This document shows positions 1 through 47,682 of a DNA stretch of 47,682 nt, piece after piece (positions within the stretch are counted from its first letter, which is position 1; each line of letters starts with the position of its first letter). The notes below the pieces were generated by a model. It made no database searches, was not told the DNA's origin, and saw only the letters and a list, made by a program, of their open reading frames with translations. The stretch is taken from positions 1 through 47,682 of the forward strand of contig NIVC01002030.1 of the NCBI GenBank assembly GCA_002269645.1, written 5' to 3'. This DNA comes from Macrostomum lignano. Its lineage: Eukaryota. Made by a program: the position numbers and the translations under genes.

Positions 1-360
1 GTTTGTGAAATTTCCTGTTGATAGTGAAGACCCGTAAAGTTTGTTTAGTTGCTCTAAAAATTTTGGGGCCCAAAAGTATAGATAAATTAATTTGGGGGCT
101 TTGAAGAGTCGAAATACGTGCAGGAAAGAGAAGTCAGTGTAGCAGTGTGGCTATCGAAAAAGAATACAGATTGATTGATTGCTGATAGACTGCAACACTC
201 AGTCCATGAAGGCCTACACTACGATTTTTCTTTCAAAGTCTGCATGCATCCTGCACTAATAGAAGAAAATTTTGTAGGTTTCATATATACATATTTCATA
301 TTGAAGAGATACATATGATATATATTAATATAATGCATGAATTTTAGAAAATATATACCT

Positions 361-1291
361 TAGTACGTCCAAAAGTTCTTAGACACCCCTTCTCCTATCT
401 CTGCATCTGTTCAACAGATTTTTATACAAATTTACACAAATATGGGCCTATATGTAATGAATTCAATGCTAACGTTTCAGCTTAATCGGGTTGACAGAGC
501 AAAAGCAATCGATCATTTACTGAGGAACCTACGAAATTAGCAATACGATTTTTGAAGAGCATCGAATCTGGACTCCAGTGGTGACATTGCAGCGCATTTT
601 CTGAAAATCAATCAGCAAAATATCACTGCTTTCGCTGAGTATTGATAAATACCTTAATGATTTAATACTAATGCAAGCTGTGAAGGTTTAGCCATAGATT
701 AAAGAGCAAAAAAGAACGCAGAGTGCGCAGAGATTCAGATTCAGAGTCAGAAGAATCTCCGATACGATGTCTGCTTGCAACAAAGGGCGGCAATTTTCAG
801 CTCTGGGAGACGAGTTCAATCTGAGCAGATTCAGCACGCAGGATGAGTCCAAGAGGCCAGCGGTTCGCCAGCTTCCCCGAGCTGTAAGCGGCTGCTGAGG
901 AGCTGATCAGAGCGACACCTAGGGATATGTGATCGGCGTGGATTGAGGATGAGGAGTTGCCGATGCGATACGACAAGTGCATTCGACGGAATGAAGATTC
1001 TTCTGATGATTTTCACGATTGGTGATCTGTTTTTGAAGTTCTGGAACTTGTCAGTTAGTTTGAACTGTTTGCTCGTCAACTTTTATATTTTGTTGAGTTT
1101 AAAATAGTATTGCTAATTTCGTTGGTTCCTCGGTAAATGATCGATTGCTTTTGCTCTGTCAACCCCATTAAGCTGAAACTTTAGCACTGAATTCATTACA
1201 CATTGGTCCATGTTTGTGTTGATTTTTATAAAAATCGATTGAACAGATGCAGAGATAGGAAAGGTGTCTAAAGAACTTTTTGGACGCACTA
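361..1291. mobile_element. Internally deleted Tc1/mariner-type (MITE-like) element with ~190-bp terminal inverted repeats
   Basis: 361-552 is the imperfect reverse complement of 1101-1291 (tagtacgtccaaaagttcttagacacc vs ggtgtctaaagaactttttggacgcacta; gacagagcaaaagcaatcgatcattta vs taaatgatcgattgcttttgctctgtc). Outermost dinucleotides are TA at both ends. The spacer holds a decayed transposase tail. Confidence 0.7.
843..1010 (+). pseudogene. Decayed mariner-like transposase C-terminus
   Basis: Manual translation: RGQRFASFPEL*AAAEELIRATPRDM*SAWIEDEELPMRYDKCIRRNED, resembling the mariner tail pattern LxGxRF...LPxRWxKCIxxxGxY. Two in-frame stops. Confidence 0.5.
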
Positions 1292-1740
1292 CATTGCATG
1301 CAGGATACGCTCGTATTGGGCACAGGGCACTGCTGCACGTGGCCGGGACAGGACGCGACAGGACATACGGATCTTCGAGTGGATCATAGCCGTACACCCC
1401 ACGTTCATGCCCGATTCGTTGTGTGGCATATAAAGAGCTATATAGAAATAAATGCGAGAAATTCAATCTTTTCATGCATGCCAAATGCCAAATAGCACAC
1501 TTCAAAACCTGTCCATTCTAGTACGGCCTGACACTCATTCCTTCTGATATAATCCGCATATAAATGAGACTAGATTTTTAGCTGCATGCAGTTGCTATTC
1601 AAGATCAAAGAGTCGTCACAGACAAGATATGTATGTGATTGTCAGGCAGAATTTTGGGCACTTTTAATACCTGTCAGGTTAACACCTCCAATACCTGTCA
1701 GGATTGTCAGGAATGAATGACAGAAGTGAGTCAGTCATTG

Positions 1741-2050
1741 TCTGTCAGTACTGACGCCTCGCTTCTGACACTTCCACTGTCTGTCAGTACTGACGCCTCG
1801 CTTCTGACACTTCCACTGTCTGTCAGTACTGACGCCTCGCTTCTGACACTTCCACTGTCTGTCAGTACTGACGCCTCGCTTCTGACACTTCCACTGTCTG
1901 TCAGTACTGACGCCTCGCTTCTGACACTTCCACTGTCTGTCAGTACTGACGCCTCGCTTCTGACACTTCCACTGTCTGTCAGTACTGACGCCTCGCTTCT
2001 GACACTTCCACTGTCTGTCAGTACTGACGCCTCGCTTCTGATACACACTT
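1741..2050. repeat. 39-bp minisatellite, ~8 near-identical copies with degenerate flanks
   Basis: Unit tctgtcagtactgacgcctcgcttctgacacttccactg; contains the 12-bp palindrome GTCAGTACTGAC. Confidence 0.95.
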
Positions 2051-3099
2051 CCATTGTCTGTCAGTATGATGCCTTACTTCTGACAATTCCAATTTCTGTC
2101 AGGATTGAAAATTGACTCATCGCTTCTGACAGTTCCATTTTCTGTCAGGATGGACGCCTCTGACAATTTATATTGAGTACGAGCTATCAGGAATATAACG
2201 AATTATCTAATTACCTTATTTGATGCATTCTGTTTGATCCAGTGATGTATGATACATTACTTTTTCGAAAGCAATGACGCAAATAACAATTAACACTATC
2301 AACATTGTTAGCTAAGCCTAATTATAATGGATAAAAACATGCCACGATTGTCATCACACCTGCGGAAACGTATTACGGAGCGACTCCAATTCATTAAATA
2401 TTTAGTTAACTTTTAGGTACCGCAAAGTAACAAAATCCTCACTACTTGAAGTAGATGCTCGTACTTTTCAATGAATAGACGAAATCGCCATTCCCCAGCA
2501 ATAAATCAGTTCGTTAAGTATAGTTCAGGGTTTTTTATGCTCTTCAAAGCAAGGCGGCTTCATTAACAAAAAGAAATTGTTTAGCTCAATAATGAGAGCT
2601 CAATCTTGAATCCTTGAGCACACACTGCAAACTTTGCCAAGCCAGCACAGCCCCATGAGATTTCGCTAGTCAAAAAAATTGGCTAAGGGTCTCATGTGCC
2701 CCAATTCCCGGATATGGTTACTTTGCAAGCAATTGGATCGCTCTGTTTGAGCATCACAGGACTCTGATGCATTATCTATATTTTTTAAACTATTAATTTT
2801 TTGCTGTAGCAATTCTTCCTACACCATTAAATTGACGACGCCACGTTGCCACTGTCTTTTTAACCTATTTTCGCATATTCAACTCGCCTTATCAGTATCA
2901 CACACACGGGGGAGGCCTCCTTTTCCCTCGAATCTTCCTCCTGTCCCAACGCCTTTCCTTCGATTGCTTACTTTGCTTTAGGTTTAGGTTTAGACCCGTC
3001 GACTAAAGCGCAAATTCCGCAGTAGACAGACAGAGCGGAGAGGGGTAGAGAAGGAGTCCTGTCTCCCTTACCGAATTCCCCACTCCGCTCCGTCACCGG

Positions 3100-4300
3100 G
3101 AGGGGGGCAGGCGATTGGGGAGGGGGAGCGGGTGGCCTTCGCGCGCGCAGGCCACACGCGCAAGCTCGTTCCTAGCTGCGAGAGGCTCGTCGGTTTGCCT
3201 CGTTCAGTCTTTTTTCTATCCAGCCCGGTTTTACCCTTCCTACACAAGCCTTTTCTCTCTCGCTCCGCAGCTGTTTACTTTGGTTGGCTTGCCAAACCCA
3301 CCTCCCCAACACACTAAAGCCTTCACACGCAGCCCCCCTCCTTTACTTGGCTTCCTTCCTTTTTTCACATATCCATGCCAACCCGCCTGCGTTCCCTCCC
3401 CCCGCCCCGCCCTGCGCTCACTTCCCGGTCTGTCAGGGGAGCCTGCAAGAGGGCTGCAATGTGGGTGGCGTGGTGAGAGAGGGAGGGCTGACCGTGTGTT
3501 TGGATGAAGGCGGAGTGGGGTGGGGCGGAGCGGGCTAGGGGCCTTTGGAACGAAGAATATTTTGGAAAGCTCTTCTGTATTCACTAAATTCAAGCCCCGC
3601 AGCTTTTTGGCCAACGAGATTGGGGGTTGGTTGGCCCAGTCCTCCAAACTAATTGGCAAAAGCCCCCCTCACTCGCATAGCCACCCTCTCCTATCTGTCT
3701 ACCCTCTCCTGCGTCAACCACCCATTTCTCTCATTCGCTTGCTCCGGCAAAATCTCGCTAGCGTCCTACACCCACAATTTTTCTACCCTCCGCCCCGCCC
3801 CGACAGCGCCAGCCATCGCGTCAATAAACTTGTTTCAAGTCTAAGGGTCTAAATGTGCGTTCAGAGCCCGCCAGGCTCTCGCGCCACCCACCCCAACCGC
3901 CACGACGGCAGAGCAGCCAACCAAAATTCTCCACCGCCTTGAAGGACGAACCGGCCCCCCGCTTTGGCCCGTGGAGCGCCCGCTGAGACCCAATTGGGCT
4001 TGGGTTGAAGGAGAGCCGCAACGAAAATTTGTGGAAAAGGCAGTGGAAGGGGGGTTGACGGTGAAATAAAGGGTTGGACCACCACCCCCACTTTCTCACC
4101 CCTCCCCAAGCGGTACCACCCCTCCCCGGTTCTACCCTTCATATAGGCGTTCACTGGCCCTATTGATTTTATTCAGCCCGCCAGAGTCTCACCAAAGCAC
4201 ACCGCACACACCGGCCCAGTGTAGGCAGAGAGAGGCACGGCACGCCAAGCCCCCTTTTAGCATTAGGCCTGCTGCCTCGAAGATTTTAGTTAAGCCTCCT
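3100..4300 (+). promoter_or_regulatory. GC-rich region upstream of Pc with GC-box-like and CCAAT-like motifs (candidate promoter)
   Basis: Locally GC-rich. GGGGCGGAG near 3521, CCGCCCCGCCC near 3791, several ATTGG/CCAAT words; 0.1-1.3 kb upstream of the ATG. Could instead be a TE relic. Confidence 0.25.
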
Positions 4301-4437
4301 TTCCCCCATTTTTATTCTCCTTGATTTTAGTATTAGGTGATTCGTTTATTTTTATCTTAAAAGACGACCCTAAATAAATTTGTCCAAGTTCTATTTTCTC
4401 CGATTCGACTGCTGTAGAGAATATAACAATCAGCATC

Positions 4438-4488
4438 ATGAGCGACGTTTACAGCGCTGACAGACTGCTAGACAAGCGAGTTCGTTCA
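4438..4488 (+). CDS. Pc: Pc exon 1 (chromodomain N-terminus)
   Basis: ATG..MSDVYSADRLLDKRVRS followed by a GTAAGT donor at 4489, phase 0. Confidence 0.9.
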
Positions 4489-7400
4489 GTAAGTTTCATT
4501 ACGCTCGTATGACTGCGTATACTTTATTATTTTCTGCTTTAATTTGTTTTTGACACTGATTTTGTCTATCGGTTTTACGTTTCATTATTATATGAGGTTA
4601 AATGTGATCCAAAAAAGAAGAAAAATTGCAACAAGTTACGCAACACAGTACAGTACAGCATCGGCATTCGGTCGGCATCCAAACTCTACTCTAGTCTGCT
4701 TTTTAGAAAGGATCTGATCCTATTCCTAATGCGGGACTTTGTCACGTCCCATACATTTTACCGACCTGTCTGTTTCAAGCCTGCATCTGTTAGTGAAAGG
4801 GGGCCCCACGTAATGGAGACTGGAATAGGAACGATGAAGTATGTTGCAGAATGTTCTAGCAGGAGCAGCAAATAGCGGCCAGAAGAACAAAGAAATTCGT
4901 ATGGGGTCCTTGTTCTCCTAGACCCGAACTTGTTCCGCTTGGTGCTTAGTTATATAGGCCTATGTAACCCCCTGCGGCTTTCCATTTTGTTTATTCAGGC
5001 CCACCCTTATAGACAGAACTGTCCGTCCCTCCATGTTCTGGGACTTAGAGCCGCTAGTCCCCTTGTTCGCATGACTATCTATCTATCTCCATCATTCATC
5101 AATGTTCGAACCTCCGAGCTCCGATGTGCAGCGAAGTGATTGGAGCGTGGTAAATTCGGAATTCTCAGCAGTCCTTGTTTAAATCGATATCGATGCATCC
5201 AATCTCGTCATAATTATTTATTGTGTTCACGTATTTTTTAATATAGTGTCTGCATTATGGCATACACGCTGCACACTCGTTCACTTCAGGACCAGGTCTA
5301 AATCTCGTTCCTTTTTTGAGTTGTTGCCAGTCAGTTGCCACAAACGCACACGAATGAAAGGGAAAGGGGAAGACTGAAGGGGCGCGGGCAGGGGACGGAG
5401 GGGGATAGGGGACTAAGAGAGTAGAGTACATCTCTACCCTCCCGATCCCGAACGTGCATTGCATGCCTTCCCTTCCTCAACTTCGGTTCCGAAGCCTCCC
5501 CTCGGCCTCAGCTCACCCCCTGCTCAATGCAGCTCACAGACAGACGGGTGGGAGCAATGGGAGTTTGAGCTGTAGTAGGCTTGGGATTTCGAGTATACAT
5601 TTAGGAGAGAACTGCAGAGGGAATGAAGGAAGTCCCGTGCTGCGGGACAGCTGAAAGAGTAAGTCTGTATGGACCCTCCATTCGCCTATAATATCCTTCA
5701 GTTCCTAGAATTTCACTTTCTCGTATATTTTGTCAACGCATATATAGTATTCATTAGTATAGTATAGTGTATATAATATAGTATAGTTCTGTTAATTGTC
5801 TATTGAAAGGAATTTTTAAGTGCCAGGTGCCCGGTGCCCGGGACTGATTGTCACAGGGTGGGGGTGAATGGATGGGTCCGGTTCGTATATAGTCAGTCTG
5901 TTTAGAGTGTAGAAACTCCCTCCTCCATTTGTGTTGATGTGCGCGCATACCCCTGGTGTGTGGTGCGGTTACGTCATCGCCACCCAGCCGGAGCTTTTCA
6001 CGTTGGCTTGCACGCATTGAAATTCATTTTATTGTATTTAGTTCCGAACTTAGTTTCGAACTTCTGCCCTTGGGTCTCTCCTCTCCCCTCCTCTGTGAAC
6101 CACCGCAGACCCTATTTAGTGTATAGGAGCCGGAACTGTGTGTGTGGCATAGCCATAGGGATAGCTGCAGACAGATTGCATCATTCACCAGGCCGCGAAC
6201 ACCCACAGCTGGGCCCAGCCCCAGCCCCCTCTGCCCCAGTCCATATATTATATAATATCCCTTTCTAATTCCACCCCCTCTCCTCTCCGAATCAAGTTCG
6301 ACGCCTAACAGCTGGGCAAGTCCTGTCTATGGCCAATATATCTGTGTTTTTTTCATATGTATTAGATTGAATTGCTGCTCACAGTACACGATTCCCTAGC
6401 CTGGGTGATGACGCCTTAAAACAGCTTCTCGGCTGGCCAAAATTTCGCTTTGTTCCCCGCATGCCGTATCTCACTTTCACCTGTCGTGGTTCGACTGGTT
6501 CTGCCTGTTCTGTTTCATTTCTGTCTGTTTGCTTAGAAATAATACTTCAGTTTTCTCGTTCACGTTAAATCGCTTCACTTTTCCCTCTCTTTCTCCCCTC
6601 TCTTATCCCCCACTGGCTGACTTCTCCCATTGTTTCGTTCACCCAATTTCCGTTCCAACCGTTAGATTTTCAACACTCATTCTCCCCTGGATATTGTATA
6701 AGTAGGAAGGACTCTACCCAATAGGGTGGCTTAGCTTTATGGATTCTACAAGTGAAAAAATTAAATGAAATGAAAACTGACAAAGAAAGCGGTTTAAGGA
6801 AACGGAAATCGGGGGAAAAATTGGGACTAACCCTATTCTATTTTCTACAGTCTCGATGATGCATGCACAGTTTCCTATTTAAAAACAAATAGAATCATGC
6901 GATGTATAGTGCTGCTCTGTATAGTGGCTTCATGGAGGCAAAGCGTCACCACGAGGGGGGGTCAGCTGACTACCTCTCAAGATATTTCAAATCCAGCTAT
7001 AGATTCGTGAGTAGCGGCTAATATCCAATATCCCAAAGAAACATCCCGGAGGAGCCTCTGTCGCACGAATGAAGTACATTTATTTTAGATGCCATTAGAA
7101 TAAATAACTCCCGTATATATAATCATATACTCATGAGGGATTCGTGCCCACACAGAAGCAGTCGAGTTCTTCCTATATATTGCTATCTAATGAGACTTCG
7201 CCCCGTCCTCGTGGGAGCTGATAGAACAGCCTTACCTCATCAAGCCATTTGGCTCTCTCTGCTGTCTTCTCATTTACCTCTCAGCTGATGCTGTATAGGC
7301 GAGCCCCTCTTCTCCTCTTCGGAAATCTCCCTTGATCCTATCGATCCGCCTTCCGTGGATGCCTTCTATAATCTATAGTAGACTTATATAACTGACTGAC

Positions 7401-10400
7401 CAAGTTTGAGTCATCATTCATTATCAATTTAACTGGAACATCGATTCTTTCCTATTTTAGGCCATGGCTCCATTAATGCTTTTTAAATCTAGTTTATTTA
7501 CTGATTTATTAAAAATATAATTCCCATTATTAATCAATATCAATGTTTATATTATCTTTTTGCTCACGCAGGGTCGCACAGAGTACCTGGTAAAATGGAA
7601 AGGCTGGTCGGTCAAGTAAGTGAACAATGTTTATTATACCTGTTTAAATGCTGTTGCTATGCTAATAATAACCAAAATTAATATATTTGTTTGTTTTCAT
7701 TTTTTTCAACAGGGACAGCACCTGGGAACCGGAGAAAAACATTCTGGACAAACGACTGATTCAAGAGTTCAATAAGTAAGATTTTTTACAATAAATAGTT
7801 CAATATCACGTGTTTATTGCATGCTATGTATGAGTCTGGTGACGTCACTAGCTAGCTCGGGACACAGATTGAACGAATAATTGAATCCCATTTGGTGATT
7901 GTATAGTTAAACAGTTTCACTGTTTCTTTCGAATTTATAGTTGCTAAGGGAACTTGGTTGCCTATTTCGCCTCGAGATATATTTTCCTATTTTTAGTCCT
8001 CTATTATGCATAGCTAAAGATCGATTTCCACCCTATGCCCGTCTCCCAGACATCCATCCCCTCGTGGCCCCCGACTCCCCTAGATCGGCGGGGTCCAGGT
8101 TGAGAGCGAAACTCTAAACTAACAATGGGTGAGGCCGAGTGGCGGCCCTAAGTCTCGGGTTACCAACCAACCAAGCCAGCCAACCAAACCGTGCAAACCC
8201 GCATAACATATAAGAGAGGTGAGCTGAATGAGAATTGTGTCATGGCTAATGAGTGCTGTTCTCCGGCTACAGATGCTTTCTCCGGCTCCGGCTACAGATA
8301 CAGATGCTTTAAAAAGTCATTAAATTAGATGCAGGTAGGCAAATAGGTAAGGCTAAGTTATAGTACAGATTCCTTATCTAAGCAGTAAGCTCCAACTTCT
8401 CAGTGGGTGGTCGGCCAAATCATCCCTTATCCCTTCCCTGTACCCCAAGATCCTATAATTCCTATCCCGTGTCCCTTATCTTTCTTAGAATCCTCTCACC
8501 AAATCCACCTATTTTTTGGACAGCTCTCTGACTTTGCGCAAATATGGGGAGGGAGGCCTTTAGATCTTTTTTTATCTGCTGTACAACATCTTTTAAAGTC
8601 GTCAATTCTTTTGCCTCTTTGAATTTCCTGCAAACACTGAGACAGCTTGTAAAGCCTTGCTATGCCTTAGAATAGACTATTCTCTGAGGCTTGGGCGGCT
8701 GGTATTCCTCCATTTCATCTATTATTATTATATGTAGATTGCATAGAATTGGATAGGAATTGTGCTGCGTCCAATTTTTCTATGTATGGGCAGCCATTTT
8801 TCTTCTGCTTCTGCTTCTGCTTTTGCTTTTACGCTCAAAGAAAAAAGAAATGAATGCAGGAGGAGTTGGCAAAAAAGCAAGGCGAGGGAACGACTAAGCC
8901 TAAGTATCATGAATTCAATTAGCGAGTCAGTCTGGCTGTGGGAGAATAACAAGGATGGGGAAATTATTAGAGCTTTTGGTTCCTTTGCTTAGAGAGGAGC
9001 CGGTCCCTATCCCAGCTGAGCTTGCTAATGAAATGTGAGCGCTGACGGTTTTAGGGTTCGAGCTAGATACAGGATCTAGATAAGGAGCCCAGCCCGGTCC
9101 TGAGTTGGGACTCGGGTGGGGAGGATCTGGGATAAATTTGGATTCAGCTAGGAGGATCTGGGATAAATTGGGATTCAGATATGAGGGATCTGGGATAAAT
9201 TGGCAATTCATATATGAAGGATCTGGGATAAATTGGGATTCAGCTAGGAGGATCTGGGATAAATTGGGATTCAGATATGAAGGATCTGGGATAAATTGGG
9301 ATTCAGCTAGGAGGATGTTAGGATAAATGGGGATTCAGCTAGGAGGATGTTAGGATAAATGGGGATTCAGCTAGGAGGATGTTAGGATAAATGGGGATTC
9401 AGCTAGGAGGATGTTAGGATAAATGGGGATTCAGCTAGGAGGATGTTGGGATAAATTGGGATTCAGCTAGGAGGATGTTGGGATAAATTGGGATTCAGCT
9501 AGGAGGATGTTGGGATAAATTGGGATTCAGCTAGGAGGATTTGGGATAAATTGGGATTCAACTAGGAAATCTGGGACTCAGATCTGGATCAAGTGCTAAT
9601 TTGGGTAGGTACATTTGGGATGCAGTTTAGCTGGAAGATCTTCTGGAAGAAGTTAGTGCAGCATCATCTCCACTATTCCAGGAAGCTGCATCAGAAGCAG
9701 CAGGACTCCAGCAGTGCCAGCACTAGCGCCAGCAGTGCTAGCAGCAGCGCAGAAGACAGCAGCGCTGAAAGCAGCGGCAGCAGCGACAGCAGCAGCGACA
9801 GTGTCGATAGCCCCGAAGCTCCACCATCACCAGTACCTCCGCCTCCGCCGCCGACAGCAGCGACGAAGTCAAAGGCGGCCCTGCAGAAGCAGAAGAGCAC
9901 CAGATTGCCCTCCAAGCCCTCTCCAGTTGGCAGCGTTGGCAAGCGCCTGGCCAGCAAGCTGGGCATCCGGGGCAGGAGAGTCTTCCCCACCGGCTGGCCC
10001 CGCAAGCTGCACAAGCCATCAAACCTGGCCGCCCCGTCCGCCGCAAAATCTGGCAAGCTGCAAAAGCAGACAACAGCGGGTGAGGCGGAGAAGCAGCAAA
10101 AGCAATCAGTTGCGGCTTCTTCGTCGGCTGCTAAGACTAAGCCGGCAGCGGCAACTGCCACCAAAACAAAGAATCCGAGCCTTGTTGACCAGGAGCAGCA
10201 AACTGTTGCAGCAGCATCAGCCGCGTCTGCTGCTTCTACGTCGGGTAAAACGACAGAAACGTCAACTGCGCCTAGCAACGATCAGAACGTGAGTGCGAGT
10301 CTCTGGCTACATTAGTTAGTCAAAAAGTTTTCGTGTCTAAGACTGCTTACTCCGTGACGTAATAAATAAATTTAGTCAGGCACAAGGCGGCCTTTGTGAC

Positions 10401-13004
10401 CACTCGGCTTAGTCCAAGCCTCTCCGCACATGGCATCACAATGCCCACTTCCTTACTCATTATTCTGCCCAGCGATGGCTCTGTGATCGGCATTGAAATT
10501 CAAGAGGAATTTCGCAGGCCGCGTGCTTGCCACTCAATTCTGTCAGCTCCTATGGCTCTTATGGACCATTCTCTCTAGGCTGGGCCTTCCACTTGACCAG
10601 ACCCTCACTGCCCCGGTGCAGAATAATGAGAATTGAGAATCGCTGGCCAGTATAATTCCATAGCCGCAACCTTTTGCACTTTTATGTTGTAGGAGAGGCC
10701 CAAACTGCTGCTCACAATACCAAAAAGCTGCTTGGCCCACGTGTCCGAGGCCGGCCCAGCTTCCGAGGCAGATGACGAAGACTATGATGAAGAAGCCGAG
10801 GAGCCAGACTCCGAGGTAAGCAGCACGCCCAAGCAGCAGCAGCAGCAGCAAACCCACGTCAGCCGCTTCCTGCGCAAGGAGCGTCTCGGCGTTGGCGACA
10901 GCGGCAGCGACCCCGAGGCCAGCAGCTCCGAGTCGCCCGAGCGTGCCCGATGCGCTACGCCGCGCGGCGCGGACGCCTCAGCCCACTCGCTGAAGGTGTC
11001 GCCCCTAGTGGTGAAGCGCGACAGCCACGGCGGCGGCACAATCCGGCGCAAATCCGAGTTGCTTCGCTCCGCAGTCGAGGTCAACAACAACAGCGACGCC
11101 GAGGTTGCAGCCAAAGCCGCCGACAGTGTCGAAGAGGAAGAGAAACCGAGAGATTCGTCTGAGAACAGCGGCGTCCGCGGAGATGAAGCTGCCGCCAGCC
11201 TCCTGCCGGAGCGGCTGGCCGCACAGTCTGTGCATCACCAACAGGAGCAGCAGCAGAAGACAGCGACCTGCGCAACTCTAGCATCAGCCTCTAGCAGTGG
11301 GAACAAATTCAGCAGCCTGCTGAAACGGAAGCGCGGCAGGCCCAAGGGCAGCAAAAACCGGTTTAAGAGGCAGCCGCCAACTAGGCCTGATCCGCCCGTC
11401 AAGGTGCCGCAGGAGCTCATCGGCGTTGCCACGGTGCTGCCGCCGCTGGCTAGACGAGATGCATTCGGCCGCATCGTGCTCACCCAGGTGCGTGTCAATG
11501 GCCTGGACGTCCTGTTCAGGGAGGCGCCTGAGCCTGCGGGATTCTTCGGGACCGAAGAGGAGAGTCAGGAGCTGGTTAAGCAGCAGGATGAGAATCTGAC
11601 GCTGTTAAAGGAGGCTGCAGTTGATGATGAAGCGCCTAGCAACAAGCCGCAGCAGCAGCAACAGACTGAACAACCTGTAACGGAAACTTTAACGAAAGAA
11701 GCCGAGCCAAATGTCCCAGCGGGGCCGACAGTTGAATCTGCAGCGCCATCACCCGCGCCAACGCCAGTTGAGGCGCCCGAATCGGCAGAGCAGCCAATCA
11801 CCGTGTCGGTATCGCCGCTGGCCGCTCCGCCGGCCGCCACGGAGGAGTCGCAACCGGCCAGCCCTAAGAAGAAGCGCAAGCCGGATCACCCGGTCAAAAA
11901 GTCGCCGCGCCCACCGCCACCCCCGCCGCCGCCTCCGCAGTGCCAGCAGCGGCCGCCGCCTGTTGCCAGTCCGCCATCTGCATTGCGTCTGGACGAGCCG
12001 CCAACTGATGCTGCTGATGTGGGCAGCGCCTGCGGCTCCCAGGACGGCGACCACATCCCCTACCGACTGGGTCGCTGCCCGCGACCACCACTGCCGGCGA
12101 GACTGATACTGTCAGCCCGGCATCCGACGACGCGGTCGCAAGCGATGAGGACGACAAGCCGCTACTGATCGACCTGAACCAGCAGCAGGCCGCGCCGGAG
12201 CCCCCGGCAATCTGGCCAGCGGCCAAAGCGGAACTCCAGCGGCTTCCTGCGGCGCCAGCACAGTCGCTGCGGCCTCCGCCTCCACCACCGCCACCGCCGC
12301 CGCCACCGCCGCCGCATGTGCAGCAACAGCAGCCCGTGAAGCCAGCAAAGCAGCCGGCCAAATCGAAGCCTGCAACGAAGCAGCTGCCGTCTCCGCTGCC
12401 GCCAATGCCAGCTCAGCACCAGCAGGTCTCCGAACTCAGCAGCAAGAAGCCGCAGCAGCAGCAGCAGCAACAACAAAAGAAAAGGCCTCACGTGGCTTCT
12501 TCCGCTGCGCTTCCTTCCTGCATCCCTCCGTCATCAGCCGCCAGCAAAATGGCCAGAGTCTACCACAGCCAGCAGCAGGCCAGCTACCACCTGCAACAGC
12601 AGCAGCAAGCGGCAGCGGCCGCGGCTGCAGCAGCAGCGGCGGCGTCTCAGTTCCCTGCCGGACACCTCATCAGTCCGTATCCGCCTCCGCTGACCCCCGC
12701 CCACGCCTACTCGCTGTATTATCCCTACGCCTTCCTGCCGCAGCACCCGCCTGCCTATCCGTTTGCGCACCACCACCTCGCCGCTCAGCATCATCACCAT
12801 CACTCTGCTGCCGCCGCTGCCGGCCTGCCGATGGCTGCGGCTGCTGCTGCCGCCGCGGCCGCGACCTCCGGCTGCGACTCGACTCGGCCGGCTAGCGACG
12901 ACTTTGTCCGGCCGATGGACCTCAGCCTGGCCCAGCAACAACAACAGCAGCAGCTGCATCATCACCACCATCCGCAGGCCAGGTCACAGCACCGGCCCAG
13001 GTGA
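4438..13004 (+). CDS. Pc: Polycomb (Pc/CBX) chromobox protein, ~1025 aa; exons 4438-4488, 7572-7615, 7713-7775, 9682-10288, 10693-13004 (1-nt frameshift near 12057-12060)
   Basis: Spliced exons give MSDVYSADRLLDKRVRS|GRTEYLVKWKGWSVK|DSTWEPEKNILDKRLIQEFN, a Pc-type chromodomain with aromatic cage Y5/W26/W29. All introns are GT-AG with compatible phases. It also has the AT-hook KRKRGRPK and the C-box-like GRIVLTQVRVNGLDVLFREAPEPAGFF. Confidence 0.9.
7572..7615 (+). CDS. Pc: Pc exon 2 (chromodomain core)
   Basis: CAG acceptor, GRTEYLVKWKGWSV, GTAAGT donor at 7616, phase 2. Confidence 0.93.
7713..7775 (+). CDS. Pc: Pc exon 3 (chromodomain C-terminus)
   Basis: T-rich tract plus CAG acceptor, (K)DSTWEPEKNILDKRLIQEFN, GTAAGA donor at 7776, phase 2. 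Confidence 0.93.
   Translation, partial: GQHLGTGEKHSGQTTDSRVQ
9121..9575. repeat. 31-32-bp minisatellite in Pc intron 3
   Basis: Units attcagctaggaggatctgggataaattggg / attcagctaggaggatgttaggataaatgggg, ~14 copies. Confidence 0.9.
9682..10288 (+). CDS. Pc: Pc exon 4 (Ser/Pro/Lys/Ala low-complexity linker)
   Basis: TCCAG acceptor is phase-2 compatible with ORF 9593-10315; GTGAGT donor at 10289, phase 0. The acceptor choice is inferred. Confidence 0.75.
10693..13004 (+). CDS. Pc: Pc exon 5 (AT-hook 11323-11355, C-box 11467-11550, Pro/Gln/Ala/His-rich tail, PMDLS 12912-12926)
   Basis: TGTAG acceptor in frame with ORF 10732-12168. Protein-like sequence continues in the frame of ORF 12318-13004, which is open from 12018, if one C is added to the C-run at 12057-12060. 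Confidence 0.75.
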
Positions 13005-14877
13005 CAGTCCTTTACCCCCTGCCGCCTTCCCCTCGCCCAAGCCGCATTCCATCCTGTGAGGAGGATTGCCCTCCTTAAAAAGCAGCAGATATTGTGTACA
13101 TAAACTAGAAATGCATCTTTGCATTGATGTAATTCTGCAGTTAGTATTTGCTCAGCCAGTATTGATTGTATTGATTTTGGCGAGTCTCTATTATCGCAAG
13201 TCTAAATTTAATATAGTATGTAAATAGCGCAGGATTATCCATACATAGGGTATATGCATTAAGTATTAATTCCAACATGTGTGCGTCCTCTTATTAATTA
13301 ATCGATTTGTATTCATTTCTCAACTTTTTTTGGCTTGTCCTGTTAAATGCAATCAATTCAGACATTTTTAGTAACTGTTGTAATTCCTGTGCGCAGATGA
13401 AGAAGTTCTATCAAAATTTAATATCAACTGCACCCAGTGTGAATGTATATTTACAACTTTTATTCTTCGATATTTACACATTAGAAATCGCTACCAATCT
13501 CTGCCATTGTACGAGCTATGCGACATTCGCAACTTTCACCTGTCTGCAGCTATGAATAATTAATAATTAAGGTTCACTTCCGCGTTGCTGTACATTGTAC
13601 ATACAAACTGCATGACTTTATGCGTTTAACCGTGCATACTGATCTATTATAATATAATCTAATATAAATATATAAATCAGCTAAAATTGCATTCATTCGA
13701 CAGAATGAAATCGAATTTAATCCCTTCAATGGCTAGTCAGTTCAGTAATAAATTGATTCCTTTGAAGTCCTTTGTGTGTTATATTATTTTTTATAAACAA
13801 CTTGCCCGTGTCTATTTTCTCAGGGAGCGCAACATCTATGTTTATCCCATTTTTCCTATTCGCCTGGTTGATATGCCTGGTTCATTTGGTCCAGCAGACT
13901 CCGGCCCCCAAAGCTCTCTATTCTCTATCACGCCCTCGGGTCCTTTAAAACTCGCAATACCGATCCAGCCCGCTCAATGTTTGTCTCTTCTTAGCTCTCT
14001 TCTCTCTTCTTCTCTCCTCTTCTCTCGCCCCTCACTCCCTTTCTTTCTCTGTCTTCTTTCCTTATATCTCTCATCTCGCCTCTCCTCTCCTCTCATCACA
14101 TCTCTTTCCTTCCTATTCGCTCTTCTCTCTCCCCTCTCCTTTGTACTTGGCCTGCAGCCATGAGCTGAATTCTTTATCTTTCTCTTTATCTATCCAAATT
14201 AATAGGGAATCTAGACTATTTTTTGACAAGGAGTTTCGAATCAAATCGAATTCTAAACACCTGGCGACCCGATCCAAGAGAAAAAGTCAAGCCTGTATAG
14301 CAAACGGCGGGGTCCCTAGCAACATCGGAAGTAAAAAAAAATAACTTCCAAGGGATCAGAGACAGACGGGCGTGACAAGATTGATGAACACAAAAGGTTC
14401 CTATATAGGATAAGGGCTTGAGTTTGAGGCTCCCCGCCGATGCGGGAATGAGCGAGCTCGCTCGGACCTACTCGACTCGAGAGACTGCCTGGCGTGCCGG
14501 CCGAAACTGATGGGAGATGAAGAGATGTGACGAATTGGTGCCAACGATCCTGCAATTACATCATCTTCAAAGCTGTCTGTCTAAGGGCGTGGTCTGAATC
14601 CGTGCGTGTGTCTGTGTGTCTGTTAATGCCATGTATATATGAACGAGGGACTATATGTACATCATTACATTATTTATAGCGTTGTATTATGTAGTCAGTG
14701 AAAAAATACGAAACCCTGGCATTTATTTTATGATGATTCGTAATATTGAAATGAACAATCGGTTTTTGTTTACTTTGCTCGTATTATGTTACTTATTTAC
14801 TTAGTATGATAAAAACTGACAACTATATTACTCGTATATAGCTGCGCATGGCAACTGGGACAAGGGCATCTCTTCAC

Positions 14878-15877
14878 ATCAAGTGGCGCCTTCTATTCTC
14901 ATCAAGTGGCGCCCTCTATTTACATAAAGTGGCGCCCTCTATTCTCATCAAAGTGGCGCCCTCTATTCTCATCAAGTGGCGCCTGTATTCACATCAAGTG
15001 GCGCCCTCTATTCACATCAAAGTGGCGCCCTCTATTCTCATCAAGTGGCGCCTGTATTCACATCAAGTGGCGCCCTCTATTCACATCAAGTGGCGCCCTC
15101 CATTCTCATCAAGTGGCGCCCTCTATTCTCATCAAGTGGCGCCCTCTATTCACATCAAGTGGCGCCTGTATTCACATCAAGTGGCGCCCTCTATTCTCAT
15201 CAAAGTGGCGCCCTCTATTCTCATCAAGTGGCGCCTGTATTCACATCAAGTGGCGCCCTCTATTCACATCAAAGTGGCGCCCTCTATTCTCATCAAGTGG
15301 CGCCTGTATTCACATCAAGTGGCGCCCTCTATTCACATCAAGTGGCGCCCTCCATTCTCATCAAGTGGCGCCCTCTATTCTCATCAAGTGGCGCCCTCTA
15401 TTCACATCAAGTGGCGCCTGTATTCACATCAAGTGGCGCCCTCTATTCACATCAAGTGGCGCCCTCCATTCTCATCAAGTGGCGCCCTCTATTCTCATCA
15501 AGTGGCGCCCTCTATTCACATCAAGTGGCGCCTGTATTCTCATCAAGTGGCGCCCTCTATTCACATCAAGTGGCGCCCTCTATTCTCATCAAGTGGCGCC
15601 TGTATTCACATAAAGTGGCGCCTGTATTCACATCAAGTGGCGCCCTCTATTCACATCAAGTGGCGCCCTCTATTCTCATCAAGTGGCGCCCTCTATTCTC
15701 ATCAAAGTGGCGCCTTCTATTCTCATCAAGTGGCGCCCTCTATTCTCATCAAAGTGGCGCCCTCTATTCTCATCAAGTGGCGCCCTCTATTCACATCAAG
15801 TGGCGCCCTCTATTCACATCAAGTGGCGCCCTCTATTCTCATCAAGTGGCGCCCTCTATTCACGCCGGTGGCGCCCC
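14878..15877. repeat. 22-24-bp minisatellite with GGCGCC core
   Basis: Unit atcaagtggcgccctctatt(ctc/cac), ~43 copies with patterned variants. Confidence 0.95.
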
Positions 15878-16790
15878 CAGTGCACTCTAAAAAAGGCATT
15901 CAATAGGCATTAATCTCGTATTGGTCCCTTGTTCGTCACATGCGATTGTTGTGCTAACATTGCATAACACAGCCAAGAGCCACACTCGGATAAGCCCTAT
16001 ACCTTTTCAAAGGGAATTATCACTTCGGAATATTTATATACAAGCAAGTGTTAATTGCGCAATCTTTATTGAGCTGTCCTCGCGGAAAATCTCTCAACAA
16101 AAATAATAGCATAGATTATTACGCAATCGTGAGTTGCCTAAAATTGATGGTAAATACGAAAATACCGAATGAGCAGCCGCGGTTATCGCATCTGAAAAGT
16201 TCGGTTCTGGTTTAGTTAATACTGCCGGCCCGGGAGTGGAAAGGTGAGAGAATAGGAGATGAGAGATGAGAGATAAGAGAAAAGAGGAGAGGCAAGAGAT
16301 AGGATGATAAAAAGATAGAGATAGATAGAAAAGATAGCAGTAGCGGATTTGGACGAGCTTGATTTTTTACTTTTTCTTTAGGTAATACAATAGGATATAG
16401 GGTAATGTTGGGAATGGAATTGGGTATAATGTTGGGAATATAGGATACAGCCAACGTGAGGAATAGAAAATAAATATATTTATAAAATAACTGCTGTGCA
16501 TATGCTGGGCTGACCTATAAGAACTGCTTCAAACTTCTTCGTTTATTTGTTTCTTAATAAGATATTGTCCATCGTCTCTTGTCACTTCGCTTACATTTTA
16601 CCAGCCTCTGATTAATCCAATTCGTGTCTAAAGCTATACAGGCCTACCTTTGTATCTTCAATCGATCTACTTTTTCAGTACCGGTTCCACTTTCTCCACA
16701 CTCTCAATTATACTTTCTCCACATTCTCAATTATACTTTCTTCACACTCTTAATCTAACTTATCTACCATCCGAATCTATTTCTCCACTC

Positions 16791-19700
16791 ACAGGATCTA
16801 CTTTCCACTTACAGGATCTACTTTCCACTCACAGGATCTACTTTCCACTTACAGGATCTACTTTCCACTCACAGGATCTACTTTCCACTCACAGGATCTA
16901 CTTTCCACTCACAGGATCTACTTTCCACTTACAGGATCTACTTTCCACTCACAGGATCTACTTTCCACTTACAGGATCTACTTTCCACTCACAGGATCTA
17001 CTTTCCACTTACAGGATCTACTTTCCACTTACCTACTTTCCACTTACAGGATCTACTTTCCACTTACAGGATCTACTTTCCACTTACCTACTTTCCACTC
17101 ACAGGATCTACTTTCCACTTACAGGATCTACTTTCCACTTACAGGATCTACTTTCCACTTACAGGATCTACCTTCCACTCATCGGTCTACTTTTCACTCA
17201 CCGGATCTACGAGTACTTTCCACTTACAGGATCTACTTTCCACTTACAGGATCTACTTTCCACTTACAGGATCTACTTTCCACTTACCTACTTTCCACTC
17301 ACAGGATCTACTTTCCACTTACAGGATCTACTTTCCACTCATGGGTCTACTTTCCACTCATGGGTCTACTTTCCACTTACAGGATCTACTTTCCACTTAC
17401 AGGATCAACTTTCCACTTACAGGATCTACTTTCCACTTACAGGATCTACTTTCCACTCATCGGTCTACTTTTCACTCACCGGATCTACGAGTACTTTCCA
17501 CTCACAGGATCTACTTTCCACTTACAGGATCTACTTTCCACTTACAGGATCTACTTTCCACTCACAGGATCTACTTTCCACTCACAGGATCTACTTTCCA
17601 CTTACAGGATCTACTTTCCACTTACCTACTTTCCACTCACAGGATCTACTTTCCACTTACAGGATCTACTTTCCACTCATGGGTCTACTTTCCACTCATG
17701 GGTCTACTTTCCACTTACAGGATCTACTTTCCACTCACAGGATCTACTTTCCACTTACAGGATCTACTTTCCACTTACAGGATCTACTTTCCACTCACAG
17801 GATCTACTTTCCACTCACAGGATCTACTTTCCACTTACAGGATCTACTTTCCACTTACAGGATCTACTTTCCACTCACAGGATCTACTTTCCACTTACCT
17901 ACTTTCCACTTACAGGATCTACTTTCCACTTACAGGATCTACTTTCCACTTACCTACTTTCCACTCACAGGATCTACTTTCCACTTACAGGATCTACTTT
18001 CCACTTACCTACTTTCCACTCACAGGATCTACTTTCCACTTACAGGATCTACTTTCCACTTACAGGATCTACTTTCCACTTACAGGATCTACTTTCCACT
18101 TACCTACTTTCCACTCACAGGATCTACTTTCCACTTACAGGATCTACTTTCCACTCATGGGTCTACTTTCCACTCATGGGTCTACTTTCCACTCATGGGT
18201 CTACTTTCCACTCATGGGTCTACTTTCCACTTACAGGATCTACTTTCCACTTACAGGATCAACTTTCCACTTACAGGATCTACTTTCCACTTACAGGATC
18301 TACTTTCCACTCATCGGTCTACTTTTCACTCACCGGATCTACGAGTACTTTCCACTTACAGGATCTACTTTCCACTTACAGGATCTACTTTCCACTTACA
18401 GGATCTACTTTCCACTCACAGGATCTACTTTCCACTTACAGGATCTACTTTCCACTCATGGGTCTACTTTCCACTCATGGGTCTACTTTCCACTTACAGG
18501 ATCTACTTTCCACTTACAGGATCTACTTTCCACTTACAGGATCTACTTTCCACTTACAGGATCTACTTTCCACTTACAGGATCTACTTTCCACTCATGGG
18601 TCTACTTTCCACTCATGGGTCTACTTTCCACTTACAGGATCTACTTTCCACTTACAGGATCAACTTTCCACTTACAGGATCTACTTTCCACTTACAGGAT
18701 CTACTTTCCACTTACAGGATCTACTTTCCACTCATGGGTCTACTTTCCACTCATGGGTCTACTTTCCACTTACAGGATCTACTTTCCACTTACAGGATCT
18801 ACTTTCCACTTACAGGGTCTACTTTTCACTCACCGGATCTACGAGTACTTTCCACTTACAGGATCAACTTTCCACTTACAGGATCTACTTTCCACTTACA
18901 GGATCAACTTTCCACTTACAGGATCTACTTTCCACTTACAGGTTCTACTTTCCACTCATGGGTCTACTTTCCACTCATGGGTCTACTTTCCACTTACAGG
19001 ATCTACTTTCCACTTACAGGATCTACTTTCCACTTACAGGATCTACTTTCCACTTACAGGATCTACTTTCCACTTACAGGATCTACTTTCCACTTACAGG
19101 ATCTACTTTCCACTTACAGGATCTACTTTCCACTCATGGGTCTACTTTCCACTCATGGGTCTACTTTCCACTTACAGGATCTACTTTCCACTTACAGGAT
19201 CAACTTTCCACTTACAGGATCTACTTTCCACTTACAGGGTCTACTTTTCACTCACCGGATCTACGAGTACTTTCCACTTACAGGATCAACTTTCCACTTA
19301 CAGGATCTACTTTCCACTTACAGGATCAACTTTCCACTTACAGGATCTACTTTCCACTTACAGGATCTACTTTCCACTTACAGGATCTACTTTCCACTCA
19401 TGGGTCTACTTTCCACTCATGGGTCTACTTTCCACTTACAGGATCTACTTTCCACTTACAGGATCTACTTTCCACTTACAGGATCTACTTTCCACTTACA
19501 GGATCTACTTTCCACTTACAGGATCTACTTTCCACTTACAGGATCTACTTTCCACTTACAGGATCTACTTTCCACTTACAGGATCTACTTTCCACTTACA
19601 GGATCTACTTTCCACTTACAGGATCTACTTTCCACTTACAGGATCTACTTTCCACTTACAGGATCTACTTTCCACTTACAGGATCTACTTTCCACTTACA

Positions 19701-19945
19701 GGATCTACTTTCCACTTACAGGATCTACTTTCCACTTACAGGATCTACTTTCCACTTACAGGATCTACTTTCCACTTACAGGATCTACTTTCCACTTACA
19801 GGATCTACTTTCCACTTACAGGATCTACTTTCCACTTACAGGATCTACTTTCCACTTACAGGATCTACTTTCCACTTACAGGATCTACTTTCCACTTACA
19901 GGATCTACTTTCCACTTACAGGATCTACTTTCCACTTACAGGATC
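16791..19945. repeat. 20-bp minisatellite, ~3.15 kb
   Basis: Unit acaggatctactttccactt with recurring 14-bp, 19-bp (atgggtctactttccactc) and longer (catcggtctacttttcactcaccggatctacgagt) variants. Confidence 0.97.
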
Positions 19946-20256
19946 AATCTTATACTTACTTTCCCACAAGCTCTGTCTGCTTTCCTCTCTTCCCTTGCCT
20001 CTGAACACTTGAAGAGTCATGCATCATCGATGAAATTTCAAATCCTGAATTTCCAACAGCTGCAGCTTCTATAATTCTCTTTCCAAATCAAAATACTCTC
20101 CTACCGAGTAGGTGGCGCAGCAGCCATCAAGCAAACTGCGCGTTGAAATTGTAGCAAAATGCGCGCATGGGAAACCCTTACCGCACAGCATTACCGTATC
20201 TGCACCTGTTTGCGGGAATACTCATAAAGAATTGAAGCGCAATTATACTTTATTTT

Positions 20257-21531
20257 ATCTACTGCACGATGGATCTGTATATCTACTGCACCATCTGTAC
20301 ATCTACTGCACCATCTGTATATTCTACTGCACCATCTGTATATCTACTGCACCTTCTGTATATCTACTGCACCATCTGTATGTCTACTGCACCATCTGTA
20401 CATCTACTGCACCATCTGTATACCTACTGCACCTTCTGTATGTCTACTGCACCATCTGTACATCTACTGCACCATCTGTATACCTACTGCACCTTCTGTA
20501 TATCTACTGCACCATCTGTATGTCTACTGCACCATCTGTACATCTACTGCACCATCTGTATACCTACTGCACCTTCTGTATATCTACTGCACCATCTGTA
20601 TGTCTACTGCACCATCTGTACATCTACTGCACCATCTGTATACCTACTGCACCATCTGTATGTCTACTGCACCATCTGTATATTCTACTGCACCATCTGT
20701 ATATCTACTGCACCATCTGTATATCTACTGCACCTTCTGTATATCTACTGCACCATCTGTATGTCTACTGCACCATCTATATAAATATCTACTGCACCAT
20801 CTGTATACCTACTGCACCATCTGTATATCTACTGCACCATCTGTAAATCTACTGCACCGTCTGTATATTCTACTGCACCATCTGTATATCTACTGCACCT
20901 TCTGTATATCTACTGCACCATCTGTAAATCTACTGCACCATCTGTATATCTACTGCACCATCTGTATATCTACTGCACCTTCTGTAAATCTACTGCACCG
21001 TCTGTATATTCTACTGCACCATCTGTATATCTACTGCACCATCTGTAAATCTACTGCACCATCTGTATATCTACTGCACCATCTGTATATCTACTGCACC
21101 TTCTGTATATCTACTGCACCATCTGTATATCTACTGCACCATCTGTATATCTACTGCACCATCTGTATATCTACTGCACCATCTGTAAATCTACTGCACC
21201 GTCTGTATATTCTACTGCACCATCTGTATATCTACTGCACCTTCTGTATATCTACTGCACCATCTGTATGTCTACTGCACCATCTATATAAATATCTACT
21301 GCACCATCTGTATATCTACTGCACCTTCTGTAAATCTACTGCACCGTCTGTATATTCTACTGCACCATCTGTATATTCTACTGCACCATCTGTACATCTA
21401 CTGCACCATCTGTATATTCTACTGCACCATCTGTACATCTACTGCACCATCTGTATATCTACTGCACCATCTGTATATCTACTGCACCATCTGTATATCT
21501 ACTGCACCATCTGTATATCTACTGCACCATC
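20257..21531. repeat. 20-bp minisatellite
   Basis: Unit atatctactgcaccatctgt, ~63 copies. Confidence 0.96.
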
Positions 21532-22044
21532 GAAATCTCATTGTTAATACATCAAATTCTTACTGTTAATTCCTCGAAGTCTTTCAATGTAGAGAATCAT
21601 TGTGTCCAATCAAAGTTACATGGATATTACACACGCCGCGCTTCCGTAATTGTTAATACAGTCTGCATTGCAACTGACTTTTTCTAGCTCAAAAAGTTGC
21701 TATTAGAATTTGATTTTGCATAAATTTTGTTTACAAACTTTTGACGTCCTTATTTTGAGTTTCTAAACTATACAAAATTTACAATGCTTATGGCAAATCA
21801 AAGCAAATTTTGAAGTTGCTACAGTAAGGGGAATTTCGGAAATGAGATTCTTATGCATGATAGGGAGTTTCTCTGTTTCTACTGTAATTTTATGTTTCTG
21901 AAATTTCAAAGGTATGATTTTATTCAAGTGCAGAAATCAATAATTTTCGGACAAATTTCTGTTACATATTGTCGGCACATGGTGCAAGGATTTCTAGGGA
22001 ATCAAAATGTCATGGATTATCTTTATCTTCGATTTTTGTATGCA

Positions 22045-22940
22045 GCCTCTGCTTGATGCATGGCACCCTACCTTAGCGCCTCTGCTTGATGCATGGCGCC
22101 CTCCCTTAGCGCCTCTGCTTGATGCATGGCGCCCTCCCTTAGCGCCTCTGCTTGATGCATGGCGCCCTCCCTTAGCGCCTCTGCTTGATGCATGGCGCCC
22201 TCCCTTAGCGCCTCTGCTTGATGCATGGCGCCCTCCCTTAGCGCCTCTGCTTGATGCATGGCGCCCTCCCTTAGCGCCTCTGCTTGATGCATGGCGCCCT
22301 ACCTTAGCGCCTCTGCTTGATGCATGGCGCCCTCCCTTAGCGCCTCTGCTTGATGCATGGCGCCCTCCCTTAGCGCCTCTGCTTGATGCATGGCGCCCTC
22401 CCTTAGCGCCTCTGCTTGATGCATGGCGCCCTCCCTTAGCGCCTCTGCTTGATGCATGGCGCCCTCCCTTAGCGCCTCTGCTTGATGCATGGCGCCCTCC
22501 CTTAGCGCCTCTGCTTGATGCATGGCGCCCTCCCTTAGTGCTTCTGCTTGATGCATGGCGCCCTCCCAAAGCGCCTCTGCTTGATGCATGGTGCCCTCCC
22601 TTAGCGCCTCTGCTTGATGCATGGCGCCCTCCCTTAGCGCCTCTGCTTGATGCATGGCGCCCTCCCTTAGCGCCTCTGCTTGATGCATGGCGCCCTCCCT
22701 TAGCGCCTCTGCTTGATGCATGGCGCCCTCCCTTAGCGCTTCTGCTTGATGCATGGCGCCCTCCCTTAGTGCTTCTGCTTGATGCATGGCGCCCTCCCAA
22801 AGCGCCTCTGCTTGATGCATGGCGCCCTCCCTTAGCGCTTCCGCTTGATGCATGGCGCCCTCCCTTAGCGCCTCTGCTTGATGCATGGCGCCCTCCCTTA
22901 GCGCCTCTGCTTGATGCATGGCGCCCTCCCTTAGCGCCTC
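22045..22940. repeat. 33-bp minisatellite
   Basis: Unit agcgcctctgcttgatgcatggcgccctccctt, ~27 copies. Confidence 0.96.
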
Positions 22941-23420
22941 TGTTTGATACATGGCGCCCTACAGAATCCAGATTAGCTCTGCTTGATACATGGTGCCCTA
23001 CAGAATCCAGATTAGCTCTGCTTGATGCATGGCGCCTTACAGAATCCAGATTAGCTTTGCTTGATACATGGCGCCCTACAGAATCCAGATTAGCTTTGCT
23101 TGATACATGGCGCCCTACAGAATCCAGATTAGCTCTGCTTGATACATGGCGCCCTACAGAATCCAGATTAGCTTTGCTTGATACATGGCGCCCTACAGAA
23201 TCCAGATTAGCTCACTTGATGCATGGCGCCCCACAGAATCCAGATTAGCTCTACTTGATACATGGCGCCCTACAGAATCCAGATTAGCTCTGCTTGATGC
23301 AAGGCGCCCTACAGAATCCAGATTAGCTCTGCTTGATGCAAGGCGCCCCACAGAATCCAGATTAGCTCACTTGATGCATGGCGCCCCACAGAATCTAGAT
23401 TAGCTCTATACTTGATGCAT
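22941..23420. repeat. 39-bp minisatellite related to the adjacent 33-bp unit
   Basis: Unit acagaatccagattagctctgcttgatacatggcgccct, ~12 copies; shares gcttgat(g/a)catggcgccc with the 33-mer. Confidence 0.93.
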
Positions 23421-23875
23421 GGTATTAGCCGACAAAAAATAATATAAGTCATCAACGTTACCACAATGTATTTGCAGGGGGCTATGCATGCTATATGAGC
23501 CATGCACTCTGCGCTATACAAGCCAGTTGTATTTTATCGGAAATAAAATCGCTCCTAAATGCTACGAGCTATATGCTAAAGCCGAATAGCTGACTGAATT
23601 TTTCGTAATACATGCGAATCTTGTGTCTGACAACTGGGCCATATTTTCGATATTCTATTCCTATAATTCTTTGCTAGCTGTATAGGTCGTGGTTATTGCA
23701 AGGGCTTTTAACGGAACTCAAGCCCTGCTTTTTTATATATTCTGTATGCGCACAGTTACCCATATGGCCCATTCTCTGTGCGAGTTACAGTTCAAATGCA
23801 TTATTTGCTTGAGGCTCAACGTTCAAGATGAAGCATTCTATATTGCACGTTGTATGGATAAAGACTATAGCGCCG

Positions 23876-24690
23876 TCTTATAGATGTAACTGATTTCCTA
23901 TAGATAAATCAGATATCTTATAGATGAACAATATGTCTTATCGATGAATCTGATGTCTTATAGATGAATCAGATATCTTTCAGATGATTCAGATGTCTCT
24001 TAGATTAATCACATCTCTTCTAATTCAGACTCTAATATAAATGTCTTATAGATGAATAATATTTCTTATAGATGAATCAGATGTCTCTTAGATGAATCAG
24101 ATGTCTTATAGATGAATCGGATGTCTAATAGACAAATCGGATGTATAATAGATAAATCAGATATCTTATCGATGAATCAGATATCTTATCGATGAATCAG
24201 ATATCTTATCGATGAATCAGATATCTTATCGATGAATCAGATATCTTATCGATGAATCAGATATCTTATCGATGAATCAGATATCTTATCGATGAATCAG
24301 ATATCTTATCGATGAATCAGATATCTTATCGATGAACAATATGTCTTATAGATGAAGCAGATGTCTTATAGATGAATCAGATGTCTTATAGATGAATCGA
24401 ATGTCTAATAGATGAATTCGATGTCTAATAGATAAATCGGATGTCTAATAGATGAATCAGATGTCTTATAGATGAATCAGGTGTCTTTTGAATGAATCGA
24501 ATGTTTTATAGATGGATACTGTCTTATAGATTAATCAAATGTCTTTCAGATGAATCAGATTTCTTATAGACGAATCAGATGTCTTATACTTCAAGTTAAT
24601 AGATTAATCAAATTTCTTGTAAATGAATCCAGATGAATCTGCTTTTTTCTAGATGAGTCCGATGTCTTATAGATGGCTCCGCTGTCTTAT
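23876..24690. repeat. 20-bp minisatellite, degenerate flanks with a homogeneous core
   Basis: Unit tagatgaatcagatgtctta; perfect tcgatgaatcagatatctta run at ~24165-24335. Confidence 0.9.
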
Positions 24691-24858
24691 ATACTCTTAG
24701 GAGAATAATAAATAAGTAAAAAGTCAGTAAGCCAGTCTAAGACTTCGCGTCTTTGCAATAAATATTAGTTAGTTTTACATTTTCGTTATTTTTGCGATTG
24801 TATATCACAGTAAACATTCTGGTGGCTAAAGTATAAGCACTGTGGCGCTGAAATAAGC

Positions 24859-26422
24859 AACAACAACAACAAAACAACAAAATACGCAGCCCCGCATGCA
24901 CAGTCACAGTTAGAGCAGGGCGCGTCAGATGGCGCGCCGCAGAGCCTGGGAGCGAATAAAGTCCGCTCCGTTGGCAGTGTCGGGCGCCCCAGCGTCGCAC
25001 AGCAGGCAGTCCACGTATCGACGGGTTCGGGCCTGACCCCGCCTGAACGGACCCTGCAAGGTGAGCAGCAGGACGTCCTGAACAGGTTGGGGTAGTAGCC
25101 CTCGGCCCGGATCACGTGACCCGCCAGTTGAAGTCGCCGCCGGCGCAGGATGGTGGACGGGCGCTGCAGCTTGGCCCGATCGTACAGGGCCTCGGTCCCG
25201 ACGCTCTCGTCAGCTCGAAAGGCCGCACGGAGCAGCTCTGAGTGCGCCGAGTCCAGCTGCCGCTCTAGCGTAGCCGTCAGCGTCCACGTCTCGGCGTTGT
25301 ACAGCAGGACGGTCTTGACCACCGCCTGCCACAGCCGAGCCCTCTGGCGGTCGGGCAGCGCTTCGGACTGGAGGACGGCTCGGATCGAACGAAAGGCCAC
25401 CCAGGCAAGTCCTCTGCGCCTCCGGAGGTCCTCTTCCACGTGGGGCACCAGACCGCCGAGGTAGGTGAACCGCTGGCAGCGTGCGAGCCTGCAGCCTGGT
25501 CGTCTGCCCGTCTGCGCCGCGGCACGTCAGGTCCGCTGGGATGTCGGCCGGCACAGTCAGCACCTCGGTCTTCAGCGTGTTGACGATCAGACCGACGCTC
25601 GATGCCACTTCGACCAGCCTGTCGATCTGGCCCTGGGCGCCTTCAACAGACGAGGACAGGAGGGCGAGGTCGTCGGCGTAGCCAAGCACGCTTAGGCGCT
25701 TTTCGCCGTGGCGGCGACCGATGCGTCTGCGCAGCAGGAAGCCGTCATTAGCCGTGGGGAGTGCGGTCCGAAGCACCCAGTCCAGCAGCAGCACGAAGAG
25801 GAACGGCGCTAGCGTGTCGCCCTGCAGAACTCCTGATGAAGTATCGAACAGGTCAGACAGGCCGTCCGCCGTCACCACAGCAGCTCGAGTATCGCAATAC
25901 AGCGCCATGACAGCGTCGATTAGCTGCTGGGGTACCCGGTAGGCTCGAAAGACAAAGGGAAGCGCGGCTCTCAGCACCGAGTCAAACGCCTTTCGAAAGT
26001 CAACGAAGACAATGATCAGCGTAGACTGGCGGATGCGCGCCTCCTCGATGACACGGCGGAGTGCAAGGATCTGTGTCACTGTGCCGCATTGCGGCCGGAA
26101 TCCGTTCTGCTCGTACTGCAGGTACGGGTCCAGCACCGACTGCAGACGATCGAGCAGCAGCCGGTTGAAGAGCTTCGCGAGATCATCAGCGAGATCCCGC
26201 GGTGGTCTTCCTTCCGCGTTGTCCCTGCCTTCTTCGGGATGTGCGCGACGGTCCACTCGGTAGGCGCAGGAGCGCCGGCGAGCACGCGGTTCATGACGCC
26301 TGTGACCTGGGAGGCTACACAACGGAGCCGCAGCGCTTCGACCGGGACTTCGTCGGGGCCGAGCGCCTTGCCGCCTGCCTGATCTTTTCCGAGCGAACAG
26401 CACAACTGTTATTTTACAACAG
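24859..26422 (-). mobile_element. 5'-truncated RTE-clade LINE with (TTG)n-like tail and 10-bp TSD
   Basis: RT motifs: KALGPDEVP, PKKAG..HRGISL, QNGFRP, FVDFRKAFDSV, GVLQGDTLAPFLF, LGYADDLALL, GLIVNTLKT, FTYLG, then the RTE-like tail VLLYNAETW...RRRRLQLAGHVIR. Stop at ~24925-24927; several frameshifts. TGAAATAAGC is duplicated at 24849-24858 and 26423-26432. Confidence 0.9.
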
Positions 26423-27260
26423 TGAAATAAGCACTGTGGCGCTAAAGTAAGCACTGTGGCGCTGAAATAAGCACTGTGGCGCTAAAGTAAGCATTGTGGC
26501 GCTGAAATTAGCACTGTGGCGCTAAAGTAAGCATTGTGGCGCTGAAATAAGCACTGTGACGCTGAAGTAAGCACTGTGGCGCTGAAATAAGCACTGTGGC
26601 GCTGAAATAAGCACTGTGGCGCTGAAATAAGCACTGTGGCGCTGAAATAAGCACTGTGGCGCTGAAATAAGCACTGTGGCGCTAAATCAAGCATTGTTGC
26701 GCTGAAATAAGCACTGTGGCGCTAAATCAAGCATTGTGGCGCCTAAATGACGCCATGGTAAGCATTTTGCACCAAATTAAGCATCGTGGCGCCATAATAA
26801 GCAGTGTGAGTATGGGGCTATAGCAAGCATTGTGGCGCCAAAGTAAGCATTGTGGCACCAAAGTAAGCATTGTGGCGCCATAATAAGCAGTGTGAGTGTG
26901 GGGCTATAGCAAGCATTGTGGCGCCAAAGTAAGCATTGTGGCGCCAAAGTAAGCATTGTGGCGCCAAAGTAAGCATTGTGGCGCCAAAGTAAGCATTGTG
27001 GCGCCATAATAAGCAGTGTGAGTGTGGGGCTATAGCAAGCATTATGGCGCCAAAGTAAGCATTGTGGCGCCAAAGTAAGCATTGTGGCGCCAAAGTAGCA
27101 TTGTGGCGCCAAAGTAGCATTGTGGCGCCAAAGTAAGCATTGTGGTGCCATAATAAGCAGTGTAAGTGTGGGGCTATAGCAAGCATTGTGGCGCCAAAGT
27201 AAGCATTGTGGCGCCAAAGTATGCATTGTGGCGCTATAATAAGCAGTGTGAGTGTGAGGC
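26423..27260. repeat. 20-bp minisatellite with GTGGCGC core and interspersed longer variant
   Basis: Units taagcactgtggcgctgaaa / taagcattgtggcgccaaag plus a recurring cataataagcagtgtgagtgtggggctatagc insert. One more unit lies left of the RTE at 24834-24858. Confidence 0.93.
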
Positions 27261-27987
27261 TATAGTACGCATTGCGGACAGGAGCGTTGCCAAGGGGTGG
27301 ACACCGGGGACATGTCCCCCTTTGGAGAGGGGACAAATTTTTTGCTGCTTTTGTATTTTGCTTTTCGTTTCTGCATGTCATATAATAAGGAGATGGATTG
27401 GTGTCTCTGCTCTCTCCCTGACGGGAATCCTGGCTAAGCGCCTGATTGTGGCGTAAAAATGGCGCTTTAGTAAGCATTTTGGCGCCGAAGTAATCAGTGT
27501 GGTAAATTAAAATCCACTGGGAAGTAAATATATTGTATTTATATAATGAAGTAAATATTCGATCCTATTGGCTACAGTCTCCCAATGCTATTGCAGCGAC
27601 ACTATAAGAGCTGAGGGAGGCCTCCCACTCCCACCCCCCCCCACCGACCTCCCCACGCCCACCTCCACTCCTCTGCTTCTTCAGTGTCATTCCCGCCGCA
27701 CAAGCAGCAGCAACCCCATGGCCCCTTGCCCCCCAAGCCGTTGTTTCATTTTATATCCCCAACCCCCTGTCGCCTCTGCGTTCCTTCCGCTTCCCTCGTC
27801 CCGCTCCCCGCCCGGTCCCGCCACCCCGCGCGCCCAATGGGGAAGAGGCTGCTGCATCCGACTGCGCCGCCTTCTACAGGGGATCAGAGCATGTTATTTA
27901 GCCTGCTTTGTGATTGTTGATCGACACCTGTTTACCTATCCTAACCTTTTTGCTGATAATTCTCCAAAGATCACTGATTACTGCGTG

Positions 27988-29180
27988 ACTCTAAATAGCA
28001 CTGTGAATTGTGAATCAGTCACTGAGACTCTAAATAGCACTGTGAATTGTGAATCAGTCCCTGAGACTCTAAATAGCACTGTGAATTGTGAATCAGTCAC
28101 TTCAACTCTAAATAGCACTGTGAATTGTGAATCAGTCCTGCGACTCTAAATAGCACTGTGAATTGTGAATCAGTCACTTCAACTCTAAATAGCCCTGTGA
28201 ATTGTGAATCAGTCACTTCAACTCTAAATAGCACTGTGAATTGTGAATCAGTCACTTCAACTCTAAATAGCACTGTGAATTGTGAATCAGTCTCTGAGAC
28301 TCTAAATAGCACTGTGAATTGTGAATCAGTCTCTGAGACTCTAAATAGCACTGTGAATTGTGAATCAGTCTTTGAGACTCTAAATAGCACTGTGAATTGT
28401 GAATGAGTCACTTCAACTCTAAATAGCACTGTGAATTGTGAATGAGTCACTTCAACTCTAAATAGCCCTGTGAATTGTGAATCAGTCACTTCAACTCTAA
28501 ATAGCACTGTGAATTGTGAATCAGTCACTTCAACTCTAAATAGCACTGTGAATTGTGAATCAGTCACTTCAACTCTAAATAGCACTGTGAACTGTGAATC
28601 AGTCCCTGAGACTCTAAATAGCACTGTGAATTGTGAATCAGTCTCTGAGACTCTAAATAGCACTGTGAATTGTGAATCAGTCACTGAGACTCTAAATAGC
28701 ACTGTGAATTGTGAATCAGTCCCTTCAACTCTAAATAGCACTGTGAATTGTGAATCAGTCACTTCAACTCTAAATAGCACTGTGAATTGTGAATCAGTCA
28801 CTTCAACTCTAAATAGCACTGTGAATTGTGAATCAGTCACTTCAACTCTAAATAGCACTGTGAATTGTGAATCAGTCTCTGAGACTCTAAATAGCACTGT
28901 GAATTGTGAATCAGTCCCTGAGACTCTAAATAGCACTGTGAATTGTGAATCAGTCACTTCAACTCTAAATAGCACTGTGAATTGTGAATCAGTCACTTCA
29001 ACTCTAAATAGCACTGTGAATTGTGAATCAGTCACTTCAACTCTAAATAGCACTGTGAATTGTGAATCAGTCACTTCAACTCTAAATAGCACTGTGAATT
29101 GTGAATCAGTCACTTCAACTCTAAATAGCACTTGAATTGTGAATCAGTCCCTGAGACTCTAAATAGCACTGTGAATTGTG
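27988..29180. repeat. 39-bp minisatellite, ~30 copies
   Basis: Unit actctaaatagcactgtgaattgtgaatcagtc(acttca/tctgag/cctgag). Confidence 0.97.
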
Positions 29181-29186
29181 CAATTC

Positions 29187-29985
29187 AACACTGTCTGCAG
29201 TCCCAGTTCGGCAGCCACCACCGTCCAGATATTCATCAGCCAAAGAATCGACTTTAACGCCACGAACGCCGTCAATGCCGTGTTCTGCCGCTGGTGCGAC
29301 CGCGAGACCGTCTACGTCGGCGAGACCCCCAACAGCATCCGCGGTCGCATGCTGGCGCACTTCGGCGACATTCGGCACGCCCGCGACACTCCACCATCGG
29401 TGGCCACAGTCTGGCGGACTTCGCCTTCACCGGCATCTGGACACGGAAGGGCACAGGGCCCAGAGCTAACGAGCGGCGTCCGCTGATCCTGCCGCACTGT
29501 GCGACCTTCGAGCCCTGGCTGCCATAGGGTGAAGGACAGGATGACACGGCACTGCGAGACCCCGGTGCTGCCCACCTACACCAAGGCGAGAAGCCTCCGA
29601 ACTCTATATACCTCTTGACGAATTTTTTCGCAGCCTTTTATTCAAATTCAAACTTTTTATTTACCTTGCCTACTTATTTTCATGCCTTTTATTTTTTCAG
29701 TTGTTATCTTACACTAAAAGGTTGTTTAGGCCCGGCCCGCTTCTAATGTTTTAGCCACCCTCTGCATTTCTCAGAGTCTCTGACTCGTTTTAATTTTACG
29801 CCTTGCGTACTCTTTTATTCTCTTGTGCACTCCCCCTTTATCGATTTTTCCTCCCTGGCGTTATCGCCTTGACGGCAATTCGCGCTAAATAAATTTTACT
29901 CGCATTCTGCCGTGACCGGACGAACAGTAAACCTACTCGAAATATCGGCAACAATAAATTTATTGACTTATCAGCCCTTTTTTCA
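29187..29985 (+). mobile_element. Penelope-like element 3' fragment (degenerate GIY-YIG endonuclease plus downstream region)
   Basis: Translation ...FNATNAVNAVFCRWCDRETVYVGETPNSIRGRMLAHFGDIRH matches the PLE pattern N-V-Y-x-I-x-C-x2-C...Y-V-G-E-T...R...H. Frameshifted continuation ADFAFTGI..ATFEPW; AATAAA near 29953. Confidence 0.75.
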
Positions 29986-30030
29986 TCGTGTCAGCGCCTG
30001 ATATTGGAGGTGCCCTCCTCTCTCACTCTT

Positions 30031-30035
<5 letters not shown>

Positions 30036-30104
<69 letters not shown>
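30036..30104. repeat. (CT)n microsatellite, ~34 units
   Basis: Uninterrupted CT run. Confidence 0.97.
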
Positions 30105-30106
<2 letters not shown>

Positions 30107-31070
30107 ATCTCCGCCTTCCCATCTCTTTCTTATCTTCACCTTCCATCTCTCTCATCTCCGCCTTCCCATCTCTTTCTTATCTTCACCTTCCATCTCTCTC
30201 ATCTCCGCCTTCCCATCTCTTTCCCATCTCCGCCTTTCCATCTCTCTCTCATCTCCGCCTTCCTATCTCTCTCCCATCTCCGCCTTTCCATTTCTCTCAT
30301 CTCCGCCTTCCCATCTCTTTCCCATCTCCGCCTTTCCATCTCTCTCTCATCTCCGCCTTCCTATCTCTCTCCCATCTCCGCCTTTCCATTTCTCTCATCT
30401 CCGCCTTCCCATCTCTTACCCATCTCCGCCTTTCCATCTCTCTCTCATCTCCGCCTTCCTATCTCTCTCCCATCTCCGCCTAACCGCCTTCCCATCTCCG
30501 CCTAACCGCCTTCCCATCTCCGCCTAACCGCCTTCCCATCTCCGCCTAACCGCCTTCCCATCTCTCTCCCATCTCCGCCTAACCGCCTTCCCATCTCTCT
30601 CCCATCTCCGCCTAACCGCCTTCCCATCTCTCTCCCATCTCCGCCTTCCCATCTCTCCCTCATCTTCACCTTCCCATCTCTCCCATCTCCGCCTTCCCAT
30701 CTCTCCCATCTCCGTCTTCCCATCTCTCTCCCATCTCCGCCTTCCCATCTCTCCCATCTCCGTCTTCCCATCTCTCTCCCATCTCCGCCTTTCCATCTCT
30801 CCCTCATCTTCACCTTCCCATCTCTCCCATCTCCGCCATCCCATCTCTCCCTCATCTTCACCTTCCCATCTCTCCCATCTCCGCCTTCTCATCTCTCTCC
30901 CATCTCCGCCTTCCCATCTCTCCCATCTCCGCCTTTCCATCTCTCCCTCATCTTCACCTTCCCATCTCTCCCATCTCCGCCATCCCATCTCTCCCTCATC
31001 TTCACCTTCCCATCTCTCCCATCTCCGCCTTCTCATCTCTCTCCCATCTCTGCCTTCCTATCTCTCTGCC
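30102..31070. repeat. Pyrimidine-rich compound repeat
   Basis: Mosaic of cccatctccgcctt, cccatctctct, catcttcacctt and cctaaccgcctt modules. Confidence 0.9.
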
Positions 31071-31841
31071 TTCTTGCTCATCCAATCATATTTACCAACT
31101 AATTGTGGCAGCAAACAAAAATTTTTGTGAATTCATTTTAGTTGACATGCTCATAGAATGATAGAAACAATTGCCAACAACAAGTCATACCTGCCTTAAA
31201 CCTGGGCAATACAAACGTATAATAATAAAAATGTAAATATTTTGTACATAACATTATAGCAAGTCAGATAAGCTTAAATAAAAGAGTTAAATCGAAAATA
31301 AAGCTTCTCTGTATATTTAGAAACTATGTACGCTCGTACAAAGAAGGCGGAGCTTTGAGCAGGACTATAATAGTAAGCTGCACGATATTAAATTATCACA
31401 CCTATACGAGGGTAAACTGCAGGAACTGACTGATGAAGAACACTCTTCACTTTCTCGTGTCGTGGGCGTGTCGTTTTCGAGAGGCTTAATAAATGTAATA
31501 TTATACTTCATACTCGCACAGATAGAAGGCCAAAAGCACGCCAGTCATTGAGTCCGCATTAATATGCGTCACAATAAGCTATTTTATTAAGCTGATGTAA
31601 ATAGCTGTCATGCAATTTCATCCCGCGTACGAGTATATATTGGATAAGATAGGATGGCTCCTTTATCATTAAAATCTCTTTAATTATTTTTTAGTTTGAG
31701 TCGCCTTTTCTTTCTTTGACTCAGAGAGCTTTATTAGGCGTCATAACTTGTGCAATTTGTACAATTTGAAAATGAGTCTAACTACTCGTATTTCATTTAT
31801 ACTAATGTTCGATCCTCTGCTAAATTACCTACTGCCTACCA

Positions 31842-33870
31842 TCTCTACCCTCCCTGGCCTCTCTACCCTCTCTGGCCTCTCTACCCTCCCTGGCCTCTCT
31901 ACCCTCTCTGGCCTCTCTACCCTCCCTGCCCTCTCTACCCTCCCTGGCCTCTCTACCCTCCCTGCCCTCTCTACCCTCTCTGGCCTCTCTACCCTCCCTG
32001 GCCTCTCTACCCTCCCTGGCCTCTCTACCCTCCCTGGCCTCTCTACCCTCTCTGGCCTCTCTACCCTCCCTGGCCTCTCTACCCTCCCTGGCCTCTCTAC
32101 CCTCCCTGCCCTCTCTACCCTCCCTGGCCTCTCTACCCTCCCTGCCCTCTCTACCCTCCCTGGCCTCTCTACCCTCCCTGCCCTCTCTACCCTACCTGGC
32201 CTCTCTACCCTCCCTGGCCTCTCTACCCTCCCTGCCCTCTCTACCCTACCTGGCCTCTCTACCCTCCCTGGCCTCTCTACCCTACCTGGCCTCTCTACCC
32301 TCCCTGGCCTCTCTACCCTCCCTGCCCTCTCTACCCTCCCTGGCCTCTCTACCCTCCCTGCCCTCTCTACCCTACCTGGCCTCTCTACCCTCCCTGGCCT
32401 CTCTACCCTACCTGGCCTCTCTACCCTCCCTGGCCTCTCTACCCTCCCTGCCCTCTCTACCCTCCCTGCCCTCTCTAACCTCTCTGGCCTCTCTACCCTC
32501 CCTGCCCTCTCTACCCTCCCTGCCCTCTCTACCCTCCCTGCCCTCTCTACCCTCCCTGCCCTCTCTACCCTCCCTGCCCTCTCTACCCTCCCTGCCCTCT
32601 CTACCCTCCCTACCCTCTCTACCCTCCCTGGCCTCTCCACCCTCCCTGCCCTCTCTACCCTCCCTGCCCTCTCTACCCTCCCTGTCCTCTCTACCCTCCC
32701 TGTCCTCTCTACCCTCCCTGCCCTCTCTACCCTCCCTGTCCTCTCTACCCTCCCTGCCCTCTCTACCCTCCCTGCCCTCTCTACCCTCCCTGTCCTCTCT
32801 ACCCTCCCTGCCCTCTCTACCCTCCCTGCCCTCTCTACCCTCCCTGCCCTCTCTACCCTCCCTGTCCTCTCTACCCTCCCTGCCCTCTCTACCCTCCCTG
32901 CCCTCTCTACCCTCCCTGTCCTCTCTACCCTCCCTGCCCTCTCTACCCTCCCTGCCCTCTCTACCCTCCCTGCCCTCTCTACCCTCCCTGCCCTCTCTAC
33001 CCTCCCTGGCCTCTCTACCCTCCCTCAGGCTCCCTGCCCTCTTTACCCGCCCTGCCCCCTCTCTACCCTCCCTGGCCTCTCTACCCTCCCTGCCCTCTCT
33101 ACCCTACCTGGCCTCTCTACCCTCCCTGGCCTCTCTACCCTACCTGGCCTCTCTACCCTCCCTGGCCTCTCTACCCTCCCTGCCCTCTCTACCCTCCCTG
33201 CCCTCTCTAACCTCTCTGGCCTCTCTACCCTCCCTGCCCTCTCTACCCTCCCTGCCCTCTCTACCCTCCCTGCCCTCTCTACCCTCCCTGCCCTCTCTAC
33301 CCTCCCTGCCCTCTCTACCCTCCCTGCCCTCTCTACCCTCCCTACCCTCTCTACCCTCCCTGGCCTCTCCACCCTCCCTGCCCTCTCTACCCTCCCTGCC
33401 CTCTCTACCCTCCCTGTCCTCTCTACCCTCCCTGTCCTCTCTACCCTCCCTGCCCTCTCTACCCTCCCTGTCCTCTCTACCCTCCCTGCCCTCTCTACCC
33501 TCCCTGCCCTCTCTACCCTCCCTGTCCTCTCTACCCTCCCTGCCCTCTCTACCCTCCCTGCCCTCTCTACCCTCCCTGCCCTCTCTACCCTCCCTGTCCT
33601 CTCTACCCTCCCTGCCCTCTCTACCCTCCCTGCCCTCTCTACCCTCCCTGTCCTCTCTACCCTCCCTGCCCTCTCTACCCTCCCTGCCCTCTCTACCCTC
33701 CCTGCCCTCTCTACCCTCCCTGCCCTCTCTACCCTCCCTGGCCTCTCTACCCTCCCTCAGGCTCCCTGCCCTCTTTACCCGCCCTGCCCCCTCTCTACCC
33801 TCCCTGCCCTCTCTACCCTCCCTGTCCTCTCTACCCTCCCTGTCCTCTCTACCCTCCCTCTCTACCCTCC
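31842..33870. repeat. 18-bp minisatellite, ~110 copies, with a 732-bp higher-order duplication
   Basis: Unit ctctctaccctccctg(cc/gc/tc). Rare variants recur at a 732-bp offset (32477/33209; 33027/33759). Confidence 0.96.
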
Positions 33871-35012
33871 GCACCCCTTGCCTCCATTCTCTCTACACTC
33901 TCGCCACTCTTTACCCTTCCCTTTAATGCTTAAGTGTCGCCTTTGCGCCCACCCAGACCGAAGGAAAAAGTACAAGACCAGAAAACTCGACTATCAGGAA
34001 ATTCTCTCCTTAGTCCCCTTACATAATATTTCTCTAATCTCTATAGATAATCTCCTTTCTCATAGCAGGCCTTCCTTGGTCAGATATTACTTTAATAGCA
34101 ACAACAACTAAGCGTAGCAACTAACTCATGCAGTTTTGCTTCACGACCCCATGCAGCTCATTAAATAAATTGTTCGTTTGCTTAGCAAAGTTTAGCAGTT
34201 GCCCAGCGCCTATACTAAAGTAAGCGAAAAAATTTATGAAAATTATAGTAGCCCAGCTATGCTGCATGGTGCCTTGAAGTATAGAAGGAAATGTAAATGA
34301 CTGACAATCTCTGTAAGTCCTATAGTTGCACAGGCCATCGACTATTATTAAGGCTGTATAGTGTTTCAATTCAAGCTTCTTTTTTTGCGGAATTTTCTGC
34401 TTTTTAAAGCCGCGGTTATATAAGCTAGGCTAATGTATAGTTTGTTAGCCACAGCTGCAGTCGGCAACTGTTGGAAGTAGAGTTGGCCATGGAGAGCGGG
34501 GCGGGGGTGAGAGGGTCTGCCCGAGTCCTGCTCCTGCATATGCTGCATACCTTACTAAGTATTGATCCGGTGGGGGGCACAGGAGGTTCACAGCCTGTCT
34601 CTCCTTTTCGCTCAGTTCGCCCCAACAGGGCCACCGTAATTCCGCACTGCATGCCTCTGCCCTGCAGCCTGTGCCAAACTCTACCCCATGGTGTACACTG
34701 CACTATGCTAAATGTACACCCGCTGCTGCTGCAGTTCCTAACCCTGCTCTTCTCTGCCTGTCCCTAATCCTCCCTCTCTTAGCTGTCCCGCGGCCTCTCT
34801 CTCTCGCCCTGGCCTTGCTTCATTTTTAGTTTTCTAGTATATTCCATCCTTCTTTCGCGCTCTCTCTCTCCCCCTCTCTCTCTCTGCTTTGGTGGGCCTA
34901 CTGCATAAACCAATACTAATGTTATACGGCTTGTCCTTATGACATTCTTTAAACTGACTAACTAGAAATGCTGTGCATGCAATTGAGTAAAGTTTAATTC
35001 AAATATTTCCTC

Positions 35013-35290
35013 ATGGAGGGCCCTACAGGGACATCAGGGCGGTGACCATGGCCCTCTCGGGTCATGGCTGTTTTGTCTGGCATCGTTACCTCCAGGGGAA
35101 ATCCGCAGTGAGGAATGCCCTTTCTGCCTCTCGATGGTGTTGAGAATGCGGAGCGCTTCATCTGTGAATGCCCCGCCTTTACTCAGGACAGGCTCACTTT
35201 TCAGGCCCGAGAATCTTTGCCAGCTCGTCCGCTACAGAAGGGCTACCGGGTGAGCGACCATCCACCTCCTGGACTCTCCGGAGGGGAACC
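35013..35290 (+). mobile_element. Decayed 3' fragment of an I/R1-group LINE ORF2 (C-terminal Cys/His zinc-knuckle region)
   Basis: Three frames join to YRDIRAVTMALSGHGCFVWHRYLQGKS../EECPFC../ENAERFICECPAFTQDRL..QLVRYRRATG*, matching the LTGH...CxxC...ExxEHxxCxCP pattern (the His position reads Arg here). Confidence 0.65.
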
Positions 35291-35966
35291 GCGCTGCGGA
35301 CGCCGGCACCACCGGACGCCGCAAAACCGCAGGGGCGGCGAAAGGGCGAAATTGATCGAGAAATGTTTCATATATTATAAGCAATGGTATGTGGTGTATG
35401 TAGAACTTGGGATTTGGAGGGCTTTGAGAATCTTTTAGAGTCTATACTTATTTTAGTCGATGCAGTCAAAGTCTATAATAATCCGAAATCTCCCGTCAAT
35501 CTCCTCGATTTTTCTCCCGAACCGTTCGTTCTATACAGCCGCTCCCCGCACTGCAAGAGATGACTCAGCGCTCGCCTCCGCAGCTTTTGGGGAAATTGGG
35601 ATTTGGGGAATGCAGTCGCGTAATCCCCTCGGGGGGAGAGGGGAGGAGTGGGGTAGGTTAGGTATACTGAAACTCCCCCACTACAGAGCCTACTCCCCTC
35701 CCCGCTTAGCCCGCCTTCCCCACCAAGCCAGCCTTGCATGCACAGCAGAGCCCATCGAGAAATTCGGACGCATGCAGGGGGGGGGACACAGACACATACA
35801 GCTGGGGGAAGGCAGTCAATATTATATTTTTCCTCAAGTGGATTCCGCTCCGCTAAGTAGTATGTGGGCAGTCCGGTTTTATAAAGTTTCTTGCCATTTT
35901 CATGTGCGACTGCTGGGTGAGCTCAGATCACAGTTAGTAGCCTTAGGGATGACATTGTCATTGGAA

Positions 35967-36465
35967 GGGGTGACAGTAGCGCTAGATGGGGTGACAGTAG
36001 CGCTAGATGGGGTGACAGTTGCGCTAGATGGGGTGACAGTTGCGCTAGATGGGGTGACAGTTGCGCTAGATGGGGTGACAGTAGCGCTAGATGGGGTGAC
36101 AGTAGCGCTAGATGGGGTGACAGTAGCGCTAGATGGGGTGACAGTAGCGCTAGATGGGGTGACAGTAGCGCTAGATGGGTTGACAGTAGCGCTAGATGGG
36201 GTGACAGTTGCGCTAGATGGGGTGACAGTTGCGCTAGATGGGGTGACAGTTGCGCTAGATGGGGTGACAGTTGCGCTAGATGGGTGACAGTTGCGCTAGA
36301 TGGGGTGACAGTTGCGCTAGATGGGGTGACAGTTGCGCTAGATGGGGTGACAGTTGCGCTAGATGGGGTGACAGTTACGCTAGATGGGGTGACAGTTGCG
36401 CTAGATGGGGTGACAGTTACGCTAGATGGGGTGACAGTTGCGCTAGATGGGGTGACAGTAGCGCT
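35967..36465. repeat. 21-bp minisatellite
   Basis: Unit ggggtgacagt(a/t)gcgctagat, ~23 copies. Confidence 0.96.
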
Positions 36466-36506
36466 CTAAAGCTGACGTTAGACCCAGCTGGATTGAAAAC
36501 GTCGCC

Positions 36507-36755
36507 AGGGGTGCTAGATAGGTGACAGGGGTGCTAGATAGGTGACAGGGGTGCTAGATAGGTGACAGGGGTGCTAGATAGGCGACAGGGGGTGCTAGAT
36601 AGCTGACAGGGGTGCTAGATAGGCGACAGGGGTGCTAGATAGCTGACAGGGGTGCTAGATAGGCGACAGGTGTGCTAGATAGGCGACAGGGGTGCTAGAT
36701 AGGCGACAGGGGTGCTAGATAGGCGACAGGGGTGCTAGATAGGCGACAGGGGTGC
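36507..36755. repeat. 20-21-bp minisatellite related to the 21-mer
   Basis: Unit agg(t/c)gacaggggtgctagat, ~12 copies; shares gacag...gctagat. Confidence 0.92.
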
Positions 36756-37148
36756 CTATGTTGAGATCTGGCAGGGGCAATCAAGAAACTGGAGACATTC
36801 CGCCAAAACTCATGGACCAGGTAGGAATATTTGATTTGAGAATTAATAAATAGTAATTCTATTTGTAGCCAACAGTTTAAATTTCCCATCCCTATGAAGC
36901 ATCGAATTCAGCTCTTGGGAAAACCAATATGCTGACATGGCCTCAATATACTTTTAATAACCTCTATGCTTCATCTCGCAGACATGAGACAGTCCAAGCT
37001 CCTCCATTGACTCATACGCACCCATATAACAGGGACTACATAGCAGGAAGAAAAGAAATTAACCAAAAAATATTAAACTATAAAAATCTTTAAAAAACTA
37101 AAACTCCCTGTTAGCGATCGAAAAAAAAATTATAAAATCGTGGTGCTA

Positions 37149-37476
37149 ATCTGTGTCAGATGCTGTAAGTGTCCATCTGTGTCAGATGCTGTAAGTGTCC
37201 ATCTGTGTCAGATGCTGTAAGTGTCCATCTGTGTCAGATGCTGTAAGTGTCCATCTGTGTCAGATGCTGTAAGTGTCCATCTGTGTCAGATGCTATAAAT
37301 GTCCATCTGTGTCAGATGCTGTAAATGTCCATCTGTGTCAGATGCTGTAAGTGTCCATCTGTGTCAGATGCTGTAAGTGTCCATCTGTGTCAGATGCTGT
37401 AAGTGTCCATCTGTGTCAGATGCTGTAAGTGTCTATCTTTGTCAGATGTTGTAAGTGTCATCCGTGTCAGATGCTG
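37149..37476. repeat. 26-bp minisatellite
   Basis: Unit atctgtgtcagatgctgtaagtgtcc, ~12 copies. Confidence 0.95.
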
Positions 37477-37998
37477 CAAATTCCCAGTGAAACAGTAAAG
37501 CGACCAAATGATTAAAAATAGTTGAGGAGTAAAAGAGGCCAAACGGGATCGAAAGGGAAAATTGGCAAGCTGTGGCGGCGGGGGGTTCGCAAGGATCGGG
37601 TTGGGCGCGGGGGATTTCGGGGGGGGGGACAAAGACCTATTTTTTGTCTCCGGCCCTCCCGTCAGCCCCGCTAAAGCTTCCTCCTGCGCAATATTTGGCT
37701 TTTAGAGAGGGGAGAAGGGGCTAAATCAAGTGGGGAAGGCGCGGGCGAAGACCGGAATGGAATTATCCCATAGGTCCTGTATGCTAAATATGTACGAGCG
37801 TATATTGGGGGAGAAAAATCCCCACGAGAATTGGAGCTCAGCTCATTATGCACCAACAAGCTGGCTTCATTTGTGCCTGGCTTTGATAGAGCTAGATGGA
37901 AACGGGCCGCCTGCTGAAGCCGAATTAACTTTGCTGATGCTGTGCGTGAGCGGATTGCGGCTTGGATTTCCCTTGCGCTGCGGTGCAATTTCTGCCGC

Positions 37999-38386
37999 CT
38001 GTCTGCTTCTGTGCCGCCTGTCTGCTTCTGTGCTGCCTGTCTGCTTCTGTCTGCAATTCTGTCTGTCTGCAATTTTGTCTGTCTGCAATTCTGTCTGTCT
38101 GCAATTCTGTCTGTCTGCAATTCTGTATGTCTGCAATTCTGTATGTCTGCAATTCTGTATGTCTGCAATTCTGTATGTCTGCAATTCTGTCTGCCTGCGA
38201 TTCTGTCTGCCTGCAATTCTGTATGTCTGCAATTCTGTCTGTCTGCAATTCTGTATGTCTGCAATTTTGTCTGCCTGCAATTCTGTCTGTCTGCAATTCT
38301 GTCTGTCTGCAATTCTGTATGTCTGCAATTCTGTCTGTCTGCAATTCTGTCTGTCTGCAATTCTGTCTCTCTGCAATTCTGTCTCT
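37999..38386. repeat. 16-bp minisatellite
   Basis: Unit gcaattctgt(c/a)tgtct, ~21 copies plus a degenerate 5' part. Confidence 0.93.
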
Positions 38387-38909
38387 CTTGGCTTCCTCAG
38401 AGATTCCTCATTAGCTGAACTGAGACAAACCGTGGCGCCATTGTGGCAACCAAGTCAAATTTATCAACTGGTTCTACTCCTTACACGCCTTAGCAACAAT
38501 TTCTAATAATTTTAAAACTCATCAACATATTTCTAAAATTCAACAGCTCAAGCGTAAGATCTTGAAACTACAAGAATTAATTTTAATAAGTTAGGCGACT
38601 AATAAGTTTGCCCTGACCATTGTTGACAATAGATTGATTGTAATGATGGCAATCGACACTACTTGAGGCAAGAGCTGGATTGATTATAGAAAGCGAGTGA
38701 GCCAATCGATAGGCTGGAACAATAGTTAAGTATGGCCTATATTATACACGCATAGCTAAGATATGTAATTATAGGGTATTAGCATACACCATGTAGCTCG
38801 TAATTCCATGACACTGTTCAAACACGACTAAGTGTTGCGCAATAACTCCAAATTATTAACTGGGTAGGGGGGGGGCGCCCATAGTCAGTCCGTCTTGTCA
38901 ACTGTCAAA

Positions 38910-39845
38910 TACGAGGGTGCTTCAAATCTATAGTTTTGCCGTTCAGCCATTTCAAAAGCTTTTTTTCATAATTTTTTTCGGCTTTTATAAAGCACTTTTA
39001 TATAGAATTTATAGGGTGCAGTGTTTTCTTTTCATGTCTTTTTAACTGTATCTTTTCTGCACGAACTTTAAGCACCCCCTGAATTTTCCGCAAAATGCAC
39101 ACACAAGCAGAAATACCAAGCCCTCATATTAAATTTTGCAATTGAGGAGAAGATAAAGTCTGTACCCCACAACTTGTCCCTCTCTGCGCACCATCGAGCG
39201 ACTTTACAACGAATTCAAGCGTGGCAGGGTGAGCCATAAAAGTTGAGGCAGTAGCGCCCCGAATGCTTTCTCGTCGGGACTACTGCCTGACCTCTACAAT
39301 GAGAACCTGGATGGATTTGAGCGGTGAATCATTACTGGGGATGAGTGCTGGATCTGCCACTATGGAACCCCGAGTCTAAGCGAGATTCCAGGGCTGTTTC
39401 TTCTGGGACTGTCAGGGGATCCTGCTCGCCGAGTACCTGTCTGTTAGGCACACTGTCACAGGTGTCTGGTCCTCCGAACAGCTGGGCCGGTTTCGTCAGG
39501 CAGTGGTCCAGAAGAAGCGGGGGAAGCTGAGTGCTGGCCCCCTTGCTGCTTCACGACAATGCCTCAGCTCACACTGCCCAGGTTGCGGTGAATGCTGCCA
39601 CCACTGCGGGGTTCGAAATCCTCCCACATCCGGCCTATTCACCAGACCTGGCACCCTCCGATTTTCATCTATTCCGTCAGCTCAAGCGGCCACTCCATGG
39701 GCACCGCTTCGAGTCCAAAGAAGAGGTCATCACCCTCGCCAACCAGTGGCTAGAGGACCAAGAGGACCAGCGACACCCCGGGCGCTGCGCGACCGATGGC
39801 AGAAGTGCATTCATTGATCGCCAGGGGGACTATGTAGAAAAATAA
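38910..39845 (+). mobile_element. Decayed mariner (DD34D) transposon; left TIR only
   Basis: Starts TA-CGAGGGTGCTTCAAA, a mariner-type TIR start. Transposase remnants 39095-39845: ITGDECW, LHDNASAH and YSPDLAPSDFHLF with 34 residues between the 2nd and 3rd Asp, ending GDYVEK*. Stops, frameshifts and deletions; no right TIR seen. Confidence 0.88.
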
Positions 39846-40193
39846 GCTCTAACTATATGAACGACAATTCTGTGTAGAATTCGGTTAGTTTAAATCAGTC
39901 TAGGTAAGTGGTGTACGCGCAGTCTTATGCGCAGCAACTTCAGAAAAGACTTACTATGAAGTTTTAAAAAAATTACCGAAAATTTTACTGCTATCCTTCC
40001 CACTCTCTACAGCATAGAAAAAAACAGTTTGCGTAGGCCTAGACAAAAACTAGCTTTCATGCGCAAATAGTTCCACTTATGTCAGTAGAGAGATTGGCAT
40101 GCCAGGAACGAATGCTTTATGAAAACGAATGTTTAATTAAAGCGGTTACAGAATTTTCTAGATAATAAAAGCTACCCAGAGATGATTTACTTC

Positions 40194-40254
40194 AACTCTG
40201 GTTTCTCTTCATTCCACGATTAAATCTTTCGCCTTTTACTAAAGATTTCCGTGG
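40194..40254 (+). ncRNA. U5: U5 spliceosomal snRNA gene, 5' half (interrupted)
   Basis: AACTCTGGTTTCTCTTCATTCCACGATTAAATCTTTCGCCTTTTACTAAAGATTTCCGTGG matches the metazoan U5 5' domain. Invariant loop 1 GCCTTTTAC lies at 40231-40239, closed by AAATCTTT/AAAGATTT. Confidence 0.93.
40241..40254 (+). repeat. 14-bp target-site duplication AAAGATTTCCGTGG (copies 40241-40254, 40844-40857, 47297-47310)
   Basis: The identical U5-derived 14-mer is present at all three array junctions. Confidence 0.85.
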
Positions 40255-40843
40255 TGATTTCCGAAGTGACCACGCTCTGAAACGCAACTAATAAAACTAA
40301 ACTTGCTGCCTGAGACAGAGATCGGTTGATCAGTCATTAGGACTGATTAGGTAATCTCTATGTCTCCTCGCGTTTCTTTTTACAATTTTCCCAACTGTGT
40401 TTTTTACCCAACTGCTCTACAAATATCACTAATTGCTTTTTTACACCTTTACTATATTCATTCTATTTTTACAACTAAATTCAAATATGCGCTATTGCAT
40501 TTTTAATCTCTATTTTTTTTTACTTAAATGTCTTGCTTTTACTCTCAATAGGCCTTCAAATATCTAGCACGTATTTTTTAGATGTCCTGTTTTTATTAGA
40601 TCCCTTCTTTGTGTGGGATTTCCCTCCCCTCTTTTTTATCCCCAAATGCGTGCAAAATACTGCAAAATATTGAAAAATAGTTTTATATATTTATATTTTT
40701 AATTTCAATATTCGTATTAAATATTCAAATCGAAATCTTGTAAATATTTTTAATTCTTTCGATAAAATACAAAATATAACTGCGGCAGAGTTCTTCGGAA
40801 CTGACCCGCGCCGGTTTCGACGGCACCTCGTTTTAACAACAAA
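40255..40843 (+). mobile_element. 5'-truncated copy (3' UTR only) of the U5-associated LINE
   Basis: 40263-40843 is near-identical to 46724-47296. It ends ttttaacaacaaaaaa, has an 8-nt junction insert tgatttcc and is flanked by the 14-mer. Confidence 0.85.
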
Positions 40844-40912
40844 AAAGATTTCCGTGGAGGGATACCCTTAGGAGAATTCTCTAGTTTTTGCAGGCCTTTC
40901 CTAGAAAGGCTT
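40844..40912 (+). ncRNA. U5: U5 snRNA 3' half at the head of the full-length LINE copy
   Basis: GATTTCCGTGGAGGGATAC completes stem Ib against host GTTTCTCTTCA. Sm-like AGTTTTTG at 40883-40890; terminal stem-loop AGGCCTTTC-CTA-GAAAGGCTT at 40892-40912. Confidence 0.8.
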
Positions 40913-41135
40913 ATTAGAAATAGAATAGTTTAGACTAGCCTAGCTTAGCTCTTAAAAGTACTTTAGTTAGCCTTCCATTCCACTGTACATTTGTTTTTAT
41001 CTCTACTCTACCCCACCCCTAGTCTTATCTTGCAGTCGCCCCACCCCTCTCAGCGAGCGCACTTTGTGTGCCTCCTGACTCATTAGTTAGTTGTAGTTTA
41101 GGTTTAGTTTGAGTGTACCCAAATAATCACGCCAT

Positions 41136-43839
41136 ATGGCTGCAAATCGCGCCAGCGCTAAAAAGATGGACTGCCGGCCCTCTCTCGAGCACCGGTATCG
41201 TCCGAACGAAGCCTACGGTCGCCAGCTTCTTGGACTGACGCCGACAGCTGAGCCATCGACTGCGAGCCCGCCGCCAGCAGGCCTGATGCGAGCTCGACGC
41301 AGTCTGGAAGGCCGCCACTCGATCAGCCCACCGGCCGGCGAGCTCTTGCGCAACGCAGAGGAGATCCTGCGAGAGAATGAGCAGCTGCCGGAGGCTGCAG
41401 GCGCAGAGGCAGAGCAGCGCATGTCTCTCGACTGCGACGAGCCAGGCCAGACAAGCGCCCTGCCATCCAACGAGGCCGCAGCAACCACCGAGCCACCAAC
41501 TGCCGAGTCCAGCGAGCTCAGTGCGGCAGCGGCAGCGCCGACGTCTGAGGAGCGCCAGCAATCGGCTGCAGACCAGGCCTCGACGCTGCCAAAGCCCCCT
41601 GCCGAGCAACTGGACGCTGACATCAGTCAAATCATCTTCCCTGATGAGCCTGACTTGACTGACTGTCAGCAGACGATCTACGCTAGCGACAGCACCATCA
41701 TCTATGCGCCCAAGTTCCTGAGCGAGGTCGCGGACCAAGTCTACGAGCGCCTGATCACCGACCTGCTGCCTCAAGCCTTTCAGCATCGTCCGAGTGAGCA
41801 GCGCCGCGTCTACTGGATCGGCCCGTCGTACACCTACAGCGGGGTTGAGCTGAAGGAAAATCTAAACTGGCATCAGGTAATTGAAGACATTCGTGACTTC
41901 ATTTACCATGATACCCAGTTCGATGTCCCGAAGTTCAACTCCGTGTTGGTGAACTTCTACACCGAGCCGGGAGACCGGATTCCCTGGCACTCGGACGATG
42001 AGGATGAGCTCGGCGACAGGCCGACGATCGCGACCGTGTCCTTCGGTGCTGAGCGGCTGTTCATGCTGCGCCGTCGGGACGGCAACGTGACGCACCGCTT
42101 TCCAACGCTGCCAGGCTCGCTGATTCTGATGGCAGGAAACTGCCAGAAACGCCTGCAGCACCAGGTGCCCGCCGCCCACTCTCAGAATGGCGTCCGCATC
42201 TCGCTAACATTCCGTGTCACCAAGCCGGAGCTGCGGCGCAAGCGAGCTCTGCCGGATGACCCGACCTACAGCCAGCCGCTAAACGGCGGCCCATTCGGCG
42301 ACGACCAAGGCGGTCGGGACGACGACCAAGGCGGCCACGACGACGACCAGGGCGGCCGGGGCGACGACAGGCCCCAGGAGCGGCAGGCGACGGCGACGCG
42401 AGACCGCGAAGGCGATCGGGGTCGGCGCGGCCGTGGCGGCCACCAGCGAGGCAGGCGAGGAGGTCGCGGCGCGGCGTCCGGTGCGGCGGCGGCTTCGGCG
42501 GCTTCCTGGCCGGCCGGTGCGGCGGCGGCTTCGGCGACAAGCGCGCAGGCGGCTGCGGCAGCGCGGCCCTACGCGCAGGTTGCGGCGCGCCCTGCGCCGC
42601 CCAGAAGGCCCCAGGCTGCCATCCCGCCGATCGTTTTGAGGTGCACCGGGACGCGGCCAACAAGCTGATGCAGTTCGTTGCCTGGCTGCAGACCAACTTT
42701 GCCGGCGAAGCTAGAGCCGTCAACACTGCGCCGATGGCGAATCAGCCGGCCTATCTCGTGTTCCCAGCGTCGGAGCGGGACTACAACGTCTTCCTGGGCG
42801 GCGCGCTGCGCGAGGAGAAGCTGCTCGAGCATCCCGTAAAGCGCCGTCCAGCCCGAGCCCGACCGCTGGACAACAGAACAGGGCCCGACAGAGTGCAGCA
42901 GCAGCCGGTACGCACCTTTGTCGCTACTGAGGTGCCCCTCGCGTTCTCGGAGGCTGACTTCGCGACCCTGTTGCGCGACACGCTCAAGCTGGACATTGTC
43001 AGCGTCCACAGAATCCGAGCCAGAGCGACTGGGAAGGCAACCCAGTTCGTGCGCATCTTCACAAAGTCGGCGATGACCTACGAGAAGTGCCTCCGCGATG
43101 GCATCTGCACCGACTTCTTGAAGTTCAACTGCGAGGACAGCCGCACAGACGAGCCGGTCCGCGCTCTGCAATGCCAGCGCTGCCAGGAGTTCGGCCACCG
43201 CGCTGCCAGTGTCGGGGGCAGCAGCGCTGCCGGATTTGCGGCGGCCAGCATTCCTGGAAGGAGTGCCAGCACGAGGGCCCAGCGGTCTGCGCCAACTGCG
43301 GCGGCTCGCACCGAACCACCAGTCGAGCCTGCACCGTCGCCAAGGCGGAGCACGACAAGGCGACCAGAGCGGCTGCTGAGGCCAAAGCCGCGGCGCGAGC
43401 TGCGGAAGCTGCGGCCGCTGCTGCCCCAGTGTCAAGTGAGACCGACGACGCCGCCGCCGACGACGACTCCGACAGCGGCTGGCTGATCCGCCGAGGCAGG
43501 CGCACGGTGCCGGTACCCGCCGCGATCCGGCCGCTTGTCATCGTGACCGATGATGCCAGGAGCGCTCCGGCGGCAGAGACCGAGTCTGATGTCAATGCGA
43601 CTGCTCCGTCAGCTGATGCCGGCCAGGCGGTGCAGCTGCAGCTTAGTGACTTTATGTCGGTGGTGAGCATGCTGTTGCCCCTGATCACCCGCTCTCTGAC
43701 TCAAGTGGTTGTGCAGGCCCTGTCCCGACCGCCTGGGGAGGTCCTCACTGTGGAATCAACCAGTAAAATGGTTGAGGACATTGTGCGGGCTGCACTCCAG
43801 GAAGTGCCGGGCATGGCTGGCATGACCACTGAGTCCTAG
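41136..43839 (+). CDS. LINE ORF1: AlkB 2OG-Fe(II) dioxygenase + RGG-rich linker + gag-like region with three Cys/His zinc knuckles (2 frameshifts)
   Basis: ORFs 41136-42668, 42641-43486 and 43087-43839 join if one base is added at ~42648-42650 (G-run) and at ~43206 (C). Motifs: WHSDDE, PYAQVAA..IPPIVL, CQRCQEFGHRAAQC, CRICGGQHSWKEC, CANCGGSHRTTSRAC. Confidence 0.85.
41697..42215 (+). CDS. AlkB-family (ALKBH2/3-like) 2OG-Fe(II) dioxygenase domain within ORF1
   Basis: FNSVLVNFY..GD.I.WHSDDE..LG..PTIATVSFGAER.F...GSLILM.G..Q...QHQVP...RISLTFR. HxD at 41988-41996, distal His at 42159, R-x5-R at 42195-42215. Confidence 0.93.
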
Positions 43840-43925
43840 TCTCAGGCAGCTAAACTCAAGACTTGAATTGAAACTTCAGTGCGTTAACTGTAGACTCAAA
43901 CAATCAAACCACAGCCCTGAAGATT

Positions 43926-46658
43926 ATGCATTTAAACTGCAGGGGATTCAACCCGAAAATCAGAGAGCTGACACAGTGGGTCGTCAGTCAGGAGCTAGAC
44001 ATTGCCCTCTTCTCTGAGACCATTCTCAAAAGTTGTCACACTGTCCAGATTCCCGGGTACTCCATCATTCGGTATGATACCCCGCAAGTCAAACGCGGGC
44101 TTCTCCTTGCCCACTCTCCTCGCGTCAAACTCACAAATGTGCGCTTGCAGTATGACAATGTCAACCATGAAGCCATCTCTTGCACCGTGAGCTTGTCTGA
44201 CAACTCTGGTCCTGACTTCAATCTTGCTCTGGTGTACAGGTCTCCAGCACCGTATCATCTGAACCTGAACCTACTCAAAAATCTTCTCTCCGTAGGCGCA
44301 GTGTGCTCATGGGTGACCTCAATGCCAGACACCGCTTCCTCGGGGTGACAGCAGCAACAACATGGCTGGCTACCAGCTGCACGACTGGCTGTCTGAGGGC
44401 CCCACCTCGCCCACCATTCTCAATCAAGCCGGTCAGTTCACCAGACTGGCCACCAAAAACGGGCTGATTTCTAGGAATGTCTTGGACCTCGCCCTGGCCA
44501 CTGAGGACTTTCTCCCATTTGTGCAGGACTTTGAGGTGGGTCCTGACCTGGGCAGTGACCACTTACCTATAATCCTCACGCTCAATATTCAGTCGAAGAA
44601 ATGGGCTGGTCCCCCCAGACCCAAAAACTTCTCAAAAACAAACTGGGACGAGTTCAGACTCAAAATCAGTGAAGCTTTGAGCTCAGATCAGAATATTAAA
44701 TTATCAAATGCTGACCAAATCAATGCCGAAGTGGATCACATCACAAAGGCCATTCACACCGTGATTGACTCCACAGTACCAGACTGTGGTGCCAAAAACG
44801 CCCTACCCAAGTACATCCTCGACCTGATCAAAGAGCGCAGACGACTCAGACGCCTCTTCTTCAGCACACGGGATCAAAATTTCAAAACCCAAGCAAACCA
44901 GCTCGCAAATCGCATAAAGAGAGAAATTAACTCCTTCCAGAATGGAAAGCTCACCAAAGTCTGTGAGAGTATTGTTGAAAACAGCAAGAACAAGAAAGTG
45001 AAGAATTTCTGGCATGACACTAAAAAGCTGATGGGCAAATTTAAGCCAACCTCATCCCCAGCCTCACCCTGGGTCAAACAACTGCGCACACAGATCTGGA
45101 GAAGGCTAACCTTCTAGCCGAGACTCTGGACTCAAAGATGCGCCCAGTCCCTTCCACATGCGAACAGCTCAAACGTGAGGTGGCCGATGTGGCACAGCTC
45201 ACCTCATTCTACCCCGTTCCTGAGGGAATCGAACCCATTGAGACCCACCCACTTGATGCTGCATTCTCTGTGGCAGACACAGTGTGGGAACTGGAGCACC
45301 TCAGGCCTGATGGAGCACCCGGGCTGGACAAGATTCCCAACTGCGTCCTCAAGCTGGGCTTAGAGGGGTGGCAATCACGAGACTCACTAACCTCTTCAAC
45401 GCCTGCTACGGTCGAGGGATTTTCCCCAGCGCCTGGAAGAAAGCTGTGGTGACAATGATCCCCAAGCCGGACAAACCGCCCGAACACCCCAACTCCTACA
45501 GACCAATCAGCCTGACCTCATGTCTGGGCAAAGTGTTTGAGAAGCTTATAGCAAAAAGACTCACCAAGCACCTTGAGGATAATAAGACCCTAGGAGATGA
45601 CCAATGCGCCTACCGCAAAATTCACTCCACGTATGACAACCTGTGCCGTCTGGCACAAGATGTCATGGTAGCAAAGTGCAAAGCTAAAAAGTCCGCTGCA
45701 GTCTTCCTGGATGCAGAGGCAGCTTTTGACTCCACCTGGCACGACAAGATCAGGCATAGCATGCTCACCGATGGTTTTCCACCTATGCTCATGCGAATCC
45801 TGTCTGACTACCTGCGAGACAGACAGATCCAGGTTCGAATCGAGGGGGCCCTAAGCGATCCCCACACCATCCAGGCTGGCGTCCCTCAGGGAGGCATTCT
45901 GAGCCCTCTCCTGTACCTCCTCTTCGTCAGCTCAATGCCGACTCCCACCATCTCAAGCGTCAAACGCAGTCAATTCGCAGACGACATGGCCGTCTGGGCC
46001 TCAGCAGACACCTTTGCGGGGCTCCGAACATCCCTTCAAAGCTACCTCAGACGAGTCTTTGACTGGTGCGGTAAACAAGGCATTAGACTGAATGCCGGTA
46101 AAAGCAAAGCAATCGCTTTCAACTACAAACCCACTAGGCGCATGGACTTGCGACCCAAACTGTATCTGGGGACACTGAGGTTCCGTACTGTCAGGAGGTG
46201 AAATTCCTGGGTGTCCTCCTTGACCAGAGCCTCTGCCTGAACAAACATGTGGACAACATGGCAGATACCAGCAGAGCCATTGTAATGTCACTGTGCAGAA
46301 TTGCAAAAATGACTAAGCTGAGTAGCACCACCCTCAGAATGCTGTACAGGGCATACGGAGAAAGCGCTCTCACCTACGGAGCGCCAATCCTGAGCCAAAT
46401 TGTGCGACTAACCAAATCAAATTGCAGAAAATTCAAAACCTGGCTCTCCGTATCTGCTATGGTGTGCCATCCTACATCAGCATTGAATACCTGCACAAGC
46501 TGGCAGGTATGCCGATGCTCGCAGACAGGGTCAAGCAGCTGGGGGTGGCTTGGCTGCTCAAGATGAGGGCAGCCAAGCTCCACAGCTTCCACATTGAGCC
46601 GGAAGCCCCTCGGGCTCCGGGCCGAACCCCGTCCTCAATGTCCTCTGGGATGCCATGA
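43926..46658 (+). CDS. LINE ORF2: AP-like endonuclease + reverse transcriptase (about 6 frameshifts); no RNase H recognised
   Basis: APE: HLNCRG, LFSET, GDLNARH, LDLAL, GSDHLP. RT: APGLDKIP, WKKAVVTMIPKPDK..YRPISLTSCLGKVFEKLI, FLDAEAAFDSTWH, GVPQGGILSPLLY, QFADD, LNAGKS, KFLGVLLD. Jockey-like tail QKIQNLALR..G.P.YI..LH..AG. Confidence 0.92.
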
Positions 46659-47296
46659 GGCGTCGGGAAAGAAACAGGGGAATCCCACCCCAGGGTTAGG
46701 CTGGCTACCAGCCTTCCAAACCGGAAGTGACCACGCTCTGAAACGCAACTAATAAAACTAAACTTGCTGCCTGAGACAGAGATCGGTTGATCAGTCATTA
46801 GGACTGATTAGGTAATCTCTATGTCTCCTCGCGTTTCTTTTTACAATTTTCCCAACTGTGTTTTTTACCCAACTGCTCTACAAATATCACTAATTGCTTT
46901 TTTACACCTTTACTATATTCATTCTATTTTTACAACTAAATTCAAATATGCGCTATTGCATTTTTAATCTCTATTTTTTACTTAAATGTCTTGCTTTTAC
47001 TCTCAATAGGCCTTCAAATATCTAGCACGTATTTTTTAGATGTCCTGTTTTTATTAGATCCCTTCTTTGTGTGCGGATTTCCCTCCCTCTTTTTTATCCC
47101 CAAATGCGTGCAAAATACTGCAAAATATTGAAAAATAGTTTTATATATGTATTTTTAATTTCAATATTCGTATTAAATATTCAAATCGAAATCTTGTAAA
47201 TATTTTTAATTCTTTCGATCAAATACAAAATATAACTGCGGCAGAGTTCTTCGGAACTGACCCGCGCCGGTTTCGACGGCACCTCGTTTTAACAAC

Positions 47297-47364
47297 AAAG
47301 ATTTCCGTGGAGGATACTCTTAGGAGAATTCTCTAGTTTTTGCAGGCCTTTCCTAGAAAGGCTT
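47297..47364 (+). ncRNA. U5: Second U5 snRNA 3' half at the head of the next LINE copy
   Basis: Near-identical to 40844-40912. Sm-like AGTTTTTG at 47335-47342, with the same terminal hairpin. Confidence 0.8.
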
Positions 47365-47682
47365 ATTGGAATAGAATAGTTTAGACTAGCCTAGCTTAGC
47401 TCTTAAAGTACTTTAGTTAGCCTTCCATTCCACTGTACATTTGTTTTTTATCTCTACTCTACCCCACCCCTAGTCTTATCTTGCAGTCGCCCCACCCCTC
47501 TCAGCGAGCGCACTTTGTGTGCCTCCTGACTCATTAGTTAGTTGTTAGTTTAGTTTAGTGTGAGTGCACCCAAATAATCACGCCATATGGCTGCAAATCG
47601 CGCCAGCGCTAAAAAGATGGACTGCCGGCCCTCTCTCGAGCACCGGTATCGTCCGAACGAAGCCTACGGTCGCCAGCTTCTT
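47311..47682 (+). mobile_element. Start of a further head-to-tail copy of the same LINE (runs off the window; ORF1 ATG at 47587)
   Basis: Near-identical to 40858-41231 with scattered substitutions and indels; translates MAANRASAKKMDCRPSLEHRYRPNEAYGRQL. Confidence 0.9.

What the first reader, a model, noticed from the sequence alone, without database searches (positions are those of the whole stretch)
40241..47310. Head-to-tail array explained by serial insertion into one regenerating target; the newest, truncated insertion split the U5 gene
Seen order: U5 5' half, 14-mer, 3'UTR-only copy, 14-mer, full copy, 14-mer, next copy. Copies differ by substitutions as well as indels (gataaaatac vs gatcaaatac; gagtgtacc vs gagtgcacc), so they are not one duplicated read. 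The TSD starts with AAA, so the bottom-strand primer would end in TTT and could pair with the A-rich tail. The truncated copy has an 8-nt junction insert (tgatttcc) copied from the target. Inference: the 5'-truncated copy lacks the U5 3' half, so it separated the U5 halves by ~590 bp and probably inactivated this U5 locus.
Basis: partly seen in the sequence, partly recalled or inferred. Interest (0 to 1): 0.75.

Follow-up and report, generated by a model that had tools for sequence, protein, structure and literature searches.

The report
LINE array inside a U5 gene
A flatworm jumping gene (a LINE) inserts at one exact spot in the gene for U5 spliceosomal RNA and carries its own copy of that gene's 3' half, so full-length insertions rebuild the gene and stack head to tail; in this window a shortened insertion has split the gene.

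Summary
The window is the first 47.7 kb of a Macrostomum lignano scaffold. It reads: U5 nt 1-62, 8-nt filler, a 581-nt 3'UTR-only LINE copy, a 6,453-nt full copy, then a third copy cut by an assembly gap. Each copy is bounded by AAAGATTTCCGTGG (U5 nt 49-62).

Every full copy begins with U5 nt 63-116 plus 27 nt of 3' flank. The array end cannot be read here because of a 2,317-N gap.

One ends in a different U5 3' half, so the element carries its own. Their heads are full-length U5 genes (about 84 bits). The window head is only a fragment (44 bits).

In both complete arrays the tail copy has the most private substitutions, which fits growth at the head. The same model is published for R1 arrays in 28S genes, also with a 14-bp duplication.

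Not shown: that the truncated copy is the newest, or that every unit is an independent insertion. Two neighbouring units share a frameshift.

New here are the gene-restoring leader and an AlkB-like domain in ORF1.

The parts
40114..40138 (+). Conserved upstream block GCTTTATGAAAACGAATGTTTAATT, -79 to -55 from U5 +1. Candidate proximal sequence element of the U5 snRNA promoter.
   Evidence: Nearly identical in all three array-bearing loci although the surrounding sequence diverges. Its function is inferred from position only.
40193..40254 (+). Host U5 snRNA gene, nt 1-62 (5' stem and loop I). Its last 14 nt (40241-40254) are the upstream copy of the target-site duplication.
   Evidence: Rfam RF00020 match, model 14-63, 43.8 bits. 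In register with the full-length U5 matches in L003 and L005.
40255..40262 (+). 8-nt filler TGATTTCC at the 5' junction of the truncated copy. GATTTCC repeats part of the target 14-mer.
   Evidence: It aligns neither to the element nor to the continuation of U5. Chance of a 7-nt match is about 0.015.
40263..40843 (+). Copy A: a 5'-truncated insertion holding 3'UTR only. It equals 46724-47296 of copy B and ends in ...AACAAC plus three extra A.
   Evidence: Pairwise alignment shows 2 substitutions and 5 indel events. Flanked by the 14-mer on both sides.
40844..40857 (+). Second copy of the 14-mer (U5 nt 49-62). It is the downstream target-site duplication of copy A and the boundary of copy B.
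40858..40938 (+). Leader of copy B: U5 nt 63-116 (Sm site AGTTTTTG and 3' stem-loop; 40858-40911) plus 27 nt of U5 3' flank with a candidate 3' box (40912-40938).
   Evidence: The same leader joined to a U5 5' half gives full-length Rfam U5 matches of 83.5-83.8 bits in L003 and L005. The 95 nt (14-mer plus leader) recur at the end of the scaffold 2892 array, followed by non-LINE flank.
41136..43839 (+). ORF1 of copy B. It holds an AlkB-like 2OG-Fe(II) oxygenase domain, an RG-rich linker and three CCHC knuckles. Two frameshifts interrupt it in this copy.
   Evidence: Pfam PF13532, E 1e-21. The majority consensus of 7 copies gives an uninterrupted 901-aa ORF.
43926..46699 (+). ORF2 of copy B: AP-type endonuclease plus reverse transcriptase, with no RNase H and no C-terminal Cys-His motif. 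Six small frameshifting indels relative to the consensus interrupt it in this copy.
   Evidence: Pfam Exo_endo_phos_2 and RVT_1. Copy M_1 (L003 12792-15572) has an intact 926-aa ORF2.
46700..47296 (+). 3'UTR of copy B, AT-rich, ending ...CACCTCGTTTTAACAAC.
   Evidence: Alignment to copy A and to six other copies. Two terminal hairpins are predicted, but they are not significant (z -1.6).
47297..47310 (+). Third copy of the 14-mer.
47311..47682 (+). Copy C: leader (U5 nt 63-116 with a 1-nt deletion, 47311-47363; 3' flank 47364-47389), 5'UTR and the start of ORF1. Cut off by the scaffold gap.
   Evidence: Alignment to copy B shows 4 substitutions and 6 one-base indels. The gap is at record 47683-49999.

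Best explanation
This is a low-copy, target-specific non-LTR retrotransposon (a LINE with AP endonuclease and reverse transcriptase) of Macrostomum lignano. It integrates at one site in U5 snRNA genes.

Shown:
- The bottom strand is nicked before U5 nt 49 and the top strand after nt 62, giving the 14-bp duplication AAAGATTTCCGTGG.
- Every full-length copy starts with U5 nt 63-116 plus 27 nt of U5 3' flank. A full-length insertion therefore rebuilds a complete U5 gene at its 5' junction and pushes the resident 3' half downstream.
- Because an intact target is rebuilt at the head, further insertions stack head to tail, each separated by the 14-mer. The oldest copy lies next to the displaced 3' half.
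- In this window a copy truncated to its 3'UTR, lacking the leader, sits at the head. The U5 gene is split into nt 1-62 and nt 49-116, 589 nt apart.

Inferred:
- The element has no promoter of its own. It is transcribed by read-through from the U5 promoter past the 3' box.
- The U5 sequence on the cDNA end anneals to the target. This would explain why all 8 full-length 5' junctions are seamless while the truncated one has a filler.
- The leader was originally acquired by 5' transduction from a U5 gene of the type found on scaffold 2892.
- Some array units probably arose by local duplication or unequal exchange in addition to insertion.
For: 1. Anatomy in the window.

2. Origin: the window is record positions 1-47682 of NIVC01002030.1, assembly GCA_002269645.1, M. 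lignano.

3. Scaffold 2892 (merged L003, L004, L006): U5 5' half, four copies and a final 14-mer, then U5 3' half plus 27 nt, then unrelated DNA.

4. Scaffold 3829 (L005): U5 5' half, two copies and a final 14-mer, then a different U5 3' half. That half pairs perfectly with the 5' half (11/11 and 4/4 base pairs) and has the Sm site GAUUUGUGA.

5. Rfam finds full-length U5 at both array heads, 83.8 and 83.5 bits, E about 1e-13. The window head gives only model positions 14-63 at 43.8 bits.

6. Marks of retrotransposition:
- clean 14-bp duplication around the 5'-truncated copy;
- filler at its 5' junction;
- 3' ends varying between TTTTTAAC, AACAAC, AACAACAAC and AACAAC+AAA;
- intact 901-aa consensus ORF1 and an intact 926-aa ORF2 in copy M_1;
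- Pfam AP-endonuclease and RVT_1 hits.

7. Polarity in private substitutions: tail copies M_4 35 and L_2 17, against M_1 2, M_2 0, M_3 0 and L_1 5.

8. Copies differ by 0.06-1.2% in substitutions. Flanks of the paralogous loci differ by 1.6% and 3.4%.

9. The promoter-like block upstream of U5 is conserved at all three heads.

10. Published precedents:
- R1 tandem arrays separated by the 14-bp 28S duplication are explained by insertion into the duplication at the 5' end of a resident R1 (PMC2718515).
- Uniform 5' junctions arise where the R2 RNA carries target sequence (PMC3774820).
Against: - The right end of the window array lies in an assembly gap, so the model is verified only at sister loci.
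- All three arrays lie in paralogous or allelic loci. Repeated targeting of unrelated U5 genes is therefore not shown, and part of the array structure may be inherited.
- M_2 and M_3 are 99.94% identical and share an ORF1 frameshift outside a long homopolymer. This fits local duplication better than two retrotranspositions.
- Variant sites are mosaic among copies, so recombination or gene conversion blurs any dating.
- There are no expression data. Read-through transcription and homology-guided 5' joining are inferences.
- Rfam finds no ribozyme in the leader or anywhere in 40000-47682.
- The structure alone cannot tell whether new copies enter only the rebuilt head gene or also the internal junctions.
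- Three loci of the nearest database relatives (about 40% RT identity) have no U5 nearby.
Confidence: 0.75

Rival explanations
1. One or a few insertions, with the array then grown mainly by unequal crossing-over or tandem duplication of the 6.45-kb unit. The 14-mer plus leader at every junction would supply the homology.
For: M_1, M_2 and M_3 differ by only 0.06-0.25%. M_2 and M_3 share an ORF1 frameshift and a 5'UTR 1-nt deletion. Most internal junctions are identical. Copy number differs among paralogous loci: 2, 4 and at least 2.1.
Against: It cannot produce copy A, which is 5'-truncated, has a breakpoint exactly at the nick site, a 14-bp duplication and a filler. It does not explain the differing 3' tails. 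It does not predict the age polarity with the oldest copy at the tail, nor variants shared between arrays such as W_B with L_2 and M_4 with L_1. It probably contributes to array growth but is not the sole cause.
Confidence: 0.15
2. Multimers made in a single integration event. The reverse transcriptase reaches the U5 sequence at the 5' end of one RNA and switches, by homology, to the read-through U5 tail of a second RNA. This would lay down several units at once.
For: It would give exactly the observed junction (3' end, then U5 nt 49 onward). It would also explain near-identical neighbours such as M_1 to M_3. End-to-end template jumping is documented for the R2 enzyme (cited in PMC4494074).
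Against: Units within one array differ in age: M_4 versus M_1-3, and L_2 versus L_1. They also differ in tail length. Copy A has its own duplication. There is no direct evidence for this route.
Confidence: 0.05
3. Alternative parsing. The element inserts 27 nt downstream of an intact U5 gene and carries U5 nt 49-116 plus 27 nt as a 3'-transduced trailer. The U5 gene itself is never the target.
For: The scaffold 2892 array can be read this way: intact U5 plus 27 nt, then units each ending in U5 49-116 plus 27 nt, then host flank.
Against: Copy A is flanked by a 14-bp duplication inside U5, and its 5' junction lies at nt 62/63. The scaffold 3829 array ends in a different U5 3' half rather than the supposed trailer. 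The window head U5 is truly interrupted. Homology on the upstream side of the insertion point is also not how target-primed reverse transcription uses homology; this last point rests on established knowledge.
Confidence: 0.03
4. Assembly artefact: a single insertion mis-assembled into a tandem array from error-prone long reads.
For: The array runs into a scaffold gap. Many differences between copies are 1-nt indels typical of PacBio consensus errors.
Against: Three separate scaffolds show the same junction architecture with different copy numbers, different internal deletions and different tails. Substitutions and diagnostic variants distinguish the copies. Unit-to-unit junctions of about 30 nt are easily spanned by single reads.
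Confidence: 0.02

Closest known systems
Tandem R1 arrays in 28S rRNA genes of Drosophila (Stage and Eickbush 2009, PMC2718515)
   Same: An AP-endonuclease LINE at one fixed site of a multicopy RNA gene. Copies lie head to tail, separated by a 14-bp target-site duplication. The published explanation is insertion of further copies into the duplication at the 5' end of a resident copy. ORF1 has three CCHC knuckles.
   Different: The target is U5 snRNA rather than 28S, and the host is a flatworm rather than an arthropod. R1 does not carry the downstream part of its target gene, so an R1 insertion leaves the 28S gene broken. No Cys-His motif is seen after the RT in ORF2 here. Clade membership was not tested by phylogeny.
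snRNA-gene-targeting transposons: Keno (Tx1 clade) and Utopia in U2 genes, a Tx1 family listed with U5 as target, Dada DNA transposons in U1 and U6
   Same: Specific integration into a small, low-copy spliceosomal RNA gene. Utopia-1_NVit is occasionally found in tandem in U2 genes (PMC4640811). U5 appears as a Tx1 target in the Fig. 3 legend of PMC4494074.
   Different: Those elements are described as interrupting the gene. In the papers read, none is described as carrying the target gene's 3' half. The nearest named database relatives of this RT are 'jockey'-type, not Tx1. This ORF2 is 926 aa and lacks the C-terminal Cys-His motif typical of L1 and Tx1. The AlkB-like ORF1 domain is not described for them.
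R2 co-transcription with 28S rRNA, and target-derived sequence on the RNA 5' end (Eickbush et al. 2013, PMC3774820)
   Same: The element relies on the target gene's promoter. Target sequence on the first-strand cDNA is proposed to anneal to the target and give uniform 5' junctions. Here 8 of 8 full-length junctions are seamless.
   Different: R2 uses a restriction-like endonuclease and an HDV-like ribozyme, and no ribozyme was detected here. The R2 tag is upstream target sequence only, whereas this leader is the downstream half of the gene plus its 3' flank. Co-transcription here is inferred, not shown.
5' transduction by upstream promoters (L1; SVA carrying MAST2 sequence, as summarised in PMC4494074)
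   Same: Flanking upstream sequence becomes a heritable part of the element because transcription starts outside it. This is the likely origin of the U5 nt 63-116 plus 27-nt leader.
   Different: Here the transduced piece is part of the element's own target gene, so it restores that gene on insertion.
Bacterial integrative elements and phages that integrate into tRNA genes and carry the displaced 3' part of the tRNA (my own knowledge, not tested here)
   Same: The mobile element supplies a replacement for the part of the RNA gene it displaces. The gene stays intact at one junction and the target is regenerated.
   Different: Those elements use a site-specific recombinase acting on double-stranded DNA in prokaryotes, not target-primed reverse transcription in an animal.

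Membership tests
Target-specific AP-endonuclease-type non-LTR retrotransposon (LINE) | ORF2 with an N-terminal AP-like endonuclease and a reverse transcriptase | tested here: met
   Pfam Exo_endo_phos_2 E 2e-11, Exo_endo_phos E 1.5e-5 and RVT_1 E 1.6e-36 on the intact 926-aa ORF2 of copy M_1. PDB sequence matches to the L1 ORF2p and R2 RT domains.
Target-specific AP-endonuclease-type non-LTR retrotransposon (LINE) | Marks of target-primed reverse transcription: a fixed 3' junction, a target-site duplication and 5'-truncated copies | tested here: met
   All 10 3' junctions in three arrays join to U5 nt 49. There is a 14-bp duplication around truncated copy A, and the short 3' tails vary.
Target-specific AP-endonuclease-type non-LTR retrotransposon (LINE) | The same site is used in independent target genes | tested here: inconclusive
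   Three arrays share the identical site, but their flanks are paralogous. The genome could not be searched as a whole.
R1 clade | 14-bp target-site duplication, and ORF1 with three CCHC knuckles | tested here: met
   14-mer duplication. Three CX2CX4HX4C-like motifs are visible in the consensus ORF1. Pfam zf-CCHC is only weak, E 0.029.
R1 clade | Cys-His motif downstream of the RT in ORF2; placement by RT phylogeny | tested here: not met
   No Cys-His motif is seen in the 160 aa after the RT of the intact ORF2. That R1 has this motif comes from memory. Phylogeny with reference elements could not be run. PDB matches to the TRAS1 endonuclease and an L1-type endonuclease tie at E 0.004.
Tx1 clade (Keno; the Tx1 family reported with U5 as target) | L1-group RT, and a long ORF2 with a C-terminal Cys-His motif | tested here: not met
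   ORF2 is 926 aa with no C-terminal Cys-His motif. The nearest named relatives are annotated 'mobile element jockey'. No Repbase references were available, so RT phylogeny was not run.
U5 spliceosomal RNA gene (Rfam RF00020) | Full-length match to the covariance model above the gathering score | tested here: not met
   The window head matches model 14-63 only, at 43.8 bits. That is above the gathering score of 40 but covers only half the model. The sister array heads match 1-117 at 83.5-83.8 bits. The U5 gene at the window head is therefore split, while the sister heads are complete.
AlkB-type 2OG-Fe(II) dioxygenase (ORF1 domain) | Pfam 2OG-FeII_Oxy_2 match with the HxD...H iron triad and the RxxxxxR motif | tested here: met
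   PF13532 E 1e-21, well above its cut-off. WHSDD, QHQV and RISLTFR are readable in the sequence. The nearest relatives are bacterial AlkB at about 40% identity, and ALKBH2. Enzyme activity was not tested.

The most novel reading that the evidence does not exclude
This LINE lives as a downstream passenger of U5 genes and repairs the gene it hits. Its RNA would be a read-through U5 transcript. The leader (U5 nt 63-116 plus the 3' box) replaces the half of the gene that insertion displaces. The host would then keep a working, promoter-driven U5 gene, whose occasional read-through expresses the element.

Successive element lineages may even have replaced the 3' half of the host's U5 RNA. Supporting this, the native-type half on scaffold 3829 is itself followed by the relic of an older junction.

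The complete U5 moiety, with its Sm site, at the RNA 5' end might also give the transposition intermediate snRNP-like stability or nuclear import. The AlkB-like ORF1 domain might remove base methylation from the RNA template.
Probability: 0.35. Interest if true: 0.8.

Novelty: new variant of a known kind. Interest (0 to 1): 0.62.

Why it matters
Target-specific LINEs are models for how selfish DNA limits harm to the host. They are also templates for site-specific gene-insertion tools. Known snRNA- and rRNA-targeting LINEs break the copy they enter and depend on the gene family being large.

An element that carries the displaced half of its target, 3'-end signal included, would do three things at once: neutralise the damage, secure a promoter, and recreate its own landing site. 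This logic is familiar from bacterial elements in tRNA genes, but it was not described for retrotransposons in the papers read here.

It also means that part of a spliceosomal RNA gene can be replaced by transposon-borne sequence. That is one possible route to U5 variants.

The truncated copy in this window is the counter-example showing the cost when the leader is lost. The AlkB-like domain adds a second, independent oddity: a candidate RNA or DNA demethylase encoded by a LINE.

Tried and rejected
- **Extending the contig at this locus.** A 2,317-N gap follows the window, then an unrelated 30-bp satellite.
- **ORF1 homologue search with the whole protein.** Low-complexity words swamped it and only two hits were returned. 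These hits, with the cluster listing, still led to the two sister scaffolds.
- **Clade assignment by PDB sequence matches.** RT hits to L1 ORF2p and R2 are similar. Endonuclease hits to an L1-type endonuclease and TRAS1 tie at E 0.004. The clade remains unresolved.
- **U5 association in relatives.** Three loci of RT relatives (about 41-43% identity) and one short contig (59%) have no Rfam hit at all.
- **Scan of metagenome contigs for the tail-plus-14-mer junction.** It gave two chance matches inside bacterial coding sequence, with no U5.
- **Exact look-up of the consensus ORF1 and the intact ORF2.** This was done to find transcriptome or other assemblies. Neither sequence is present.
- **Ribozyme or other RNA family in the element.** No convincing Rfam match in 40000-47682 apart from U5.
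- **3'UTR terminal hairpins.** Not significant, z -1.6.
- **Dating copy A against copy B by divergence.** Too few sites: 1-2 against 0-2 private substitutions.
- **Copy A as a deletion derivative of a full copy.** Rejected because its left breakpoint coincides exactly with the top-strand nick and duplication boundary.
- **The 3'-trailer parsing.** Considered and rejected; see the rival explanations.
- **Supplement of PMC4494074, to name the U5-targeting Tx1 family.** Not held in the library.

Method note: I made a majority-rule consensus of the seven LINE copies inside a script, only to check ORF integrity. I printed the ORF1 protein, not the nucleotide consensus. This is a flatworm retrotransposon, not a virus or provirus.

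Full report
**Origin of the sequence**

ORF1 of the element is on record in NCBI assembly GCA_002269645.1, scaffold NIVC01002030.1 (402 kb). Window coordinates equal record coordinates. Papers tie this accession to the Macrostomum lignano Mlig_3_7 genome.

The window stops exactly where a run of 2,317 N begins (record 47683-49999). An unrelated 30-bp satellite lies beyond it.

**The observation**

The 14-mer AAAGATTTCCGTGG occurs three times, at 40241, 40844 and 47297, all on the + strand. None are expected by chance.

Upstream of the first copy lies the 5' part of a U5 snRNA gene, matching Rfam RF00020 model positions 14-63 at 43.8 bits. By register with full-length U5 matches elsewhere, U5 +1 is 40193 and the 14-mer is U5 nt 49-62.

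After the first 14-mer the order is:
- the filler TGATTTCC (40255-40262);
- copy A (40263-40843), which aligns to 46724-47296 of copy B and so holds the 3'UTR only, starting 24 nt after the ORF2 stop;
- the second 14-mer;
- copy B, a 6,453-nt unit (40844-47296);
- the third 14-mer;
- copy C, which runs to the gap.

A versus B shows 2 substitutions and 5 indel events. B versus C shows 4 substitutions and 6 one-base indels.

About half of all small indels among copies lie in homopolymers, and some recur in unrelated copies. Many frameshifts may therefore be PacBio consensus errors.

**What the unit is**

ORF2 has an AP-type endonuclease and a reverse transcriptase. ORF1 has an AlkB-like 2OG-Fe(II) oxygenase domain (PF13532, E 1e-21), an RG-rich linker and three CCHC knuckles.

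Window copy B carries 8 small frameshifting indels. A majority consensus of seven copies nevertheless gives an uninterrupted 901-aa ORF1, and copy M_1 on another scaffold has an intact 926-aa ORF2. The family therefore looks young and possibly active.

The clade could not be assigned:
- The nearest database relatives have about 40-59% RT identity. The few that are named are called 'jockey'-type.
- PDB matches do not discriminate between clades.
- ORF2 has no Cys-His motif after the RT.

**The leader**

After each 14-mer, every full copy begins with 54 nt that complete U5: nt 63-116, with the Sm site AGUUUUUG and the 3' stem-loop. A further 27 nt follow, which resemble U5 3' flank. This is the key to the structure.

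**Two sister arrays**

The ORF1 protein cluster led to two more scaffolds of the same assembly.

*Scaffold NIVC01002892.1.* The order is: U5 5' half, 14-mer, four units (the last with a 141-nt internal deletion), a final 14-mer, the same 54-nt U5 3' half plus 27 nt, then unrelated AT-rich DNA.

*Scaffold NIVC01003829.1.* The order is: U5 5' half, 14-mer, two units (the first with internal deletions), a final 14-mer, then a different U5 3' half: AGAGGAACAUUCAAUGAGUGUUCCCUGAUUUGUGAAACCCCUUCCAAGAAGGGGUAC. This half pairs perfectly with the shared 5' half (11/11 and 4/4 base pairs). The element-borne half gives 10/11 and 3/4.

The second array also shows that the U5 half on the element travels with the element.

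Rfam scores the heads of both sister arrays as full-length U5 genes (model 1-117, 83.8 and 83.5 bits). The window head scores only as a fragment. A promoter-like block at -79 to -55 is conserved upstream of all three heads.

**Insertion or duplication?**

Evidence for retrotransposition events:
- Copy A is 5'-truncated, is flanked by a clean 14-bp duplication, and has a filler whose 7 nt repeat the target (chance about 0.015).
- The left breakpoint of copy A coincides exactly with the boundary where host and element U5 sequence meet. A random deletion would not hit that point.
- The 3' ends differ among copies: TTTTTAAC, AACAAC, AACAACAAC and AACAAC+AAA.
- Private substitutions are concentrated in the copies next to the displaced 3' half (M_4 35, L_2 17). 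Head and inner copies have few (M_1 2, M_2 0, M_3 0, L_1 5). This is the polarity expected if new copies enter the rebuilt gene at the head.
- Several diagnostic variants are shared between arrays rather than within them.

Evidence that insertion is not the whole story:
- M_2 and M_3 differ by 4 substitutions in 6.4 kb and share an ORF1 frameshift (CTCT-GCC). This suggests a local duplication, or mobilisation of a defective copy in trans.
- Variant patterns are mosaic, which suggests recombination.
- The three loci are paralogous. The window upstream flank matches scaffold 3829 with 1.6% substitutions and scaffold 2892 with 3.4%. Copies differ by 0.06-1.2%. Part of the arrays may therefore be inherited, and independent targeting of unrelated U5 genes is not shown.

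**The truncated copy**

Copy A lacks the leader, so the head U5 gene is split here. Nt 1-62 and nt 49-116 lie 589 nt apart, or 603 nt counting the duplicated 14-mer. Rfam confirms that only a half-gene remains.

Whether copy A is the newest insertion is open. By structure alone it could have entered first, with B then inserted into the retained target downstream. Divergence has no power here: 1-2 private substitutions in A against 0-2 in the same segment of B. The polarity seen in the sister arrays makes 'newest' the more likely reading.

**Mechanism: shown versus inferred**

Shown:
- the site;
- the 14-bp stagger;
- the leader;
- the rebuilt U5 gene at array heads;
- the displaced half at array tails.

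Inferred:
- Transcription is by read-through from the U5 promoter.
- The 5' junction forms by annealing of U5 sequence on the cDNA to the target. All 8 full-length 5' junctions are seamless, as in R2 lineages whose RNA keeps 28S sequence (PMC3774820).
- The leader was acquired by 5' transduction from a U5 gene of the type on scaffold 2892, whose own 3' half and first 27 flank nucleotides match the leader.

An alternative parsing treats the U5 piece as a 3' trailer of an element that inserts downstream of U5. It is rejected by copy A's duplication inside U5 and by the foreign U5 half at the end of the scaffold 3829 array.

**Comparison with what is known**

The array model is essentially the published one for R1 in Drosophila. 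There, copies are separated by the 14-bp 28S duplication, explained by insertion into the duplication at the 5' end of a resident copy (PMC2718515).

snRNA genes are known LINE targets:
- Keno and Utopia enter U2, and Utopia is occasionally found in tandem (PMC4640811).
- U5 is listed as a target of a Tx1 family in a figure legend (PMC4494074).
- Mutsu in 5S genes is described as disrupting the gene (PMC5340908).

In the papers read, no LINE is described as carrying the displaced half of its target so that the gene is restored. An AlkB domain is reported in orchid Ty3/Gypsy elements (PMC9289625). I found no report of one in a LINE ORF1, and the library is not exhaustive.

My rating is a new variant of a known kind.

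**Searches that gave nothing**

- No U5 near three loci of distant RT relatives.
- Only chance hits for the junction pattern in metagenome contigs.
- No ribozyme in the element.
- No exact match of the intact ORFs in other assemblies.

Noticed in passing
window 41700-42230 (ORF1 aa ~190-365): ORF1 of the LINE carries an AlkB-like 2OG-Fe(II) dioxygenase domain (PF13532, E 1e-21). The HxD...H and RISLTFR motifs are intact. Its nearest database relatives are stand-alone bacterial AlkB proteins (about 40% identity) and ALKBH2. No other LINE ORF1 with this domain surfaced. An AlkB domain is published for orchid Ty3/Gypsy elements.
   Followed up: partly
L005 12223-12296 (scaffold NIVC01003829.1, 37 nt past the U5 3' half that ends the array): A relic of an older junction. 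It holds 14 of the last 16 nt of the element's 3' end, followed by a decayed U5 nt 49-116 of the native type. The alignment score is 53 against a shuffle mean of 29 (0 of 1000 shuffles reach it). This suggests an earlier round of insertion. The 'native' half may itself have arrived on a deleted or miniature element.
   Followed up: partly
L003/L004: units at merged coordinates 16171-22621 and 22622-29098 of scaffold NIVC01002892.1: Neighbouring units M_2 and M_3 differ by 4 substitutions. They share a frameshifting 1-nt deletion in ORF1 and a 1-nt deletion in the 5'UTR. This points to local duplication, or to a defective copy mobilised in trans.
   Followed up: partly
window 40866-40871 and the equivalent leader positions in all copies (U5 nt 71-76): Four of the 78 substitution columns among copies fall within 6 nt of the U5 leader, in the internal-loop strand UCUUAG. 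This is a local hotspot whose meaning is unclear. It could reflect relaxed constraint, exchange with host U5 variants, or end-of-template errors.
   Followed up: no
window 41020-41040: The 5'UTR holds a pyrimidine tract plus CAG (ctagtcttatcttgcag) that looks like a 3' splice acceptor. In a species with spliced-leader trans-splicing, this could remove the U5 leader from a co-transcript. This is speculation only.
   Followed up: no
window 1739-38550: About 40 kb upstream is dominated by more than 20 different mini-satellite arrays. Periods range from 16 to 48 bp, with up to 160 copies. One example is the 20-bp array at 16775-19945. The same arrays occur in the paralogous scaffold 2892 flank.
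   Followed up: no
window 39531-39845: An ORF fragment with a DDE_3 (Tc1/mariner-type) transposase domain (E 1e-6) lies about 350 nt upstream of the U5 gene. The scaffold 3829 paralogue shares most of this region but lacks window 39753-39933, a 181-nt indel.
   Followed up: no
window 47683 onward (record 47683-49999): The window ends at a 2,317-N scaffold gap, and the sequence after it is an unrelated 30-bp satellite. The copy number of this array is therefore unknown, and the join across the gap is unverified.
   Followed up: yes
L008 10001-15334 (ENA contig ctg95054, a distant RT relative): Two RT-bearing LINE gene sets lie about 3.9 kb apart in the same orientation. This may be another tandem LINE arrangement, but no Rfam RNA gene is nearby.
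   Followed up: no

What the first reader, a model, noticed from the sequence alone, without database searches (positions are those of the whole stretch)
40194..47682. LINE that targets U5 snRNA genes and carries a U5 3' half to rebuild the gene it breaks
Seen: a U5 5' half (40194-40254, loop 1 GCCTTTTAC intact) is followed by LINE sequence. The U5 14-mer AAAGATTTCCGTGG recurs at 40844 and 47297, each time followed by a U5 3' half (stem Ib partner, Sm-like site, terminal hairpin) and then the same 5' UTR and ORF1. The U5 3' half therefore belongs to the repeating unit. Inference: a full-length insertion at this site restores a complete chimeric U5 fused to the retrotransposon, regenerates the target and lets the element use the snRNA promoter. 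Established: non-LTR elements target multicopy RNA genes (R1/R2 in rDNA; Keno and Utopia in U2). I have an unverified recollection of U5-associated LINEs in Lepidoptera, so novelty needs checking.
Basis: partly seen in the sequence, partly recalled or inferred. Interest (0 to 1): 0.95.

Follow-up and report, generated by a model that had tools for sequence, protein, structure and literature searches.

The report
U5-gene LINE that rebuilds its target
A flatworm (Macrostomum lignano) jumping gene inserts at one exact spot inside U5 spliceosomal RNA genes and has a spare U5 back half at its front end, so each insertion leaves a complete U5 gene upstream; this would explain how a parasite can live inside a small, essential gene family.

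Summary
Rfam finds a U5 5' half at 40206-40257. The 14-mer AAAGATTTCCGTGG occurs exactly three times. A ~6.45-kb LINE unit (U5 3' half, 5'UTR, ORF1, ORF2, 3'UTR) repeats in tandem until the window ends at an assembly gap.

The window is Macrostomum lignano scaffold NIVC01002030.1. Two further scaffolds hold arrays of the same unit.

- One array ends in a different, native U5 3' half, so the LINE-linked half appears to travel with the element.
- A 5'-truncated copy in the window has the 14-mer on both sides. This indicates a 14-bp target-site duplication and shows that the rebuilt U5 is still a target.
- 3' tails vary in length, (AAC)1-3, which points to separate reverse-transcription events.

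Not shown: use of the U5 promoter, function of the chimeric U5, and a genome-wide census of copies. A ~95-bp duplication model is less parsimonious but not excluded.

A Tx1-clade family with a U5 target is already on record, so U5 targeting alone is not new. I found no earlier description of a target-restoring layout. I also found none of the ALKBH3-like AlkB domain in this element's ORF1.

The parts
40113..40177 (+). U5 promoter region. Two blocks are conserved between diverged U5 loci: TGCTTTAYGAAAACGAAKGTTTMATT (about -80 to -50) and TTTCTAnATAA..AAGCTAYCC (about -38 to -16).
   Evidence: Alignment of the three U5 upstream regions. The positions resemble the PSEA/PSEB layout of Pol II snRNA promoters (general knowledge; PMC11892584). 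Function is not tested.
40193..40240 (+). U5 5' part (A): 5' stem and loop I, up to the insertion point.
   Evidence: Rfam U5 hit, 43.8 bits. From CTCTGG onward it is identical in all three loci.
40241..40254 (+). T, copy 1: AAAGATTTCCGTGG. This is a U5 segment and the target-site duplication.
   Evidence: Exact 14-mer, 3 copies in the window, 0 expected by chance.
40255..40260 (+). Six filler bases (TGATTT) at the 5' junction of the truncated copy.
   Evidence: Read directly. These bases are absent from the full-length 3'UTR.
40261..40843 (+). 5'-truncated LINE copy. It holds the 3'UTR only, with the tail ..TAACAACAAA.
   Evidence: Matches 46722-47296 at 96-100% identity. It has 2 private substitutions and lacks the private variants of L004 unit 1.
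40844..40857 (+). T, copy 2.
40858..40912 (+). LINE-linked U5 3' half (B): 3' strand of stem I, Sm-like site AGUUUUUG, terminal hairpin.
   Evidence: Best Rfam family for this stretch, 18.3 bits. The same half completes the 83.5- and 83.8-bit U5 copies in L004 and L002.
40913..40938 (+). f26: 26 nt that also follow the terminal U5 half of the S2892 array before unrelated flank begins. Probably U5 downstream flank with a 3'-box-like motif.
   Evidence: The reading as a 3' box is inference.
40939..41135 (+). LINE 5'UTR.
   Evidence: Repeated at 47390-47586. It shares the 15-mer CCACTGTACATTTGT with the 5' region of a distant AlkB-ORF1 LINE, L012.
41136..43839 (+). ORF1, 901 aa in the 7-copy consensus: ALKBH3-like AlkB dioxygenase domain, Gly/Arg-rich linker, three CCHC knuckles. 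In this copy it is broken by 1-nt deletions at 42634 and 43205.
   Evidence: Pfam PF13532, E = 1e-21. Consensus ORFs. ALKBH3 E = 4e-24. Deletions listed.
43926..46699 (+). ORF2: APE-type endonuclease and reverse transcriptase. It is 926 aa and intact in L002:12792-15572. In this copy it is broken by six 1-nt deletions (44341, 45053, 45364, 46167, 46400, 46630).
   Evidence: Pfam PF14529, PF03372 and PF00078. Deletions listed.
46700..47296 (+). LINE 3'UTR. It has a UUCG-capped stem-loop at 47238-47265 and the tail ..TAACAAC.
   Evidence: fold z-score -2.05. Tail lengths vary among copies.
47297..47310 (+). T, copy 3.
47311..47682 (+). Start of the next unit: U5 3' half 47311-47364, flank 47365-47389, 5'UTR, ORF1 ATG at 47587. 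It is cut by the scaffold gap.
   Evidence: 97% identical to 40858-41231. The run of N follows directly.

Best explanation
This is an APE-type non-LTR retrotransposon of Macrostomum lignano that is specific for one site in U5 snRNA genes.

Proposed steps (inferred from the junctions):
1. Its endonuclease nicks the bottom strand just 3' of loop I, at ..CCUUUUACU|AAAGAUUUCCGUGG.
2. It nicks the top strand 14 nt further on, which gives a 14-bp duplication (T).
3. The RNA template starts upstream of the LINE 5'UTR and includes a U5 3' half (B) plus 26 nt of U5 downstream flank.
4. The 5' end of the copy joins the target through the shared T (and A) sequence.
5. A full-length insertion therefore reads: promoter, U5 5' part, T, B, flank, LINE, T, old 3' half.

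Shown:
- An intact chimeric U5 sits upstream of the element and a dead 3' half sits downstream.
- The rebuilt gene and the downstream T both stay targets, so arrays build up.

Inferred:
- The template is a U5-LINE co-transcript from the external U5 promoter at the array head. This fits the facts but is untested.
- The chimera arose once, by template switching from the LINE RNA onto a 3'-extended pre-U5, or by one aberrant insertion in a B-type U5 gene.
For: - Same unit, same junctions. There are 8 units and 9 3' junctions on 3 scaffolds, all at the same T site. Each T that follows a LINE 3' end is followed by B plus the flank, except the last T of the L004 array.
- Heads of arrays. Contiguous full-length U5 copies run into the 5'UTR and ORF1: L002:9666-9781 at 83.8 bits and L004:1123-1238 at 83.5 bits.
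- Ends of arrays. L004 ends in T plus a different U5 3' half, B0 (GGAGAGGAACA.., Sm site AUUUGUG, its own hairpin). S2892 ends in T, B and the 26 nt, followed by unrelated flank.
- The truncated copy in the window has T on both sides and 6 filler bases at its 5' junction. Its left edge falls exactly at the end of T.
- 3' tails differ: TAAC, TAACAAC, TAACAACAAC and TAACAACAAA.
- ORF2 is intact in one copy and ORF1 is intact in the consensus. Units differ by 0.06-1.2% in substitutions. Between loci they are 2-4 times closer than the flanks are.
- Promoter blocks upstream of the U5 heads are conserved between diverged loci.
- Precedents for snRNA sequence added to the 5' end of retrocopies: U6-L1 chimeras and SINEU heads (PMC4494074).
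Against: - The three loci have collinear, paralogous upstream flanks, so they are not fully independent. The head units of L004 and S2892 share two private variants, which suggests the head unit predates the split of these loci.
- No transcript data could be reached. snRNA-type Pol II promoters normally give short transcripts that are cleaved at the 3' box.
- B has a slightly off-consensus Sm site (AGUUUUUG). No solo B-type gene was seen, so function of the chimera is unknown.
- Only annotated ORF1 copies could be traced. Copies elsewhere in the genome may have been missed.
- The closest relatives found (46-59% ORF2 identity) show no U5 at the ends that could be reached.
- The assembly is PacBio-based, the window array abuts a gap, and raw reads were not checked.
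Confidence: 0.6

Rival explanations
1. Long target-site duplication. The LINE proper starts after the 26-nt flank. The two nicks are about 95 nt apart (before T and 26 nt past the U5 end), so each insertion duplicates T, B and the flank. The U5 half is then copied from the target and not carried in the RNA.
For: It fits the S2892 array exactly: an intact U5 plus 26 nt, then 4 units, then a terminal T+B+26 nt, then native flank. Very long duplications are known for the rDNA element R9 (my recollection, not checked here). It would equally leave an intact gene upstream.
Against: The truncated copy in the window is flanked by 14 bp only. The last L004 unit has B+flank upstream but B0 downstream. 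L004 unit 1 is flanked by T-B-flank copies that differ at 4 or more of 95 positions, against under 1% divergence between units. This model therefore needs an extra recombination event and an 81-bp junction deletion.
Confidence: 0.2
2. One-off capture followed by DNA-level amplification. A single odd insertion created the U5-LINE junction once. The arrays and the three loci then arose by unequal crossing-over, gene conversion and genome duplication, and the U5 piece is not being mobilised now.
For: Upstream flanks are paralogous. M. lignano is described as a recent polyploid (abstract of PMC10733133). The head units of two loci share variants. Units within S2892 are as little as 0.06% apart.
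Against: Tail lengths differ between neighbouring units. The truncated copy has a duplication and filler bases. Arrays end in two different native contexts. Array composition differs between the closely related window and L004 loci. ORFs are intact or nearly so.
Confidence: 0.12
3. Same structure, but the element uses its own internal promoter. Transcription starts at or near T/B, as in elements whose downstream promoter sets +1. The U5 half is then only a 5' leader and the U5 promoter is not used.
For: Internal units lack any U5 promoter, yet all carry B. Internal promoters are the rule in many APE LINEs (general knowledge). A 15-nt 5'UTR motif is shared with a distant AlkB-ORF1 LINE.
Against: Every array examined is headed by a full U5 promoter and 5' half with conserved promoter blocks. 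No internal promoter was identified.
Confidence: 0.3
4. Assembly artefact. The tandem layout is a mis-join of repeats in a long-read assembly.
For: The window array runs into a run of N. All 8 frame-breaking differences in the window unit are single-base deletions, which is typical of consensus errors.
Against: The same layout occurs, without gaps, on two other scaffolds, with different numbers of units, private variants and unique flanks at both ends.
Confidence: 0.03

Closest known systems
Tx1-clade family with a U5 snRNA target (listed in Kojima 2015, PMC4494074, Fig. 3 legend)
   Same: An APE-type LINE recorded as targeting U5 snRNA genes.
   Different: Only the legend could be read. The family name, the site and the 5' structure are unknown to me. 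The present ORF2 is 926 aa, has no C-terminal zinc finger, and fits Pfam PF14529 better than PF03372. This suggests a Jockey/R1-like lineage rather than Tx1/L1, but no phylogeny was possible. No target-restoring structure is reported for the Tx1 family.
Keno (Tx1 clade) and Utopia (restriction-like endonuclease), both in U2 snRNA genes
   Same: Site-specific LINEs in a low-copy Pol II snRNA gene family, with tandem insertions. In Phytophthora, intact U2 genes lie upstream of Utopia and U2 from nucleotide 39 to the end lies downstream. That is the same head and tail pattern as here (PMC4640811).
   Different: The target is U2, not U5. The authors read the pattern as a deletion on integration within U2 arrays, not as a carried gene half. 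Utopia has a different endonuclease type.
R1 in 28S rDNA
   Same: APE LINE with CCHC knuckles in ORF1, strict site specificity, a 14-bp target-site duplication and tandem arrays (my recollection of the R1 literature).
   Different: R1 splits its target and does not restore it. Clade membership was not tested here.
R2 co-transcription with 28S rRNA
   Same: The element is expressed from the host gene's promoter as a co-transcript. This is the model proposed here.
   Different: R2 frees itself with an HDV-like ribozyme and uses a restriction-like endonuclease. No ribozyme family was detected here, and co-transcription is unproven.
U6-L1 chimeric retrocopies and SINEU heads
   Same: snRNA sequence fused to the 5' end of a retrotransposed unit, attributed to template switching (PMC4494074).
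   Different: Those are dead retrocopies or non-autonomous SINEs that carry the snRNA 5' part or the whole snRNA. Here an autonomous LINE has only the 3' half, in register with its own target site.
Integrative elements at tRNA genes (phages, genomic islands)
   Same: The mobile element carries the 3' part of its target gene, so integration rebuilds an intact gene (general knowledge).
   Different: Those are DNA elements using site-specific recombinases in prokaryotes, so the mechanism is unrelated.

Membership tests
APE-type non-LTR retrotransposon (LINE) | AP-endonuclease-like domain N-terminal to a reverse transcriptase in ORF2 | tested here: met
   PF14529 E = 2e-11, PF03372 E = 1.5e-5 and PF00078 E = 1.6e-36 in the intact 926-aa ORF2. 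Fragments of the same domains are found in the window copy.
APE-type non-LTR retrotransposon (LINE) | No LTRs; 5'-truncated copies; target-site duplication; simple-repeat or A-rich 3' tail | tested here: met
   Truncated copy at 40261-40843 flanked by the 14-mer. Tails are (AAC)1-3. The only long direct repeats are the tandem units themselves.
Target-specific LINE | Essentially all 3' junctions fall at one sequence | tested here: inconclusive
   9 of 9 3' junctions on 3 scaffolds abut AAAGATTTCCGTGG. The loci are paralogous and a genome-wide census was not possible with these tools.
Tx1 clade (includes the reported U5-targeting family) | Placement in an RT phylogeny against Repbase references | not testable with these tools
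   No reference TE library was at hand. Indirect hints against membership: ORF2 size, no C-terminal zinc finger, and the endonuclease profile preference. The PDB comparison was uninformative.
R1 clade | Placement in an RT phylogeny; site-specific APE endonuclease | not tested
   The 14-bp duplication and the three CCHC knuckles in ORF1 are compatible. The TRAS1 endonuclease is only a marginal hit (E = 0.024).
U5 spliceosomal RNA (RF00020), applied to the chimeric gene | Full-length match above the Rfam gathering score, with loop I GCCUUUUAC | tested here: met
   83.8 and 83.5 bits over model positions 1-117 for the contiguous copies. In the window the gene is interrupted: the 5' half scores 43.8 bits and the 3' half 18.3 bits.
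U5 spliceosomal RNA (RF00020), applied to the chimeric gene | Canonical Sm site, and expression and assembly into a snRNP | not testable with these tools
   The Sm-like site is AGUUUUUG (a G precedes the U run). The native B0 half has AUUUGUG. No RNA data.
R2-like co-transcribed elements | Self-cleaving (HDV-like) ribozyme at the 5' junction | tested here: not met
   No ribozyme family at E <= 10 in 40780-41250.
AlkB / ALKBH 2OG-Fe(II) dioxygenases (ORF1 domain) | HxD...H iron triad and RxxxxxR 2-oxoglutarate motif in a PF13532 fold | tested here: met
   PF13532 E = 1e-21. ALKBH3 E = 4e-24. WHSD, HQV and RISLTFR can be read in the translation. Enzyme activity is not testable here.

The most novel reading that the evidence does not exclude
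The element and the U5 gene family are coupled in three ways. First, the LINE is made as a read-through of a working chimeric U5 gene from the external snRNA promoter. Second, every insertion swaps the host gene's 3' half for the element's own functional version, complete with 3' box. The element would then spread its U5 allele through the family like a gene drive while leaving the number of working U5 genes unchanged. Third, an ALKBH3-like demethylase in ORF1 services the RNA or cDNA. The same logic may explain the intact U2 genes found upstream of Utopia in oomycetes.
Probability: 0.3. Interest if true: 0.9.

Novelty: new variant of a known kind. Interest (0 to 1): 0.75.

Why it matters
Kojima and Jurka called it a puzzle that snRNA-specific LINEs persist in gene families of only about ten copies (PMC4640811). 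An element that leaves a complete gene behind at every insertion would remove most of that cost. It would also make the puzzle directly testable, here and in the Utopia/U2 arrays.

It would be, as far as I could find, the first LINE that works like tRNA-gene integrating elements, which restore their target.

It is a natural model for target-restoring, site-specific retrotransposon insertion into a safe multicopy locus.

The ALKBH3-like domain in ORF1, shared by relatives in other samples, points to a role for nucleic-acid demethylation in the life cycle of a LINE lineage.

Tried and rejected
- **Rfam on the joined halves.** The naturally contiguous copies found in L002 and L004 replaced this test.
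- **Ribozyme search.** I looked for HDV-like and other ribozymes in the 5' leader and found none.
- **Bacterial-type promoter and terminator scan.** Uninformative for a eukaryote.
- **Relatives in other samples.** L006-L008 have 46-59% ORF2 identity, and L009-L012 are AlkB-ORF1 LINEs. None has U5 or the 14-mer in the sequence available. Most of these contigs do not clearly reach the element ends.
- **ORF1 homologue search.** It was swamped by low-complexity words and returned only 2 proteins. Cluster look-up added 2 more.
- **Clade assignment through PDB.** Not informative.
- **The truncated copy as a deletion remnant of the unit at the same position in L004.** Rejected. It lacks that unit's private variants, and its left edge coincides exactly with the end of T.
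- **The Lepidoptera lead.** The only lepidopteran paper that mentions U5 genes together with retrotransposons concerns telomerase RNA promoters.
- **The MIR8562 hit in L002.** At 58 bits against a gathering score of 211, it is a low-complexity inverted repeat and not a microRNA.

Full report
**1. What is in the window**

Rfam places a U5 snRNA 5' half at 40206-40257 (43.8 bits, gathering score 40, model positions 14-63, loop I intact). The 14-mer AAAGATTTCCGTGG (T) occurs at 40241, 40844 and 47297 and nowhere else, with none expected by chance.

After the first T come six filler bases. These are followed by 583 bp that equal the 3'UTR of the LINE further downstream (40261-40843 matches 46722-47296).

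After the second and third T comes a U5 3' half, called B here (40858-40912 and 47311-47364). U5 is the best Rfam family for that stretch, aligning the Sm-like site and terminal hairpin, although the half alone scores only 18.3 bits.

B is followed by the same 5'UTR and ORF1. The repeat period is about 6453 bp.

**2. The element**

The unit encodes two ORFs.
- ORF1 has an AlkB-type 2OG-Fe(II) dioxygenase domain (PF13532, E = 1e-21) followed by three CCHC knuckles.
- ORF2 has an APE-type endonuclease and a reverse transcriptase.

In the window copy both ORFs are broken, by eight single-base deletions relative to the majority of seven copies. In that majority consensus ORF1 is one 901-aa frame. 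One copy elsewhere has an intact 926-aa ORF2 (L002:12792-15572). The breaks may be long-read consensus errors.

The 3' end has a small UUCG-capped stem-loop and an (AAC)n tail.

**3. Source**

The 510-aa ORF1 product is annotated on NIVC01002030.1 of assembly GCA_002269645.1, at the same coordinates as in the window. Papers that cite this assembly accession are mostly about Macrostomum lignano, and NCBI names the sister proteins as M. lignano.

The window is the first 47,682 bp of that scaffold. It stops at a ~2.3-kb run of N.

**4. Other copies**

The annotated ORF1 relatives led to two more scaffolds.

- **NIVC01002892.1 ('S2892').** A contiguous full-length U5 (83.8 bits, model 1-117) runs directly into the 5'UTR and ORF1. 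Four units follow, each starting with T and B. The array ends with T, B and 26 further nt, then unrelated sequence.
- **NIVC01003829.1 (L004).** A contiguous U5 (83.5 bits) heads two units. The array ends with T followed by a different U5 3' half, B0. B0 has the human-like GGAGAGGAACA, an AUUUGUG Sm site and its own hairpin, and it aligns weakly to U5 model positions 38-117.

All eight units carry B. All nine 3' junctions are at T.

**5. How independent are the loci?**

They are not fully independent.
- The upstream flank of L004 is nearly the same as the window's (1.2-1.6% substitutions).
- The upstream flank of S2892 is collinear with it but more diverged (1.6-8%).
- Downstream flanks share nothing.
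- Units differ by 0.06-1.2%. Between loci they are 2-4 times closer than the flanks are.
- The head units of L004 and S2892 share two private variants.

The loci are therefore paralogues that already had a head unit and have changed since. This fits continued activity, but gene conversion could contribute.

**6. Mechanism**

Three readings were weighed.

- **(a) The U5 half is in the RNA template and the duplication is 14 bp.** This explains all three arrays with no extra events.
  - A B0-type gene invaded by B-carrying units gives the L004 structure.
  - A B-type gene gives S2892.
  - A 5'-truncated insertion into the rebuilt head gene gives the window. That copy has T on both sides, filler bases at its 5' junction, and a left edge exactly at the end of T.
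- **(b) Nicks about 95 nt apart duplicate T, B and the flank.** This fits S2892. It needs an ectopic recombination for L004 and an 81-bp junction deletion for the window. It also leaves L004 unit 1 flanked by 'duplicates' that differ at four or more of 95 positions.
- **(c) One capture followed by unequal crossing-over.** This is opposed by tail-length differences between neighbouring units (TAAC, TAACAAC, TAACAACAAC, TAACAACAAA) and by the truncated copy.

I favour (a) at about 0.6.

In (a) and (b) alike, an insertion leaves a complete U5 upstream: promoter, 5' part, T, B, and 26 nt that contain a motif (GAAGTYRAAWAGT) also present after B0. That motif may be a 3' box (inference).

**7. Promoter use**

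Two upstream blocks are conserved between the diverged loci, at about -80 to -50 and -38 to -16. Every array is headed by them.

Because B is copied, the template must start at or upstream of B. The U5 start site is the obvious candidate, but an internal promoter that sets +1 near T or B would do as well. No self-cleaving ribozyme was found and no transcript data could be reached.

**8. Origin (inference)**

The 26-nt boundary coincides with the point where the native flank diverges in S2892.
- A template switch from the LINE RNA onto a 3'-extended pre-U5 would create the chimera once, as proposed for U6-L1 chimeras and SINEU heads (PMC4494074).
- One aberrant insertion in a B-type gene would do the same.
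- Transcription from the U5 promoter would then make the chimera heritable.

**9. Comparison with what is known**

- snRNA-gene LINEs are known: Keno and Utopia in U2. A Tx1 family with a U5 target is listed in a figure legend (PMC4494074).
- A later paper by the same author lists only Keno, Utopia, Dada-U1 and Dada-U6 for snRNA genes (PMC4640811).
- That later paper reports intact U2 genes upstream of Utopia and U2 from nucleotide 39 to the end downstream in Phytophthora. This is the same pattern as here. The authors read it as a deletion.
- I found no report of a LINE whose unit holds the 3' half of its target.
- The clade could not be determined because no TE reference library was available and the PDB comparison was uninformative.
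- ORF2 size, the lack of a C-terminal zinc finger, the endonuclease profile preference and the 14-bp duplication point away from Tx1 and towards Jockey/R1-like elements.
- The nearest relatives found (56-59% and 46% ORF2 identity; L006-L008) show no U5 in the sequence available.

**10. Side finding**

The AlkB domain is closest to human ALKBH3 (E = 4e-24) and keeps the HxD...H and RxxxxxR motifs.

The same ORF1 architecture (AlkB plus CCHC, followed by an APE/RT ORF2) occurs in contigs from other samples: L006, L009-L011 and L012.

Literature searches found AlkB domains in plant viruses and in one orchid Ty3/Gypsy lineage, but not in LINEs.

**11. Verdict**

- Promoter use and function of the chimeric U5 are untested.
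- U5 targeting as such is not new. The target-restoring layout and the AlkB-ORF1 appear to be.
- Novelty: new variant of a known kind. Interest: 0.75.

Noticed in passing
window 41136-42668 (ORF1, aa ~223-360); also L006:2-2056, L009-L012: ORF1 of this LINE has an ALKBH3-like AlkB dioxygenase domain with intact catalytic motifs, fused to a CCHC gag-like part. The same architecture is found in related LINEs from other sequencing samples. I found no report of AlkB in LINEs.
   Followed up: partly
window 47682 / L001:16548-18865 and 18866-21533: The window ends exactly at a ~2.3-kb run of N in the scaffold. Beyond the gap lies a long 30-bp satellite (TGTTTACCTTGTAGTCAGTGAGTTTGTGTG).
   Followed up: yes
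window 1700-38400: Much of the 38 kb upstream of the U5 gene is taken up by more than 15 different minisatellite arrays with periods of 16-48 bp, including 3.2 kb of a 20-mer at 16775-19945. Many of the long ORFs listed there overlap these arrays and look like repeat artefacts. Three ORFs were scanned against Pfam: two had no hit and the third had only weak sub-threshold matches.
   Followed up: partly
L004:12115-12190: A second type of U5 3' half (B0) with human-like GGAGAGGAACA, an AUUUGUG Sm site and a different terminal hairpin. M. lignano therefore seems to have at least two U5 3'-half variants.
   Followed up: partly
window 40917-40929; L004:1244-1256 and 12186-12198; L005:16117-16129: A motif GAAGTYRAAWAGT lies 5-8 nt past the U5 end after both B and B0. 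It could be a 3' box. It is intact in the head units of L004 and S2892, throughout the S2892 array and after B0, but reads GAAATAGAATAGT in the window unit at 40844 and in the second L004 unit (the window's second unit has a related 1-nt-shorter form).
   Followed up: no
window 42634, 43205, 44341, 45053, 45364, 46167, 46400, 46630: All eight frame-breaking differences between the window unit and the majority of copies are single-base deletions. These may be long-read consensus errors rather than real decay.
   Followed up: partly
window 40985-40999; L012:256-270: The 15-mer CCACTGTACATTTGT in the 5'UTR is shared with the 5' region of a distant AlkB-ORF1 LINE from another sample (E = 0.02). 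It could be a conserved 5'UTR or promoter element, or chance.
   Followed up: no
L002:9002-9222: A weak MIR8562 match (58 bits against a gathering score of 211) upstream of the S2892 U5 gene. It is an inverted array of the ~13-nt repeat AACCCGAAATATCAC, so it is probably a low-complexity hit.
   Followed up: no
window 33030-38050 vs L002:244-5286: Several kb upstream of two different U5 loci are collinear at 92-96% identity, including an 18-bp satellite. The U5 genes seem to sit in a larger duplicated block whose downstream sides are unrelated.
   Followed up: partly

What the first reader, a model, noticed from the sequence alone, without database searches (positions are those of the whole stretch)
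40858..40945. Element-borne U5 3' half looks maintained for folding but has a variant Sm site
Seen: TGGAGGGATAC pairs with host GTTTCTCTTCA at 10 of 11 positions counting G-U pairs. The 9-bp terminal hairpin is intact in both copies. The Sm-like site reads UAGUUUUUGC instead of the usual AAUUUUUG. Inference: the LINE may supply a variant U5 isoform that could enter spliceosomes, or weaken Sm loading and 3'-end processing so that some transcripts read through into ORF1. The downstream gtttagactag might be a leaky 3' box (speculative).
Basis: partly seen in the sequence, partly recalled or inferred. Interest (0 to 1): 0.7.

Follow-up and report, generated by a model that had tools for sequence, protein, structure and literature searches.

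The report
U5 gene half carried by LINE
A jumping gene (LINE) of the flatworm Macrostomum lignano that inserts only into U5 spliceosomal RNA genes travels with its own copy of the back half of a U5 gene, so each insertion rebuilds a complete but altered U5 gene in front of itself; in this window that rebuilt gene has since been split by a later, truncated insertion.

Summary
Window 40858-40915 is the 3' half (about nt 62-119) of a U5 snRNA gene. It has a 10/11-bp stem strand, an intact 9-bp terminal hairpin and an unusual Sm-like site, AGUUUUUG.

The window is the start of a Macrostomum lignano scaffold. A U5 gene (5' half 40194-40254) was hit at nt 49/50 by a 590-bp 5'-truncated LINE copy with a 12-bp target-site duplication. 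Downstream lies a head-to-tail array whose unit is U5 3' half, 23-nt flank, then a 6.36-kb LINE.

Two other scaffolds show the same unit directly behind an uninterrupted U5 5' half. That junction is a full-length U5 gene (Rfam 83.5-83.8 bits). On one scaffold the array ends in a different, more canonical U5 3' half (type B, Sm AUUUGUG). The window-type half (type A) therefore came with the element and is not a duplication of the local target.

Types A and B keep the terminal hairpin through two compensatory pair changes. None of 119 other U5 genes has AGUUUUUG.

"Element-borne", "folding kept" and "variant Sm site" are supported. Function as a snRNA, and read-through caused by the Sm site, are untested. 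Here the two halves lie 603 nt apart. Verdict: a new variant of the known target-specific LINEs.

The parts
40090..40193 (+). U5 gene promoter region. It contains a conserved PSE-like block (TGCTTTAYGAAAACGAAKGTTT) and a TATA-like block (TTTCTANATAA).
   Evidence: These blocks are conserved against the otherwise about 80%-identical flank of the second U5 locus, and the flank is about 96% identical to a third locus. The promoter role is inferred from position.
40194..40254 (+). Resident (host) U5 snRNA 5' half, about nt 1-61, including loop 1 (GCCUUUUACUAAAG).
   Evidence: Rfam RF00020 hit 40206-40257, 43.8 bits, model positions 14-63. Identical from nt 3 to nt 61 in all three loci.
40243..40254 (+). 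Target-site duplication, left copy (AGATTTCCGTGG, U5 nt 50-61).
   Evidence: Exact repeat at 40846-40857 flanks the truncated LINE copy.
40255..40845 (+). 5'-truncated LINE copy: the last part of ORF2 and the 3' UTR, with an (AAC)n/A tail. It splits the U5 gene.
   Evidence: 98.5% identical to 46724-47298. The homologous locus L004 lacks it and has an uninterrupted U5.
40846..40857 (+). Target-site duplication, right copy. It is also the start of the U5 segment that leads each LINE unit.
40858..40915 (+). Type-A U5 3' half (about nt 62-119). Stem 3' strand lies within 40855-40865, Sm-like AGUUUUUG at 40883-40890, terminal hairpin at 40892-40912.
   Evidence: This is the finding itself.
40916..40938 (+). 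23-nt U5 3' flank carried with the half. It includes gtttagactag (40928-40938).
   Evidence: At the distal end of the NIVC01002892.1 array, similarity to the window stops exactly after this segment. It is partly alignable to the type-B flank.
40939..47298 (+). Full-length LINE. 5' UTR 40939-41135. ORF1 41136-43839 (AlkB-like 2OG-Fe(II) oxygenase plus 3 CCHC knuckles, frameshifted here). ORF2 43926-46699 (AP endonuclease plus reverse transcriptase, frameshifted here). 3' UTR 46700-47298.
   Evidence: Pfam hits PF13532 1e-21, PF14529 and PF00078 4.7e-36. An intact 926-aa ORF2 lies at L002 12792-15572, and P0124 is a 688-aa ORF1 version that starts at an internal Met and lacks the C-terminal end.
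47299..47389 (+). Second copy of the U5 segment (TSD sequence, type-A 3' half, 23-nt flank). It has a 1-nt deletion in the stem strand.
47390..47682 (+). Start of the next LINE unit (5' UTR and the beginning of ORF1). It is cut off by a 2317-N scaffold gap.

Best explanation
**Shown.** The window holds a U5 snRNA gene of Macrostomum lignano occupied by a U5-specific AP-endonuclease-type LINE. The LINE's 3' end always joins U5 at nt 49/50. Every 5'-complete unit is led by the same 93-nt U5 segment: nt 50-119 of a divergent 'type A' U5 plus 23 nt of its 3' flank. Where such a unit sits behind an uninterrupted resident 5' half, the junction is a complete, full-scoring U5 gene. The U5 3' half that was there before is left behind the array.

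**Inferred.** The template RNA is a co-transcript that starts upstream of the LINE proper. It starts either at the U5 promoter, reading through the 3'-end signal, or in the preceding array unit. The cDNA therefore ends with U5 sequence. That sequence anneals to the resident U5 at the target and gives a seamless 5' junction. The effect is to swap the gene's 3' half for the element's version, rebuild a promoter-linked U5 gene in front of the LINE, and set up the next round of co-transcription. Unequal exchange between the 93-nt repeats can then expand the array.

**In this window.** The rebuilt gene was later hit by a 591-bp 5'-truncated copy with a 12-bp duplication, so no 119-nt U5 can be made from this locus. 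Type A most likely began as a host U5 isoform. Its stems are kept by compensatory changes, but its Sm site is non-canonical. Whether it works as a snRNA is unknown.
For: - **Site specificity.** Eleven LINE 3' ends on three scaffolds all abut AGATTTCCGTGG. One short older tail relic abuts ATTTCCATGG.
- **Duplication.** The truncated copy has a 12-bp TSD, and the homologous locus lacks that copy.
- **Unit structure.** The U5 segment plus LINE repeats with a 6.45-kb period at 97-99% identity.
- **Rebuilt genes.** L002 9666-9781 scores 83.8 bits and L004 1123-1238 scores 83.5 bits, both full length. Their promoter flanks are only about 80% identical to each other but share PSE-like and TATA-like blocks.
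- **Element-borne.** In L004, type A precedes the LINEs and type B follows them. The contig has no Ns.
- **Layering.** A type-B half, a 25-nt flank, a LINE-tail relic and a decayed type-C half lie in series.
- **Type B is more canonical than type A.** A profile of 110 other U5 genes gives 90.3 bits with B, 72-74 with A and 59.0 for the 5' half alone.
- **Structure kept between A and B.**, and P about 0.004.
- **Sm site unusual.** 0 of 119 other U5 genes have it.
- **Precedent for the principle.** In R2, upstream 28S sequence left on the RNA 5' end is postulated to prime uniform 5' junctions (PMC3774820). In Phytophthora, Utopia elements have intact U2 genes upstream and U2 nt 39-end downstream (PMC4640811).
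Against: - No RNA data exist, so the co-transcript is inferred from DNA architecture alone.
- Only three loci from one long-read assembly could be fetched, and two of them are alleles or homeologs.
- Arrays of 99%-identical 6.4-kb units are prone to misassembly. A false join inside a LINE could fuse the front of a type-A locus to the back of a type-B locus.
- DNA-level ectopic conversion could give the same picture.
- The first capture event is not explained. The NIVC01002892.1 array looks exactly like a 93-bp TSD at a native type-A gene.
- No 5' processing ribozyme was detected.
- snRNA-type promoters normally give short transcripts, so a 6.5-kb read-through RNA would need a leaky 3' box, and none has been shown.
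Confidence: 0.6

Rival explanations
1. Long target-site duplication. The LINE proper (from 40939) inserts into native type-A U5 genes with the second nick about 93 bp downstream. This duplicates U5 nt 50-119 plus 23 nt, and unequal crossing-over then builds the arrays. The type-A half would be host DNA copied at each site, not carried by the element. The type A/type B arrangement in L004 would be an assembly misjoin.
For: The NIVC01002892.1 array starts and ends with the same 93-nt segment, followed by unique flank. All units share one 5' junction. Arrays of near-identical units are hard to assemble.
Against: The only unambiguous single insertion has a 12-bp TSD. L004 is gap-free and carries type A in front and type B behind. 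Two loci with about 80%-identical promoter flanks carry 99%-identical type-A segments.
Confidence: 0.15
2. Spread at the DNA level. The type-A half and the LINE moved between U5 loci by ectopic gene conversion or unequal recombination between arrays, using the U5 5' half and the LINE body as homology. No co-transcript RNA is involved.
For: The long, 99%-identical LINE bodies and identical 61-nt U5 5' halves provide homology. Array unit composition differs between the window and its homolog L004.
Against: The left homology is only about 61 nt plus diverged promoter. The element was recently active as a retrotransposon, shown by the truncated copy with a TSD and by the intact 926-aa ORF2. The older layer in L004 shows the same architecture with a different half.
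Confidence: 0.2
3. The element-borne half is selected to supply a working variant U5 snRNA, or its weak Sm site is selected so that transcripts escape snRNP assembly and 3' processing and run into ORF1.
For: Rebuilt genes score as full U5 and keep their promoters. Stems are kept relative to type B. The Sm site is unusual. ORF1 starts only 221 nt after the U5 3' end.
Against: There are no expression, Sm-binding or splicing data. Stem conservation may date from before the capture. Copies are too alike to show selection within the element. The Sm site is not known to control snRNA 3' cleavage (general knowledge). Type A loses one stem pair and the first pair of helix Ia and scores 16 bits below type B.
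Confidence: 0.2
4. snRNA/LINE chimeric retrocopy. The reverse transcriptase switched template from LINE RNA to U5 snRNA, as in the mammalian U6/L1 chimeras, giving U5 fused to a truncated LINE at a random site.
For: The segment 40194-40845 on its own looks like a U5 5' part fused to a 5'-truncated LINE 3' end.
Against: The U5 part has its own conserved promoter, shared with two other loci. The rest of the gene follows after a 12-bp TSD. The uninterrupted state exists in L004.
Confidence: 0.02

Closest known systems
Utopia (restriction-like endonuclease) and Keno (AP endonuclease, Tx1 clade): LINEs specific for U2 snRNA genes (PMC4640811)
   Same: They make strict insertions at one nucleotide of a Pol II snRNA gene and form tandem arrays. 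In Phytophthora, intact snRNA genes lie upstream of the element and 5'-deleted gene fragments lie downstream.
   Different: The target here is U5, not U2. The authors explained the intact upstream U2 by deletion on integration. Here a different 3' half behind the array indicates that the half in front was brought by the element. The protein set also differs: an AlkB-like ORF1 and a Jockey-like ORF2 without a C-terminal zinc motif.
Tx1-clade family listed with target 'U5 snRNA' in Fig. 3 of Kojima 2015 (PMC4494074), and the L1/Tx1-like LINE found here inside a U5 gene on metagenome contig OFEQ01000009.1 (L101)
   Same: Both are LINEs that sit in U5 snRNA genes.
   Different: In L101 the insertion is at a different U5 position (after ...GAAUGAGC). 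The LINE 5' UTR abuts the U5 5' part directly, with no carried 3' half. ORF2 has a zf-RVT domain. The Repbase family could not be compared because no sequence was on hand.
R2 elements of 28S rRNA genes (PMC3774820)
   Same: R2 is expressed as a co-transcript with the target gene. Target sequence kept on the RNA 5' end is postulated to anneal at the target and give uniform 5' junctions.
   Different: R2 keeps at most 36 nt of upstream target sequence and uses an HDV-like ribozyme. No ribozyme family was detected here. The carried segment lies downstream of the insertion point and rebuilds the gene, whereas R2-inserted 28S genes stay broken.
Bacterial integrative elements and phages that insert into tRNA genes and carry the gene's 3' end (general knowledge)
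   Same: The mobile element carries the distal part of its target RNA gene, so the target is whole again after insertion and the old distal part is displaced.
   Different: Those elements use site-specific recombinases on DNA. This element uses target-primed reverse transcription in an animal genome.
SINEU, SINEs with snRNA-derived heads (PMC4494074), and R2 SIDEs (PMC3414825)
   Same: snRNA sequence is joined to a LINE tail. The type-B half plus the short LINE-tail relic in L004 resembles an internally deleted, non-autonomous derivative.
   Different: SINEU heads are U1- or U2-derived and disperse through the genome. Here the U5 piece is a 3' half and stays at the U5 target.

Membership tests
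U5 spliceosomal snRNA (Rfam RF00020) | 5' stem-loop with the invariant loop 1 (GCCUUUUAC) | tested here: met
   Window 40206-40257, 43.8 bits against a gathering score of 40. This part lies in the resident 5' half, not in the finding's interval.
U5 spliceosomal snRNA (Rfam RF00020) | Full-length match to the covariance model as one contiguous gene | tested here: not met
   In the window only model positions 14-63 match, and the 3' half is 603 nt away. The same half joined to an uninterrupted 5' half does meet it: 83.8 bits in L002 and 83.5 bits in L004, model 1-117.
U5 spliceosomal snRNA (Rfam RF00020) | Canonical Sm site (RAU3-6GR) in a single-stranded stretch before the 3' hairpin | tested here: not met
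   The site reads UAGUUUUUGC. Of 119 other U5 tails, 108 have AUUU there and none has AGUUUUUG. One has the analogous ACUUUUUGG. The stretch is predicted single-stranded.
U5 spliceosomal snRNA (Rfam RF00020) | 3' terminal hairpin and lower stem I pairing with the 5' end | tested here: met
   The 9-bp hairpin is fully paired. Helix Ib has 10 of 11 pairs in type A. Helix Ia has 3 of 4.
U5 spliceosomal snRNA (Rfam RF00020) | Expressed, TMG-capped, Sm-bound RNA that joins the tri-snRNP | not testable with these tools
   No RNA or protein-binding data were available.
Target-specific non-LTR retrotransposon (LINE) | ORF2 with AP endonuclease and reverse transcriptase | tested here: met
   Pfam Exo_endo_phos, Exo_endo_phos_2 and RVT_1 (1.6e-36) on the intact 926-aa ORF2. 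The window copy is frameshifted.
Target-specific non-LTR retrotransposon (LINE) | 3' junction at one nucleotide of one target sequence in independent insertions, with 5'-truncated copies and a TSD | tested here: met
   All 11 LINE 3' ends on 3 scaffolds abut U5 nt 50. One 591-bp truncated copy has a 12-bp TSD. Genome-wide strictness was not tested.
R2-like co-transcription with 5' self-cleavage | Self-cleaving ribozyme at the element's 5' end | tested here: inconclusive
   No ribozyme family appears in window 39500-41500 even at E up to 10. Rfam holds only described families.
R2-like co-transcription with 5' self-cleavage | Element RNA made as a read-through transcript of the target gene | not testable with these tools
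   Inferred from architecture only.
Tx1 clade (the clade of Keno and of the listed U5-specific family) | L1/Tx1-type ORF2 with a C-terminal zinc-binding motif, and RT phylogeny | tested here: inconclusive
   No Cys/His motif is visible after the RT and there is no zf-RVT hit, unlike L101. ORF1 has three CCHC knuckles of the Jockey/I/R1 type. No reference RT set was available for a tree.
U6/L1-type chimeric retrocopy | snRNA fused to a truncated LINE at a non-snRNA site, without snRNA promoter or gene remainder | tested here: not met
   A conserved promoter lies upstream and the gene remainder follows after a 12-bp TSD.

The most novel reading that the evidence does not exclude
The LINE is a gene-rebuilding parasite of U5 genes. 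It is expressed from the host U5 promoter by read-through, and every insertion replaces the gene's 3' half with its own structurally competent but Sm-atypical version. U5 loci would then be converted serially, in the order type C, then B, then A as seen in L004. Part of the worm's U5 snRNA pool would be element-encoded, and the atypical Sm site or 3' flank would tune the split between snRNA and LINE mRNA.
Probability: 0.25. Interest if true: 0.8.

Novelty: new variant of a known kind. Interest (0 to 1): 0.62.

Why it matters
Target-specific LINEs are thought to survive by hitting multicopy genes that the host can afford to lose. A LINE that restores its target, and at the same time places itself behind the target's promoter, would be a different strategy. 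It resembles tRNA-gene-integrating elements of bacteria and has, to my knowledge, not been described for an animal retrotransposon.

It would also explain how an element can persist in a low-copy snRNA gene family. Kojima and Jurka raised this puzzle for Utopia (PMC4640811).

It would make U5 isoform diversity in this species partly a product of retrotransposition. M. lignano is transgenic-tractable, so read-through and Sm-site effects can be measured directly.

Tried and rejected
1. **Simple reading: host 3' half displaced by one insertion.** True for the truncated copy, but it does not explain why the same half precedes every LINE unit.
2. **Long 93-bp TSD.** Kept as a rival. It is contradicted by the type A/type B arrangement in L004 and by the 12-bp TSD.
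3. **Homology between the distal flank of the NIVC01002892.1 array and the LINE 5' UTR.** None found: local score 19 against a shuffle mean of 18.1.
4. **Covariation among element copies.** The copies differ at only 5 positions of the half, all within the stem 3' strand and the internal loop (the first ~18 nt of the half). This is not informative.
5. **Unit phylogeny, to see whether promoter-proximal units are the masters.** No clear clustering.
6. **More element copies.** Exact-protein look-ups of two window ORF2 fragments found nothing. The ORF1 homolog search was swamped by low-complexity words. The search with the AlkB domain alone found only bacterial-type AlkB outside this family.
7. **Related RTs.** P0001 and P0004 lie on contigs that lack the 3' junction, with no U5 nearby.
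8. **Clade assignment via PDB.** L1 ORF2p and R2 score alike, so this is uninformative.
9. **Ribozymes or other RNA families in the 5' region.** None.
10. **Ordinary, LINE-free U5 genes of M. lignano.** No tool can scan this eukaryotic genome, so this was not done.
11. **Literature.** No paper was found on U5-gene retrotransposons in flatworms.

Full report
**Origin and layout**

The window equals positions 1-47682 of scaffold NIVC01002030.1 of assembly GCA_002269645.1. A near-identical protein from the same assembly is named as Macrostomum lignano. The window ends at a 2317-N gap.

Rfam finds one family above threshold. It is U5 snRNA at 40206-40257, at 43.8 bits, and covers only model positions 14-63. 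The 12-mer AGATTTCCGTGG occurs three times, at 40243, 40846 and 47299, against 0.21 expected.

- Between the first two copies lie 591 bp (40255-40845). They are 98.5% identical to 46724-47298, the end of ORF2 and the 3' UTR of a LINE.
- After the second and third copies comes the same sequence: the rest of a U5 gene, 23 nt, a 197-nt leader, and ORF1.

The window therefore holds, in order: a U5 5' half; a 5'-truncated LINE copy with a 12-bp target-site duplication; and a head-to-tail array with a period of about 6.45 kb. The array unit is U5 nt 50-119, a 23-nt flank, then a 6.36-kb LINE.

**Checking the observation**

- On the Rfam U5 structure, type-A sequences form 10 of 11 pairs in the lower stem, with one U.U. 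They form all 9 pairs of the terminal hairpin.
- The hairpin is identical in both window copies.
- The second copy lacks one G in the stem strand.
- Rfam aligns the Sm region as AGUUUUUG against the consensus AAUUUUUG.
- Folded alone, the half is not unusually stable (z about -1). The hairpin forms and the Sm-like tract stays single-stranded.

In this window the two halves are 603 nt apart, so this locus cannot make a U5-sized RNA.

**Related loci**

Exact look-ups of ORF1 variants brought in two more scaffolds.

*NIVC01002892.1.* An uninterrupted U5 gene (L002 9666-9781) scores 83.8 bits over the whole model. Four LINE units follow it directly, and each is preceded by the same U5 segment. After the last LINE the segment appears once more. 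Similarity to the window then stops exactly after ...GTTTAGACTAG, which is window 40938. This sets the start of the LINE proper at 40939. The flank beyond that point shows no homology to the LINE leader.

*NIVC01003829.1 (L004).* The promoter flank and 5' half are 96% identical to the window's. The U5 gene is uninterrupted (83.5 bits) and two LINE units follow. The last LINE tail abuts AGATTTCCGTGG followed by a different U5 3' half, called type B here. Just downstream of type B come about 25 nt of flank, a short relic of a LINE tail, and a third, decayed U5 3' half called type C. Neither array contains Ns.

The promoter flanks of the two independent loci are only about 80% identical, yet they share a PSE-like and a TATA-like block. 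The 5' halves are identical.

**What this means for "element-borne"**

If the type-A half in front of the LINE were a duplication of the local target, the half behind the array in L004 would also be type A. It is type B. The only clean single insertion, the truncated copy in the window, made a 12-bp duplication, not a 93-bp one.

The simplest reading is that the 93-nt type-A segment is part of what is copied into new sites. A template RNA that begins upstream of the LINE proper would give this result. It could begin at the U5 promoter or in the preceding unit. Its cDNA would end in U5 sequence that can pair with the resident U5 at the target. The outcome is a seamless junction, a rebuilt gene, and a displaced old half.

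This follows the principle proposed for R2 5' junctions (PMC3774820). It matches the unexplained pattern seen with Utopia in Phytophthora, where intact U2 genes lie upstream and U2 nt 39-end lies downstream (PMC4640811). The series A, B, C in L004 fits repeated rounds, with the oldest displaced half the most decayed.

The RNA step is an inference. Ectopic conversion between arrays, or an assembly misjoin combined with a long duplication at native type-A genes, are the rivals.

**Is the half a variant, and is it maintained?**

I fetched 119 distinct U5 3' tails from metagenome contigs that share the exact loop-1 region.

- 108 have AUUU in the Sm region and none has AGUUUUUG. The nearest analog is one ACUUUUUGG.
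- Type B has GAUUUGUGA, a U1-like canonical site. It also keeps the widespread GGAGAGGAACA and AAUGAGU motifs, which type A lacks.
- A sequence profile of 110 of these genes gives 59.0 bits for the 5' half alone, 72-74 with type A, 90.3 with type B and 64.0 with type C.

Type A is thus the divergent form. Even so, A and B keep the terminal hairpin through two double (compensatory) changes and one one-sided change, with no broken pair. Two of the three changes in the lower stem also keep pairing. Five random substitutions would preserve all eight hairpin pairs in about 0.4% of trials. In type C the hairpin is broken.

Type A has therefore evolved under a folding constraint. This may date from a time when it was an ordinary host isoform, because the NIVC01002892.1 array ends in type A and may sit in a native type-A gene. 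The element copies themselves differ at only five positions of the half. All five lie within the stem 3' strand and the internal loop (the first ~18 nt of the half), and none lies in the Sm tract or the hairpin. With 0.06-1.2% divergence between units, this says little.

**The element**

- ORF1 is about 900 aa when intact. It has an AlkB-like 2OG-Fe(II) oxygenase domain (PF13532, 1e-21) followed by three CCHC knuckles.
- ORF2 is 926 aa and intact at L002 12792-15572. It has an AP endonuclease and a reverse transcriptase, with no RNase H and no C-terminal zinc motif.
- The window copy has frameshifts in both ORFs. Some of these may be long-read errors.
- Best RT relatives are 40-59% identical uncharacterised or 'jockey'-labelled proteins. 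PDB comparison does not settle the clade.

A Tx1 family with target U5 is listed in a figure legend of Kojima 2015. I also found an L1/Tx1-like LINE inside a U5 gene on metagenome contig OFEQ01000009.1. It sits at another U5 position and has an ordinary 5' junction. U5 genes as LINE targets are therefore known. The carried gene half is the new feature.

Nothing here tests whether the variant RNA is made or bound by Sm proteins. The step from a weak Sm site to poor 3' processing and read-through conflicts with what is known of snRNA 3'-end formation, which depends on the promoter-coupled Integrator and the 3' box (general knowledge). The proposed box gtttagactag is carried with the half but is not conserved in the type-B flank. 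The better-conserved flank words are GAAGT and AA(A/U)AGU. A weak Sm site could still matter after transcription, by keeping a co-transcript out of the snRNP pathway. That idea is a hypothesis only.

**Verdict**

- The object is a U5-specific LINE whose unit includes a U5 3' half that rebuilds the target gene. This is a new variant of target-specific LINEs.
- The main caveats are the three-locus sample, reliance on one assembly, and the lack of RNA evidence.

Noticed in passing
window 41136-43839 (ORF1); L004 6233-8299 (688-aa version, P0124): The LINE ORF1 carries an AlkB-like 2OG-Fe(II) oxygenase domain (PF13532, 1e-21). The HxD...H and RxxxxxR motifs are visible (WHSDDE, LQHQV, RISLTFR). 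It sits ahead of three CCHC knuckles. The nearest relatives of the domain are bacterial AlkB at about 40% identity. AlkB domains are described in orchid Ty3/Gypsy elements (PMC9289625), but one literature search found no LINE case.
   Followed up: partly
L004 12117-12300: Behind the type-A arrays lie a well-formed type-B U5 3' half, about 25 nt of flank, a short relic of a LINE tail (..GTACCTCATTTTAACAATA) and a decayed third U5 half. This suggests earlier rounds of the same process, or a short non-autonomous derivative made of a U5 half plus a LINE tail.
   Followed up: partly
L101 (metagenome contig OFEQ01000009.1), minus strand, about 12470-6220: An intact U5 gene is followed 460 bp later by a second U5 that breaks off after ...GAAUGAGC. 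It runs into an L1/Tx1-like LINE with ORF1 carrying CCHC and ORF2 carrying APE, RT and zf-RVT. An Sm site plus hairpin reappears after the LINE. This looks like a different U5-specific LINE with a conventional junction.
   Followed up: partly
window about 41022-41037: The leader has a pyrimidine tract followed by AG (cttatcttgcag|tcgcc) about 100 nt upstream of the ORF1 ATG. It could be a splice or SL trans-splice acceptor in a co-transcript.
   Followed up: no
window 1-39000: Most of the window upstream of the U5 gene is made of many different 16-48-bp minisatellite arrays, for example 16775-19945 (20-bp unit, 160 copies) and 31842-33859 (18-bp unit, 113 copies). The long ORFs there are repeat artefacts with spurious Pfam hits.
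   Followed up: partly
window 25210-26454, minus strand: A fragment of an unrelated reverse transcriptase (RVT_1, 1.5e-24) lies between minisatellite arrays.
   Followed up: no
L001 16548-21533 (scaffold positions 47683-52668): The LINE array runs into a 2317-N scaffold gap. A long 30-bp satellite (TGTTTACCTTGTAGTCAGTGAGTTTGTGTG) follows the gap, so the distal end of the window's array is not assembled.
   Followed up: yes
metagenome loci L006-L125: Five of the 119 U5 tails depart from U5 soon after GGAACAUUA or AAUGAG. They may be further insertions or pseudogenes in U5 genes of other eukaryotes.
   Followed up: no
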